Notes under the pieces: generated by a model
What the model saw: only the letters and a program-made list of their open reading frames with translations
What the model was told of the DNA's origin: nothing
Database searches by the model: none
Made by a program: the position numbers and the translations under genes
Assembly: GCA_036172245.1 (NCBI GenBank)
Contig: JAYWIR010000028.1
Coordinates: 2,046,001-2,110,000 of the forward strand
Reading direction: 5' to 3'
Length of the DNA stretch: 64,000 bases
Source: Raillietiella orientalis
Taxonomy: Eukaryota
In this document: piece by piece, positions 1 to 64,000 of the stretch
Layout of the letters: each line of letters opens with the position of its first letter
How positions within the stretch are numbered: the first letter of the stretch is position 1

Positions 1-2213
1 ATTTTTCAAAGACCAACAGCATTGAAGAATTGTAGAATAGTTTCAAAACTTCAGTGCCGGTTCTGCTGCATGTCTTGAGGAATAATTTCTAAGCACACTA
101 TTAGACTTAAGTCGAGTAAAGTAATTTGAATAATGCCTATATTTCTACTTTTCATTTTGTTCAATTATTAGAATAGAACTAGGAGACATTTTTTGGCAAC
201 GAACATCTGCATTTAGAAATGTCCTGCCGACCACAATTTTGAACCCAAAGAATGCTAGCTTCTTAAAATAAAAACTGTAATAGCGGATTCCTCTACTGAC
301 CTTTTCCATAACATAGGTCATAATTGCCTCTTTATGTATATGAATGCCTCCTATTTCACTAGTCCCACTGTTAGGTGTTATTTTACTCCATGTGTTAGTC
401 TTGTGGAGGGGGTTGATGGGAAAATGAATGAGATAGAAAAATAAGTTCATTTTGCCAAACAATATCGATATTCAGAAAACATAGGAGAAAAAACAGAGGG
501 GAGGGAAAGAGATTGGAACTAGAAATAAAACCATGAGAATCAGTTAATCAGTTATTCCTCAATTGGATCAAATTGTCCAAAAATAAAGTACTCGGCTGAA
601 AAAAGTACTTTTAAAAAAGCACTCGAGAGCCGCACCAAAAAACTCTGAAGGCTGCCATTTTTCTATGGCTGCACTAGAATATAACAATTACAAAATAAGG
701 TTTCATGTTAAAAGTGAGAACTATAGTAAATGCACTGGAAGAAAAAAAAATCCTCTTCCCTTTCCTCCTCCAAAGGAGCGGATAATCTATTAAATCAAAT
801 AGAAAAAGTTGCATCGAAACTTACAATAAACTCACAAATTCATCATAAATAAAAGTATTTAAACTGCTTTTATAGCTGCAAAATAAGGTAAATGGACAAT
901 ATACCATGCGTAAACTACATTTACAAGCACATTGACCGGTTAGAAGCAATAAGGTATTTCTCACATCAGAACGCATCATCGGAACTTAGGATGTATTAAT
1001 TATGTATGGATTGTAAGTTTCCATATCGATTCCAATACTTTGAAATCTTTCACCTGTTACAGCTGAATTTTTATGAACGATAACGGCTCACAGGCTTTCT
1101 CGTGTAAAAGTGGTGATACTCTGAGAGCTTTTCAAGTTGAAAGCAAGGAATTTTTGCCCTTAATTCTATTTTTACTATAGGTAATGCTATAATATCGATT
1201 AAATAATGTGGTCATTGTGACATTAAAACAAATTGCATTTCTGTTTGCACGTGAAGTGGATCCGTTTGGAAAATTTGGCGAGTCGTTGTTATTTAGTCAA
1301 ACATTGAAGTATTCATTGGAAACAAATCCCAGACTACGAAGAGCCATGATGAGATCTTAACCATTGGGAAACAGTTGCCTGAAATAACCGTAGTTTATCG
1401 GGTTATTTTCAGCAGTAGAATTCTCTTTTGAAGGCAAATAGACCAAGCTATGTACGTTGTTTTCATGCCTTAATTGTTGAAGTCGCAAATTTTTCAAGGA
1501 AGAAATAAATCATTTGAAAGTTCAACATAGTAATAACTTATTTTGTAAACTTGGTAGTTGTTGGAACCAGAAGTATGTTATGGATTCTGAATGAGGCTGT
1601 AGGATAGTAATTTAAATATTGAAATATGTTAATCAGGTATAAATGTGCCTGTTTAGGGTCGAAAAGTATGTATTCTTTGATTCTCCGTGGTCTTTTACAA
1701 GTTTATTTACAATGAAGTAAAAATGTAATAAGATTTAAGGTTGGCAGGATGAAAATAATGGAATTATTAATAGCATTTTATCTTGAAATATCAGGGTTTG
1801 TCATTAAAAACTTGGGATCCTAAGCAGCACGTAAACAAGTGCATAGTTATCAAGAACTAAGACTGGACTCTACTAGGAACTTAATATTGCACATGGCAAG
1901 ATAATACTTAGATAAAAAATAATATAAAGGTTGTGTTGCATCACTATTCAGTTATCACCATGACCTGAAGAAAGCTATCTTTCGTCAGATATATTATAAA
2001 GTAAACTAAACACTTACTTTGATGATAAAAGTTAAATAATATTTTCAGGAAACAGCTTCATAGCAGGGATATTTACACATCCCTATTTACGTATGGTTTT
2101 TGTGAAATCTGTCTCCCAAGTATGTCAGTATGTTTAGGAGCAACTTTTCAAAATGGACTTGAACAAGCAGACATCTTAACAAAAGCATAACTGTTCTTAT
2201 CAAGAAGAATAAC

Positions 2214-5126
2214 ATGGAAAAAGACAGTTACATTGAAAAATTAGAGGAGTCCATCCAACAACGTCATCAAAGGATCACATCTATAGTTCATTCTTTAAAG
2301 AATCCGACTATAGTTCCAGCTAGGAAAAAAAATTCTTCCAGTGCCAATCAAACAAAAAAATTCACCTTAAACTGTAATAATTCCCAGATGGAAGAGAAAA
2401 AATCAGTGTGTCAAACAGTTTCTGGAAAACAACTTGCATCTTCCATGCCATCCAGATCAGCTGCTAGGAATCATCAGCAATCACAAAAGTCACAAGTGCC
2501 CACAGTTCAGTCCCAAAGAAAGCCTGCATATCCCAGATCTCATGCTGGAATTTGTGATAAATCTACACAAACCCAAGATGTGTCTATAACTGTGGACCAT
2601 CCAGTTAATGACCTTCCTGTTCCTTGTGATGATTCCAAGAATGAACCAAATCAAGAAGAATCCATTACATCCGTAACCAAATTTGCTGATCCTCGTGGTA
2701 CATCCCCAACATTACTTCAATCAGAGAAGGTGAGGTCCATGTAAAATGTGGTCAATGTTTCCTTAGTCTTTATTACCTGTTGATTCATCTCAACAAATAG
2801 CAGTTTCACTTAAAAATAAAAACTCAAGTATTCCTGCAACTTACAGAAGAGGGGAATTACCAAAGTAAGTGAATACTTAATGTTGACTATTTCACAAATC
2901 TTTGTATAGCATGAAAATTAATGATTTAACAATTCATAATGCAGATTCTTTAGATTCTAAGAATTCTTTAGCAGTTATTTTCTTACTCTTCTCTTTTCTA
3001 TAGAGTGGTGATGCAAGTTAAAGATCGGAATTTAAATCCTTGTGAGTGGTTGTAGACTTTGATTGTTAATTGCATAAACAAGGTTTAAATTCAAGTACAT
3101 GCAGCAGGAAGCTTTGTCAATTCAAAGAAGTAATGAAATAGTGCAAAATATGTTTCGAATACTAAAAATATTTTTTTAGAATATTCTTACAAACTATATT
3201 TTGAATGCATGAGCAAAATCATCAGCAAAATTTTTTGTGATGGAGAATTTCAGTATTTTTTGAGAGTTTCGTAAACGTATATTATATGCTCAAAAAATTG
3301 AAAAATCTGTTCAAAAATGCATTGGGTTAAGAGTAAGAGTATGAAAACTGCTTTTCTTAAAGCTGTATTTTTTTAATTCAGTCGTGCTAGGATTCCTCTC
3401 TCATTTAATCAAGGTTTAAATGCTTTTCCGAGAGTCTTATGAAAAGTAATTCTGCTTCTTGTATCATTAAAATTGGTGCTCATGACATAATTTTTTTAGA
3501 ATCTGCAGACCAATATACAGGAAGAAGTAACTGATGTTGGGATAAAATTCTGAATTATAAAGTCTGTGTATTAATTGATAATTTAAGAAAAATATTTTAA
3601 GATGGTCATTTAGCTTTGGTTATGGCAACTTCTTTGGTTTACTGTAGTATAGGCGAAAAAAGCATTTCTAGTGATTTGTGTCAAATTTATTTCAAAAAGT
3701 TTCTTTTTGGAATCAAGCATAATAGCAGTAAAGTTGACTATTGCAACTATCACATTCACTGGATTTTAATTTATTGTATATTCAATATATAACTTTCATG
3801 TGATTTTTGCTGATACAGGATCTGAAAATAAAGCAAGTATTTAATTCTTGAATCCTGCATCATTGGTTTTCCATGATCTTATGATTTTCGAATTGCCTGC
3901 ATTTTACCAAATCAGAAGTAAGAACTGCACTCTGTTCTATATTTGTATTCTGCAATTGATTAAGGCAGTCATTTTGAAGAGTTGCAATGGTTATAGTTTA
4001 GATAGCAGAAAAATACCATTGGCATGTATTAGGACATCCATGCATCTTTCATTTGTGGGATGTCAAGTATAATGAAAATTAAACAAAAAAAAACATCATT
4101 AACAACATAATCTTGATGGACATTCTCATACAGGTGAATGAGATTCTTTGGAAATAAGAAAAAATGCAAATCAAAGGAAAAGGGAGCAAACAAAGGTTCT
4201 CATTATTGGTAAATGAGAGTGTCATTTGTTGCAGTTAGTTTTAAAACTGAGATAACCTGTATGTTTTTTTTTATTTGTCTCAGATGCGTTGGTTAGATTT
4301 TTTTGTTAGCATACTTTGAGTAATTTGTAACCAACTACAATAGCCAAAATAATTCCATTTGTGATATTTGACATTTTGAGGAAAACATAAGCACACTTTG
4401 TATTACAGGCACATGGGATTAAAAGATTATATCATATTCATTAAGTAATGTGTTAAAGTACGTATCACGTGACCTGCAATTTGCACATCACATCATTTGC
4501 TACAGTTGGCTGTGTTTAAAATTATGAATTATGAATGTGAATCATTAATTAACAACAAAGTGGGAAAACGTCTTCATTTGCATGTTATTTCAAGAGAGCA
4601 TTTTAATAATGCAGATGTGATTCAAATGTTTTTTGGCTTTCTGACAAATTTTACATGCAGACTTAATGACAACAATTTGGTATTTTGGAAGATGTGTATT
4701 ATTCTGAAAACCAAAACTCTCAAAAAGGAACTTCTTACTCTCTGTTTTCAACATTTATTGTTTCTTTAAGGTATCTCAAGGTAAGACATGAAGAACAGAG
4801 GCGAGCTGAACAAAAAGCTCAGGAGCAGATGAGTTCTTGGGCCCCACAGGGTCATGTATTGCTCCCAGAACAGGAACGTAAAGACACATTGGATCTTCTC
4901 AATCAGAGTGAGCATAATTCATTCCTACACTCAAAGGAACATCAGTTTTTAATTTGCAGAATATGAACAGTTGCTTCAGGAATTCCGTTGTTTGCCTGTC
5001 AGCAGTGATACCTTGAGATTGAAACGAATCAAATGCAATATGGAGTTGGAATTGAGCAAATTGGAAGAAGGCATACGCATATTCTCCAAACCAAAGGTTT
5101 TCGTGAAAACTGAGGAAACATCTTGA
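2214..5126 (+). CDS. ENKD1: Enkurin domain-containing protein 1-like; 4 coding exons 2214-2729, 2767-2864, 4771-4907, 4960-5126 (about 305 aa)
   Basis: GT..AG introns of 37, 1906 and 52 nt keep the frame. The spliced C-terminus reads YRRGELPKYL...PQGHVLLPEQERKDTLDLL...LPVSSDTLRLKR...LSKLEEGIRIFSKPKVFVK, the enkurin-domain pattern of ENKD1. The N-terminal exon is low-complexity (S/Q/T-rich). The start codon is less certain; a probable 5'UTR intron lies at 2091-2137. Confidence 0.88.
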
Positions 5127-7419
5127 AAATGTTGGTTCCACTTTCCACATGCAAGAATTCATGTTTCTTTCTGTATCAGAGCAAATATAGTTGGCATCCA
5201 ATAAGGGAACTTCTCAAGCCACGTATAGAGCAAATGCATATTAGCAACTTCTCATACCTTTATTTGCAATTGATTCCTCTGTTCTTTCTGAAGTGCACAA
5301 CTATCTCATCATAATTTTTCAAGATGAAAAATTGAAAAATTTCAAGATGAAATTTTTCAATACTTGCAAATTTGCAAAATTTTTCTTCCAAAATCACATC
5401 TCCAAGGTATTTGGATTTTACAAGGTTCTCCTTGTTTATTTATCAGTGTATATAGTTTGTCACCATTAAATCCAATTATGCAGTACGAGATGACTATAAT
5501 TCATGTTTTTCCTTTTAGTGTTTCCAATTTGTTTATGTTAGTTTGCATAGTGCTACTGTTGGAGTGTGATCCTTAACATAGAAGACAGGTTTAGCGGATT
5601 GAAAATAAATACTTGCCCTTTTGCCAAATTGTAATGCACAATTGTGTTAAAATCTCTGTTCTATGCAGATTAGTGTGAATCCATCATAGATAAGAATAAA
5701 GAATTTTCCAATGAAAACTGCGACCTGGTCTCACTGTTTATTGCCCTAGAAATTTTTTTTTATTACTAAGTACGTTTTTCAGAATCCCGGTTCTAACTTT
5801 TAGGATGGCTGTATCATTCCAAATTGTGATCTGTTACTATCGTTAGCACTTGTATGTGCATGTATACAGCGAAAGCTGTATGCATTCGATTGAATTCGAA
5901 AGTAATGGTGGTTAAATTTGAAATGTCAACTGTGCTCCAGCATCTTGCTCAAAAAAACCTTTTCGAGGATAAGTTATGCTCGTTGGAATTCTGCTATCAT
6001 AACGTTTTGGATAGCAGTTATTAGAAATAGTAGCCGCCAGAAGCATTCGCCTTTTTTTCATCCTTAGAAAAAAGGAAGAAACAGCATGGCTGGAAAGCAT
6101 TAAGAAGATCACAGCATGAACACGGAAATTAAATGCAATATGCCAAAGTATCCCTAATGGGACAATTGTACAGTAGACCCCGTACAATGCATATTTGTGC
6201 AACTTTAAAAGTTGCAACGCCTCGTACAAAACGGTGAACCCTGTCCGTGCAACGCTTTAGATAAACTGCAATTTTGTGGTATCGTGAATAAAATAACAAG
6301 ATTTCTCAACAACGGGGCTGATAGGGTTGAAACTATAGATTGTGTGCATTGAATAAAAATCAACAGAACTCCGAAAGCTTTTCTTAACTCTAAATGAAAC
6401 TCTGTTTTAAAGCGAAACAATAAATATTTTACTATAATAATGTTCAAAATACATTTTATGTTTTACAAATACTATCACATTATCCATGCCAGAGGGTCAG
6501 TGTGACAGGGAGGGGGGAGAGGACGCATCTCTTGCATTACACGGGGGGTCTACCGTACGTACATTTCTTACAAATACGTCGGAGTTCTTAAGACCCGTCT
6601 TTGAATGAACAACTTTTTCTTCAGCGGCTTCGTCCAGCGTACGAAAACCTCCAGATACTTTTGTCATTTGATTTTATTTACTCACTGTAATGACATTCCC
6701 ATCATGCGAATCGAGTCGGTAATCCAAAGATTTAAGAAGCAAATCCATTTTTGCCTATTCATAACGAATGCAACCTGAATAATTAAAGTATTAGATGCAC
6801 ACAAGCTCTCAGCTAGGTACTTGAGGTAAACAAAAGCAAATATTCTAAAGCTTAATCGGGTTTTGTGAAGATATGGTATCACTGCATTCATACTAATTAT
6901 TTTTGGTTAAGCCTCTTCTCTCGAATCTTTCGTGATTATTCACTCCTCATAATGGAGGAATTCACGCATCCTTCTTTGTGCTAATTTCAGAACTATTCCA
7001 GATTAACTCCGGCTTTAAATGGGAAATTTCCTCTTTTATCCCTAACACGCATTGTATTTTCTGTACACTGTATTTGTTGATGTTTTACAAAACACTATCA
7101 TGTGTCGTTGTATGGTATATTTCAGCTTCTATACATCATTTTAGTCCATTGACACTTTATTCCTGATTTATGCTTGAAAGTAATACTTGTACAAAAGAGC
7201 AGCACTTGAATAAGCAAGCAGAAGCGAAGGGTAAAAAAAAAATTTTTTTTTTTTTAAATGTAATCTTCATTAAGCAGCTTTAAACGAAAGGAAAAAGTAA
7301 ACAATCCTAGTGTTCTTGCGTTCCTATTATGAATATTATTTATTTTCATTATATTTTTATTTGTTCACCTTCATTCGGCACATTAAGAACCTTAGGTGCC
7401 ATTCGGCATTAAAAAATTG

Positions 7420-8197
7420 GAACAAGTACGCGTGGTCCAAGGTAAACAAACAAAATCTACGCCGCATCATAAGGGAACAAGATAAAGACATCATTGCCCT
7501 CCGAGAAGCTGCTCATCGCTAAGGGGCTGACACACTCAGCCTGTTGCCGATAGGGACGATGCTCTGGAGAAGTGACCTACCACCGGACACCCAGGACAAC
7601 CTCCTGGTACTCTATCATGGAAGAATCCTGAGCGGGTCCAGGATGAAATACTTCACAGGAGCAAGAGAAGACGAGGACTGCAAAACGTGTGGGGATGTGG
7701 ACACAAGACTGCATGTCTTGACCTGCCCCACAATACATCCAGACTGTCAGACTCTGAAAAGGGTCAGAGGGCTGCAGAACTATTCGCCGACGGAAGTCCT
7801 GGCCAAGATGTTTCCAGGAACCAGTAACGTCCCTTGTTACAATCCCATGGTTAGGACGACCGTTGCCCTGCTTATTACGGCCATCCTAGTCAGATGGTGG
7901 AAGATGATGACCGGTGGAACGGCCGTATCTCATATGGAAATCCCGAAGGGGATTATCCGAAAAGAGATCGGCATACGGAACTGTAGCGGAGTGCCAGCAT
8001 GGGCATGCCGATATATCCTGAAAAGGATTGGGGACAACGTCCAAACACTCCCCAGTGCAGAACCTTAGTGCAGTGACTCCTCGAAGTAAACTTCAATAAA
8101 AAAATAATAATGAACTTTGTTCGGAGTGGAATGAATGAGTTTGTGGAGTGAATGCAAAAAGAAATAAAATTACCCCACCCTAGTGGGATTGGGGAAG
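7420..8197 (+). mobile_element. 5'-truncated L1/Tx1-like non-LTR retrotransposon (ORF2 C-terminal zinc-binding region plus 3' end)
   Basis: Translates SDLPPDTQDNLLVLYHGRILSGSR...CKTCGDVDTRLHVLTCP...YNPMV...IRKEIGIRNC, homologous to 13270-13740. Flanked by a perfect 15-bp direct repeat GGCATTAAAAAATTG (7405-7419 and 8198-8212). Confidence 0.9.
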
Positions 8198-9074
8198 GGC
8201 ATTAAAAAATTGTGTCTGCTTTTTTCCCTTCTTGCCTCCGCATACGGAATCTCAACTGCTCTGCGACAGCGAGTTTATTTGTGAAAACGAAGAGAAGAAA
8301 ACGTACAAAGATCCAACACAAGCCTCCTACACTTGAAAACAAAACTGCCAAAAAAATAAAGCACTCGACCCAACGCAATCCAGATGGTATGTTATGTTTC
8401 ACATACTGGCTGGCTTAATGGCAGTCATAACTAATCATGCAATAAACTTATCTATGAAAATGTACATCGAGAACTGAACCCTTCATTTCATATATAAGTC
8501 CAATTATTAGATGTGTACTTTGTATTAGATGTTCTATAAAAAGCCAAATTGTGTTTTGTGAGTTGGTACAGATGTTATCTCACTGCACTTTTCCTATTTA
8601 CAAATTTTTAATTCAGTTGTCATTTCAATGGTTTTTAATATGTACTTTGCGATCAGCAAAACATAATTTGCATCCATCATGAATTCCTAATGCCTGCAAA
8701 AGATCAACAACTAAATTATGAAGTCTTTGGACTAAATCTACAAAGAAATTTTCACATAATCAAATGTCTTCGGAATATCAAAAATACATTTTCTTATTTA
8801 TTCATCACACGATTGTATAGGAAGTTCAAGCAATTGTCAGGTGATAAGTAATTTGATGGTCACTGTGCCAACATGCAACAAAAGGTGTACCATAGCAATG
8901 CCGATAATTAGTAATAGAACATTCTAGTATTAGTGTCTGAGTTGAAAAACAATATTTTTCCGAGCAACTGTATGGAAATTCTTATGCTGAATTCAGTATA
9001 TATTCTTGAAATTTCATCATTTTAATCTTGTCATAATCAATTATTTGCAAATGTATCCAGACAGCACGCTTACC

Positions 9075-9150
9075 ATACTTCGAGGCGATCTTGGTCACCA
9101 CTCGGAAGCATAATTTTTGGGCTGGGAGACTGCGTTCGCGCGGACTCCTG
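9075..9150 (+). ncRNA. U1-like snRNA 3' fragment (SL3, Sm site, SL4) at the 5' end of the retroelement; not a full gene
   Basis: CGA-GGCGAT-cttg-GTCACC-ac-TCG hairpin (9081-9104) with U1 SL3 architecture; Sm site AATTTTTGG (9112-9120); GGGAGACTGCG-TTCG-CGCGGACTCCT stem-loop (9124-9149) matching U1 SL4 (GACUGCGUUCGCGC); ends in CCTG like U1. SL1 and SL2 are absent. Confidence 0.75.
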
Positions 9151-9243
9151 CGAAAGTTTTTGAAAAAAGAGTGTTTTCGAGCGTGTGGAGCGTGAAGTGT
9201 TTTTCCACGGACGAACAGTGAACCTCCCCCGGCCACCCCGAGT

Positions 9244-10389
9244 GTGCAGGACATTCCCCGAATGGACTCGCCCCCCCAGGGGAAGATGGAGGCGATGGGA
9301 CGTCTCCACGACGAGGGAGGTAAAGGCGCCCGCGTCAGCGGAAACGGCGCGAGCACCCCGCGTGGCATCGGCGTGGCGGCAGCAGCGGCGGCCCCATCTC
9401 ATACGTCGAACGCAGGTTCGGCTAAATTAGGAAGTTCTCCCGGGGTGCCCCCGGCCAAAGGAACAATTCCGGCAGCACCGGAAGTATTCGTGCTTGACCA
9501 GGAGGATCTACCGCTTCTCACGGTGGGGCCGGAGGTCAAGCCTGTTGTTTTTAAAACAGGATCGCTGAGGATAGCAAACTCGAAGGACATCTCTACATCG
9601 CCCTTCACCAGAGGAACGTGGACTTCGACGTCGTCAAGGCGATCATCCCGAGCGCAACCGGCTTCACGATATACACCTCGTGCGAGCCGCTGATGGAAGC
9701 GCTGATCGAGCATGGTCTTTCCATCAACGGCAGGGTATTCCGCGGGATGGGGAAGTCTCCACGACGACAGTCTTCCTGAAAGAGATCGACTTTAACACCA
9801 CGAGGCGGACAGTCCAGTTTCTCTCCAATATGGAGAGGTAATCTATATGGAGCTCGGGCGCGCTGCTCGATGTTCCCATTGAACATCTGAAGTGGCCCCC
9901 GGTGCTTATGAACACTCCCACCCTCCCCTTAAAATGGCAGGAGTCGGCTCTCCTGTTGCAGCACTGGGGACTCCCCTGCAACGCCCGCCGACACTACTGG
10001 GTCTGGGGAGCGGTGAACCCAATTGTGTTAGGTGTGGGGAACGGGAGTCCCTCCTCCACCTCCTGGTGGATTGTGTTGCCCTTCGGCCCCTTTGGTTACG
10101 CTTTGCCGCGGCCATCCGAATCCCCTGCGGTAACCCTAGGGACGCTTTAAAAGCCCTCTTCGTTGCCGACGCCCTTCGGCCTGCGGCCTCGTTAGCAGCC
10201 CTGTGCTGCCTTCGCGGGATCGTCGCCGCTTGGAGCAAGGTTGCAGGAGGACCCCGCGATAAGGGTGCCATCCAGGGCGCCGCCCAATTCCTGAGGAGGG
10301 CGTCGCGATAGCCCCACCAGGATCCGCGAATACAGGAGGAGCTTGCCGACATCCTGCGAAGGATGCAACGGCCCCAGCAGCAACAGTGA
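9244..10389 (+). pseudogene. Disrupted ORF1-like protein: low-complexity N-terminus, RRM-like segment, fused zf-RVT-like C-terminal domain
   Basis: Across frameshifts it reads DFDVVKAIIPSATGFTIYTSCEPLMEALIEHGLSINGRVF..TTTVFLKEIDFN (Tx1/ZCCHC3-type RRM pattern), then LPLKWQESALLLQHWGLPCNARR..PNCVRCGERESLLHLLVDCVALRPLW (C-x2-C..H-x4-C). Internal stops are present. Confidence 0.6.
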
Positions 10390-10596
10390 TCCCTTCCCGT
10401 ACCCTCCCACTTTTTCTTTTCTTTTTGTTTAGTTTTTTTGTTTTTCCCCCTTTCCCCTGCTGCCGAGGTCGACCGCGCCGGTCTGCGCACCGGTAGCCCT
10501 GCAAGCTGATACTTTCTAGGGCGTGGCTGGACTACTGGTCCAGTCACAGTTTAGATAAGTTTATTTGAAAAAATAAACGTCCGGGCGCAATCGGGT
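10388..10596 (+). other. Conserved T-rich, multi-hairpin non-coding spacer (3'-end-like element) of the ORF1 module
   Basis: GATCCC(T/G)TCCC start, pyrimidine tract, CGGTCTGCG motif, hairpins GTGGCTGGAC/GTCCAGTCAC and GTTTATTT-GAAA-AAATAAAC (10559-10578), then a CCGG..TCGG hairpin. Recognisable in six other places in the window. Confidence 0.7.
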
Positions 10597-10606
10597 TTCA
10601 ATCTAG

Positions 10607-13600
10607 TTGGAACGACGACCGGACGCCCAGCTGTTCCTGGGCGCGGGCCAGAAAAGGACCAAAGGCGTGGCGATTCTCGTGAAAAACGAGATCGCACACA
10701 CCATTCTGGAAACCTTTTCACCTTGGCCGGGCCGCATCGTCGGATTACACATGTCCTGGTCCGGAAACGTTCATCTGTTCCTGGTGAACGTGTACGGTCT
10801 GCACCGAGGCAAACATCGCTGCGCAGAGGCCGTACAGGCTCTGCTATGCAGCAAGGTCTCGGCAAAGGACATCGTAATCGTCGTGGGTGACTTCATCTTG
10901 GACAACATCACCCAGTCCAAGGATGCACGGGGAAGAACGGCCTATCGGCGGCTGTCGGACGAGTTCGGCCTCCAATGGCTAACCGCGAGCAGCAAGCCGA
11001 TCGACCATGTCCTGTCCAGGGAGGACATCGCGAATCGTTTGCAAGGCTTCCGAGAGGCTCCATCTGTACTCTCGGATCATCCCTAGCTGCGATTCACGTT
11101 GAAAACGGAAAACCCCCGTAGGAAGGAAGGCGCGCGGGCTGCATTAGTATGCATGCCCGCATGGTTCGAGACGCATCCCTGTCACCAGGATTTGACCGAG
11201 GCGATCCTGCGGAATACCACCATACGCAGGGTCGCCGACTGGGACAGTTGAAGCGGACAATCCATTTATTCAGTAACATGTAGTTCGGCGACAGGCAGAT
11301 GAGGGTGTAAGCGTACCGGGAGCTCGAACAGCAACAAAATCTCTCGCTCTCGAAATACTGGCCACAGTACGAGAGTTGGTACGTGTTCAAGATCGTCAAA
11401 GGGGAAGTTGGAGTGCTGGAAAGAAGGAACATCGCCAGCGATGGACGCAGACCGGTTGGACCGGCACGCAGACGAAGTCAGGCATACGTCCGAAGGAATC
11501 GCGGAGGCCTTCCACCATCATTACGCCTCTCACTTCCGACGGCGTCGTCTGTGCCCGACGGAACAAGAGAACATCCTGCTTTACCTGCATCCGCGTGTGA
11601 AACGGGAACAGCAGCAGAAGATAGAAGAAGAGATCTCACCAGAGGAAATCAAGATTGAGTTCGCTGGACTGCGCAAGGATGTGGAGGCAGGTCACGACAG
11701 TGTTTCCATCACGCACTATCAGCGGTACCTGCACGCCTACCTTCGCCTGTTCCACGAGCTCACAATCGCCATCCAGGAAGAAGGAAGACTCCCAGCATCG
11801 TTCCACGAGGGAAGGGTGAAACTGCTGCCGAAGGGGGGCCACCTGTTGGAAGTCACCCAATGGTGGCCGATCACCATCCTCAAGACGGATGCCAAGTGGC
11901 TGGCCAAGATCTGGGCCAACCGCTTAAGCATGGCCATGTCATCCGTCGTGTCTCCTACGCAAACATGCGCGGTGCCCGGACGATGCATGTCTGCGAACGT
12001 GAAGTGTGCCTTGGCCACCATCGGTTATTGCCGATATATAGGCGAAGACCTGGTGCTAGGGCTCACTGATATGGAGAAGGCATTCGACACCGTGGACCAC
12101 CAGATGCTGTTGGAGATCTTGAGGAAACTGGGCTTCCCAAGCTTCTTCATGCACTACCTGGAATGGACCCTCGAGGAGCAAGTCGTGAAGATCAGGATGA
12201 ACGGGCTGGAAACAGCAGCAATTCGGATAGAAAAAGGGTTTCACCAAGGCGACGCCTTGAGTCCGATGCTGTTCGTGCTCTACATGGAGGCGGTGTCCGC
12301 GATAGTAGATCGCGGCAGCCGTCTAAAAGGAATCCGAATCGACGGCCAGCAGCTGACCCACCTGGCGTATGCGTACGATCTGTTGTTCTTCCTTAAGGAC
12401 GAACGAGATCAAGAAGCATTCCTAGGTGTGATCAAGCAGATAGAGAAAGGTCTAGGACTCAAGATCAACACCCAGAAGAGCTACCTGCTGCCAATCGGGA
12501 TCTTGGAACTCTCCTCACTGCAAGAGGCCGGATTCCGAGCAGCAGAAACCGTGAGATACTTGGGATTCTGCCTTGGCGACGAGACTGCGTCACGCTGCCT
12601 ATGGCAGGAGATCCTGGGTAAGGTCACCGATGAAGCCACCAAGTACATCCGCGTCGACTTCAACATGAAGCGGAGGGCCGCCTTGTGGAATGGAGTTCTC
12701 CTTCCCAAGGTTCTCTACGGAGCGGCCTTCTGCCGAATGGACAAGAAAACAAAGGCGGAGCTGGAGAGGCTACAGCGGAAGATCCTAAGGCGGAAATATA
12801 GACCCAGGGTTCGGCTGACACTGGACAATGGATTCAGATCGACCCCACATGGAAGCGCAAGCAGGCACTGCTGAGAACCCAAGGGTTCAAAATCGTGCCT
12901 AGGAGCAGCGAAATATGGGACGAAGAACTGGCCATGATGATACCTCACTTTATCCCGATCCGACGGGAGACAGTGAACTGGTTAAACCAAAGGCCAAGAC
13001 AAGATTCGACGGTGCGAGCAGTTCGCTACTAGTGCCAACCGGCAACCAACTGCGACTGCATCGCCTGACCACGATCTTGCGGGGTTGCTTCAACCATCGC
13101 ACCCTGGAATTTTGGAAAGAGCAGCCGCATGAGGCGTGGCTACTTATGACCAAAGCCAACATCAGGGTGGAAACCGCGAAGAAACACCAAGACCCTGATG
13201 CCCTCAACGCAGCCTCGAGCCGTTACGGTCCTGCACATGCGAATGTGCTGGCCGTAGGGGCTGCACTCATGAGTGACCTTCCCCCTGACACTCAGGACGA
13301 CCTGCTGTTGTTCTACAACGGAGGCATTCTGAGTGGTTCCAGACTGCGGCACTGGACCGGGAAATAGCAAGACGGATTCTGCATGGCGTGCGGAGAAGAG
13401 TGAACTCAACTCCAAGTACTCACCTGCCCCACGCTGCGACCAGACTGGAACGCGGTGAAGGCGGTGACGTGCCTGCAGAGGAAGACAGCAATCCAGATCC
13501 TGTCGGGATTGTTTCAGGGGACAGGAGTTGTTCCCCTGTACAACCCGATGGTGCTGACGACGCTGGCCCTCTTTGTCACTGCCATAGTGATAAGGAGGGC

Positions 13601-13770
13601 TAAGATGTACACCCAGCGACGACAAGTGCCGGCATGGGATATCCTCAGTGGCCTTGTACGGAAGGAAATCAGGATCAGGAGCTGCGGAAGGATCGCCGCC
13701 TGGACGTACCGGTACATCCTAATGAAGATGGACGAAGACACCCAGGCACAGAGGACGACCCCCCCTCCCC
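10607..13770 (+). pseudogene. ORF2 of L1/Tx1-like element: APE endonuclease, reverse transcriptase, C-terminal zinc finger; disrupted
   Basis: EN motifs KGVAILV, LVNVYG, GDF(I), IDHVL, SDH. RT motifs KLLPKGG, W(W)PITIL, DMEKAFDTVDH, GF(H)QGDALSPMLF, AYA(Y)DL, GLKINTQKS, RYLG. C-terminal CMACGEE..LTCP. Several stops and frameshifts; catalytic YADD reads YAYD (12368-12379). Confidence 0.93.
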
Positions 13771-16700
13771 TTAACCCCGAAAACAAAAGTGACAGAATAT
13801 TGAAAGTGGAGTGCAATTTAACTCTACAGACAAGAAACAGATGTGAAAATTGTAAAAGTGTATGACTAGAGTTTGTGGATTTTTGTTTCTTAAAATAAAT
13901 TCACCCCACCGCTTGTCGGACCTGGGGACAATACAGATAGCATGTTTAAATCTCATATGAATCCTAATAAAAGACACACTTTTTTTTTTTAATCAGATCT
14001 GCAACCTTTAAAATAAGGATGCAATTCATTTTCGCAGCTTTAGAAACATCTGTCTAATACCTAGAAATGGCTACTTTAAAAATATTTTCAGACATGAAAA
14101 TATTTTTCAGACTTACTGCCTCTGGATTTTATATTAGTATAGATAATATTTAAAATCGAGTAGGAGAATTAATATCTTACAATCCATTTTACTTCAGTGA
14201 ATCGAATGCATTCGAATCAAACACTCATATTCCGATTTTCTTGTAGCCTTTTAATAATAATTTAATAGCCTTTATCTTGTCCTATGTTCTTGAAATGTGT
14301 CACATACACACAAATATGGTGCAAACATACTGTAATTATGATGGTTTATAATACAAATAGCACAATATAATAAGTTTCTAGGAGAAAAACTGAGCTGATT
14401 TTTTTAGATGAAACATTTAATTTCAGAAATCAAGCCAGATATCTGATTTGGCAATGTCTGCATTCTGGCTAATAAGGTATACAAAATTGCAGTCTTAATC
14501 ATCAACTGAGTAGGTGTTCACACATATACTTTGAGCAACTTCCAATTGCTTTCTTTTAGATGAAAGGTATTAATAGGATCGACGTCTTCATTTGAAAACG
14601 ATGTGATCCATGAACATTAAAAATTTTAATCCACAAACAAGAATTCCTTGTTGATAGAAAAACTAAATCGAATACATGTTGAAACGGTACTTGAATTCTG
14701 TTCTATTATTTTGGACAAAGGCTGATGAATTGATAGACAGAATTCTACTGCGTTTCCAACATGAATGCTGGAGAGGTGGAAGCAAATTTTACATCATTCT
14801 GTGGAGATAGTGTTGCTACTTCTCACATAGCAGTATTCAAGAAGTCATTGTCATTAGTGATGATCAGTGTAGACGGAAAGTATTCGAGTGAGCAAGCATT
14901 TGAAATATTTTAGAATCGAATCGCCTTTAGAAAATGAATATCATGAGCTTCTTAATTTCCCCTTTATATCGTTGCGAGATCTTAAGAAAACACATCGGAG
15001 CAGTGCTAATAAGGAGAATCGTACTCAAACACACATTGGTAACGGCAAACATCGCGGAGGGTATAGCATAAAGGAAAAGAGCCATTAGGTGTGGCAATGT
15101 CCCGCTGGCAATGTAGCAGTATCTGCTCCTCAGAATCAGGAGCTCCATCCGAGAACGAAATAGAAGAAGCAGTGTAACTTCAAGAGCAAGATAAATGCGA
15201 CAGTGCATATGGAATGTTTGATGTTGTGAATGAAGCTTTCCTATTGCAAGTATTCTTATTGTAAATATTACATTAACCTTTGCTTTGATGTTTATGGATC
15301 AGGGAGTCTGAAAGAAATTCAATGGCATCTCAAGGTTAGTCAGATGGAGTAAAATTACTCAAAAAGTATATCTGCATGCACAAGTAGAGAATATCATCAC
15401 TTCGAGATAGAATAATCATCAAAGATCTTTCCGATGTCTGGTCTAATTGGATTACAGGTTTTCCACCTGCATGGTTGATTCCTGGACAAAAGTCTGCTAG
15501 AATGGACGCTTTTGGAATTTTGAATAAATAACTAAAGTGATTTAAAATTCCTTCGAATCACTTTACAAGAATTGCACCTTGAATTAGAGCTCATTTGTTT
15601 TGGAAACATCCAGCATTTATGCCTCTGCTTTGGGAAGTAGGGAGTCACTTTGACATGCTCCCTTCCCCAGAGTTCCTTCTCTGGAACCGACCTCAGTCTC
15701 TTACAAATGCCTATATTAATCCATCCGATCCTGTATTTAATTTGAAATGTGTCCGTTGTATCGCATACGACCGTTCATCCCATGCTCAGGTAATGCTCGT
15801 GAAAAAAAACTTCCTCTGTTCCTTCATTCCTTCAAGTACATAGAGTATTCACCTCTTGTATTACATAAAATATTTTTGGATATCAGTAATCGTTAACTAC
15901 TCTTGTTTTTCATTAGATTTATAATAATTACAAAAGAAACCCAGCCACCTAAGAAATCCCTTGAATTCTTTTGCCGACTCCAACGATTTCTTTGTTGGCG
16001 CTTTCAGTTTCATATTGATTTTTTGAAACATACACTTTAACTATATTTCGACAAATATGAAAATCTGTTGAACAATATTCTTTGGCAAATTAAGCAATCA
16101 TGTGCTGCTGTGAATAAATTATATATTGACCGTTAAAGCTGTTATTTGTAATCATATTACCCAATTTTGATACTTAAATCATCACATCTTACATTCTGCA
16201 TAGAAAACTGAGTTGAAAGATAAAATAATGCAAATTCTACGATCTTTTTATGTGCTATTTAAACAGATTTCGATTGCGGAATAAAACTACGATGCATACA
16301 TAAATTTTTTTAAAAAAAATGAGAAGGTGTTCTTGGTTTGTTGTCATTCAGTTTGTGACCCCATCTCTTTCATTTTGAATATATGTTTTATTATTCTGAA
16401 AGAGACAAATTCTGTCATTCGTAACGATTTCTCTAAGTATGCATCATAACGAAAAATGCTTCCGTTCTGTTCTTGTTTTGTCTTTTACAGAGAATTCTAT
16501 ACCCAACGAGCCTTTGTTTTCATGTCGAAATTCATTGAATCAATTAAACTCATTTCGATATTTCAAAATTTGGCAGTCAGATTTTCAAGATTCAATGAGA
16601 GCATTCCAAATCATGTCTTGCTTTTTTAGCTTCTATTGCATTACAGTTTTTCCTGAAACTGGCGGTTTTGTGGTGAAAAGTGGAGAAATAAATGTTAGTC

Positions 16701-17168
16701 CATAGAGAACCTCACATTTGAAAAATTTTCGACTGTCTCTAATTAGAAAGAAAAAAAATCCTTAGAGGAGTTTGTTGCAAACACATACCGATGCATTCTA
16801 ACGAAATTTTAAAGCAGTGTCTCTTTTATTTTAATTTTAATTATTTCTGGTAATATCAATCTGGTTCGCACAAACATGCAATGTTTGAAAATTCGAGCAT
16901 TTAATTCTGCTCTGAAAAAATTATATGTTGAGTGTTAAGGCGTATTTGTAATTAAATATTACCCAATTTTGATGCTTAAATTTGTAAGTAGCGAATTATC
17001 AATATTTTGGAGGTGTTTCAAATTTGTGAATGTGGTAGTTCTTCCATCGCGGCACGAGTGTCAGGAGTGCATGTGCCTCGACTTGCAAGCATGTGACGCA
17101 CCTTAAGACGGAGTGGAAGTGTGGAACTTGTGAAACGTAAAGTGTAATTCATCAGAGAGTTTTGTATC

Positions 17169-19118
17169 ATGATGGAGATCGAATTCCGTAGCCTAGGCTT
17201 GGATGAAAGAATTTTGAAAGTAAGATTTAGCATGGCAAAACATTAATGAAATTTTAGGCGTTAGTTGACTTGAAATGGGAACGCCCCACCCTGATACAAA
17301 GCAAGTGTATTTCTTTGGCGCTTGAAGGAAAAGATGTATTTGCGAAAGCCAGAACTGGCAGTGGTAAAACGGGCGCTTATGTTATTCCTATTATTCAGAA
17401 AATACTTACAGCCAAAAAAGTTAGTTAAAAGCAAATGTGGCGTCTTGTTTTAATTTTGAAATAGTCAGTTTTTCAGCAAAGTATTTTTGCTTTGATCTTA
17501 GCCCCAACAAAAGAGTTATGCCAACAAATATGTAGGGATTTCAAGGATTTGGCCAAGTACTGTCGTAATGTGAACTGTGTGAATATTTCATCATTTGTAA
17601 GTGACTAATTTGGGCATTTCATAGTAAATGTTTTTGTAGGCAGATGTGGAAGCTCAAAAATTAGTTTTGAAAGAAACTCCAGATGTGATTATAGGTACAC
17701 CTAGTTGTTTGGTTAAGCAGATTCAGTTGAACCATATGCACATTCAGGATAATCTTCAGGTGTTTGTGGTAGATGAGGCCGATCTTATGTTTTCTTTCGG
17801 TTATAAGCAAGACACTGAAACTTTAGTACGGTGAGTGGTATATGTTTATGTTTAAAAACAACTTTTGGGTCCAGAGTGCTCCCAAAGAGTGTTCAGTGTC
17901 TGATGATGAGTGCAACATTGAGTAGTGATGCCAAACTGTTGAAGCATCTCTTATTGTATCAGCCTGTTATTCTTGATTTGCAAGAGCCTGCCCTCCCTCC
18001 ATCGAATCAGCTTCTCCATTATTTTATTAAAGTTGAGGAAGAAGATAAATATGTTTTAATATATGCATTACTAAAGCTCAATCTTATGCAAGGCAAATCC
18101 GTATTGTTTGTCTCTTCTGTGGATCGTTGCTACAAATTGCGACTTTTTTTGGAACAGTTTGGTCTAGCATCGTGTGTATGTCATGGTGAACTGCCAGCTT
18201 CCAGTCGTTACCACATTGTTCAACAGTTTAATCAAGGGCTATACAATTTGTTGATAGCTGCTGATAATCTTGGTCAGGAAACTAGTGTGATAAGTGGATC
18301 GACATCTCGACAAACAGATACTGAATCTGGTTTATCTCGAGGAATTGATTTCCAATATGTTGCCAATATTATCAATTTTGATTTCCCTGGGGATCTGGAT
18401 GTATATATCCACCGTGCAGGTCGCACAGCAAGAGGGAACAATGAAGTAAGTTTGGCCACAGGTGAAAACACAATTTTTGTAGGGTGTTGTCCTGTCTCTC
18501 ATTAGATTAAAAGACCTCAGTGCTTTTGATGAGATAGAAAAGGGACTGCGTGATCTTTATGAGCAGCCCCATACATCAGTGTTCCGGTAACTTGGAGTGA
18601 TTCACTTCATCGATAATCAGTTTCAGTGCCTTCAAGTTCCAAATGCAAGAAGTAGAAGGATTCCGTTATCGAGCAAAGGATGCATACAGAGCTGTTACAC
18701 GTATTGCTATTCGAGAAGCTAGAATTCGAGAAATCCGCAAAGAACTTCTCAATTCCAAGAAACTCAAGGTTGATAGGGCCTTTATCTACTAGTTGCTTTA
18801 ATCCCTTTTTTTTTTTAGGTACATTTTGAAGACCATCCTGAAGACTTAGCAGCCTTGCGCCATGACCTAGAGCTTCATACAGTGCGCCATCAGGCTCATC
18901 TCAAGGATGTTCCTGGTTATTTAATTCCCAACAGTTTGAAGAGATTAGTCAAATACCAGACCAAGAAGCAGCGTAAAAAAAAAGCAACTAAAAAGCAGCA
19001 AAACAGCAGATCAAAAGCACATCAGAAGATGATGGTATGGTATATACAGCTTGTTGATTTCTCTACTTTTTTTCAGAGAAAAAAAGCTGACCCGTTGTGT
19101 AGTCTCATGTTGGACTGA
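17169..19118 (+). CDS. DDX56: DEAD-box RNA helicase DDX56/Dbp9; 9 exons 17169-17219, 17258-17419, 17465-17596, 17640-17830, 17875-18445, 18483-18586, 18627-18768, 18819-19034, 19077-19118 (about 536 aa)
   Basis: Q motif (WERPTLIQ), [42 protein letters not shown], and the family-specific tail [37 protein letters not shown]...DPL. All introns are GT..AG, 37-50 nt, and frame-consistent. Confidence 0.96.
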
Positions 19119-19154
19119 AGTTTTTGCTCCTGTTTTTTCAAAATGAACTGATCT

Positions 19155-21055
19155 TTATTGGCGGTTAACCAAAAAATGACTGCACAGAGCAAGGAGAGGA
19201 GCAGCTGTGGGAACTCCTGGAAAAGGGCCTGAAGAAGCTGCAATATCCATATGGGAGAACTTTATAGGTTTGTTGCTGTCTAGTCCATGCTGATCCAAGC
19301 CAGAAGCTAATATGAGAAAGGCTGCAGGATACTGGTGTCCTCGCGGAGTTCTGCTGGAAGGCACATTGTTGCTCTGCAATATATCCTCGTACTCGGACTT
19401 TCCTGAAATACAAGTCAAGTTGGGTTGGAAGGGGCATACTAGTGTTACCCTTAATAAGTTCGTAATCTTCTCGTCTAATGGTGGATAATTCTATAGGATC
19501 ACCAATTTGGTCCCCTGCCTTTTGTAAGATGCTTCCAAAGTTTTCTGAACAGGCAGGACCATTGTTCAGAAGAATACTATATCCTACTCCTACTGCTAAG
19601 CGAGCATGCCCAGTCAGTGTAGCCACAGTTATGATATGAGGATTTGGACTAGTGCAAGCAATTTCTTTGAACTAGTTTCAAAGTATGCTTTCGTATTGAG
19701 TCAGTATTATGCTCACCATGCATACGAGGTCAGCCATAGCCATGCGGCCTTCAGCATCCGTGTTGCCTACTCTTACTCTTACTCCTGCTCTTGATGTCAC
19801 CAGCTCATCAGCTACATAAGCTTCAGCAGATACACAATTTCTTACTACAGCTAAGCCTCCAGTGACTTTGATGCCTTGAGGTTTTAGTGTGGATAATATC
19901 TACAAATCTTGTGACTTTGGTTTTTATAAGAACTGCTGTTACCTTAAAGAAACCGACTACAGCTGCTGCACCACATTTATCTCGATGCATTCCAGCCATA
20001 ATACCTCCAGCTTTAATATCATGACCTCCAGTATCATATGTTACACCTTTACCCACCAAAAACAAACTGGTATCTATAGGGCCTTCCCCATGATATTCTA
20101 ATAGTATGATCCGTCCTTTGTGCCGTTTTGCTGGTGAAACATCCTCAAATCTTGTTTCCGAATGAGAATGCTTACCTTCTGATCCTCTGTTAACTCGTTG
20201 AAATAAGGGAAATTCCTTGTTCAGTTGGTGAGCATCTGAGATAATTCGTACGTGGATGTTTGAATGAGCAAACACTGATGACACGTACTTCTCAAATTCT
20301 TCAGGGCACATCCTTTCTGGGTCGGAACCCGCAAGGTCACGGCATACCCATCTGTTCACATTGCAAAATTCTTTGTTACTCCTTTTTACCTGCCACTTTC
20401 TAAGACAAGAGCTTGTTGCAAAATATCTTTGTGGGCACCCCATACACCCAAAACATCCACTTTGGGTGTGTGTGTTTGTTTTATTTCTCTAACTTCCAGA
20501 GGCTAACAAGAAATAGTACGACAACTTTTTGGAAACACTTACTGTATAGAGGGCATGCAAGGCTCCTAACAAAGAAACTAATTGAGCATTTGGGTACTGC
20601 TTGTTTGGAAGAGACACCAATAAAGGTTTTCTACATCCTGCTTCTAGGGCTCTGATTATTCCTATAGTAAACTACATAAACCCAAATTACCTTTTGGTGC
20701 CAAGGCATGCAGCATCCATGTATCGTCGTATGTCATCATAATCACGACTTAACAGCCCTGTAGGTGCAAAAATAATCCGACGTCCAGCAATGTCTTGATT
20801 TGCAGGGGCAATGCCACCTCTTTCTTTAAAGGATGCATCAATCTGTCGGAAATAAAAAGTTGCTAATTCTACAAATGCCATTAGTTAAATTACCTCAAAC
20901 ATTGTCTGTAAATGCGGCTTAAGTAACGAAAGTTCGGTTGGTACAGACTGAGTTGGTGCAGCAACGTAAACAACTCCATCATAATTTTCAGCATCCAGTC
21001 CCTGGCAATCATTCACCTCGTATTGTGAAAGCTTACTGAATTTCTCCAAACTCAT
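19155..21055 (-). CDS. M17 cytosol leucyl aminopeptidase (W07G4.4-like); 9 exons 21055-20894, 20842-20691, 20651-20543, 20502-20390, 20351-20176, 20130-19943, 19899-19717, 19671-19449, 19402-19155 (about 517 aa)
   Basis: Motifs GSDPERM, LVGKGVTYDTGG.DIK, MHRDKCGAA, NTDAEGRM, ATLTGH, HMDIA. Introns are GT..AG, 38-51 nt, and frame-consistent. Confidence 0.95.
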
Positions 21056-21686
21056 TTTTGACAGAAAGCTATTTCCACTTTTAATCGTTAAATGGCTAAG
21101 ATAATCGATTGTTTTAAACATATAAATGCTGAAACATTTAACGCTTCGATTATAACTTTGAAGTTGGCCATCCGTCAATTGCGCTTTTTTTCACCCCCAC
21201 AGTTCTGGTAAATCTTTAACACCGACATCCACAGAGAACAAAATCCCATTATAAACTGCATTCCCCACCTTCGGTACAAAATCAAAGATGAGGAATTCTT
21301 CAACACGCTTTAATTTAAATACTTGTAGATAAAAGCAATCTGGGATCCCACCGTTATCGCGGCTCGATGTGATATCCGCCACCTCATTGGATGAAGTGCT
21401 GTTTACTCAGCTGAAAACTGTTCTCCGTCTAACAGCAAACATTCGGTTCCCTTATCTGCATTCCGTTCACCGCCATAATTGATGAAACTCAGTTCATCAG
21501 TTTCAGGCTTATGGAATCAGCGAAAAAAGACCGGAATCCGAATCGAAGGCAGGCAGTACCCAGAAAACGCCGGCCGAGATGCACCGTCAATCGATATTCG
21601 TGCAATATCCTTTCCAAGTGCACGGCCAGCGTGGGACGGCGGATGTTGCTTGGTACCCCGGGCACAATCAACCTGCTCCCGCCCGT

Positions 21687-21696
21687 GTCACGTGAC
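21687..21696. promoter_or_regulatory. Palindromic GTCACGTGAC E-box (CLEAR-type) in a GC-richer patch upstream of the aminopeptidase
   Basis: Perfect 10-bp palindrome about 630 bp upstream of the aminopeptidase ATG; function not shown. Confidence 0.25.
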
Positions 21697-24600
21697 GGGC
21701 GCCGGCGAATCCGCTTCGTTGGACAACAGGAGTACTTCCGCCGTTGGCGTTTTTGACTCTCCCGTGTTATGTACCGTACCGCATGTCATGTGTTGGGTGG
21801 TTTGCTTGGATTGCTTGCTTTCATTCAGGGGTTTTCGCACTTTGTAAGGACCACACGGGAAAGTCAAGGTCCGACAGCTTTGTCCACATTCTCTCAGAGG
21901 CAGATCTGAATTCTTGAAACAGGATTAGCAGACCTCTTTCTTGATTTCAGGTATAGTCCGCCGGGATCGAGCGATGCTCGCGTGGATGCTTTGAAAGAAC
22001 AGATTCTGCTGTGCCCATTTCAGACGATCATTTGGAGAAACATCGCCGTGCAACCCCCGAAGTAGCCGACAGAATCACTTCAACTCGCTGCGCAAATGAG
22101 AAGGGATGTCTTGCATAAATGAGTGGCTCAAAGAGAAACCGTGGAAACACCCTCGACGCAAAATTCGGAGTTTCTGAAGGAGTGAGAAAGGAGAGAAATG
22201 ATGCTGTTCCACGGTATCACTCGCGATGATCCTTGACGTGATTCATTGGCGAAGGAAGTCTTGATCTTCAAGTAAAATTCGTCATTCCAAGCCTTCGTTG
22301 AAACTACTTACTCAAGTACTCATGTGGGAAAAACCAGAAATGCTTCAACATACCTACTGATTTGCATTGCACGACTGACATCCATTAATTCACATCTGTA
22401 TTGAAGGTGACTTCCAAACAACATCTAGACCTAGTTTGGATGGGGGAGGGAACGGAGACCGAGAACGCGTAACCAGATAAACATATTGAAAGTGGAAGGA
22501 ATAGCTTGCTTATTTCTCAGCTGATTTGAGTTGTCATGCTCACGATCCCCCTCCCTCCCCCCCCCTGAAAAAAAAAAAAAAAAAAAAAAAATGTGCTCAT
22601 AACCTATTTCGATTGCAGTGCACTTTACTGAATTATGGACGCTTGCTTTATGCTTAAATTGAATGAGAACCCAACGAGTTTCTGTTACGTCGAGCGCTTA
22701 AATTGTGGGGAAAAAAGGATGGAGAGCTTGAAAATGTGCATTCTTACACATATTCTTTCGCACTGATAGTGATTCTATAGTGACGTAGAAAATTTTGGGA
22801 TACGGGAAAAATTCGAGGTTCACTATCGAAGCCTGAGGTTCCAATTTGTTCTCAAAGCGTGGTCAATCCAAGTTAAACTCCGAGAGTGGTACATCTGAGA
22901 GTAGACGATCAGAGACCTGCTCCATTGACTGAAGAAAAACCGCTCCTGGGGAAAACTGTGTTTCGGGAAAGGATTGCGCGTTTCCAAGGCAACGATGGGA
23001 AAGACTCCTCCTCGGAAGAGTCCCCATCGTTTCTCCAACAGGGAAACTAAGTCTGTAAAGTAGTTCCTTAGAACTTTGAATCTCTTTATAGATTCAATGC
23101 AGCTCCCTTTGATTTATCAAACACCTCGCGCTTTGGAATAAAGTTCCCTTTTGTATTCATCTTGCACTTGGAAGGAGTTGATGTCATTTGTATAGGTTCG
23201 TGAAGGTCAGAAACCCATCTGTTTTTTTTCTTTTCTCCTGTCAGCTTCTGTTGAGGAATAAAGTCATCAATAAAATTTTTTGCATCTATTGTAGACTGTC
23301 CTCTGGTTGTTCTCTTACATAACCCTACGTGGAATGCACGTATAGTTTTTTTTTTCTTTTCTCCGCCATTTCAGGCCTTTGTTTGCAGAGCAGCCATCAT
23401 CTACACGAAATGTTTTACACTTTGCCTGTTTCCAATTGGAAAGCACACAGGAAGTTTTCTTGAATCCTTTCAAGATAGCTCATTACTCAGCAACTAGAGG
23501 AACCGCATGATTTGAGGCGACCGTTCATTCATTCGAATGCATGGCAGAATAATTACGAATTTACGACTCATTTGGTGCTTGATGCTGACTCAGATTGGGT
23601 CAGTTCTAATTTCATTGGTGTCATTCAAATTGCAGATTGGTTTTGTTGAAGAGAAAACGGAGTTTATGATTTTCAAGGAATACACAAAGCTTTCAAGAGG
23701 TACCTTTGTTTATTATTCCTCGAGGTATGTGATCCAACGAAAGACTGAATCGACAAACGCTTTTTTCGTTCCTTCATGGGAATATGTTGTTTAACAAGGA
23801 TGCTTTCAAGAAGGACTCTGAATGAAGAACAGAATGAAATTGTGCATCCTGATATTCTCTTGTCTTTTGGAAAGGTTTAATTGACCTTTCTTTTTTTTTA
23901 TTGTCATTCGCATCGGGGATCATTTCACTTCATTTCAAACGATGCACGGGGCACAGTGCAACAGCCCCTCAATCTAAATTTTGATACTGTCTATTCCTCA
24001 GCTCCAGCCTAAATTTTCTATCCGATTCCACCATTATTTCTGGAAGAATGGCAATAATAGAGAACAAGGAAGGGTTGATTCTGGAACTCTTGCTTGCGAG
24101 GTGCTCTCGGATTGCTATCAATTCTAGAGATTTCGAAAACACCCTGCTTTATCCTGCTTAGAGATTTGAAATGAGACAAAAAAAAAAAAAAAAAACGGAA
24201 AGTAAGGCTTTTAGATACAAAGCTAGTTCGACACGTCACTATAAGTCGAGCCGTGTAATGGGTCGACGGTACTGACCGTTCAAGATGAGAAATTCCCAAT
24301 GAAACACTGTCGTACACAAAAATTCGTTTCAAACAGTATAATCAAAACGGCTCCCAGCCAAGATTCAAGATGAAAATTCCACTTGAGGTGAAAAAAAAGA
24401 AAAGAAAAAAAAAACTCCCTTGACTGCACATGGTATTTTTTTTGTGGACGAGTGGGAGAGGTGGAAGAAGAAGATGTCCTCCCTGGAGTTCGATGCAAAT
24501 AAATCTCCAATGCTGCTTTTCCCCACTTACCAAAGTCGATTACCATGACGTCTCATTTCCAAGAGCCGCAAGAAATAACTCTTTCCGCGACTCCAGCAAA

Positions 24601-25876
24601 ATAAAAGCCAATGCAGTTTTTGGCATCACATAAGATCGCCTGCACTTTTTCTCTTCATTTCTCTTGCTTCCTGCTGGACAGCCTCACAGCCATCTCCATC
24701 TTCAGCTCGCGGATCCATTCGTCTGTCCATTACTCAGAAAAGCGTCTTCTAAACAAGCGAGAGGGTCCAAGGAGATATGCTTTTGCTCTTAATTGATTTT
24801 CCTGGATGAACCCTTCCTCCTACTCCGAAGACGGGACATCACAGGGAATTCATATGTTTGCAAAAAAAAAAAAAAAAATATACATATGTTAAAAACCTGC
24901 AGCAAAAAGCTATCCGGTTTAAAGAGCAAACTTCCAATTTTAAGCAAGTCGGTTCCTTATAGTCATGTTTGAGTAATGATGGAAATTCTTCACGAATGTG
25001 ATGATTTCAATTCAGTTTCTGTTCAAAAATTTCATCCTTACCATTTCTCTCCCACCGTCTCTCACTCTCTTTATCTGGGAACGCGAATATCCTTCCTACA
25101 TCTGTCCCGGTTTCGGACAGAGAAATGCTGGGTTCTATCTTTAGGATATCTATTTTTCATACAAGCCAAACGACACTCCACATTAAAAGTCCATCCAAGA
25201 ATTCCATTCACTTCTGCATGGAGAAACACGATACTATCGATTCTCAGTTAATTTTTTTTATAAAGAAAAGAAAAAAAAAGTTGTGTGTGCACCGGCCCTG
25301 CTTCACGAAAGCTCGTGCAAACACACACCAATCGACGCAGAGCCATAAATTGCATTTTTTCTGTGTTCTAAAGATGCAAAAAGTAGTGTCCAATTTTGCG
25401 AATTTACGAGTCCCTTTTCTTACATCGAGGAGATGTCAACGAACCATTTCTGTATTCATTTAAGAGCAGCACTGCTGGCTAAACACCCACAAGAGGGAAA
25501 CGCAAGAGGAAAACAAAGACAACTGCTGCAAAGCCTACGTTTGCGAGATGCTCCATTTCTGATGGTCAGTTCGAGTGGCCTGGTCATGTTCTCTCCATCC
25601 CGAGATTCGAAGGGAGCGACGGCAATCCAGAGGTCTGCTTGCCGGCTGATGGAGGGGACACGGAGCAAAAAACTAATACGAAGTAAGCGATTAGACCAAT
25701 TCACACGGTTATTATTATTATTATTTTTTCCTCCAAGACTTGGGGAATCCTAGCGTGGGAATGATCGCGGCGAAAGGAAGAATGAACGCACTGTGGAGGC
25801 TGTGGGATTCGGATCGGATTCCGAAACCCTCAAGATAACAAATAAGGAAAGAGACAAAAAAACAAGCCATAGTAAA

Positions 25877-25901
25877 ACACACACACACACACACACACAC
25901 A
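25877..25901. repeat. (AC)n microsatellite
   Basis: Directly visible dinucleotide run. Confidence 0.95.
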
Positions 25902-26244
25902 GGAGACCAACTTCATCCTTCAATGACCTCAATCCAAGCATATTTCAGGAAATTCGAATTTTTTCACGATCAATTTAGAAATTTCACACCGTCCAAAATA
26001 TTGCAGAAATGTGCTCATAACCTATTTCGGTTGCACCGTCTATTTTGATTAAGCCGCAGGCTTCTACCAGCTCATTTGGCAAACGAATCTTCTAAATCAT
26101 GAAATAATTTGGCCTCCATAGCAAGCAAAGGCAGCGGATCCCCAAGCTGATGTGAGGGTGCCGACCGAGCGCACCCATGACCTCATGAGATCACTATGAG
26201 CTAGCTGGTCACTACGACCACGGCGTGGTAGCTCCCCCCCGGTT

Positions 26245-26690
26245 GTGAAGGAGCGGACCCCCATTCCGGGGGGGACCCCTCCGCGTCGTACTGATGGAGT
26301 AGGTGTGTCGCCACCACCCCTCCAGAGAGTGCAGAAAAGCGAGCCGATCCCTCCAGGGATTCTGTGTCCTTCTGAATTTCGGAAGCGTCCCTTCTGGGCT
26401 CTCTTCAGAGGAGTGGCGGATCCCATGCGGGGGATCCCTCCGGAGAAGAATTCCAGGATCGGACCCTTTCCGGGTTCCCTACAGAGAAGAAAGAATGGAG
26501 CGGACTCGTTCGGGGGTGTTCCGGAGAGAATAAGGGAGGAGGATTCCCTTCTGGATTCCCCTTCGGAGACAACCAGGGTGGAGGTGATCTCCATTTCCGG
26601 GATTCCCTCCCCAGGCGTGAGAGGAACGGACTCAGAGTCCTTCTTGGATTCATAGGGCGTAACCCTCCCGGGGTAACCCCTACCTTAAAG
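26245..26690. repeat. Degenerate ~42-bp GC-rich minisatellite block, copy 1 (homologous to 33600-33975)
   Basis: Recurring GAGCGG(A/T)CCC..CGGGG..CCCTCCGGAGAAGAA units spaced about 39-43 bp; shares the end GGATTCATAGGG..CCCTCC.CGGGGT.CCCC with copy 2. Confidence 0.65.
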
Positions 26691-26861
26691 AATTATCCAC
26701 CCTCGGGTGGCGTGTGACCGTGTCGAAGAACTGCGAAGAAAAAAAAGGATTTCCATCATTTTTTTTTGCACGATTTTTGTGTACTTCGAAGAGCGAAAAG
26801 GGAGCCGTCACTGCCAAGTGTCACGTGGATGCCACCTTTCTCCACACTTTCTTTCTCCTTT

Positions 26862-27186
26862 TTTTTTTTTTACTCTTACTCATCTGCACGTTTTCTGCAG
26901 TCCATGCTTCTCGCGACTGCAGACACCGTGGGTTTCTGGATGGTCGGTGCTCCCCACTCCCAGATTTCAGCGGGGGGAGGCACGAACAGCGATTTCATGC
27001 GAATTTTTCCCTTTTCTTTTCTGCAGCGCCACGGCTCACCCACCTCAGGCACGAAAATGTCCCTAAACCCGCGTCTGGTGACATACTAGCAAGGATACGA
27101 GTTCCTTTCTCATCCTTTTTCCCCTCCTCGCAACTGTTCCGATGACAACGTCTCGCCAAGTGCTTCAAAGCTTCCTCTGGTTTCCT
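26862..27186 (+). repeat. ~320-bp near-identical direct repeat, copy 1 (copy 2 at 28932-29258)
   Basis: Long exact matches such as CATGCTTCTCGCGACTGCAGAC..GGGTTTCTGGATGGTCGGTGCTCCCCACTCCCAGATTTCAGCGGGG and CACGAAAATGTCCCTAAACCCGCGTCTGGTGACATACTAGCAAGG. Confidence 0.92.
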
Positions 27187-27629
27187 TGACGCCCCACCCA
27201 GTGCACTCCAGCTCTGTAATGGAGGGGAAATCTTGCGCGCACATGCAATTCCTTGCTTGCTTTGCGCCACACAGTCAAGGTGAGCCTTCCACTTATCGAA
27301 GAGAACATCCACGTGTTCAGATAAGGCGACCCAACTGGGGCGAGGGCATCCTGGACACTTTCCACAAAGGTGCTAATGGACCCGCGTCAAATTCAAAACG
27401 TCTCACGCATAGATACGTTATCCGCTCCGGCAACCCATTCATTAGATGGACTCACGTGGACTTCACCTGCAAACGATGCGCTCATTCGTCACCCAAGAAG
27501 AGCAGCGTGACGATTCCGTGCATACATAAACGGTATCATATAGGACACCGATTAGAATCGTGAAAATTTAACCATTTTTCAAATAATTTGTGAAGATAAT
27601 CGTAATCCATCAACAAAATTTGGAAAGTG

Positions 27630-28620
27630 ACGAAGATCTGAGGTTCCATGATGTTCCGAAAGAACCTTTAACCGTCCGTCCACGAGCAATGCGAAGTGTT
27701 GACCACGTTCCTCCAACCGGGAAGGAAGGGAAAAGTGTACCTGCCGCAGAAAACTCATATGTGCCCAACGCCGAAGGCTCTTATGTTGTGCATGTGCTAA
27801 TGACTTGTAAAATAATTTGTGAAGATAATCGTAATCCATCAACAAAATTTGGAAAGTGACGAAGATCTGAGGTTCCAAGATGTTCCCAAAGAACCTTCAA
27901 CCGCCCACAAGTTACGTTGGAGGAACGTGGGCACATTTCGCATTGCTCGTGGACGGTTGAAGGTTCTTTGGGAACATCTTGGAACCTCAGATCTTCCTCA
28001 TTTAGTACAGATAAAATCAAATTTCGCAGAGAAAGAGACGAATTTTTGCATCGAGACCGGCGTTCCATATGGGGTGTCACAAGTTGGTATCCTAAATTTC
28101 GAGGGGACATTTTTGTGGAAATGACTTTATAATTTGGGTTTCCAAGGCTGCTGGCAGCGAGCGCCACATACAAATTCATCCCAGCCATGTCTAACACTCC
28201 ATGAAAAACTCCCAAAGGCCATCACTTTCACCCGCTGAAAATTCGTCGCCTTGTCCGCTCTCGGCTTCCCAGTTTCCGCCATCTGAATCTCGGTCTTCAT
28301 CATACGAAAACTCTTCCGCATGAGTTTCTCCCCTTTCCTAGCATCCAGCCGACTCTTCCAGTTGCCTTTCGCGTGAAAATTTCCCCATGAGAGGCCATGG
28401 GTACAAATTTTTACATGTAGCGTAAGAGGCGACGTGGTGTGGTGTACGACACAGTAGGGCACGAAAGGAAACACAGACAGCCAACCGATGTGCACGCCGT
28501 CGCGGCACAGAAGGCTCCGTAAGAGGTAGCTGAAACGGCATGCCTGCAACACCTACCATGGCAGAGAGTCTGCACATTTTCGTTCGTGTGTGTCGCATAT
28601 GAAGCCACGTTGCCCTTCTA
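27630..28620 (-). mobile_element. piggyBac-like transposase remnant (C-terminal part), rearranged
   Basis: Minus strand: ASY...NENV..LSAM, ETGKP, WPLGVFHGVLDMAGMNLYV..LGYQLVTPHMERR..LRNLILSVL..CEMCPRS. The cysteine-rich tail (PRSSNR..KCTCRRKLICAQRRRLLCCAC) is on the plus strand at about 27700-27810. Confidence 0.75.
27861..27996. repeat. Perfect 43-bp inverted repeat (27861-27903 / 27954-27996) with a 50-bp spacer
   Basis: GAAGATCTGAGGTTCCAAGATGTTCCCAAAGAACCTTCAACCG and its exact reverse complement. An adjacent tandem duplication spans 27580-27674 and 27810-27903. Confidence 0.93.
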
Positions 28621-28931
28621 GGGTTATGTTTGGCCGCCGAAAAATTTGTGGACCTTATGACACACTCCACAAGTCCACCAATTTATGGAATGCAACCCCC
28701 CTCCCCCCCCAGAAATTTGCAGTGCATAACGCTTTTCGATGCAGACGCGAACAGAACATCCAGAAAGTTCAAATCCCGAGTACGTGTCTCGGGTAAAACA
28801 AGATTCGCAGACTCCGACGGTTTCTGCTACCTGGAACGCTCATGTGCTCTCGTGAAAGACAAGCGAAAGGTGCGAACAGTCAGTGAGCCCTGCGGACCAC
28901 CCTTTACCTTTCCCTGCATTTTCTCTCTCTC

Positions 28932-29258
28932 TTTTTTTTCCGCTCGTACTCATCGTCACGCTTTCTGCAGCTCATGCTTCTCGCGACTGCAGACGCCGTG
29001 GGTTTCTGGATGGTCGGTGCTCCCCACTCCCAGATTTCAGCGGGGGTGGTGGCACGAACGGCGATTTCATGCGAATTTTCCCCTTTTCTTTTTTGCAGCG
29101 CCACGGCTCACCCACCTCAGGCACGAAAATGTCCCTAAACCCGCGTCTGGTGACATACTAGCAAGGGTATACGAGTTCCTTTCTCATCCTTTTTCCCCTC
29201 CTCGTAACTGTTCCGATGACAACGTCTCGCCAAGTGCTTCGAAGCTTCCTCGGGTTCC
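28932..29258 (+). repeat. ~320-bp near-identical direct repeat, copy 2
   Basis: Matches copy 1 at 26862-27186. Confidence 0.92.
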
Positions 29259-29559
29259 AGAGGAAGCTGCACCGCCGGCGCTTCACATCTGCGGGTGGAG
29301 ATCTGGCACCACGAGTGGCACCCGGAACGAACCGACCCGATCGCTGCTCTCGAGTGCCGTCAATCAGTCTTCAGGGTGAGTTCACTTTGGACAGCGAATG
29401 TGATCTTATTCAAGGAATGCCTTGCTCCAGCTGCTTCGAACGAGGGAAAATTTTCCGGCCTCAGTGATCCAGAATAATTTGCAGTGACATTCCCAATATC
29501 ATCTTCGCGCTGCACTGCAGACTCGTGACCTCTTTTCCATTTCAGCATGCCTAAGATAT

Positions 29560-30880
29560 GCTGCTGAATTTTCGGACAGGGAAAACAGCAAGATATATGG
29601 CTAAATAGTGCACCTTTAATATTCAGAGTGCAGAATCGCATGCGGACTTCTGGCATTCAAATCATTCGAAACTGTAGTGCAACATCTATAAAGATGCAAA
29701 ATCTGACTCTGCAAATTTTTCTTCCCGGGAATCCAAAGGTCCACTGTCGGGGAGATATTTGCATCCAACCCCAACACTGCACAAATATTCCTTCATTTCT
29801 TAGTGCTTTACATCCAACTCTCTCCCATTTAGTAAAATCCCCGTTTTCTTGGAATAACAACGCGTAGGCGCCCAGGAAACGTGAATTCGGCACGTGGAAA
29901 GAGCTTCAGAGACAGCAGCCTTATGACGATCCAAGGAAGGAACACGCACGGTGACCTGACCAATGAGCACTCTGGTCATGGTTCCCTGTGGCTTGCCAAA
30001 CGACCCTCTCATCCCTGTTTGCAATCCATAAGCCCCGGAGCATTAAAATATCTTATTATCGCGAATGACATGGAAAGGATGTTACCGCTACATGGAATTG
30101 ATCTTTACCACAGCGTTTGGACAGATTCCTATTGGATACACAGATTCCAGCAGCCTCCGAAGCTTCTGTAGATGAGTGTTCATATTCGTCTGATGCCCTA
30201 TGAACACACGAAGGAAAATCTTCTTCCACATCTGCCTTTTCTCCCCTCCTAGATCAAAGGTGCGTATCTTTGGACGTGGAGCTCCTCTGTAGTATCTTGA
30301 CTATTCCTGCAATATGGATAGCATCTTGCAGGTCCTCCCCCATGGTTCAGACAATTTATTATTGAAAGCAACTTTGGCAATGGCAGACAACACGGCAACC
30401 GGAAGTAAGTGACTGCCCGGAGATGTCGCCGGAGCTCCAGAAAAAAAGAATGTGGTACGAATTTACAAAGATAATTTTCAACCATTGATGGCGAATGGAA
30501 CTCGGTTCTTTCGCTCTTCGATGATGGACTCCCATACGTGCATTTCGGTCCGTTTCCAAAGATGGACTGAAAGCACTGCAACCGGCTCCATTCCAAGAAC
30601 AGGACCGTGTTTTCGTCGAGGTACGCTGACGAACACATAAGTGTCTAATTGTCTGACACATTGCATTTTGAAATTCGTGATGGTGACAGGATCGACAAGT
30701 CGTGCAGATTCAGAGAGATGAATAGCTTGGAAATAGTGCTCCAAGGATTGTGCTGACGAGTAATAAGGACCACAGCAGAATTAACCGACCGAGATGCATG
30801 TGAATATCCATAGAAATCCATAAAGTCAGGTGAGGTTCGTTGAATCCTGTAGAGATGAAAATGGCAGGCAGTGACGCCGA
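29560..30880 (-). mobile_element. Possible highly decayed CxC/KDZ-type transposase remnant
   Basis: Scattered, frameshifted minus-strand peptides in plausible order (DFYGYSH, EHYFQ, RNEGIFVQCWG, IFIDVALQF); weak motif resemblance only. Confidence 0.22.
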
Positions 30881-32389
30881 CCAACCGGTCGCCTTCTCAC
30901 GCTAGAAAGAAGCTGAATTTAGCTGAGTTTAAACCGACCATCATTAACACTGATTCCACCGCGAGTGATTAGTAAAGCAAATAATTCGAATATTGAAAAA
31001 GGGGGCCATTTTTTCATTTTCTTTTGCCCAAGTCGCTTCGGGCGTTTTTTTCATTAGACTTGCCTCAGGGGAGCATTCAAGGTGCAGTGCTGGGTCGGTC
31101 AGGATTTCACTGCAGACTGATGTCTGCATGGAAGATTCCAGAATTGATCGGGAAGGAACATCGGAGCAAAGTGTTCCTTGGAGAGATGGGCACTCCCGTT
31201 CCTCCCGATGCTGAGGTGCAGCGTCGAGAAATCCCTCATCAGTCTCAAATGGCAGTATCGGGAAAGCTTCCCATCTTTGATAAGGTTACTTGGAGTTCCT
31301 ATGCTGCGTTGCTGACGAGGAGTGCTAAATCACGATTTTGAAATTTTGAGGAGGAGCACCAGCGAGAAGAACAGGTGAATAAGTGACTTTGGAATTCGTG
31401 ATGTGTGGAAAAAGACGGAGAAGGGAAAATTCCAACAAAGTGCCGCCGGGACGACACTCTTTTGCCACTTCGAAAGCCACTTTTGCCACCACCTTGCATC
31501 ATCCTCAGGACCGTTCGGGACACGGCGAAGCTTTCCCACCAACAGACACTGGAAATGGTAAAGCGGAAGGTACTGGCTGTCCTCAGCGTGAAAGGTAAAA
31601 GAGTGAGAAGAAGGTAAGGACACCCGTCCTCGACAGAGATTGGGCTGCAGCTTTTTACTGTGCAAATATCGATTTGCGTAAATCAAAAAAAAAAAAAAAA
31701 AAAACGGCTCGAAAACCGAGCTCTTGAGTTCTTTCTTGTTGGCCATGGAATGCTAGTGTTGATCTAGCACTCGCACTTGTAAAGTGAGGTGACACTGTGC
31801 ACGAGCAAGACATCAATGAATGCATTCCATAGGCAGTGTCTAAGGGCTGAAGACAGATGATTGCAATTTTTCCCTTTTGGGGGGAATCGGGACCCTGCAC
31901 ATCTCCCCTTTCGGAGAGATTTCAGAGCGTTTGCCTTATGTGAATTCTAATCTATGAATTCCTTGCTTTCAGTAGATGCACTGACTATTGAGTCCAAATC
32001 GTGCGTAGAATAAGTAAGAGTTTCAATCAGCAGTAGACTGGCACTAGAAGGATTCGCATAGCCAAGTAAGCTCAGTTGTCACCATCTTTTTGTGATGCGA
32101 TGGTGAAATCACACGACGGGATAAATTTCCACATTCATTCTGCTGCGCAGGGCTTGGTGAACGGGATGTTTTGCACGAGCTCCCATCTTCTGGCTTGACT
32201 CCGAATCAGTTTTCAGCTTCTCCCGTTTTCTTTCAGAGGTCGCGAATGAGAGTTGCGACAGCATTGGATGAACTTCCCTCGTCACCAAAACGTTTCCTGA
32301 ATCTTCTGCACGGTGTCGTTCGAGTTTTAAAAGAAATGTTTGTGTACGACAGATTGTTTGTATTCAGCGTACGGACCAAGTTATGGATG

Positions 32390-32590
32390 AAAAAACTTTG
32401 CCATTTCTGTCTCTGTCTTCAAAAGCTAACTCACAAAATAAAACGGATAAACAGAGATCGCACAGAACAACAACGCTGAACAGATGTCAGCCGCAGTGTC
32501 CCAGGATAAACCTGTAAACTACCAGGGAATGCCCATTTTGTCAATGGGTTGACGACGTCACAATCCTTCCCTTATCGGAACGAATTCAAT
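32390..32590 (+). mobile_element. Possible degenerate THAP zinc-finger remnant
   Basis: FCLC..DRTEQQR*..VSR followed, after a frameshift, by NAHFVNGLTTSQSFP, resembling the HF.(D/N)G.PT..P.P THAP tail. Confidence 0.28.
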
Positions 32591-33599
32591 TTTTCGGAAA
32601 CTGCGATTCCGAGCATCTATCCGAGATGGAGCGAAATGCAGGATTTTTAGAGCCTTTGAACTCCATGATCAGCAAGTCGGGGGATCCATCTTGAACTGAA
32701 ATTTCTGAAAACTGCGATTCCGAATATCTCGAAAGGACAGTTTGCTGCTGGTTCTGCTCAGCACTGTGTAGGTTTGCTGCGGCTTTGCTGAGGAAGAACT
32801 GGCGACCTCAGAACTCGAGGGGCGATACGTTCGAAAGGGAAAGCAATCGTTTGAGGCTGGCTCCAAGCAACCCTGCAGTGAGGATTGCAGAAGGCACCGG
32901 GAAACGGGCAGCACCTTGCATGGAAACCGCAACACGATGTGGAGAAAGAACCAAAATAACAAGCGTGCTTTCTCAAAGCCATCCCGGAATCGGTGCGTTT
33001 GGAATCCCCAGAGGCTGGAAAGGACCGAGTCTCACATTTCAAGTGCCAGACTCAAGAGACAGCTCCAAGGCGACTTCCGCCGGTGGCATGCAACGCCAGA
33101 AGAAGAACGGTGGCGCAAGCGAACAATGCGATCCACACGCCATCCTGTTTGATCCAACGGTTCTGCGGATGGGATGCACGACGTTCGTTTTGCCCACGTG
33201 CGTTCGACGCGCCTGCGGAGGAAACGGTGCGATTCCGTGTTCGCTCCTCCGACTCACGAAAATCCACTCCTCAGGGCATCTAGAGAGACGGCACAGGGAA
33301 ATTTCCCTTTCCGGAAATGCAGCTTCCCTCTTCCACGGCCCAGCACGGGCAAAGCAACCCGGGTCGCTCCCAAACGAAACGGACCGTGACCACTTGCCCG
33401 CGTCGGAGGCCACGTGGTCGCTGCCTCCGCAAGCCGTGGCACCAGGCATCGCGGGTTCAAATGCTCGGAAAGAATCGACTCCGAGAGATGGGGGGTGCGT
33501 GGCGGGCTGGCCTGCATTCGGGTGCGACATCGGCAGCGGCTCAAACCGGATGCCCCCGATGAGTGGCCTGGATCCGGGGTCCTCCCAGGAAACAGAATT

Positions 33600-33975
33600 A
33601 AGGAGTCCGGTTCCCTTTGGGGTTCCGGTTGTGCAAAGGAGCCATATCCTCCCCTCCGGGGAGGATCCTCCGTCTCGCATCACGGAGCCGGTGGATTGAT
33701 GATTCCTCTCCAGAGTGCAAAGAAGCGCGCCGCTCCCTTTGGGGAGCGCCCTTCTGAGAAAATTTGGAAGTGTCCCTTCGGGGTTCTCTTCAGAAGAGCA
33801 AACAAGGAGCGGTCCCCTTGCGGGGAGTCTCTCCGGAGAAGAAAAAATGGAGCGGTTCCCTTCGGGGTCCCTCCGAAAAGAATAAGGAAATAGATTTCCT
33901 TCGGGGATCCCTCCCCAGGCGTTAGAGGAACCCTTCCTGGATTCATAGGGTGGTCCCTCCTCGGGGTGCCCCCTG
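33600..33975. repeat. Degenerate ~42-bp GC-rich minisatellite block, copy 2
   Basis: Same unit and same terminal sequence as 26245-26690. Confidence 0.65.
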
Positions 33976-34689
33976 TCTTGAAGGATCACACGCACCCTAC
34001 GGTGGCGTAGAACAGTGTCAAAGAGCTGCGGGAGCCGCCAGGCGCACGACGGTTCCTGAGGTACTCAGCAAACCGAAAACAAAGAAGCGAAGACAGAAAA
34101 GAACCCAAACGCACCGCCGAGGAAGTGCCTTTCCTCCAGGTGTCTCTTGAGTGGGAGTCGCTCCTCGCCATTCGACCTCTGCCATCCACTAGGAGACGTC
34201 GCGCGCCATCACCAACGCCTCTTCCTTCGCATCATGGAGCGTCTTCCTGCATGGAAACCACAACATCAGGTGGAAGGAGAATAAAAATACTTCTCGAACG
34301 CAATCTCGGAATCGGTGCGCTTGGAACCTCCAGCTTGGCTGCTTTAAGAAGAGAGCAAAGAGGCTGGAAGGAAACGTCCGTCGGAAAGGCGTCGCATTTC
34401 TGTGATCGATCGGAAAGTTGCTTGTCGACCTTTTTCTGGCTTCCTTTGGTGGGGCGCTTGGTACCCCTGAGAGGTCCGAAAGTCCCAGCTCACGAAAGTC
34501 CATCAACTTCACAGTGTTTCCTGGGGTTTCCTGTTCCAGCTCGCACAGCACGTGCGGTGGGTGCCGCTGGCCGCGGCCACTCGCTGTCCCTTGCTCGTGG
34601 GGCTTCGGGATTTCGTGGATGCGCATGCCCGGGAGAACTCGACTGTCACGTGCCACGCCTCTCCTTTCCGAGGAAGGGGCGGGTGGATA

Positions 34690-35390
34690 GGAAGGTTCCT
34701 ATTCTTTTGTTGCCCTTCTGGATGCCCACCTACAAATGCTAGGGCGGAGGTCATCAAATCTTTCTGTCCTTAGACTGTCTGGTTCTCCTCCTAGACGAGC
34801 AACCGGAGTGCCTTCTGCCCAGAGCTGCACCCTCAGTATTCACTGACGGGGTGCGCATTTCTTCCCGTCCTTCTCCCGCCCATTCTGCGCTTTTTCTTGG
34901 AATGCAGCGACCCCGAGGGTGAGTGGCGGAGACGAACTTCGGTGCTCCGCCACCCGGAGGGCACCTCATAGGACCTATTGCGGAGTTTCTTCACAAGGGC
35001 CGGCTGACGACAGGCGCTGCGATTGCGACGAGATGCTGCATCCGCTCCATCGTTGCAGTCCAGTCCACGACGGAGCCTCACTCGCAGCGAAGGGAGGCTA
35101 CTAGCGTGGCAGCCTCCTTGGTCAGGAGGGCTGCATGGTGGTCCCGCCTGCAAGAAGGAGAAGTCTTCAGGGAGATGGTCAGCATCCAGCGTCAGCTCTA
35201 GGAAGAAAGAAGCAGCTGAAACCAAAGATCCCTGTCCCTACCTTCCTTACCTTTTTTACTTTATTTATCCCCCCTCTCCCCTTGCTTCTGAGTCCTTTAA
35301 AAGACGGTCTGCGTGCCTGTGGTCATCCCCAGTGAACTTCCTTTTGTTGTCTCTGCTTTTGTTGTATTTAGGAGACTCAGCTCAAAGCTC
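34690..35390 (+). mobile_element. Decayed ORF1-type zinc-finger module plus partial spacer
   Basis: FLECSDPEGEWRR..DLLRSFF..GAAIATRCCIRSIVAV, then GATCCCTGTCCCTACC, a T-tract and CGGTCTGCGTGCCTGTGGTCATCC. Confidence 0.6.
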
Positions 35391-38300
35391 AGAGCTCCGC
35401 ACATCCGAAGATGGATGCACGGAAGCTCGCTTCCGGCGATCCTGGAATCCGAGAGCCTTCTACCCTCCTCCTCCGTGACGGCCTCCTTCTGCACGTAACG
35501 CCGCCGGAAATCCCCTTGGAGGGAAGGCGCGGCTTCGGTCTCTTCACGCGTGAGAGTGCTGTCGCCACCTGCACGCCCGCCGCCCATCCCTTCCAGGAGG
35601 ATGAATTCTTCTGCGCGGAGCATCTTGCCCTTCTTGTCTTTCCTCCCTTCCTCTCTAGGCGCTCCAAGACGGAACCGGAAGTCCTGGAGGGAACGCGATC
35701 ACCTCCTCTCGGGAGTGACGCCGAGACTGATTTTCATCTCCCGAATCCGGGCGCAGCGGGCCTGGCTGACCAGAAGTCTGCACGCCGAAGGCGGGAAACG
35801 AAAGGTCGTCACTCCTCCCTTCTCTCTCCTGCCCCGGTTCCAGCACCTCGGGAAGGCCCGCCCGACGTCCTCCGGTGTGGGTGGAGACGTCTCAAGCCCT
35901 CCTGAATGGCGAGCCGCTCCTTCTTCGCCTCCGAAGACAGGCGATCGCCGTAATAATCGGGTGCAGGTCAGCTCTATTAATAGAATGCGTTTCGAGCCGA
36001 TCGATGCTTCCAGAAGGCGGTGGGAGTTGACGGCGCTCCGCTGCTGCCTGACCTCGGAAAGCGAGCAGCGGCCCACTGCAGCCCCCGCGGTTCTTGCAGA
36101 AGACACCTTTCGTCCTAACGGCAGGCGTCCACGCGTCTTGTCGTTCGCGGGATGCGCTTATTTATTTTATTTTTTTCTCCCTCCTCCCCTCCTTTTTTGT
36201 CGTTTCGCTCGAATGCCGCCGCTCTAAGCACGGCGGCTTCGAACCTTCCAGAGGGGGGGCGCCTTGCACCATGTCGGTCGAGCGTTTGCGCGCAACCACG
36301 AGCTCCTCTCGCTGCAAGCCCCCCCCTACTCCCTCCTGCTCTGCTTCGCTTCCTTCCTATGAGCGAAGCATTTCCGGGTATTATCCTTGAATGAAGAATG
36401 GGAGCACTTTACCCTTTCCCTGCTAGATACGTCCTCCCTCCCGTCTCTCGAGACCAAGGTTCGCGGGAAAGCGCGGAGCGACTAGAATTCGGCGCCAACG
36501 GGTTCCTAAAGTCCAACGGACATCCGGGTGATTCCCCTTCCCCCTCCTCCCTCCCTTCGATCGCTTCCCGAGCTCCTTGTCACCATCGTGCAGTGTTAGC
36601 GCGCGCGGAAAATTGATCTTCATCCCCGTGTTATTTTCCGCGTTGGGATTCCTTCGTTCATGCAAATCTTCGACAAAGAGGCTCAGCTGCTCCGCGTGCG
36701 CTTCCTGTCGGCGCTTCCCGATTCGAGATTCCAGAGGGAGCTGCCGAAGAGAGGCTCGAAGGAGATTTCTTGCACGGGAAGGCCTTCAGCGAGGCGCCCG
36801 TTTTCGCCAGAGGAGTCCCATTACGACGCGGATGTCGCATGCGTTTTCGCGTCGTTCCCGGCTGACCAGACTTGCGGACGGAACGGCTGACTCTCTGACC
36901 TGGAGAGCACCCAGCCGAATTCGCTGAGGAAGACGCGGTGAGACGAACGAGGTGAAATGACCACGCCTTCGCTTGGAAGTGGTCCTCCGCCGAACTAGGT
37001 GCTTCCAGACAAGGGAATGCCACGGCTCTCCGCTCCGGAAATTGCACATCCAGTCATGATCCGCAACCGGGATTTTTACGGAAGGCACTATCGCCGTGGG
37101 CGTCAGGGCGAACGGGTGAGGCGCTCCTACCTGTGTGCAGTCCCGGCAGCCCTTCTTTTTGGTCCTCTATTGTGGCGCATTCCTTGCACGTCTCCCTCGA
37201 GTCGAGTCTCGCGTCTTCCGAGGCGCCCTGACCCGAAATTCGCTCTCGGACTGCGGAACAACTGCGAGAGGATCAATCAGAAAGCTCGAGAACAACGGAA
37301 CGGCAACCGGATGGCGTCAGTGCTTTGTTCTTTCGGGTCGGGAGAAGCACTCCTTCTGTTCTCGTAACGAACGTTCCCATTTCCGTGGTGGTAATGATGG
37401 TCGTCTGTGTATTCCTCAGCTCCCATGTGATTTGTGAGGTTGTAATTCCATTCTTATTCCGTCGACTAATAGAGCCACCAGCTATTCGTGATTCTGTAGA
37501 CAACAGCTGGTGTACAACTTTATTGGTCCCTTTGTCGAAAGGTAGCAGACGCTCCAGCTTGCATTACGATTCAGCTGACTTTCTGGAAAGTTCCAGACCA
37601 AGCTCTGAGCTACCATGGAGCTGCTGAAAAGACTTTCAACTTTTCCTCAAAGTGATCCACCGACTTTTTTCGTTTTTATATTGGTAGGTCATCGTTGGAG
37701 TGAAGAACTATGCGTTCTTATTCTTGCTCTGCGATTCTACCCTCAAAGAGCGCTTTCTGCCGAATAACCGACTCTTTTGCACTTGTGTGCTCCGACTGAC
37801 CGAATGAATGGTCTTAATCCAAGGGTAGATGCACGGATTTCGGCTGAAAGAACGGGAACAGAGTCCCTGTTCACCCACCGAGCTGCACTGCTTATGAAGA
37901 TTGTCGGCGGTCGTTTGAGCATGCTTTCGAGGAGGCTTCATCTACATGACCACTGAGATTCTCCCCTTCATCGACTGAGCCAGCTGCTGCATGGACAAGA
38001 ACTTTCTTCCTTCTGGACACGGACCCTTGGACCGTCTTGTCTTTTGTTTCTATTGCAAAAGAACCTCCAGGGATCCAGAGAAATTATACCGCCATGCTGT
38101 TACAGAGGACTGCTTCAGCTGTCATATGAGAATTATTCTTTCCCGTCTTTAAGCACTCGAAACTTAGTGTGATGATGCTTCGGTGGAAAATCCCTTTTGA
38201 AGTGCTCACGCCTCTAAGAGATTCCTTTTAAGATGAGGTCTCGGTGTCACTTGACGCGGCATCTGTGACACCTGCATATTTACCGTAGTGGATTCAGCAG

Positions 38301-38459
38301 TCCTGAACATCGGAAAAGATCCGATGAGCTCCTCTTTTTGCTTCGGATTGTCTCCAAGAATCGCATCGATTGGATGAAGTAGCCGTCGGTGCTGTTGACA
38401 TTGCAGAACCATGTATCGAAAGAAGTTCCTCACTCAATGCTTCTCGACGTTGGTTGCAT

Positions 38460-38880
38460 CTCCAGGCACGCCATCTGCAAGGCACAAGGATGGATAGAAT
38501 TTCTCACAGTCGACGACTTGGAAACAGTCTCGGAGGGTCTTCGTCGTATTTGAACCCCGGAGCGCCCCATTCGCCCCGCGTGCAAACAAGTTTGAAATCA
38601 CTGCTGCGCATTCGCCGCCCAGTTTGCGGATTAGGCGAGCAACGCCTACCAGGGACGACGCATGCAGAAGGAGCGCAGGGCATGGAAGGAGATCCTTGAC
38701 CGCATCTTCGACTACTTCATCAGGAACGAGAGAACGACCGTCGGGAAGCGTAACGGACTGGTGCCTCCAATTGAGAGCACCGCTCAAAAAAGTGGGAGCC
38801 GGTGGCCTCCAATCATCCCATTCCCGGAACAGATTCGAAATCGTGACCGCGGATGGTGCTCCGGAAAGGCGATGACAGTG
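38460..38880 (+). mobile_element. Retrotransposon Gag-like fragment
   Basis: KAQGWIEF / TTWKQSREGLRR / ILDRIFDYFIRNE..LVPPI..IPFPEQIRN. Homologous to 61780-62200 on the minus strand (HRIRNE..LVAPI..DPFQEKIRN). Confidence 0.4.
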
Positions 38881-41409
38881 CCTGCTCCTTGGAAGCCTTC
38901 TTCGAGAACGCAGGAGGCAAGACGAAGGAATGAGAGTAGGTACAGGAGACCTACTCTCCCCTCCCCACTTTGCCCTACAAAGGATCACCAGCAACTTCCA
39001 GAAAGATCGTTCTAAGATCTCCAGGATCATAATATACAGCAAACGACGGAGCCCTAAGGAAACCGAAGGTCCTTTGGCGACGGGAGAGGTGCATCGGAAG
39101 GAGAATGGTGCGCTCCAGCATACACTACTCCAAGACCTCAAGGAATCCCGGTCTGAGCCACCCGTCTGGATGAGGGAACCTTCGTGAGACCACAGTCTCG
39201 AGCAGAAGGCGAAGTGGATAGCTCAGACAGACAGCGAAGATGAAGAGTTTAATTCGGACAGTGAAAAGACAAGCGTCGTGAGGAGCTGAGGAAAGACGAT
39301 CTCTCGAAGGAGCAGCACCTAAGCTCAAATCGGGGACTTGGTTACCGACGCGCATCCGAGGTTGCTCGCGATTCAGAGCCGGCTTTTCGAAGAGGCAGCA
39401 AACCTTCAGGGTGGTTATTCGTCTTTGCTTTCGGAGCACCAGCACCGTCCCATGGATTCCCAGTGAGCTCCCAGTAAGTTTGTCGCACACCAGTGGTTTC
39501 GGTCGGTCTGTTGTCAACCCAAGGTAGCATTGCCTTTCGGGAAAGCTCCTCCCGAAAGACGTGCTGCTGCCTCTGGTTCGCTGACTCCGGACTTTGACGG
39601 ATCCAGGAGCTCCATGCCAATCCTCTGGCAACTCCGCTGCGGGCTCCCGAGAATGCTCTCGTTAGCTCTCGCCAGCTCTGTTTCTCTGGTTCCTGCATCT
39701 GCACTCGAAACTCGGGTGATCACATCCAGGCGAGCGAAAGAGCAAGTGGAACAAGAGGAGCAAGCACCCCCTATCTTTACGACCTGATCCCGTCTCCAGA
39801 TCGTTCTCCTGACAGAGACATGGCTTCTGAGGGAGCTTTGATTATACGTCTTGGCAACAGCCAGTGTTCGAGCACCCACGTGCCTCCTGAAGTCCCAAGC
39901 GCACTACTTGGGATTACAGGGATCTTCTACTGTCAGAGCCGACTCTGATAACAGCGGAAGACGAAGGTGGACCTTTTGGGCTGCGAATGCTCCGTGAGAG
40001 CGTTCAACAGATTGAACGATTGGTCTCAGTCGACTCACGAGAAAGCACACCCGTTCAAGAATGAAGAAGCGGAATCGGATACGCATAACATCATCCACGG
40101 CATTGGAATTACATCGGCAGCAAAAGAGCGGGGAGGGGAAGGCTGCGTGGCGTCTCCCTTCCTCCCGGGAAATCCCGATCGGCTGTCCCCCGTGCTTGTC
40201 CAACTTCCAGAAAGAGCGAAGCTTGCTGGAAAAGAAGCTGTTCCCTTCCAGAAACTGGAAGTCACTTGTGGAACCCTCCTCACTTGTGTTCCAGTTTCTG
40301 GAATACAAGTGAGGAGGTTTCCTGGGAGCCCCTGAATTGACGTAGCAGCAAGTGGCGTTCCATCTGCGCCAATTCAGCGTGCTCCACGAGCTTCCAGATT
40401 TCGTGCGTCGGCTCTCGATTGATGATGGAGAGTGCTTGTCTCAAGGGAGGAATCCCGAGGGCGATGTGATCCCCACCACCCAACGTAATCTGCAGCTGCG
40501 CAGCCACGGAGCAGGCTCCGTTTCCGGCCGGCAACTCCGATGGGACACCCTCGGTGGTCGCTGGCTGAAGCACCAGGAAGGAGCGAGACTGCCTTCTCTT
40601 GATGGTGGCGTCGGACGGACGAAGAGCTGCCGACCCAACTCTCCTCGAAAAGCCAACATCGGATACCTCAGGATGCACTGCGTGTTCAACGAAGGACGTT
40701 CTGCGGATTGATGGAGCACTTCCAGAAAATCTCGATGAGCAGGCAATTTTCCATGTCTTCTTCCTGCTGGTTTCCTCTTTCACAAAGACCAGCATTTTGG
40801 CGGTAAGCTGAAGCGCGACCGAAGGCCAGGCTGCTGCTCCTTCATACCGCGTTGTACAAGAGCAAAACAAATCAGTGCGGCTATTTGTTTCTTGGAAAGA
40901 AAAAATTGCTGCGTCTTGAGGAATGCATGCAGGAGGAAGAAGGCTCGTGTCACCATTTCAGGAGCATTTCAGGCACGTGAGCGCCTCAGCCGAATGCAAC
41001 TTTCTTCGTTCTCTGGAGAGATGGCGTCGCTGTAGAAGCAGTTTCGGTCCTGAGAACGAGATCGAGCTTTTTATTTTCGTCTCGGCCCCGCTTCATCTGT
41101 AACCTCCTTCGGCCTCTGCGCGCTCTTCGTCGCTCCCACCGTGGGCGCTTTCTAAAGCCCTGCTCTCTCTCTGAGGAACCGCAGCTTCCACTGAGACTCT
41201 CTGTTATTGCCGTGAAAGAGGCGGAAGGGATGCAGCCGCTCGACGTAGCCAAATAGGATGCAGTCCTGAGAGGAATGTGCTTTCCCGGGAGGATGGGGGA
41301 TGGGGGAGCGAGGGACGAAAGAGAGATCCTTTCTGCCTCCCTGTACATGCAGAGTTCCCAAGTCTTTCTCGACCAATCTCGAGACGCGGTCTTTAGAGCG
41401 CATTTGTTT

Positions 41410-41750
41410 TCACTTTCGCCAATTGCGAAGGCAACCGACCGTCCCCACAGCCGGAGCGATCGGGACGGGAATTTCCCCGCTGATTTTCGTAGCAGATAAA
41501 ACGTACACGAGTAACAAGCGCTGTATTAGGAAGATATCGCGCGCGACAATCTGTCCCAGGCGATAAATGAAGAGATAAGAAGTTCCACCGCGAGGAGGAA
41601 CTGGAAATTGTTGGTTACTGCGAAAGATCCACTCGTATATCTCCCCGCCGAGTATCACGCAGATAAATAAAGCCTCGTCCGTAAGATGTACAATTAGGCG
41701 TTCCTCATTGTGACCGAAGAACAAGGCGCTTTAATGAGCGGCCTCCCGCG
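41410..41750 (-). mobile_element. ORF1-like RRM fragment
   Basis: ERLIVHLTDEALF..GGEIYEWIFR..SYLFIYRLGQIVARD parallels the RRM segment at about 9640-9830. Confidence 0.35.
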
Positions 41751-42859
41751 GCGAAAGAAGAGAGATCGCCGAGGATGCCATTGGCTGTGATTATAGAAAC
41801 TCGCAGAACCATCCGTCTCTCTGCGTGAATCGGAGGAATTTATTAGATCCCAGGCTAACGCGAAGGACGTCTAAGCGAGTCACGCCGAAAACAATTCTTT
41901 CGCCGGTCGGGAAGGCGGCGGTGGAGAGGCGTCCGTCGGAGGAAATTGAAATCTTACCGAGGCAGACTGCTCGTGACACGACCTACTTTTTGCGTCCACC
42001 CTCAAACGCTGTTTGTTTATTCAGCGATATTCACACAAATTATCTCGCGTTTCCATGATGTGCATGTGTTTCGTTTTCAGTAACTCACGACTCTTTAAGA
42101 AGACAAAGGAAGAATCGAGATCTCAGCATCCTAGAGGGAGAATGTCATCGAGGCAAAGACTTCAAGGGAGCTTGCGGACGGGATCTGATTACTTAGGCGT
42201 AAGAGAAGTGGGCCCGGCGACTGCTGACGCTTTCGGTCGACATCCCTCGTCAAGGAGACGGACTCTGGCCAGCTGAGGAAGGAACTGACAGATCCACGGT
42301 CTCAGCAAGGAAAGCCATCTCGGAAAACGGCGGTTGGTCCAGGCGAAAGCGGCCGAAAGTTGCATCTCGGAAAGTTGGGGACTGCGCGTGGGATACGAGG
42401 GCGCGAAATTTTTTCCCATCGCTTCCTCGTCGCCTGGGAAGGGCTTGTTTGCGGAGGATGCTCGAGGGTAGGGGTAGGTGTTCCGTGGCGAGGCGAGAAA
42501 GGATGTTGTTCGAAGAGTCTGACGCCGGGGTTTGAACCCGCGGACTCGCCGCCTTGACATCGAGAGGTTTCGCCATGATGCCGTCGGGCCTGCTCGGTTG
42601 AAATCCGGTATTTTGAGGACCCAAAGGTGCCTCGCCTCCTGGCGGTGTTCCCACCACCAGAGTTGTGGTTCGGGGGTGCCTTAGGCATTGCGACCAAAGG
42701 GTGTACCTGCTCTCCTAGAAACTGGACGAAGGTGTCATAGTGTTGAGAATGCACAAGTGGTTCAGAGATCTCCAGCTCTTTAAGGACATCGCCGTTCTCG
42801 GAACCTCAGTCTTTCACTCGTGCTGATGCCGAGTGCTCGGACTGACGCCCGTATTCCTG

Positions 42860-43275
42860 GGAGCAAAAGAGATTTTTACCCGGTGACGGCAGGACGTTGA
42901 TTTAAAAAATAAACCACAAGTCAGAGGGGGCGGTGTCTCCTGAATACAAGAGGAGTCAAAAAAAAAAAAGTCCACCATGGATGACCATCAGCACGCAGGC
43001 CGAATTTTAAAAAGTAGAGAACGGAGAGGAGGGACAATAAACAAATAAAAAAAGACGAGAGGGTAGGGACAGGGGCCAGCGGGTCTTTGGTTTCATTCGT
43101 TCCTTTCTTTCTAGAGGCGGCTGTGTATGGTTGTGAACTCACTGATGACTGTTTCTGGCAGATGAGGCCACTTTGCAGACGTTGTCCTGAAGGCTCCATG
43201 CTCCTAGCCTTCCATCACGAGCGGGGTGTCACCATGGCGCGAAGGCAAGAGATCGTTGCGATCGTGGCGCCCGTG
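42860..43275 (-). mobile_element. 3' tail of ORF1-type zinc-finger module plus full spacer
   Basis: GATIATISCLRAMVT tail, then CCCCTGTCCCTACCC, a T-tract, CGGCCTGCGTGCTGATGGTCATCC and GTTTATTT..AAATCAACGTCC..ACCGGGT. Confidence 0.65.
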
Positions 43276-43629
43276 TCACCACTGCCGGCTCCCATCTTCC
43301 GAATTCCCTCTCCGGTGTGTCGCTGCTCTGGTGAGAGCGAACACGTGAACTTGCTGCTGCCCTGCGAACGCTTCGGCTTGGCGGCAGGAGAAAGTGAAAA
43401 CGTGGGCCCATCTCACTCGTGCCCCATCGGAAGTTACCCACTGACGAGAGTTGCAGAACAGCGGAAGAACACCGGAGGCGGTGAGTAGTGAGCTGACTAT
43501 GTTGGCCTACCCACTAGCCACCCCTTTCGCCGCAGCGGTGTCCTCCGCTATCGAAGAACATGGCACCGGCCTACCGGCGAAATGGGAGGTTACCTGCGAG
43601 ATCTCGGTCCGCAGGAAGCCAATCGGTGG

Positions 43630-44430
43630 CTGAACTACGCGTCAGCTGGCTGACGCGGCAACAGCAAGAACCGTCTCCAAAGGACTGGAACGTTGGGGCA
43701 AACTCTTTTCCATTCGGTCCGGAGAGTTGGAACTGCCCCCCGTATTTGTGGACAGAAAACTGCTTCCCCTCAAGTGACAGCAATTGGCGCTCTTGGTGCT
43801 GCACTGGTGTCTTCCGTGCAATGCGCGCCGGTACCACTGGACGAGGGGAAAAGCATCTCCGAACTGTGCCAGGTGTGGAGAGAAGGAGACCTTCCCCCAC
43901 CTCATAGTGCTTTCCGAGACTTATGCGAACGTTCCTTTGCGTCCCTTCCTCACCCCGTGGACGATTCCAGAGACTGTTTGAGGTCCCTCTTCGTGCGGGA
44001 CGCCATGACGTCCGCAGACGCAATCGCAGCGCTATGCTGCTTGCGCGTCGTCGTAGCGGCTTAGTGCAACGCCGAGAGAGGACGGAGCGACGGGGGCTGT
44101 CCTGCACGCCATCTGCTTCCTGCAGATACCTTTGAGGTGGCCCCACCTGGAAAGAGAGGAGCTCGCCAGCATCCTTTAACGGATGCAGAGGCCTCACCCA
44201 CCACGAAATGTGATCCTTTCCCTTCCCCCCAACTGATCTTTTTTTTTTGTTAGTTTTTATTGTTTGTTATAGTTTGTTTCTTTTTTTCTAGTTTTGTTTT
44301 ATCCCTTTTCCCCTTCGTGAACGTGATGGATCTCGATGGCCTCCCCTTAGTCTTAGTGTAATAATTGGGATCGGTAAGCCTTTTGGTTTCATTGATCCCC
44401 CTAAGAGAAATAGACGCGCCGGCTCACTCC
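43630..44430 (+). mobile_element. ORF1-type zinc-finger module plus spacer
   Basis: QLADAA..KGLERWGKLF..LLPLK*QQLALLVLHWCLPCNARRYHW..SPNCARCGEKETFPHL..SLFVRDAMT..AIAALCCLRVVVAA, then GATCCTTTCCC and a T-tract. Confidence 0.8.
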
Positions 44431-44449
44431 TTGAGTGAAGAAGCGTCGC

Positions 44450-44790
44450 AGTAAGTCCGGAGCGAGGGAGTCATGAGGTCAACGGAGCGCCGGAACTGGA
44501 CTCCATCACTTGTCCTCCAGGGCACTGTGGCCCAAAGAAGGAGCTGGGGGAACGATTCCCGCGTCCCAGACCTTAAACAGATCGGGGAGGGAACTCCCTG
44601 CAAAGCAGGTGTTCATGCTGATTACACTGGAGTCCCGAGCGCAGAAACATCAGAACGTCCCGTTTCCACCAAGCGGGAACACGGAGGTGTCCACATACGA
44701 GGGAGGGAACACGACTTCGGAAGTCACACTCAAGAAGTCACTCTACTGCCTGGAAGCAAAGAGTTCAGCCGTCCACCAGCTCGCACCTCC
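44450..44790 (-). mobile_element. ORF1-type zinc-finger module fragment, close relative of 52690-53010
   Basis: Nucleotide match CACTGGAGTCCCGAGCGCAGAA.CA.CAGAACGTCCCGTT.CCA..AGCGGGAACAC.GAGG with 52869-52935. Confidence 0.75.
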
Positions 44791-45239
44791 CCGCAGCCGT
44801 CCAGGAGTTTTTCAACCCCGGTCATTTTGCAGAACTCTCACCCCTCCGGTTGGCTACTATCTATTGCTTACCCTGAGGGCAGGCAGTGATGCGGCAAGGG
44901 GTGTCACGGCAATCCGGGACCACTGAGCCCAGTCCTGCAGAAGATCTCCCAGAGGCTTACACGAGAGTTTCCACAGCGGATGCAGTTCCTCTGGATACAC
45001 TTAAAAAGTTGCAATCCAGGACCCCAGTGCCTCTTGCCGCCAGGCATTCCAGTTTTTGGAGCTGTAGAAAATCCACGGGTTACCTACCAGAAGTGAGGAC
45101 AGATGCCTCCGGGTCAGGGGTAGCCAGATCTGGTCCTTCGGCGCAGGATGAGCGGCAGCAGCAGAACAGGAGCGAAAGAGCGAGCGCGTGGCTTTTCCAT
45201 CCTTTCCTTGGAGCGTTTTCCTAAGCGCCGGCTGGCGTT

Positions 45240-45720
45240 CAAGTGGATGACGCTGCTGTCGTAGTCGCCTCTTTCGGCGGGGCTCCAGGCAGCCACGATC
45301 CCGCTAGGCAGCAAGGTGCTGCCAGGGACGCGGCTGGCGTGAGGGCATCACGCACGAAGAGGCGCTTCAGAACGTCTCTGAGGTCGCCGTCGGGGGACCA
45401 CGGGGGATGCGGCAAAGAAAGTTCCCACAGGGACCGGAGGACCACACGGTCCACGAGCAGGTGCGGAAGGGTCTCTCTTCCTCCACACCTGCTGCAGTTT
45501 GGGTGCACCCTCCCGGGTCCTGCGATGTCGGCCGGCGTTGCACAGAAAATCCCAATGAGACAGCGGAATCGCCGACTGCTGCCACTCCAGAGGGAGGCTG
45601 CGAATGGTTTCTTAGCGTTGAGAGCCACTCGTAGTCTTCCCGGAGAATTCCCGGTAGCTTGTCCCGGCGCGAGAGTCCTTTCGGTGGGTTGTGAGCTGGC
45701 CCGTGGTGCAGCCACCTCAA
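45240..45720 (-). mobile_element. ORF1-type zinc-finger module
   Basis: KGLSRRDKLPGILREDYEW..HPNCSRCGGRETLPHLLVDRVVLRSLW..LRDVLKRLFVRDALTPAASLAAPCCL. Confidence 0.8.
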
Positions 45721-46539
45721 GTCTTCCCCCTGGAGTTCACCTCGCAGTAAACCTCCCACCTTGCCGGCAGGCAGCTCGCCCCATATCGGGAGCAGGCCCT
45801 ATTCCCGATCTTCTACTAAGCTGGAGCTACGATTGGCAGGAAGTTTAGCCGTGTCGCACGGATGGACTCGCAGTCTCCACAGGGCAGGCCACACCCTCGT
45901 CTGGAAAGGCTGGAAGGCCGCTGCATCGACCGCTCTTTTCTGCGCTTCCTGGGAGTGCCCGCTGGCCGCCTGACCTCCGCTCCCGAGAATTTTCTGCGCT
46001 GACTTTTCTGCAAATTACGCTGCGGCCAGCGGTCCTCTCCCCCATCGAGACCGCGCCTTCACGGGAGGTTCTGTAAGCGTCCAGAGCGGCCTTCGTCTGG
46101 CGGCTGGCTTTCTTGTTCCGCTTTGTTTAGGTCACTCTCCAGGCACTCCGAGGTCTCCTCGGCGCGCGCCTCAGCTGACCACTTGGCTGTTGCTCCTTGC
46201 GCAGCTTTCCTGAAATCCACGTGCAGCGCATCGCGCTTGCGGGCGAGATGCGCACGAAAGGGAATGCGCACGGGAGACGCAGGGCTCTCTGGAACGGTCA
46301 CTTGAGGAAAACATTGGAGCATCGGTGGCAGCCGGAAGTCAGAAGAGCCACTCGAGGAAGAGGAAACGGGAAATCAATGGTCCGTTTCTGAGCGGCGAAG
46401 GAGAGGGACTTGCAAGGTTGAAATCCACGCGTGGGAGGATGGTCCGGGGTGTGCAGAAATTCGGCAGCGAAGAAGATCGATATGTGAAGGGGGAGCACTC
46501 GGCATGGAAACGGGGGGCAAGGGGGCGAGGGAGGGAGGG

Positions 46540-46820
46540 GGGAGTGAAATTCTCACGTAGCTTCTGAAGGAATTTCCGGAAGCTCTTCAAGAAGCGCTTC
46601 CACGGGAAGGGCAGGAGGAAGCGGAGGAAGAGCGCCTATGCGAGGCTACTTCCAGTAGATGGATCTACCCCCCAACTGCTCCTATGCTGGTGCTCGGATC
46701 GACTAGGGAGATTTGGACATGTCACGAGGATGGATTTCGAGTCCAAGACTATCCGTGATAACCGCCGTCCTGTCGGTCATGGAAACCTGTCGGCTCATCT
46801 CCACCGCTATCTGTGTTCGC
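46540..46820 (+). mobile_element. ORF1-like RRM fragment preceded by a possible Gag-like stub
   Basis: RLGRFGHVTRMDFESKTIR..VGHGNL fits the L..(F/Y)G.V....G pattern of Tx1-type ORF1. Confidence 0.35.
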
Positions 46821-47842
46821 CAGCGGCCAAGGTTTCAGAGTGGTCAGCTTGGCCCTTAAGAGCTTGGTTTCCATCCTCTTATGATGAGATGCCAGTCTAC
46901 AGTGCTCCAGCGACGACAACAGGGAAAGCCGCGCGATTCAACAGCAGCCGTTGCTCGATGGGTCTCATCAGATGGGTCTCCGTGGCGCTGCCAAGAATTC
47001 TGGGCGGTCTGCTAGGCGACGGAGTTGGTCTGAGAGCGAACGCATCCCCACAGAGACAACGTGTGGGTTGCGCGGAACGGTGGAAGGCGTCTGTGCTTGC
47101 CACCGAGGTCGCAGCGGCGATCCCGCCATGACCCGTCAACGGGCATTTCACCGAGCCGCGTTTCGAGTCGGTTAGTCGGTTGCGCAGGCGGCGCTTCCCG
47201 GCAGACTGACGACAGGCTGGGAAGCTTCCGGTAGTCCCCGGTCGCTCCTGGAATCTCCGTGCTCCACTTCAGCAAATGAATGCCGTTCGTTCCACCTCGC
47301 TCGCAGCAGAGTTCCCCGGCTACTGGGTCTCCCCACCTGTGACTTGCTAAGGTGGGCAGGGAAAGGGGGGGAGAGGAGGTGCCCTTTCCATCGGAATGGT
47401 GCTGTAATTAGCAGCTCCGTGTCACGCGTGTCTGCGGAGTCATCAATAGAGGCGGGAATGCTCCCGAACTCAGGGCTGTTTATCGAAAGACGAAAGGTGG
47501 TCCCGAAGTCTACAGAACACGTTCATCAATCAGCGGAATCCGTTCCTATAGAGACCGTCAGAGGTTTCCTTTTTCTTTTTTTAAAGGGATTTTCTATGCC
47601 TCAATGATGAGAGCGAAACTGCTCTTGCATTGTGAGTTGATCTTGATGGAATGCCGCCGCATTCAGATCAGCGTTCAGAAGTCAGCCGAGGTCCTTGAAA
47701 AATCGCTGTGTCCGGACACGCGGCTGGCGGAACGCTTCTGCTGGCGGAAGGTGAGAGTGCCAGTGAGGTTTCCAGGCGATCGGCGACCGCCGGGAATCCC
47801 GCGTCCAGGCAGTCCCGGGAACGGTTCAGCAGGTGAGTCAGG

Positions 47843-48091
47843 TTGCGGAGGCGAAGTTCGATTGTCCAGCGAAAGAAACGCGAGCGGAGCTTCGACGACG
47901 CCATTTTCACTTGCCGTTCGCAGCTCGGCTTTCTGTTCATGACTCCCGAGTCTAGATCGTACTTAGTACCAAGCTTCCACATGTACAGGAAAGCAAATCA
48001 CTTTCTGCTGCGGGCATGGACCACCCGATTCTTCCTTAAGGGAAAGCCGATCGAACACGCCGCAGCCTGCTTCTTCAGAAGGGAGGTCTGA
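47843..48091 (+). mobile_element. ORF1-like RRM fragment
   Basis: LGFLFMTPESRSYLV..TTRFFLKGKPIE compared with TTTVFLKEIDFN in the 9.2-kb copy. Confidence 0.35.
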
Positions 48092-49657
48092 CCATCACCT
48101 TGCTGGTCACCGAAACGGCCCCAGAGCACTCTTCCGAAAGGTCGGCGGCGTTCACTCCTGGAACTGTTCCTGAAATGGATCTCGAATCGAACGATGCCAC
48201 GTGGATACTTCGCGGAATCCGTTCGAATTCGGGGATTTTCCAGGCAGGAGGCGGCAGTCTTTGGGGCAAGAGGGTCTGTTCTTGGAGAGGCCACGCTGCC
48301 CTCGGTGCTCCGCGACTGCTTGATGTAGGCTTGGGCAGAGTGCCCCAAGGGGACAGACTGGTAATGCCGCGAATTCATGAAGCTCACGCGCCTCCGACGG
48401 ACAGGGGACGGCAGTCCTTCACGTTGAGTTTCGTCTCCAATCTCTCTCTGGTTTGTCTTCCTTGTGAGACCCACTGCGCAGCGCAGGTCGGACCAATGGA
48501 CGACCTGCTGCTTTATTCGTCCAGGCACTCCTCATCCAGCCATTCCGAGGAGCTCCAAACTCCTTTTAATAATTGAGTTCCCATGGTGGAAGAGTTCGCG
48601 GCCGGATGCTGGACCTCTGCGGAGGCAAGCAGGTCTTCTTCCTCTGAGGGATGATAGGCGACAGTGCGTGCAACTTGCCCCTGCATCCTTATCTTCGAGA
48701 TCTCACAGCTGCTCTGCAGACGCGAAGGCTACCGGCTACTCCCTCGCAAGAAATGCAGAAACCGCATGCTTGTCGAGACCATACTCCGGGGTCGACACGA
48801 GGGGGAGGATTCCGCAGGGGCGACGCTCTGCCAACAGAAATAAAGTTCGCTCTTGGCAGAGGTATCTGCTTTGGTGTGTTTTTTTTTTTTTTTTTCTTCC
48901 TATCCGGAGCAGTAGCGCCGTGACGGTTGTGGTCGGATCAAGAAACTTTTGGTTTCAAAAAGGAATGCTGAGAACAAGACGTAGGAAATCCTCCAAGCCT
49001 GCGGGGAAGAGGGCGGAAGAGGTGGTCGGCCGCGGAGGCGAGAGTGCTCCTAACAAATGCTTGCGTCCAGAACCGAACGACGCCCACGGAGAGGTGAGGA
49101 GAGGTGATGGCGATCAAGAAGACCACCTCGAGGTACTGGGATTCGGTAGCTGCCAAGCAGGCCTTCCGGGCAGCAGACTCAAAGCCGGTTCTCCGGAGCG
49201 GAGGGTAGATCTGGTGCCGAAATAGGCACGACATCGGCCTTCCACCTCGCCTGGAAGGGAGGGCACAAGAGCAGCCCCGAGCCAGGAACGATCCAGGAAA
49301 CGCTGACGTGTGGAGAGAAGCGAAAATTTCCGAGAAGCAGGTGGAGCGCACAACGGGACGAAATGGGTGCGCTCCAGCACGCAGACGCGACGCGCGCACA
49401 CGTCGGGAGCGAATCGGATGGGTTGACCCAGACAGCGATGGGTGAACCTCCGGAACCGCAGGTGAACCGAGGGGGAGAGAGTGGGAAGGAACTCCCCTCC
49501 TCTTCCCGTTCCCGTCTTCCTTTTGCGCCGATGCGCGCGCGCGCAAAGTGACCAATGACACAACGACGCGAAATCCAAGCTGGGAAGCTCCTACTAAGAG
49601 GTCCCTGGTCGAGTCTCCCCCTGGACAACGGAGCTCGAGCTTCTTATCTGCGGGAAG

Positions 49658-49676
49658 TATATATATATATACTATA

Positions 49677-49707
<31 letters not shown>
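49658..49707. repeat. (TA)n microsatellite, interrupted
   Basis: Directly visible. Confidence 0.95.
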
Positions 49708-49712
<5 letters not shown>

Positions 49713-50505
49713 ATCCGGCAGGATGGTTTTGAAGATGTTTACGAGTCTTTAACGAGTTTGCAGTGCCTCCTGGTCATGGTCTCTGCAGCATTCGTAGACG
49801 TGAACCCGAGATAAACAACGAGGTGCATACAGATGGGCGCATAAACGACCCTGCTGGAGGAACAGATGCTGGCAAGAAGAGGAAATAAAGAATGAAAGAT
49901 TTCAGTAGAGTTTCAAAAAAAAATAAAATAAAAAGAGTCACGAGATTGAAATAACGTGTTTTAATTATTCCCGAGTCTGCCGAGACAGGAATGCCAGGGG
50001 AGCTGCCCATAAAAAAAAAAAAGATCGGGAAGGCTGTCTGATAAGAGTGGAGAAGGATAAATCGTCGTTTTGAGCTACCGGTTTGCGAGAGTGTAAACAC
50101 CAGCATCCCAAAGCCAGTTGTGGCTGCAGAATTATCAGCCATCATTGGAACGAGATGTGCGCAGCAATCAAGATAATTGCCGACCAGGCCGCGTTGAATG
50201 GGCCCATAAACGCGGTAATGGAAAGAGATGATCATGATTCCTCGATGCTGCGGAGCGACCTGGGTGATTCTGGTGACTGATTCTCGCTCCGCCGGATACC
50301 GCTGCGGCCGATGGTCCTGAAGAGGTAGCTGAACGAAAGGTGGGGAACAGCATACGCAGTTGACGCGGACCGGCGCCTGCCTTTTGCCCCAAAGAGCTCT
50401 TTCCCCGCGGCCGGAACCGTTTCCTCGTTTCCATGGCGCCCCGGAATGGACCGGGACTACCACACGTCCGATTCCCACCCATGCGTGTTTTGTGTTTTAG
50501 CCGGG

Positions 50506-50630
50506 ATATTACCTGGTTGTCAGATGGGGATCAGGAACAGTTGTTAGGGCGTTCGGACCAATTTTATCGTTGTCATCGGTACGCGAGGTTATTTACAATG
50601 TGATGCCGGCCGCGTTCGCGCGCTGTGCAA
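50506..50630 (+). ncRNA. Degenerate U1-like snRNA relic
   Basis: In U1 order: ATATTACCTGG (50506-50516), GATCAGGAA (50529-50537), AGGGCG, AATGTG, GCGTTCGCGC (50612-50621). It lacks a clear Sm site and the AUUGCAC loop. Confidence 0.33.
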
Positions 50631-51229
50631 TCCCCGCGCATGCGCCGTTCTGACTTTCGGAACCATCAATCTTCATAAAAAAAAAAAAGGAACGCCGCGG
50701 TGGTGGATCCCTTCAACAATGGGAAACGACCCCTGAATTTCCCCCCTAGCCTTCGGTGTCGGGAATGCGAGCAGATCATTCATCGGGAGTCCCTCTTTTC
50801 TGGGAATCCTAGGGAAAACCCGTGAATGAATTGCCTTCACAAAGGTCGCTCTCGAAGTTCGCTCTCTCTGCGTGTTGAGCCGCGACACCTCGGAGACACT
50901 GATCCTCGAACTATGAGCCCCATAACGAGATGATTCTATCAGAGACAATGGGCCCAGTCACTTAATGGGCGTCGCTCGCATGTGCTCTGGTCCCGGGTAG
51001 AAGAGGCGCCTAATTCCTGGCAAGTAGGGGAATTCCCATGGCCACCCTTCGGAGGGCGAAGGGGCACCGGTTCGGCAGGAAAAGGAGGGAGGGGGAGGGG
51101 AGGAGAGACGCCTTCTCGCGGAAGGAAGGGTGGAGGGTGGGTGGGGAAAGATGATCTCACCTCTCTGCTCTTCCCCGAGCGAGTCGTTCGGATGAAACCC
51201 ACTGATCCGAACGCGCGCAAAGAGGATCC

Positions 51230-51420
51230 CGGAAAGCAGCGAGCGGCGTCCCTCCGCAGCCGAGCATGGCCGACGCTGGCTGGTCGGCGGTGCTGGAAAA
51301 ATTTCGAAGCCTCGGAAAGGAAAGTGGGATACGAGAGGTGAGACGGATCGAATTGCGGAAGACGTTTTCCACAGCAACCTACGAGGGCGCGCGGTAGGCG
51401 GAGGACGAGGTGCGAGTTCT
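51230..51420 (+). mobile_element. Retrotransposon Gag-like N-terminal fragment
   Basis: WKNFEASERKVGYE, frameshift, RIAEDVFHSNLRGRAV fits the F(E)...G(W/Y)...L.G.A..W capsid-like pattern. Confidence 0.4.
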
Positions 51421-52204
51421 GCTACGTCAGCAGCAGGAGGACTTCCGTTCTTCCTCCTCGCTTCTCCCTCTCCCCTCTCCGCGAAATAGAGGTAAAGAGA
51501 GAGAACGAGATAAAAAAATAGAAAAGGAAAACGGTCCTAAGCGGGTTTCGTTGATTAGAACCTTTCGAGCGGCTTTCCTGATACGATGGCGAGGAGTTCC
51601 CGATGCTGTTTGCTCTTGCGAGGGATTCTGGTTTGTCTGCAGGGGACTCAAGACGTCCAGGAATCCAAAGTCTTCCAAAGGGACCTTGGAACATCCTCTG
51701 AAAGATTTAAGCATTCCTTCTTTCTATCTCCGCGGCGCTTTCTCCGCAACGAGACGATGATGATCACGAACCTTCGAGGTGCTCCTCAGCTTTCTTCTCA
51801 GGGCGTAGATAAACAATCTTATTTATTTATTTATTTATTCATATCTGCGCGCGAGCATATCGAAATGGTGAAGAGGTTTCTCTTTGGCGCCCGCCGCTAA
51901 TGCCTGTTGGCTGCCGAGACTTTCGGATGGGTGATGCGAAGAATCCAAGTGGTCCAATAGCGGAACGCTCACTGAAGGGGATTTCGCCTCCAGTTTCATG
52001 GAAACCAGGATCGGGCGCGCGTATCGATCAGGGCGGTCCAGGAAGCTGGATTCTTTCGGAAACTTTCCAGTTTTTGCGCGGTTCTCCAGAGCACGGTTTT
52101 TTGCCAGTCTCCGTAGAGGCATCCGGCTCCTTCAAAGTCTCAAATCGTCCCTTCAGACGGCTTCCTATGCTGCGAGGGAAGCAGGGGAGAAAGGGATCTC
52201 CACG

Positions 52205-53700
52205 ACGCTCTGGGTTCGAACCCGGTTACTCCGGCGCGTTTGTTTTGAAAAAACAAACAAGCAAACAAAATACACTACAAAGAGGAGGGGAAGAAGGGTA
52301 TCCCCTCAAAAAAAAAGAAATGCTAAAAAAAAAAAAAAAAAAAAAAAAAGAGTTTTTCCGGGATAACCACCGGCACGCAGGCAGGCTTCTGAAAAGTAGA
52401 GAACGAAGGAAAGGTACAGTGAATAAATAAAAACAGACGAAAAGGTGGTGACAGGGGTCTTTGATATAAGACATTCCTTCCTCTTTATAAGCATCTGTGG
52501 ATGCTCACGATTTCCCTGGCGACTTCTTATGGATGATGAGGCCACCTTGCTGCATTCCTCATGGGGACTGCTGCTGTACTGGTGGTCTCTCTTCGCCGCG
52601 AAAACTTGATTCCAACACATGGCGGACTGTCACTATGGAGCGGATGCAACAGAGTGTTGCGATCACAGTGCCCTTCTTCTTCTGTGAAGGATCGTCGCAG
52701 TAAGTCCATTGCAATGTCCTGCGGTCGACGGAGCGCCGAAGAGAGTCTCCGCCACAAGTCCTCGAGGGCACTGCAGTTCAACGAAAGGTGCGGGATCGAT
52801 TCCATCTTTCCGCACCTTGAACAGTTCGGGGAGGTGACTCCCCGGAAAGAGGGTGTTCCTGCTGATTGCACTGGAGTCCCGAGCGCAGAAGCAGCAGAAC
52901 GTCCCGTTCCCATCGGAGCGGGAACACTGAGGCGTCCATGCACAGGGGAGGAACCACGAGTTCTGTGGGGGGCACGCCAAGCAGGTCACTCCGTCGGAGG
53001 AGTCCCTTCTCCCGGAAACGAGGAGTGGCGGCGTCCACCGACGACGCTCTGGGTGGGGGGAGGTGGGAGCGCGACGCTTTCCTGAAAGAGGTTCCGGGAA
53101 GCTCGTCCGAGACGAACTTTCCCAGAGAAAAGCGGATCTTCTCCGTTTTCTTCCCCGAACGGGTTGCATCGTTGCTCAAATGGCGAGTGGTTCCGAGACC
53201 CGGTGCCATCAACCTGGATGCGCATCCGAGGGAGTTTGGAGGACTTTCGCGAGATTATTCGGAGATCAGCGCCATCGCCGGGGTCCGTCTTCATCGAAAA
53301 TATCGCTACCGATGTTCGCGTCTTCGTCTTTGGGTCCCCAAAATTACATCGTGGTAGTAAATTTGTAGCTTTATTACGGGAGATTAGCATAAAGCAATTT
53401 TCTGGGCTCGTTTTAATTAGGGAAGGAACCGTCAGGAAAGAGGCTGCTTTGGAGCGTACGAGCGCTGAAAGCCAAATGAAGCGGTCAAGAGCCGAAAAGA
53501 ACGCAGCAGCAGCAGCAGCGCACGCTGAGGAGTGCAAGATTGCGCTGCTGGGCAGAGGGGATGTTTCAGAGCTGCCCTCTGCGCCCAGCGCCCCTCTAGA
53601 AGACCCAGAGGTGCGGACCAGGCCCGTTCGCGGCGGAACGCAACGCAGGCGAAACGGGAGATCGACTGGGGAGAGGGAAGGAGGAGGAGGGTGGATATTC
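52205..53700 (-). mobile_element. ORF1 (RRM/knuckle relic) + zinc-finger module + spacer, no RT
   Basis: KLPRMRIQVDG..QRCNPFG, then VDAAT..KGLLRRSDLLGV..FPLRWERDVLLLLRSGLQCN..SPNCSRCGKMESIPHLSLNCSALEDLWRR..IATLCCIRSIVT, then a spacer with the GTTTGTTTT/AAAACAAAC hairpin (52238-52258). Confidence 0.75.
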
Positions 53701-56700
53701 AAGAAAGCGAGAAGCCCTCAAAAGTTCTCATCAACCTGAAGTGGTCAATAAATCATGCGCTTTCATGCAACGAGGCGTCGCGAGATGCGCTCGCCTTCCA
53801 TCTCCCGATCGTAAATTTCTTTCCGTGGAATGAGAGGTTCCACAGCTCCCATAATTCCGAACAAACAAAAACCGCGGTGGAAGTGGGATGCGAGCGGGCA
53901 AAACAAGGCAGGTGCAGACGCACGCACGCACGCACGCACGCACCCACTCGGGGAGGAAGACCTCTCACCAGCTGGAAAGGGTCCAATCTTGGCGTCTCGG
54001 GGGATCCTTACGCCATCAACCAACCAAGGCACCCGACTCGGCTGGAGCTTCCAGGAGCCGCTTGTTGTGAAATCGCTCTGGAGACAGGGACGTCAGCTCC
54101 GCGAAAGGGAACTGGTTCTTTTACGTCGAACGGCCCTCCACCGGTTCGGAATGATGAATGATTCGTCAGCGAGAGCCACGCTATCTGCTGCGCTGCCGCT
54201 CGCTAAGGATAGCAGCGCGCGCTCGTGTAAAACGGGAGGGTGGACGTCGGATGTTATCGGGCCGCCATCGTACGAAACGCCGTGTTCCTCCGAAAGGGCT
54301 GAGCAACCGGTCAATTAGGGTGCGCCGCTTCCACTCGGCTCGGAGAACAATTACCGCGGGTTCCCGCTACCAAAATCGCCATCCTTAAACAAAGCGGAAA
54401 ACTCGAGCCACAGGGAGGAGAGGGAAACCTTCCGCCGTGTGGGACGAAACTCGAGTTTGTGTCAGTGGCGGTGGCGGCGGCCCGTCTGGCCTGATTGCGC
54501 AGGGCCGCTCGGGCGACCAGACCGGGAAGGCGGCAAGACCCGCCCGCGGAACAGCTGCTCCTTGGTCTGCTGAAGGCGGCACACGAATCGGATGGACGTC
54601 GGCTCGTCCACGCCTCCCTCAACTGCGAGTGGAGAGAAGGGACCGTGGAGAGAAGACGAGTCGGCGGGCTCCTTCGAAGATCGTCTGCGGGCGGCGGCGT
54701 GCCTCTTTCCCAAAGAGCGGCGGAGTGAATAGAAGATGGGAAGCGGAGGACCTGCCCCGCTCGTAGGTAGGAGATCCGGTTCAGACGCTCCAGACGCATG
54801 GGCACGCGGCCTGAGTGAATCCGAAAGCCGTGCGGACGGAAGGTGGAAGATTCCCTCTCGCGAGAAGATTCTTTTCCTTCCCTTCCATGCCTGCATCCGG
54901 CAGAGAAACCCTCCCTTCCCGAAAGGAGGAAGGGTGCGGCAGCGAGCAGGACCGAATCACGAACGAAAATCTGACGTCTGCGTCTCGTTTGATTCGGATC
55001 AGAACTGGCGAGCGTTTCCACGGTGGACGAGAGCTCCTTTCCGAGTGACGGGAGCCATTCTGGGAATGGCTACCGGGAAAGCGGCAGGCAGGGACGCGGA
55101 AAAAATGCGACGGGGGCGATGCAAAACTCACACCGAACGGAGAGGGGGCGACAGGTGACGTTGAGTAATCGCTGATGAGGTTCAGGGGACAGGTCGGAGA
55201 TTGCGCTCCGAGCTGCCAGTGTGCTTCGAATTAGCGTTTTCGATCCAATAAGGACAATAAGCTCGAGACGACCTTGACTTTCTTCGGGGTCACCACTACC
55301 GCGAAATCAATGAGCCCTAAATTTCTCTCCCGCCAATTCCCCGCCTGCCTCTAACGATGCGCCCAGAGATTCGCACAAAAACCGCTTCCATTTATTATTA
55401 ATAGTGGAGCGCAGCTCCGTCCGAAGTCCGAGAACATCGCTACCAGCGATGCCAACTTTCCCTTTCTCGGAGACCACGCTGCGATCCCGTATCATCATTT
55501 CGACGGTGTTCAAGGCAACGGATACCATGTGCGAGACGACAGAGTGTCAGCGAACGACGCGAAGGGAGCACAGCTCGCGGCATCCTCCCTCTGAGAATTT
55601 CTTATCGAGGACGCACTCACTGACTTTTGCGCGGACCTGACGATCGACCTTTCCAGATGGTCATTCATTTTCCCTTTATCGGAAATCTCCATCTCCGCGT
55701 CGGCCGACCGAGAGTTCCAGTCTCCGGCTCCGTTCTTCATTTGTCGCTGCTTCGCCCGTCTCTGGCTGGGTCCCCCCCCACCACCACCGTTTCATCCCTC
55801 ATCCCGGCTGGATGAGGTTCGGGATGATCGCCCCCGACACTGCGGTTTCGCGCTCGCCGTCGGCTCGCGTTTTTCCGTTTGATGCCCAGCAGCTCTTCCT
55901 CTTCCGTGCACGGATCGAGTGGACCCATCAGAAGGTGCTTGCGATTCGCCCCGTTCTCCCGCTATCGATAAGGCGAAATTCGCTGCTTTCTGCGCAGATG
56001 CTCATGCCGGCAACAGGAACGACGGAATTTCTTTCCTCCCTTTTTTTTTTTTGTCGGTCGTCAGGGAAACCAAAGGTGAAAGAGGCAAAAAAACGGCAGT
56101 AGAAGCAGAATGCTCACAGAGATCCTGTTCGTGCGTTTGTGACCGTTACGAACAACAGGACAGGCGCAAGGATCCGGGTGCACCTCTGCATCGGTTTTTC
56201 GCTGCAAACAAAGTGCTGTTTCAAAACAGGAAGCGACGAAGACGGATGATTCCTACTGTTACGGAGGCCGACGGTCCGCGTCTGGGAGTTCGAGATACCT
56301 GCGGGGCAGGAACCTTGGCGCGATCCCGGCTTCAGCGTCCATGCGCGCGGAGCAGCCCGAGCGATCAGAGACTTTGGGTATCCGGGCATCGTGCTGGACC
56401 GAGGACGCGCCTGGGCGCTAGGCAGCGGGATCCCGAGGGAGACGCGCTCCCGAAGAACGAAAGGCACGCGCGTCCGACGGCAGAGCGAATTCTGGAGATG
56501 CTGGCCTTTTGCGGAGAACCACAACGGAGTGAAGAGAATCCGTATTTCCCCTCCCCCTCCCGGCTTCGCGAGCGGCGTCATGGAAAGCTACGCGGTTGCC
56601 TGGCGCGACGCACATTTCCCCATTGAACTCAAGTAGTCACTGACGACTCGGAGATAATATTCCTGGAACCAATAAATTCCTCTTAATATATACGGTGGTA

Positions 56701-57649
56701 GGGGACACTTTATGCCCGCAGGCTCCTTGTCTTTCTTATGGAGATGAACGTCGCTGGCAGATTTCCTTGGTGATAAGAACCATTGTCCTCTCTTAGGTTT
56801 TGCTTATTCTAGGAGGTTGGTTAAGTATCTTGTTAACTAGCCTTGTTTAGCCCGGAGCAGCCATTCCCGTGACATCTCGCTTTCATTTGACTAATTTATT
56901 CCCTGCATACCTTTTCATTTCGGTTCTTTTTGGTCCAAAACATTATAAAAGCTGTGAAGTGAGCCTTGAATTGTTAATGGACTTCCTGAGAGGGAAGAAA
57001 AGTCCAAAAATGCAGCATGGGAAAGAATGATTTAAGATTTATTGGCGTTTAGTTGCCGTTTACACAAGAATGGACGCGCTCCATTCATGCGCGTCATATT
57101 CGGAGATGGGAGAAAGTCCTCAGCATAAAAAGATCACGCGGGAAGATTAATGGAGCAGCTTTCCGAGCAAGCGCTCCGTGCACGCAACTTCAGAAAGGAC
57201 GTGGAACCTGGAAACACGGTTCCGATGTCAGGGATGAATGATTCCCCGATCCGCCGGGATCGTTCCGCAGGGCTCGGGCGGCGGTGTTCCGGGGCGATGG
57301 ATGCCAGCAGCCAGCCAGCCGCCCTTTCAGTGGGCTCCGCCGGCGCCCAGGACGCGCGCATCCCTTCCGGAGAGGGCCGGAGGGTAAAGACACACGAGTC
57401 GAACACGGGGAGCGCTCGGGCGACCCGCGTGAACCGGTGATTGGACAGAGAGGAACGCGCCTTTTCTGGTATGAGGAAGCACACAGAACGATCCCATTTG
57501 CAAGAGGGCCGCAACACGAGCGCGGCCCACTCCCGCTCGCGTTGCGCCCGAAGCTCTTCTTGTAGGGACAACGCACGCATTCCAAGGGAAGCGCTCGCCT
57601 GAGCTCCTCTTCCAAGAAGACTCGCCTTGAGGAGGAGCAATCGACGTAA

Positions 57650-57752
57650 ACGTATGTGTACGTATGTACATACATACATGTATATCCATCACATGTGCAT
57701 ATAATTGCATACATCCATCATGTGTATACATATATATATATATATTTATACA
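57650..57752. repeat. TA/TACA low-complexity microsatellite
   Basis: Directly visible. Confidence 0.85.
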
Positions 57753-58249
57753 ACTCGATATCCATCATGCGTCATGATGATTCCTTTGAGTGCTAACGGA
57801 AGTCGATGCTTTCCTTTCTTGCACGTTTTTTTCTTCATTTCTTTCTTTCTTTCTTTCTTTCTTTTTTTTTTTTTTTTTTTACAACTTTCATAACCATTTG
57901 ATTTCTCGGAACAGCCTTATCTCCAGATCTAGTCTTCTCAATTAACCAGCATAGATGCCCATCTAAGGGTCAACGGTGTCCCCTCCTGAAATACGCAAAA
58001 AAAAAAATTAACAAAAAAAAAGGGGGAAAAAAAAAGGGATGCTAATGATCTTCTGTTTTCGAAGAGAAGATGCGCTGCACCGAAGCGCACAAGGGCATCT
58101 TCGCGTTTGGGAAGTTCAACCGCATTAGTCGCAAGCAGTTGAGGGCTCTGGGAAGAAAGAGCATCTGATCCTACTGCGGATAGCCGCCGGAACAGTTCCT
58201 CTCCGCTCCTGCACTGCGCAACCGGTGCTGGAGAGCGAGGGCAGCGGGC

Positions 58250-59830
58250 AGGGGCAACCCGACGAGTGAGCCAGAGCCTCTGCGGTGTGGCCATCTCTGC
58301 TTTTCGGCTGGGATCGAAGAGGACCCTAGAGGAGCCCCTCAGCCAATCTGGCGGAGTGTCTGGTGATCCCGCCGCGTGCGTCGACATGGGCGAAATCCTC
58401 CCGCTAGGGATGCCGGCATCCTGACACTGAAGAGAATCGGGCTGCGAGTGCTCAGCTCCGAATGGACGGGCACTTTGTGCCAAGCTGTGGACTTACCCGT
58501 TGTGTGCGCCTGCACGCATCATCCTGCGGAGATGCGCCGGCAGAGGAGGATTGCTCCCGCTAATGCCGAGCGCCCGTTGCAGGATGTGGAGATTTGGTTC
58601 CCCCCTGAGGCAACTTGCCTCGCTAGTTGAAGCCCAACCGCGAATTCCCTGTCGCCCAACGAACTACAATGCTTGGGTGGCAGGAGACTGCTGAGTCCTG
58701 GGTTGCATTCCACGAAATGCGCCCTCAAGTTCTTTACCCTCTGCGGCATCTGCTGCCACGATCTTTGGAAGTGGTGATGCAGGACGTGGAGAAGGGTCGA
58801 TGCTAACCGCCACACTTCTTGCAGCAGCCCTCTCTCCCCTCGGGGCAAGAGAAGACAGGGAGATGGGAGGTTTTTCTTCACCACCGCGGGAAGGACAAAA
58901 CTCCTTGCTGGTTGGAAAACGTGCAAGCTGGTGGATGCTGCCACTCTGCCGTGCTTTGGTGACGGAACTCCTTCGGTGGAGCAAACTTTTGAGTGTTGCA
59001 CCCGAAAAACTTTGGTCCCTCCACATTGTTTGGACGCTTCCCTGTTCCCACACTCCTGGAAACAGGCCGTGCTGCTCTTCCACCACTGGGAATTCCAGTG
59101 CAACGAGCGGAGGCACCGCTTTCCGCAGGGGCTGCATCCCCGAACTGCGCCAAGTGCGGGTTGGCGGAGTCGATGCCATCGAACCTGCTTTTGGATTGCG
59201 GTGTCCTCCAGGAACTGTGGCGGAGACTGGCAGCAGTACTCCTGCATCAAGAGGACACCGTCCGAGATGTGTTGCGACGGTTCTTTGCGCCGGGTGCACT
59301 CTCGATGATTTCAGCTATCGGTTGCGTCCGTGCCATCGTCACCGCCCTCCATGTGCTCGGGATCACCAAGCAGAAAAGGGAGGTCACCAGGATGGCAGCC
59401 GCGTACATCAGAACGGCTTACAGGTGGTCTCACCTGGAACAAGTGGTAAAGGAGAAGATCGACAGCATCCAGCGTCGGTTGGTGAATAGTTAAGAACGGC
59501 GGACACCTGTGATCCTTGTCCCTTGCCTCCCTTGTTTTTTTTTTCTCATTCTTCATCTCCGTTGGCTCCGTGATTTCCTCGGCGGTTTTTATTTTGATCC
59601 CGGTGCGCTAGGAGCGAATCCAAAGATTCCTGACCCATCCTACCCAATTTATTTTATTTTATTTTTCATTGTCCCCTTATTTTTCCCCCGTTCCGGATTT
59701 TCCATTATCCCGGACTGCGTGTTGGTGGACTCTTCTCTTGAACTTTTGTTGTCTCGGCTGGGAACTGGTTTATTCTTTCTTGTAAAATGAACGTTTCGGT
59801 GTGATCGGGTGACAAAAATCCTCCCAGGAC
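58250..59830 (+). mobile_element. ORF1 relic + zinc-finger module + duplicated spacer start, no RT
   Basis: TLEEPLSQSGGV..DMGEILPLG, then KLVDAA..ELLRWSKLLSV..AVLLFHHWEFQCNERR..SPNCAKCGLAESMPSNLLLDCGVLQELWRR..AIGCVRAIVT..RWSHLEQ*, then spacer motifs at 59511, 59624, 59711 and 59768-59810. Confidence 0.78.
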
Positions 59831-59904
59831 CTTTTCCGTCCCGAAAGAAGCGTTCCTTTGAGCGGGCAATTGACGGGAAAAAACACTCCCGTTCTCCGTT
59901 ATTG

Positions 59905-62200
59905 CCACCCGGTCAAGCCGGGGCGTTTATTAGAAAGAAACTGATAACGTTGTGGACGAACCACGCTGGTTGACGGTAGACCGGCGAGGTTCACCTCGGC
60001 AGTGGAGGAAAGAGGGAAAAAATAAAATAAAACTTGATAAAACAAATACAAAAAAAAAAAACGTTGGAGGGCTTGGAAGGGATCGCTGCCCTTTGGAGGG
60101 AGTCCACTGCATCCTTTCCAGGGTACCGGCAAGGTGCTTCCTGATAGCACGCAGGTGGGGTCATCTTTCTGCTATCCGCAGAAATGGAAGCGCGAACGCG
60201 ATGGTGTCCATCTCATACGGTCCTCTTTCAGAGTCTCCCCAGGCTGCCGCAATCCCGCAAATGCCACAAAGAGCTGCTAGCGCATCTCACACGGAAAAGA
60301 GCTTGAAAATGCCCCTAACGTTTGCCAACCAGGGTTCGTGGGGTCGTGCCAAAACGTTCCCACAGGGGCTGGAGGTAACACAGTCCATAAACGGGTGTGC
60401 GAGAGATTCCCGTTTTCCGCACCTGCGATAGTTTGGGCTCGAACTCCCCAGTTTCGAATGGTGTCAGAGGGAGTTGCAGGGAAGACCCCGGTGCAACAGT
60501 AGAAGTGCCGACTCTTGCTACTTCAGGGAGAGGGTGCCATTATTCTTGAACTCTGGAGACCACTCCAGGTCTTCCTTAAGAATACCAAGCAGTTCATCCC
60601 GGCGTTCAAGTCCACGTAAAAGGGCACTTGAGATCTCAGCGTCGGTCAGCTGCACCATGGTTCATCCAATAGTCAACCTCCGTCTGTCCGCGATCTTGCA
60701 GGAGACTCCCCATCCCGCATTTGGCCACTGCCCGTTGCCTTTCCTAGGGAGGGCAGTGTTGCGGCGGGGTGGGTCAGTTCCGGCCAGTCCTGGCGATCCA
60801 CCCGGTGCTCCTTCCTCTTCTTCGGAAGGAAGTCAGAAGAGATGATGAGGATAAAAGAGCGAACGGGTTGAAGCGGGAAAACAATTCTGACCCGAAGCGC
60901 GGAGCTTCACTTCCTGTGGTTGAAGCTTCGTGAGCTTCCGGGAGACTGCATGGGCCGCGAAACTGCTTGTGGGATGAAATGCACTCCTCTTTCCATTTTA
61001 GAAGCTGCAATCTGCTGATCCGAAACAGATTAAAGTTTCTGGGGCTTTTCCCCGTTTCACAAGTGATATGCCGAAGGATGCAACCGATGACCAGACGATC
61101 TTTCACCATCCCTGCTGTGCAACTGCCCTCAGTTTTTCCAGTTTCGGTCGGTGGTCCAGCCCGAGATTTCAGAAGACCTCCATGGAGAAGCGCTTGCCGG
61201 AGCACGCTATTTCCTTCCCGTCGCCGTTACTTACACCGCATAGGGACCCTCAGTTCTTTTAGGACTTCGTCGTTCGCCGGATCCTACGATCCCGGTGCTG
61301 CTGCTGTCGCTGCTCAGGACACTGACGGAGACGGCGCTGATGGCGCTGCTGCTACCTCCAGTGGTGCTGTCGAAAGCAGCGGTACGCTGGATGGCACAGC
61401 AGGGACCACCTTAGGTGAGAAAGCGTAAAAGTCCACCTTGCAGGGTAAGGACTGGCCACCTGAACGGATGGCCAGCTACAAGATTCACGGAGGCAATTCG
61501 CACGACCCCCGTTTCGCATTCCTCCGACCATCGCGTTAACGAGACGTGGACCAGGAGCTGACAATGATTCGATGGCCAAGGGATCTTGAAGAACAGGACG
61601 ATCTATCTGAAGGACGCTGGCACTCGCTTGCACTTGAAATGGGAGGTCAAACTTCTGCAACTTTTCCTCGGCCATGCTCCTTCCAGTTCTCCACAAGAAG
61701 ATTCGTAAGAGGTCGTGGACGCTTACTGCCATCGCTTTCCCGTCGACTTGGAGCATCGGATGCGATCTAGAGTACCAGATTCAGTTACCATTCCGAATCT
61801 TTTCCTGGAATGGGTCGACTGAAGACCACTCTTGCGTGATCCTCCTAATCGGTGCTACCAGTTCGTCCTGACTCTCCGGTGATCCGTTTATTTCGTTCCT
61901 GATGCGGTGGTTGAAAGACTCTTCCTGCAGAGTACTCCTCTTCTGCACATGCAAGTGACGGGAGCAGGAGCCATCCCTAGAAAAAATGCAGATGCCGAGC
62001 AAAGGTGGTAACGATCTTAAACGCAGGACTAGCGCCATTTTGTTTTTTGAAGACTGCTTCTCAGCATATGCAACGCAGTCGTTGAAAGCGAGCATCTTCC
62101 GATCCGCGCTCTCAGCATACCAGTTCATCGCCAGATTTTCTAACAAAAAAGATCTGAGTGTCCTGATTCGTTTCCTGGAAGCGGAGGGACTCTGTCAACG
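59905..62200 (-). mobile_element. Gag-like + RRM + zinc-finger module + spacer, no RT; tail-to-tail with 58250-59830
   Basis: FLLENLAMNWYAE (Gag-like), LQVDGKAMAVSVHDLLRIFL (RRM), QLTDAEISSALLRGLERRDELLGILKEDLEW..LK*QESALLLLHRGLPCN..PNYRRCGKRESLAHPFMDC. Its spacer CTGCCGAGGTGAACCTCGCCGGTCT closely matches 10460-10484. Confidence 0.75.
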
Positions 62201-62899
62201 GCACCCAATACGAATCGGCAAAGTTTCTTGAAAGTTTTCTTCTCCTTACTGCCCTTCTTGTTCCCATGACGTCATGGCTCCAAACATTCCTTTTCCCGAG
62301 GAGCACAGCACTAGGAGGAAAGCGGTCTCGTCTTCCGCAACAGCTTTTCTACCTGGCAACTTCCGATGATTCGTCAAATTTTGCAGTCCTTCCCTCCTCC
62401 TACCTTCCAAAGGGGTTCCCAATTTTGAAGGTTCTCGCAAGGACGTGGGAGAAACCCAGCACCAGAGATCGCAAGCATCTTTAGATCTTTTTTCACCTCC
62501 TCCTCCTCTGACGTATGTTGATCCTTTGGTTAAAGATTTGTCGCTCACTTATTCGATGGTCCTCAACCTCCACCCTCGAGCGACTTCATCGCGTTTCCGG
62601 CAGGAGGTGAGCAGCCGGTCATCTTCGCACACTTCTCCGTTTGCTTCTTTCTGCTCTTGGCCGCACCGGCTGCAGGTGGCGGAAGGGATTCCTCGCTTCT
62701 GTCGCATATGGCCCCTTTCTTTCCCGAGCTTTCTTCTCTCCTTTTGCCTTGTGGGGCGTTGGAGCCATAACCTCACTCCATTGTTCTCCCTCGCTTTTCA
62801 GATTTCTGCCCTGAACCAACGTTTCGTAGGAACGCTGTCTCTGCAGAGGGCGTGGTTTCCGTGATCAGAGGAACTCAGGTCTTCAGAGCTCCTCGTGCT

Positions 62900-63060
62900 G
62901 CGGAACCGAAGCTCTGCAGCACGAAGAGGGTCTCCCCCCTGAGGTCCCCACGCGGAACATTGCCCCTCCGACGTCTGCTGCTGGTTTCCTAGCAACCCGA
63001 AGGTGTGCAGGTGCGCCCGGTCCACACAGGAGCCGAGTGCCCGAATGCAGACAGCATCTA
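62900..63060 (+). mobile_element. ORF1-like zinc-knuckle relic
   Basis: QP(fs)KVCRC..HTGAECP resembles the QP..C..C...H....CP knuckle. Confidence 0.3.
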
Positions 63061-64000
63061 CCCCTCCCTCCTCAGTGCTCGCGGCATCCCGATTCTTCTG
63101 CACGTCAGAGTCCCTTTGAAAAATCAATCGCACTCGTTCTTATTGCAAGGAACACAAAGCTTTCACTTTCATCTCTCTTGCCTTTGCATCCCTTCCCTAT
63201 CCAAGGAACCGGTTTATTAACTTAGGGCTATCTCCACGGAAACAGAGACAGAGGAGGTGCTCCAAGAGACAAACAATGCAGCCGACTGCTTTCGTACATG
63301 CACTTTTATTGTGCAGGGCTGTGGGGCTCTTCAACTGTTGCTAGTGGTTAACGACTCGGTTGACATTGATGGCACTCTAAGCTGACTGATCCAGGGGATC
63401 ATGAGCGCAGCGGCAGATTAGTTTCCAAGGAGAGTTCTCTATTAAATTCGCTTCCATTATCGTCCTCATTGTTCTCTGTGACATTCTGCGTAGCTAAGGG
63501 CGTCCTATTAAATCTAAGAGAGAACAGCTGCTATCCGCTCCTCCTCGCCACCCTGGAAACAATCAGTAAGATGGAACTAAAAGACGTCCTTACCTGTTGT
63601 CTGATTCTTCTCCAACGGAAAAGGCTGCTGTCCACTTTTATAAAACGCCAGCCGGTGGTCTCACGTCGCCGCACAATGTGTCCCTAGGAGGAGCTGCGAG
63701 GATGGCAACTTCCTCGGAGTGCATTTTTAAAGTTCAGCGTTGGGCGGTGCTTTCAGAAGAGCACGAATCAGCATTACAAGGGGCAGCCGGCTCTTTTCTT
63801 TTTCTCCGCTTGGATCTCTTGCGGAGGACGCCTCCGCGCAGTTGGTACTTTTTCAAACGCTACCTAATCGAATAGATCTGTGGACAGTGCAGTGCCTCTG
63901 CATCACTTTTCTTCCACGTGAAAGATTCCGAATAGCTACTGGGACTCCATCCGCAAAATTGTACGCAGCCATGGAACGCCTCTTCAGTTCAACCAAGAAC

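Follow-up and report, generated by a model that had tools for sequence, protein, structure and literature searches.

A decayed U1-derived head at the 5' end of a composite L1-like insertion in an invertebrate genome

Insertions in which a small nuclear RNA (snRNA) is fused to a LINE have been described as products of template switching, tripartite forms included, in several LINE clades (PMC4476161, PMC13174262). They comprise U6/L1 chimeras, the rarer combinations of U1-U5 with L1, and tripartite insertions in human, mouse and Magnaporthe (PMC4476161, PMC13174262, PMC2104539); the small RNA lies in sense and 5' of the LINE, its own 3' terminus is at the junction, several RNAs can follow each other head-to-tail, and one duplication surrounds the whole. 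A second described system is SINEU of crocodilians, non-autonomous retroelements of the short SINE type that form multi-copy families with common heads (Kojima 2015, PMC4494074). U1 and U2 sequence has repeatedly been added to SINEU 5' ends by template switching, the snRNA part of SINEU-3 is internally deleted, and the heads as described there contain no promoter (PMC4494074), the promoters of snRNA genes being located upstream (PMC4494074, PMC5493778). Further points of comparison are provided by LINE 5' transduction, exemplified by RAP1GDS1/L1PA2 with read-through from an upstream promoter (PMC13174262), and by Keno, a Tx1 element of the L1 superfamily that sits inside U2 genes with snRNA sequence on both sides (PMC4494074).

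The insertion analyzed here lies in a window of 64,000 nucleotides, by which we mean the whole stretch of DNA studied. It resembles the known snRNA-LINE chimeras in carrying the small RNA in sense and 5' of a LINE, with the 3' terminus of that RNA at the junction (U1 similarity ends at 9150 and an ORF1 begins at 9262 on the same strand), and in joining several RNAs head-to-tail. The one duplication that may bracket the whole is a candidate with 14 of 18 identical positions, which ~13% of random pairs equal. It differs from them in its putative acceptor, U1, for which Doucet et al. saw no template-switch chimera in human, in its invertebrate host, in a 78-nt internal deletion of the U1 part and in a 3'-box-like, AT-rich stretch after it. 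With SINEU it shares a U1/U2-type 5' end on a non-autonomous retroelement, the internal deletion (as in SINEU-3) and the lack of a promoter inside the head, whereas the 64-kb window contains only one copy, the body of which bears ORFs and derives by deletion from a LINE instead of being a short SINE. A likeness to the RAP1GDS1/L1PA2 type of transduction would exist if 9151-9180 were U1 flank; no report of a transduction starting from an snRNA gene was found in the open-access main texts searched. As in the case of Keno, an L1-superfamily element is associated with spliceosomal snRNA sequence, but no snRNA match is found 3' of the insertion (13931 onward), nor does the locus represent an snRNA gene.

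At its left the window consists of AT-rich eukaryotic DNA of an invertebrate host, with 29-43% GC per kb in the first 9 kb, versus 52-58% GC in a block reaching from ~9.07 to ~13.93 kb. This block is a composite dead L1-like element, in which an internally deleted element (A) is joined to a 5'-truncated element (B), with the U1 head at its 5' extremity, in the sense orientation (Table 1). Element A spans ~9151-10598 and has a 111-nt leader. Its ORF1 remnant belongs to no Pfam family and has no homologue among proteins of 78-251 amino acids, and its endonuclease and reverse-transcriptase domains are deleted. Five diverged relatives of its C-terminus, with amino-acid identities of 31-58%, are found elsewhere in the window. 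A terminates in AATAAACG and a subsequent CCGG...CCGGG hairpin, and since the in-window relatives have this terminal motif in common, A retains its native 3' end at the junction with B. In element B, Pfam recognizes RVT_1 (E 9.8e-24) as well as Exo_endo_phos (E 6.8e-7). Among solved structures, human LINE-1 ORF2p is the closest to B (E 5.6e-38, versus 1.2e-18 for R2), while the database relatives of its reverse transcriptase are distant (19 proteins, at most 30% identity) and an atlas search led to generic reverse-transcriptase clusters only. Neither the 5' part of A nor the U1 head occurs a second time within the 64-kb window.

Table 1. Position of the U1-like head, the two retroelements and the candidate duplications in the window.
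Feature	Positions	Strand	Remarks
Candidate left target-site duplication, ATCCAGACAGCACGCTTA	9055..9072	+	last 4-7 bases overlap the U1-like start
U1 5' block, best on U1 nt 4-34	9069..9099	+	22/31 identical, ungapped
U1 3' block, U1 nt ~113-164	9100..9150	+	Rfam U1 27.5 and 26.4 bits; nhmmer 24.4 bits, E 5.2e-7
Parts of the U1 3' block: helix-H 3' strand, Sm site (9112-9120), SL4 (9124-9149), mature 3' end (9150)	within 9100..9150	+	
U1 downstream flank plus 5' UTR of A, or 5' UTR of A alone	9151..9261	+	first 30 nt AT-rich
3'-box-like motif, GTTTTTGAAAAAAGA	9156..9170	+	begins 6 nt past the U1 3' end
Element A, ORF1 remnant	9262..9840	+	ATG at 9262, frameshift near 9590, then stops (three-frame translation)
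Element A, ORF2 C-terminal remnant (CX2C...HX4C) and 3' UTR	9892..10598	+	weak zf-RVT, E 0.034
Element B, 5'-truncated L1-like non-LTR element	10599..13930	+	adjoins the end of A directly; part of APE endonuclease, reverse transcriptase, C-terminal region, 3' UTR
Candidate right target-site duplication, ATACAGATAGCATGTTTA	13931..13948	+	14/18 identical to 9055-9072

Termini of the type found at the end of A, AATAAACG plus hairpin and no poly(A), are present at 10540-10600 and in relatives at ~44380-44420 and 59640-59700 on the plus strand and at 52300-52340 and 59900-59940 on the minus strand, and a similar AATAAA-plus-hairpin arrangement characterizes the end of B (13890-13930). The conserved 3' terminus may be the 3' recognition signal of a "stringent" LINE group. 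A B-like fragment is located 1 kb upstream of the insertion (7361-8068, plus strand), with 41% amino-acid identity to the C-terminal region of B and 68.7% DNA identity over 179 aligned columns. The right 38 kb of the window (26000-64000; GC 45-61%) are densely occupied by diverged non-LTR fragments in both orientations. DNA repeats within the window are mostly old, eight of ten pairs being 67-87% identical, while two short repeat pairs reach 92-96% identity (one at 27.6-27.9 kb, the other formed by 26.8-27.2 and 28.9-29.3 kb). The nearest host gene encodes a DDX56-like DEAD-box helicase (~17.1-18.5 kb, plus strand, short introns), an exon of which shows at most ~60% identity to proteins from diverse invertebrates; the top-scoring DDX56 match was not accepted as closest relative, its score being due to an internal triplication and not to closeness. 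On this evidence the host is an invertebrate animal to which nothing in the protein collection is closely related. An M17 leucyl-aminopeptidase-like gene, likewise with short introns, was read by eye from the list of open reading frames on the minus strand at 19100-20500.

With regard to the head itself, the region 9100-9150 is U1-derived as judged from its sequence, with a score far below that of a real gene. In agreement with the original prediction, direct reading of the sequence revealed the Sm site AATTTTTGG and a UUCG-capped SL4 with arms 9124-9134 and 9139-9149 around a TTCG loop (9135-9138), in which ten of 11 positions are paired, with two G-U pairs and A9129/A9144 as sole mismatch. 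The head thus has in common with U1 (RF00003) the Sm site, the UUCG-capped SL4 and the 3' terminus, in the order expected for U1, that is, an Sm site and then SL4 ending at the 3' terminus. The prediction had also pointed to a resemblance to U11 and proposed that the two be told apart by covariance models. The Rfam U1 model matches 9075-9150 with 27.5 bits, corresponding to E 2.7e-5 in a 351-nt scan and to E 0.005 over the 64-kb window, both strands and 4227 families, whereas two local covariance-model scans of the head region gave no U11 match at E<=10; by these models the head is U1, not U11. The window-wide Rfam scan returned seven matches with E<=1, the other six of which are miRNA families with E values of 0.13-0.99.

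The score of 27.5 bits compares with an Rfam gathering score of 69.5, a level at which there is no U1 match in the window, and with 113-164 bits for the real U1 genes fetched for comparison (20 of 20 representatives checked by Rfam were full-length). When 9075-9089 are left out of the scan, 26.4 bits remain over model positions 102-166. The Rfam alignment skips 103 model positions, and U1 similarity ends at 9150 precisely with model position 166 of 166. The comparison set was obtained by scanning metagenome contigs for the Sm-site-to-SL4-loop signature, which resulted in 118 loci, 71 with a U1 5' motif upstream, 22 cut too short and 25 without the motif, and 58 distinct full-length non-vertebrate U1 sequences were gained from them. 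An independent U1 profile built from 52 full-length genes finds a single good match in the window (9100-9149, U1 nt 113-163, 24.4 bits, E 5.2e-7), the next-best having E 0.34; this second U1-like site (42327-42413) was rejected as there is no Rfam U1 match there. The closest fetched U1, at locus L024, is identical to the 3' block of the window at 43 of 49 positions, and within SL4 26 of 28 positions are identical to a real U1. An exact 25-mer of SL4 had no match in metagenome, prokaryote-genome and viral contig collections.

Several properties of a working U1 are missing from the head. The 9-nt 5' splice-site-pairing sequence ACUUACCUG is absent, with only CTTACC (9069-9074) or ATACTT (9075-9080) in its place, the four-way junction with SL1, SL2 and SL3 does not exist, and U1 nt ~35-112 are without counterpart. 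In minimum folding energy, 9073-9172 does not stand out from shuffled sequences (z 0.21; 113 of 200 equally stable), and that a 9-nt Sm site should have stayed intact at such decay is not surprising. Among the metagenome loci, U1 adjoins another small-RNA gene in several instances (U2 in L034, U5 in L015, 5S rRNA in L036, a tRNA in L011, a second U1 in L041). Four loci (L010, L084, L101, L118) display the U1-type Sm site, SL4 and an AT-rich flank and lack a U1 5' motif in the preceding 150 nt; possible interpretations are truncated pseudogenes of U1 or chimeras in other organisms.

The original prediction saw in the head the 3' half of a U1-like snRNA. This holds insofar as the sequence is U1-derived up to the mature 3' end, but it is incomplete in that 9069-9099 form a second, colinear block similar to the 5' end and SL1 of U1. 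The aligned U1 nt 4-34 consist of CUUACC from the 5' splice-site-pairing region and, next to it, the SL1 5' arm and loop; bases 9066-9068 may correspond to U1 nt 1-3. When the alignment is anchored to the U1 5' end, 22 of 33 positions match at 9066-9098, a result equalled by two of 1500 random 84-nt windows; an unanchored local alignment is equalled by 7/400 random windows at a strict and by 18/400 at a moderate gap cost. A gapped alignment of 9040-9099 to U1 with nearly free gaps gave no signal and was discarded (175 of 400 random windows equal). Two rival placements exist. Rfam puts ATACTT (9075-9080), a hexamer with 37 occurrences in the window when both strands are counted, on U1 nt 1-6, and a gapped alignment assigns CTTACCAT and ACTTCG to SL2 strings. 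Whichever of the three alignments is taken, the U1-derived sequence starts at 9075 or earlier, and in two of them at 9069 or earlier, inside the proposed left duplication.

The two blocks abut at 9099/9100 and are therefore most simply read as a U1 from which nt 35-112 have been deleted; the head accordingly looks like U1 with a 78-nt internal deletion. According to the same alignments, the beginning of the U1 part probably coincides with the native 5' end of U1 or lies at most 3 nt away from it. Two details of the original prediction have to be revised. A start of the head at 9073 is too late, the U1-like sequence beginning ~4-7 bases earlier and overlapping the end of the presumed left duplication, and the hairpin proposed as SL3-like (9078-9107), although it can be drawn, shows no homology to SL3, the covariance model aligning this arm at a posterior of 0.3-0.5 only. 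Upstream of the head, 13-25 nt before the U1-like start, the segment TTATTTGCAAATG (9041-9053) holds a 7/8 match to ATTTGCAT, an octamer known from vertebrate snRNA enhancers; in such AT-rich DNA the resemblance is probably due to chance.

The boundaries of the insertion may be marked by 9055-9072 and 13931-13948, which form the best local alignment between the flanks and are located at both GC-composition boundaries. The score of this pair is equalled by 279 of 2000 shuffles and by 259 of 2000 random host window pairs (~13%), and it is not significant alone.

As origin of the head we favor, with middling confidence, a switch of the reverse transcriptase to U1 RNA as template; read-through that started at a U1 gene takes second place. 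During target-primed reverse transcription, the enzyme would have copied the RNA of B part-way, jumped to the 3' end of A RNA, copied this to the A 5' end, and finally changed to the 3' terminus of a U1 snRNA, mature or nearly so, which it would have copied to the U1 5' end. U1 nt 35-112 would have been skipped during copying or lost later, the sequence from 9151 onward would be the AT-rich start of A's own 5' UTR, and its likeness to a 3' box would be a coincidence (~0.7%). We infer template switching, and a single event, from the arrangement of the parts. The stop of U1 similarity at 9150 is where the junction would be expected for a switch onto mature U1 RNA, and the probable start at the native U1 5' end would reflect run-off on a small RNA. 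The sense orientation of U1 at the 5' end, together with a sole candidate duplication that brackets U1, A and B, counts for template switching as well, and the head-to-tail joint of A and B with the 3' motif of A intact represents a second junction of the template-switch kind.

Other observations count against it. In the human data of Doucet et al. (PMC4476161), no U1/L1 template-switch chimera is recorded among 33 U1 copies, which argues that U1 is not a favored acceptor there. Furthermore, the duplication lacks significance, the 5' block can be aligned in more than one way, and for the internal deletion of U1 the template-switch model gives no explanation. The remaining two counterarguments, a motif one deviation away from the mammalian 3' box at a chance of ~7 in 1000 and a host-like GC content of 0.30 after the U1 end that fits carried-over genomic flank, stem from the sequence directly following U1 and at the same time support read-through.

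Read-through, or 5' transduction, is a possibility that we regard as less probable. It supposes that a source copy of A stood ~20-30 nt behind a U1 gene in the same orientation, that transcripts initiated at the U1 promoter or still farther upstream extended beyond the 3' box into A, and that the resulting U1-flank-element RNA was retrotransposed. Pol II is stated to transcribe beyond the 3' box by a few hundred bases, and the box to be ignored under a non-snRNA promoter (PMC5493778); the U1 part seems to begin at the U1 transcription start. The motif at 9156-9170 had been addressed as a 3' box in the original prediction, which had derived from it expression by read-through from the snRNA promoter. 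The mammalian 3'-box consensus is given as GTTTN0-3AAARNNAGA (PMC9006982) or, alternatively, as GTTYN0-3AARRYAGA (PMC5493778). The strict first form has no match in the whole window; with its NN shortened by one base there is exactly one, 9156-9170, versus 1.02 expected in the window. From the second form the motif departs by one substitution, bearing in mind that this consensus is mammalian and the host an invertebrate. Sites with at most one error relative to the first form number 34 in the window on both strands, so the chance that one starts within 25 nt after a given point is ~0.007.

The U1 genes available for comparison speak against reading the motif as a genuine box. None of the 58 distinct non-vertebrate U1 genes has a site with at most one error from either form in the first ~27 nt of flank, so that a U1 flank would not be expected to bear a mammalian-type box here. 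A strong common box was not apparent in the fetched U1 flanks, and a literature search for invertebrate 3' boxes found nothing. An invertebrate-type A-rich box, "AAAG", was considered, and with 14 of 47 flank clusters versus a background of 0.20 it proved too weak for use. The flank in the window is like none of the 115 comparable U1-like flanks from the 118 loci fetched, 421 of 500 random 50-mers doing equally well; the flank of L024 seemed similar by eye, a similarity without significance (731 of 3000 random 50-mers equal). The motif is a single deviation away from both mammalian forms, and the read-through deduced from it is possible but unsupported.

Base composition has a bearing on the same alternative. 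The GC content is 0.30 at 9151-9180, AT-rich like host DNA, versus 0.56 in the U1 part and 0.62 at 9181-9261. Equally AT-rich 30-nt windows are encountered 100 times among 4721 inside the insertion, nearly all in 3' UTRs, and AT-rich stretches at UTR ends are thus a property of these elements, too. As a sign of carried-over flank the stretch counts weakly, not being independent of the box-like motif. Short direct repeats in the 5' UTR (AGTGTTTT twice, GAGCGTG twice) were considered for assigning 9170 onward to the element and were found too short. Read-through finally requires an element at most ~30 nt away from a U1 gene, as well as a box of mammalian type in an invertebrate, and we continue to prefer template switching.

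An in-situ relic is improbable. In this case, 9066-9170 would be a resident U1 gene or pseudogene with its flank, just downstream of which a retroelement inserted, and U1 would be outside the insertion. The host-like composition of the flank after U1 would agree with this, as would the fact that the duplication placing U1 inside the insertion is not significant. On the other hand, no better duplication was found for other boundaries. For an insertion start at 9151-9210 none was detected, the best score being 14, from a match inside the 3' UTR of B. The shift from host to insertion GC moreover coincides with the start of U1, and a 78-nt internal deletion must be assumed in addition. That the region is not U1-derived and resembles U1 by chance is a reading of next to negligible probability, as the score well below the gathering level and the fold no more stable than shuffles are outweighed by the window-wide E of 0.005 over all Rfam, the independent profile match, the near-identity of SL4 and a match that ends at the last position of the model.

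A farther-reaching proposal is that module A is a propagating non-autonomous L1-derived family with a "mini-U1" head (5' end, Sm site, SL4) followed by U1-gene flank, the master copy of which would be located directly after a U1 gene and transcribed from its snRNA promoter, while an Sm core assembled on the retained Sm site and SL4 of its RNA would enable nuclear re-entry by snRNP import. We consider this unlikely, and the Sm-ring and import part of it, already raised in the original prediction, is speculative.

On the favored reading, the head has no promoter, no SL1-SL3 and no intact 5' splice-site-pairing sequence, the element behind it is dead, and nothing suggests a function; the U1 fragment is expected to be inert. 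In its present state the locus is a single decayed copy without sign of function.

As an snRNA-LINE chimera, the insertion belongs to a known kind, and what is new here is the host group and a U1 with an internal deletion. Such chimeras are traces of template switching by the reverse transcriptases of LINEs and are regarded as the route by which SINEs acquire their heads. With a U1-headed LINE derivative from an invertebrate, one case outside vertebrates and fungi would be gained, and at the same time a case for U1, a rare acceptor in human. If the head were found to be family-wide or accompanied by real U1 flank, it would bear on the question of how promoter-less snRNA heads such as those of SINEU get transcribed, and if the reading as a mini-U1 family were true, an invertebrate, LINE-sized counterpart of SINEU would be at hand, together with a proposed answer as to how such heads are transcribed.

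What the first reader, a model, noticed from the sequence alone, without database searches (positions are those of the whole stretch)
9244..10389. ORF1-like protein fused to a paralog of the ORF2 C-terminal zinc-finger domain, conserved across divergent copies
Seen: a domain of about 200 aa (L.DA..GL.R..LL.....LP.KW...LLL.H.GLPCN.R...PNC..CG..ES..HL..DC..L..LW...A.CC.R.IV) recurs, whole or partial, at 9.85k(+), 34.7k(+), 43.1k(-), 43.6k(+), 44.5k(-), 45.2k(-), 52.5k(-), 58.9k(+) and 60.1k(-). In the 9.2k, 53k, 58k and 61k copies, ORF1-like RRM/knuckle relics lie within about 1.1 kb upstream, too little room for EN-RT. The domain differs clearly from the ORF2-linked version (LPPDTQD..ILSGSR..C..CG..LTCP). 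Inference: the fusion is old and was selected at the protein level, perhaps to bind the 3' RNA structure or partner the RT.
Basis: partly seen in the sequence, partly recalled or inferred. Interest (0 to 1): 0.8.

Follow-up and report, generated by a model that had tools for sequence, protein, structure and literature searches.

The report
Decayed retrotransposon tails with zinc-finger domain
The repeated 200-residue domain is real and once evolved as a protein, but it is the zinc-binding tail end of an old, dead LINE-type jumping-gene family, and the claimed fusion to an ORF1-like RNA-binding protein could not be shown.

Summary
Each copy has a C-terminal coding domain with a C-x2-C-x8-H-x4-C motif and a conserved 3'UTR. 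Five copies also end in an exact AACG-N12-CGGGT motif (0.37 expected by chance).

The domain evolved under purifying selection. pN/pS is 0.47-0.69 in frame and about 1 in the shifted frames. It is a distant paralog of the ORF2 tail of the window's only RT-bearing L1-like element (hhalign 76%, E 2e-5).

The "ORF1-like RRM/knuckle" part is not supported:
- 0 of 15 upstream pieces match any Pfam family at E up to 10.
- No C-x2-C-x4-H-x4-C knuckle exists in any frame of the window.
- Both AlphaFold models have pLDDT near 50.
- The 53k copy is simply truncated at about 53042.
- The flagged copy's own upstream 650 bp resembles no other copy's upstream region.

No copy contains RT. Every copy is also shorter than the distance from RT to the 3' end in the neighbouring L1-like element.

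Two physically defined 5' ends coincide within about 10 nt. I therefore lean, weakly, towards a discrete RT-less unit of about 1.2 kb rather than random 5' truncation. Only one database relative was found.

The parts
9085..9739 (+). GC-rich stretch upstream of the flagged copy: ATG at 9262 and open frames of 165, 74 and 88 aa in three different frames. Origin unknown; not shown to belong to the repeat family.
   Evidence: No similarity to the other copies' upstream region (nhmmer; protein profile; frameshift-aware alignment z=1.4). The one exception is a 19-aa match, 9332-9388 to 43337-43393 (BLASTP E 0.003 for a single comparison). No Pfam hit at E<=10. No RT similarity. AlphaFold on 9555-9776 gave pLDDT 52.
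9740..10389 (+). Copy c9, coding part: zinc-binding C-terminal domain. In frame from 9842, with a frameshift near 10000. C-x2-C-x8-H-x4-C lies at 10024-10074; stop at 10387-10389.
   Evidence: nhmmer 9740-10602 against 60720-59901, E 1e-64; tblastn; motif scan; zf-RVT E 0.035; Atlas zf-RVT-bearing clusters at 0.94-0.95.
10390..10600 (+). c9 3'UTR: T-rich tract, a conserved CTGCG..GG block, an AATAAA-like signal and the terminal AACG-N12-CGGGT motif (10576-10596).
   Evidence: 3'UTR profile hit E 1.6e-41. Exact terminal motif found 5 times against 0.37 expected. 5-bp hairpin without covariation.
34882..35382 (+). Copy c35p: 5'-truncated, holding the last part of the domain plus the 3'UTR.
   Evidence: nhmmer; tblastn.
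42874..43276 (-). Copy c43m: the 3' half (domain end, 3'UTR and terminal motif at 42878-42898) of an older copy that was split by the insertion of c43p.
   Evidence: The c52m equivalent 52677-52216 is contiguous with the c44m equivalent 53041-52675; motif.
43277..44425 (+). Copy c43p: a discrete 1.15-kb insertion. 43250-43915 is a single reading frame with 4 TGA stops, running from the shared upstream stretch into the zinc motif.
44426..45162 (-). Copy c44m: the 5' half of the split older copy. Its 5' end abuts the ORF end and the start of the 3'UTR of c45m.
   Evidence: nhmmer 58559-59296 against 45162-44427, E 7e-41.
45163..45848 (-). Copy c45m: domain plus part of the shared upstream stretch. 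It lacks most of its 3'UTR.
   Evidence: tblastn 58% identity, E 5e-19; nhmmer; upstream profile hit 45690-45848, E 1e-9.
52216..53042 (-). Copy c52m: 5'-truncated at about 53042. Intact C-x2-C-x8-H-x4-C at 52773-52823; terminal motif at 52220-52240.
   Evidence: Homology to four other copies stops at 53039-53042; zf-RVT E 0.0055.
58559..59812 (+). Copy c59p: the longest traceable copy (about 1.25 kb). ATG at 58563 in frame with the shared upstream stretch; terminal motif at 59790-59810.
59901..60850 (-). Copy c60m: 60997-60101 is one reading frame with 6 stops (5 TGA, 1 TAG) and no frameshift. Terminal motif at 59907-59927, tail to tail with c59p.
10607..13926 (+). Comparator: 5'-truncated L1-like element (partial EN, RT, zinc-binding ORF2 tail). 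It starts directly after the 3' end of c9 and carries a different 3' end (AAATAAA followed by another hairpin).
   Evidence: Exo_endo_phos 7e-7 and RVT_1 1e-23.
7361..8196 (+). Comparator: 3' fragment of a related L1-like element, the ORF2 tail with the 'LPPDTQD ... C..CG' version of the domain.
   Evidence: tblastn 47% identity over 176 aa to 13242-13766, E 2e-48.

Best explanation
The recurring domain is the C-terminal, zinc-binding (zf-RVT-type, C-x2-C-x8-H-x4-C) protein module of an extinct non-LTR (LINE-type) retrotransposon family with two subfamilies. It always comes with the family's own 3'UTR and a fixed 3' terminal motif.

Shown:
- All nine copies share this tail.
- The coding part evolved under purifying selection.
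- The non-coding 3' blocks are conserved.
- Five copies carry about 130 further conserved codons upstream in the same frame.
- No copy holds RT or EN.

Inferred mechanism: copies were made by target-primed reverse transcription that starts at the conserved 3' end. The longest form is a discrete RNA of about 1.2 kb that begins at the start of this one ORF. It carries no RT, so RT and endonuclease came in trans from an autonomous LINE. The encoded protein is an ORF2-tail homolog and probably bound the element's own RNA or 3' end.

The flagged locus 9244-10389 is not a conserved ORF1 fusion. From about 9740 it is a family copy. What lies upstream is GC-rich sequence of unknown origin.
For: - Nine copies found.
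- 3'UTR profile hits all 7 copies that retain a 3'UTR, E 1e-26 to 1e-41, and nothing else in the window at E<1.
- Exact terminal motif 5 times against 0.37 expected; 0 of 100 shuffles reach 5.
- pN/pS 0.47-0.69 in frame with CI<1 in 11 of 12 pairs, and mostly 0.8-1.4 in both shifted frames.
- The upstream stretch gives 0.65-0.81 in 3 pairs.
- c60m and c43p read as single frames across upstream stretch and domain. 7 of their 10 stops sit where relatives have Trp or Arg.
- No RT or EN elsewhere in the window: tblastn E<=1; Pfam on 280 of the 317 ORFs of at least 80 aa; a 10-sequence RT profile on six-frame read-through gives best i-E 4.2.
- Discrete 5' end. c43p is a 1149-bp insertion that splits an older copy, so its 5' end at 43273-43277 is physical. 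c44m begins at about 45162, directly after the ORF end of c45m. In family coordinates the two ends lie within about 10 nt, and c59p's homology starts there too, at an ATG (58563).
- No copy is traceable beyond this point.
Against: - Every copy (400-1250 bp) is shorter than the 1360 bp from the end of RVT_1 (12568) to the 3' end (13926) in the neighbouring L1-like element. Plain 5'-truncated tails of an autonomous LINE would therefore look the same.
- With nine copies, 'none reaches RT' is only mildly unlikely under truncation. My rough estimate is 5-20%.
- A 1.2-kb unit starting at its ORF has no 5'UTR or promoter.
- At the shared 5' end, two of the three copies that begin there have CTG, not ATG.
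- Five other copies end at various points, as in ordinary TPRT truncation.
- The coincidence rests on two junctions plus one homology limit in heavily decayed DNA.
- The window's only RT-bearing elements have a different 3' end, so no partner is identified.
- No intact copy, transcript or whole genome was available.
- The upstream 130 codons and their weak selection signal fit an ORF2 post-RT region equally well.
Confidence: 0.45

Rival explanations
1. Ordinary 5'-truncated tails. The family is an autonomous L1-like LINE whose ORF2 ends in this zf-RVT-type domain. All nine copies in the window are 5'-truncated before reaching RT. The shared upstream 130 codons are the post-RT region of ORF2. 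The coinciding 5' ends reflect a strong-stop or truncation hotspot, or an internal or processed RNA start.
For: - The order domain, stop, 3'UTR, terminal hairpin is the same as in the window's ORF2 element.
- All copies are shorter than that element's RT-to-3'-end distance of 1360 bp.
- 5' ends vary among five copies.
- Purifying selection is expected for ORF2.
- The upstream stretch has no ORF1 features.
- Atlas neighbours are short zf-RVT-bearing clusters; that they are ORF2 tail fragments is my reading, not a tool result.
Against: - Two physically defined 5' ends lie within about 10 nt and none lies beyond them.
- No RT fragment occurs anywhere in 38 kb of GC-rich repeat debris.
- An ATG sits at the shared 5' position in c59p, and in c9 if the two ATGs are aligned by eye (one search did not match c9 there).
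- A profile search of 1.84 billion proteins found no long RT protein with this tail.
Confidence: 0.4
2. One reading: an ORF1-derived protein (RRM with or without a CCHC knuckle) was fused long ago to a copy of the ORF2 zinc-finger domain, and the fusion protein was maintained by selection.
For: - c9 has an ATG (9262) and open frames upstream of the domain.
- Five copies have a conserved coding stretch upstream in frame.
- The language-model recognition score of 9555-9776 is protein-like (3106), though its hits are below 0.9.
- There is selection on the domain.
Against: - 0 of 15 upstream pieces match RRM, ORF1, CCHC or any other Pfam family at E<=10.
- No C-x2-C-x4-H-x4-C occurs in the window.
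- AlphaFold gives no confident fold and no beta-alpha-beta pattern.
- c9's upstream part is in other frames and is unrelated to the other copies' upstream part.
- The 53k copy has no family sequence upstream.
Confidence: 0.08
3. The flagged locus is a chance juxtaposition. A family copy 5'-truncated at about 9740 lies next to a fragment of an unrelated GC-rich element (9085-9739), so there is no single ORF at 9244-10389 at all. This concerns the c9 locus only, so it is compatible with the best explanation and with the first rival, and its confidence is not exclusive of theirs.
For: - c9-c60m similarity is strong in the domain (z 77) and the 3'UTR (z 33) and falls to noise upstream of 9740-9860.
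- Three different frames are needed to read across the locus.
- No other copy matches 9085-9739.
Against: - A 19-aa collinear match, 9332-9388 to 43337-43393 (E 0.003).
- The ATG at 9262 can be aligned by eye with the ATG of c59p (the 5' profile did not match c9).
- The frame 9575-10150 is continuous across 9740 apart from one stop.
- Conservation may simply drop at that point.
Confidence: 0.5

Closest known systems
C-terminal zinc-binding domain of L1/Tx1-type ORF2 proteins (Pfam zf-RVT, PF13966)
   Same: - A Cys-x2-Cys ... His ... Cys motif preceded by a hydrophobic 'LP..W/Q...LL' segment.
- It lies at the very C-terminus, just before the 3'UTR.
- Weak Pfam hits (E 0.035, 0.0055).
- Profile-profile match to the window's ORF2 tails.
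- Language-model neighbours carry zf-RVT.
   Different: - Scores stay below the Pfam gathering cut-off (15-18 bits against 27.5).
- No RT is seen upstream in any copy.
- The 110-residue helical tail after the motif has one relative among 1.84 billion proteins.
HAL1 (half-L1): non-autonomous L1 derivatives that encode only ORF1p (passages read in PMC5753468, which cites Smit 1999 and Bao & Jurka 2010; those two papers were not read)
   Same: It would be a LINE derivative that keeps one ORF under selection, lacks RT and depends on an autonomous LINE. This holds only if the discrete-unit reading is right.
   Different: - HAL1 keeps ORF1; here the retained ORF is homologous to the ORF2 tail and shows no ORF1 feature.
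- No partner LINE with the same 3' end was found in the window.
Ordinary 5'-truncated LINE copies with a conserved 3' stem-loop ('stringent' 3'-end recognition; named from my own knowledge of LINE biology)
   Same: - Conserved 3'UTR blocks and a fixed terminal motif after an AATAAA-like signal.
- No poly(A) tail.
- Variable 5' ends in five copies.
- Nested and adjacent insertions.
   Different: Two or three copies share one 5' end, and none extends to RT.

Membership tests
Pfam zf-RVT (PF13966) | HMM score at or above the gathering cut-off (27.5 bits) | tested here: not met
   15.2 bits (9883-10311) and 17.8 bits (52530-52985). The ORF2-linked version also reaches only 15.5 bits.
Pfam zf-RVT (PF13966) | Cys/His zinc-binding motif at the C-terminal end of the domain | tested here: met
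   C-x2-C-G-x7-H-x4-C is intact at 10024-10074 and 52773-52823. It is recognisable with single substitutions in the other copies (alignment A5).
Pfam zf-RVT (PF13966) | Lies C-terminal to a reverse transcriptase domain in the same protein | tested here: not met
   No RVT_1 or RT-profile match upstream of any of the nine copies. The copies may simply be too short to reach it.
Non-LTR (LINE) retrotransposon | Encodes RT (with or without an APE endonuclease) | tested here: not met
   The only RT and EN in the window lie at 10607-12871 and belong to another family.
Non-LTR (LINE) retrotransposon | Copies share the 3' end and vary at the 5' end | tested here: met
   The 7 copies that retain a 3'UTR all match the 3'UTR profile. 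The exact terminal motif is kept in 5. Traceable copy lengths run from about 400 to 1250 bp.
Non-LTR (LINE) retrotransposon | Target-site duplications flanking the insertion | tested here: inconclusive
   The flanks of c9 and of the adjoining ORF2 element show no repeat above shuffled expectation. The c43p junctions are too decayed to call.
LINE ORF1p (type I: RRM + CCHC knuckle; type II: coiled coil-RRM-CTD; classification recalled from Khazina & Weichenrieder 2009, not read here) | CCHC knuckle C-x2-C-x4-H-x4-C | tested here: not met
   No instance in any of the six frames of the 64-kb window.
LINE ORF1p | RRM or ORF1 profile match | tested here: not met
   0 of 15 upstream pieces match at E<=10. 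9196-9693 and 9555-9779 give nothing at E<=1.
LINE ORF1p | RRM fold | tested here: inconclusive
   AlphaFold on 9555-9776 gave pLDDT 52 and only low-confidence helices. The upstream part of c60m gave pLDDT 28-46. No fold search was run on such models.
HAL1-like ORF-bearing non-autonomous LINE derivative | Discrete full-length form without RT, shared by independent insertions | tested here: inconclusive
   Two physical 5' ends lie within about 10 nt and a third copy is consistent. Only nine copies were available and no genome.
HAL1-like ORF-bearing non-autonomous LINE derivative | 3' end shared with an autonomous partner LINE | tested here: not met
   The ORF2 elements in the window end in AAATAAA plus a different hairpin. 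The 3'UTR profile hits none of them.

The most novel reading that the evidence does not exclude
A retroelement of about 1.2 kb that has kept only the last third of a LINE ORF2. It holds an N-terminal stretch of unknown fold, the zf-RVT-type zinc-binding domain, and its own 3' recognition motif, and it has no RT, EN or ORF1. It stayed under purifying selection through the split into two subfamilies. This would mean the ORF2 C-terminal domain can work as a free-standing protein that marks the element's RNA in cis and borrows a LINE's RT in trans.
Probability: 0.4. Interest if true: 0.6.

Novelty: new variant of a known kind. Interest (0 to 1): 0.35.

Why it matters
If the short RT-less form is real, it would be a mirror image of HAL1: a parasite of LINEs that keeps the ORF2 C-terminal domain instead of ORF1. 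That would offer a natural experiment on what this poorly understood domain does, for example RNA or 3'-end binding or cis-preference. If the copies are only truncated tails, the finding is an ordinary dead LINE family. It would then be notable only for having almost no relatives in public protein collections, and for showing that the window's 38 kb of GC-rich debris holds no recognisable RT.

Tried and rejected
- Whole genome: none is held.
- Sequencing runs: none was listed, and no RNA holder was listed. No reads were laid, so expression was not tested.
- Database relatives:
  - A profile search of 1.84 billion representatives gave one real hit, an 87-aa fragment (P0010), and one weak hit. 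Neither cluster has a name.
  - Word-index searches with alignment A5 found nothing, at both 'longer' and 'near' lengths.
  - Two metagenome scans found nothing.
  - The phage collection gave nothing.
  - Earlier findings of the scan were irrelevant.
- PDB sequence search: only chance LIM-type hits at E>=0.08.
- AlphaFold:
  - c60m read-through with a 13-row alignment gave mean pLDDT 50, reaching 70-86 only in the last 60 or so helical residues.
  - 9555-9776 alone gave pLDDT 52.
  - I ran no fold search because the models are too poor.
- Atlas search on 9555-9776: best score 0.80, uninformative.
- Idea that the upstream stretch is RT motifs C-E: BLASTP E 2.9 and 10 and no RT-profile hit. Rejected.
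- Idea that the 5' leaders are pieces of the family's 3'UTR: the 3'UTR profile does not hit them. Rejected.
- Target-site duplications around c9 and the ORF2 element: nothing above shuffles.
- Rfam and tRNA scans for ribozymes or SINE heads: nothing.
- hhalign of the upstream profile against a mixed ORF2 alignment: no signal, and that alignment was poor.
Profiles of in-frame pieces were used instead.

Full report
**Setting.** The window is AT-rich (about 33% GC) with GC-rich blocks of 50-58%. It holds spliced-looking host exons: Helicase_C at 17819-18502, Peptidase_M17 at 19168-20488(-), and a weak enkurin-like hit at 4670-4963. No whole genome is held. It reads as a eukaryotic chromosome stretch with a repeat graveyard from about 26 kb to 64 kb.

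**RT in the window.** There is exactly one RT-bearing element, a 5'-truncated L1-like copy at 10607-13926. It scores Exo_endo_phos 7e-7 and RVT_1 1e-23. A 3' fragment of a relative lies at 7361-8196. Its RT has only about 27% identity to anything in a 5.8-billion-protein index.

**Observation.** The recurring domain is real.
- tblastn with the 9883-10311 frame finds it at 45.3-45.5k(-) (58% identity, E 5e-19), 59.1-59.4k(+), 60.2-60.5k(-), 52.7-52.9k(-), 43.8-44.1k(+), 35.0-35.1k(+) and 44.5-44.65k(-).
- nhmmer adds the 43.1k(-) piece and gives the extents of all copies.
- The copies are old. blastn at E 1e-5 sees none of them.
- By eye, and by the pattern of nhmmer scores, they fall into two subfamilies: c9, c43p, c45m and c60m in one; c35p, c43m/c44m, c52m and c59p in the other.

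**What the unit is.** Homology between copies does not stop at the stop codon. It runs through a 3'UTR of 200-330 bp to a fixed end.
- A profile of the 3'UTRs recovers all seven copies that still have one (E 1e-26 to 1e-41) and nothing else in the window at E<1.
- Five copies end with an exact AACG-N12-CGGGT motif preceded by an AATAAA-like signal. 0.37 are expected by chance, and 0 of 100 shuffles reach five.
- The motif can form a 5-bp hairpin, without covariation support.
- The two L1-like elements in the window end in the same style, AAATAAA plus a hairpin, but with a different sequence.
- This anatomy is that of LINE 3' modules: C-terminal coding domain, stop, conserved 3'UTR, terminal recognition motif, and variable 5' ends.

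**Identity of the domain.**
- It carries C-x2-C-G-x7-H-x4-C. The motif is intact in c9 and c52m and recognisable in the others.
- It gives sub-threshold zf-RVT hits of E 0.035 and 0.0055.
- It has language-model neighbours at 0.94-0.95. 10 of the 30 hits belong to the set whose listed cluster carries zf-RVT on 44% of its members.
- A profile of the family aligns to the two ORF2 tails of the window over 68 columns around the zinc motif, with probability 76% and E 2e-5 for the single comparison.
- A profile search of 1.84 billion representative proteins found one true relative, an unnamed 87-aa fragment at E 1e-13. It found no long RT protein with this tail.

**Selection.** The test used a DNA-only MAFFT alignment, with codons defined by the c9 frame.
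- pN/pS is 0.47-0.69 in 12 pairs, and the bootstrap interval is below 1 in 11 of them.
- Both shifted frames mostly give 0.8-1.4. Two pairs in one shifted frame drop to 0.65 and 0.76, with intervals that reach or exceed 1.
- Synonymous differences are near saturation (pS 0.5-0.78).
- The domain was therefore a working protein while the ancestors of these copies diverged.
- Present copies are dead. c43p and c60m carry 10 in-frame stops (9 TGA, 1 TAG), and 7 of them sit where relatives have Trp or Arg. This is the signature of G-to-A and C-to-T decay.

**Upstream of the domain.**
- In c43p, c59p, c44m, c60m and c45m about 130 further codons are conserved. In c43p and c60m they lie in the same uninterrupted frame as the domain.
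- Their pN/pS is 0.65-0.81 in three pairs. This is a weak signal on a shakier alignment, and pairs with c60m or c9 show none.
- Nothing marks this stretch as ORF1:
  - 0 of 15 pieces match any Pfam family at E<=10.
  - No C-x2-C-x4-H-x4-C knuckle exists in the window.
  - AlphaFold leaves it unstructured, with pLDDT 28-46.
- Nothing marks it as RT either.
- c52m, the '53k' copy, loses homology to four other copies at 53039-53042. What lies upstream there is unrelated.

**The flagged copy.**
- c9 matches c60m from 9740 to 10602 (E 1e-64). The domain gives z 77 and the 3'UTR z 33, and upstream the similarity drops to noise.
- Its 9085-9739 has an ATG at 9262 and open frames of 165, 74 and 88 aa, but these lie in three different frames.
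- It has no Pfam hit, no confident fold and an uninformative Atlas result.
- It has no detectable relation to the upstream stretch of the other copies. The DNA profile finds no match even at E up to 100, the protein profile finds no hit, and the frameshift-aware alignment gives z 1.4 and below the shuffled mean.
- One 19-aa collinear match stands out (E 0.003 for a single comparison).
- The 'ORF1-like protein fused to the domain' at 9244-10389 is therefore not a demonstrated ORF. It is certainly not the architecture conserved across copies.

**RT-less element or truncated tails?**
- No copy contains RT or EN. tblastn is empty at E<=1. Pfam on 280 of the 317 ORFs of at least 80 aa finds none. 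The RT profile on six-frame read-through gives a best i-E of 4.2.
- However, traceable copy lengths are about 400-1250 bp. The neighbouring L1-like element has 1360 bp between the end of RVT_1 and its 3' end, so truncated tails would look the same.
- What speaks for a discrete short unit is the 5' ends:
  - c43p is a 1149-bp insertion that splits an older minus-strand copy into c43m and c44m. The c52m equivalents, 52677 and 52675, are contiguous across the site. Its 5' end is therefore physical.
  - c44m begins at about 45162, directly after the ORF end and the first few tens of bases of the 3'UTR of c45m.
  - In family coordinates these two ends lie within about 10 nt. c59p's homology starts at the same point, at an ATG (58563) in frame with the conserved stretch.
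  - No copy is traceable beyond it.
- Random truncation does not predict this. A 1.2-kb RNA with a defined 5' end does. That RNA could be an RT-less element or a processed or subgenomic RNA of a longer one. A strong-stop hotspot would also produce the coincidence.
- Against the short-element reading:
  - Such a unit has no 5'UTR.
  - Two of the three copies that begin there carry CTG rather than ATG.
  - No partner LINE with the same 3' end is in the window.
- I put the discrete RT-less unit at about 0.45 and plain truncated tails at about 0.40. The ORF1-fusion version gets about 0.08.

**Comparison with known systems.** The domain works like, and is a distant member of, the zf-RVT-type C-terminal domains of L1/Tx1-like ORF2 proteins, though it is below the Pfam cut-off. 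If the short form is real, the nearest concept is HAL1, a non-autonomous L1 derivative encoding only ORF1p (passages read in PMC5753468; found by the listing and read). The retained ORF would be the opposite one. A literature search for RT-lacking ORF-bearing LINE derivatives returned only mammalian L1/SVA/HAL1 work in its listing. I did not search specifically for zf-RVT-only elements, so I make no claim that none is in print.

**Verdict.** This is a real, once-selected protein domain belonging to a dead LINE-type family that is almost absent from public protein collections. A more modest novelty remains open: an ORF2-tail-only, RT-less element. It needs the genome to settle.

Noticed in passing
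42874-45848: Four partial copies of the family lie edge to edge with no spacer. c43p (+) is inserted into an older minus-strand copy, splitting it into c43m and c44m. That older copy's 5' end is joined to the start of the 3'UTR of c45m, and the rest of c45m's 3'UTR is not found beyond c43m. This looks like nesting plus either a deletion or an RT template jump.
   Followed up: partly
59790-59927: c59p (+) and c60m (-) lie tail to tail. Their exact terminal motifs are 96 bp apart.
   Followed up: no
10596-10640: The 5'-truncated L1-like element (EN homology from about 10640) starts within about 10-40 nt of the last base of c9's terminal motif. This is the arrangement expected if RT jumped from the L1-like RNA to the 3' end of a c-family RNA, but no flanking target-site duplication supports a single event.
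   Followed up: partly
43250-43915 and 60101-60997: All 10 in-frame stops of two copies are TGA (9) or TAG (1). 7 of them sit at positions where relatives have Trp or Arg. This means transition-dominated decay with few indels (no frameshift in about 900 bp of c60m), suggesting a strong G:C to A:T mutation bias on these GC-rich repeats in an AT-rich genome.
   Followed up: partly
13870-13926 and 8128-8196: The two L1-like elements share a 3' end made of AAATAAA followed by a CCCCACC...GGGG hairpin and have no poly(A) tail. This is the same style as the family studied here but a different sequence.
   Followed up: partly
26000-64000: About 38 kb of GC-rich (50-58%) sequence has long chance-like open frames on both strands. 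It holds several other repeat pairs: 26357-26746 with 33742-34041; 26834-27182 with 28906-29256 at 92% identity; and 38706-39166 with 61916-61146(-). No RT, EN, transposase or gag Pfam hit occurs anywhere in it. The nature of these repeats is unknown.
   Followed up: no
17819-20488 and 4670-4963: Host gene exons: Helicase_C (E 1e-17) on the plus strand; Peptidase_M17 / leucyl aminopeptidase (E 3e-25 and 4e-4) in two minus-strand pieces; and a weak enkurin-like hit (E 0.0012).
   Followed up: no
59490-59660: The 3'UTR of c59p contains a duplicated copy of its own first block (the 'GATCC..CCC' start followed by a T-rich run). It is seen as two alignable starts in the 3'UTR alignment.
   Followed up: no
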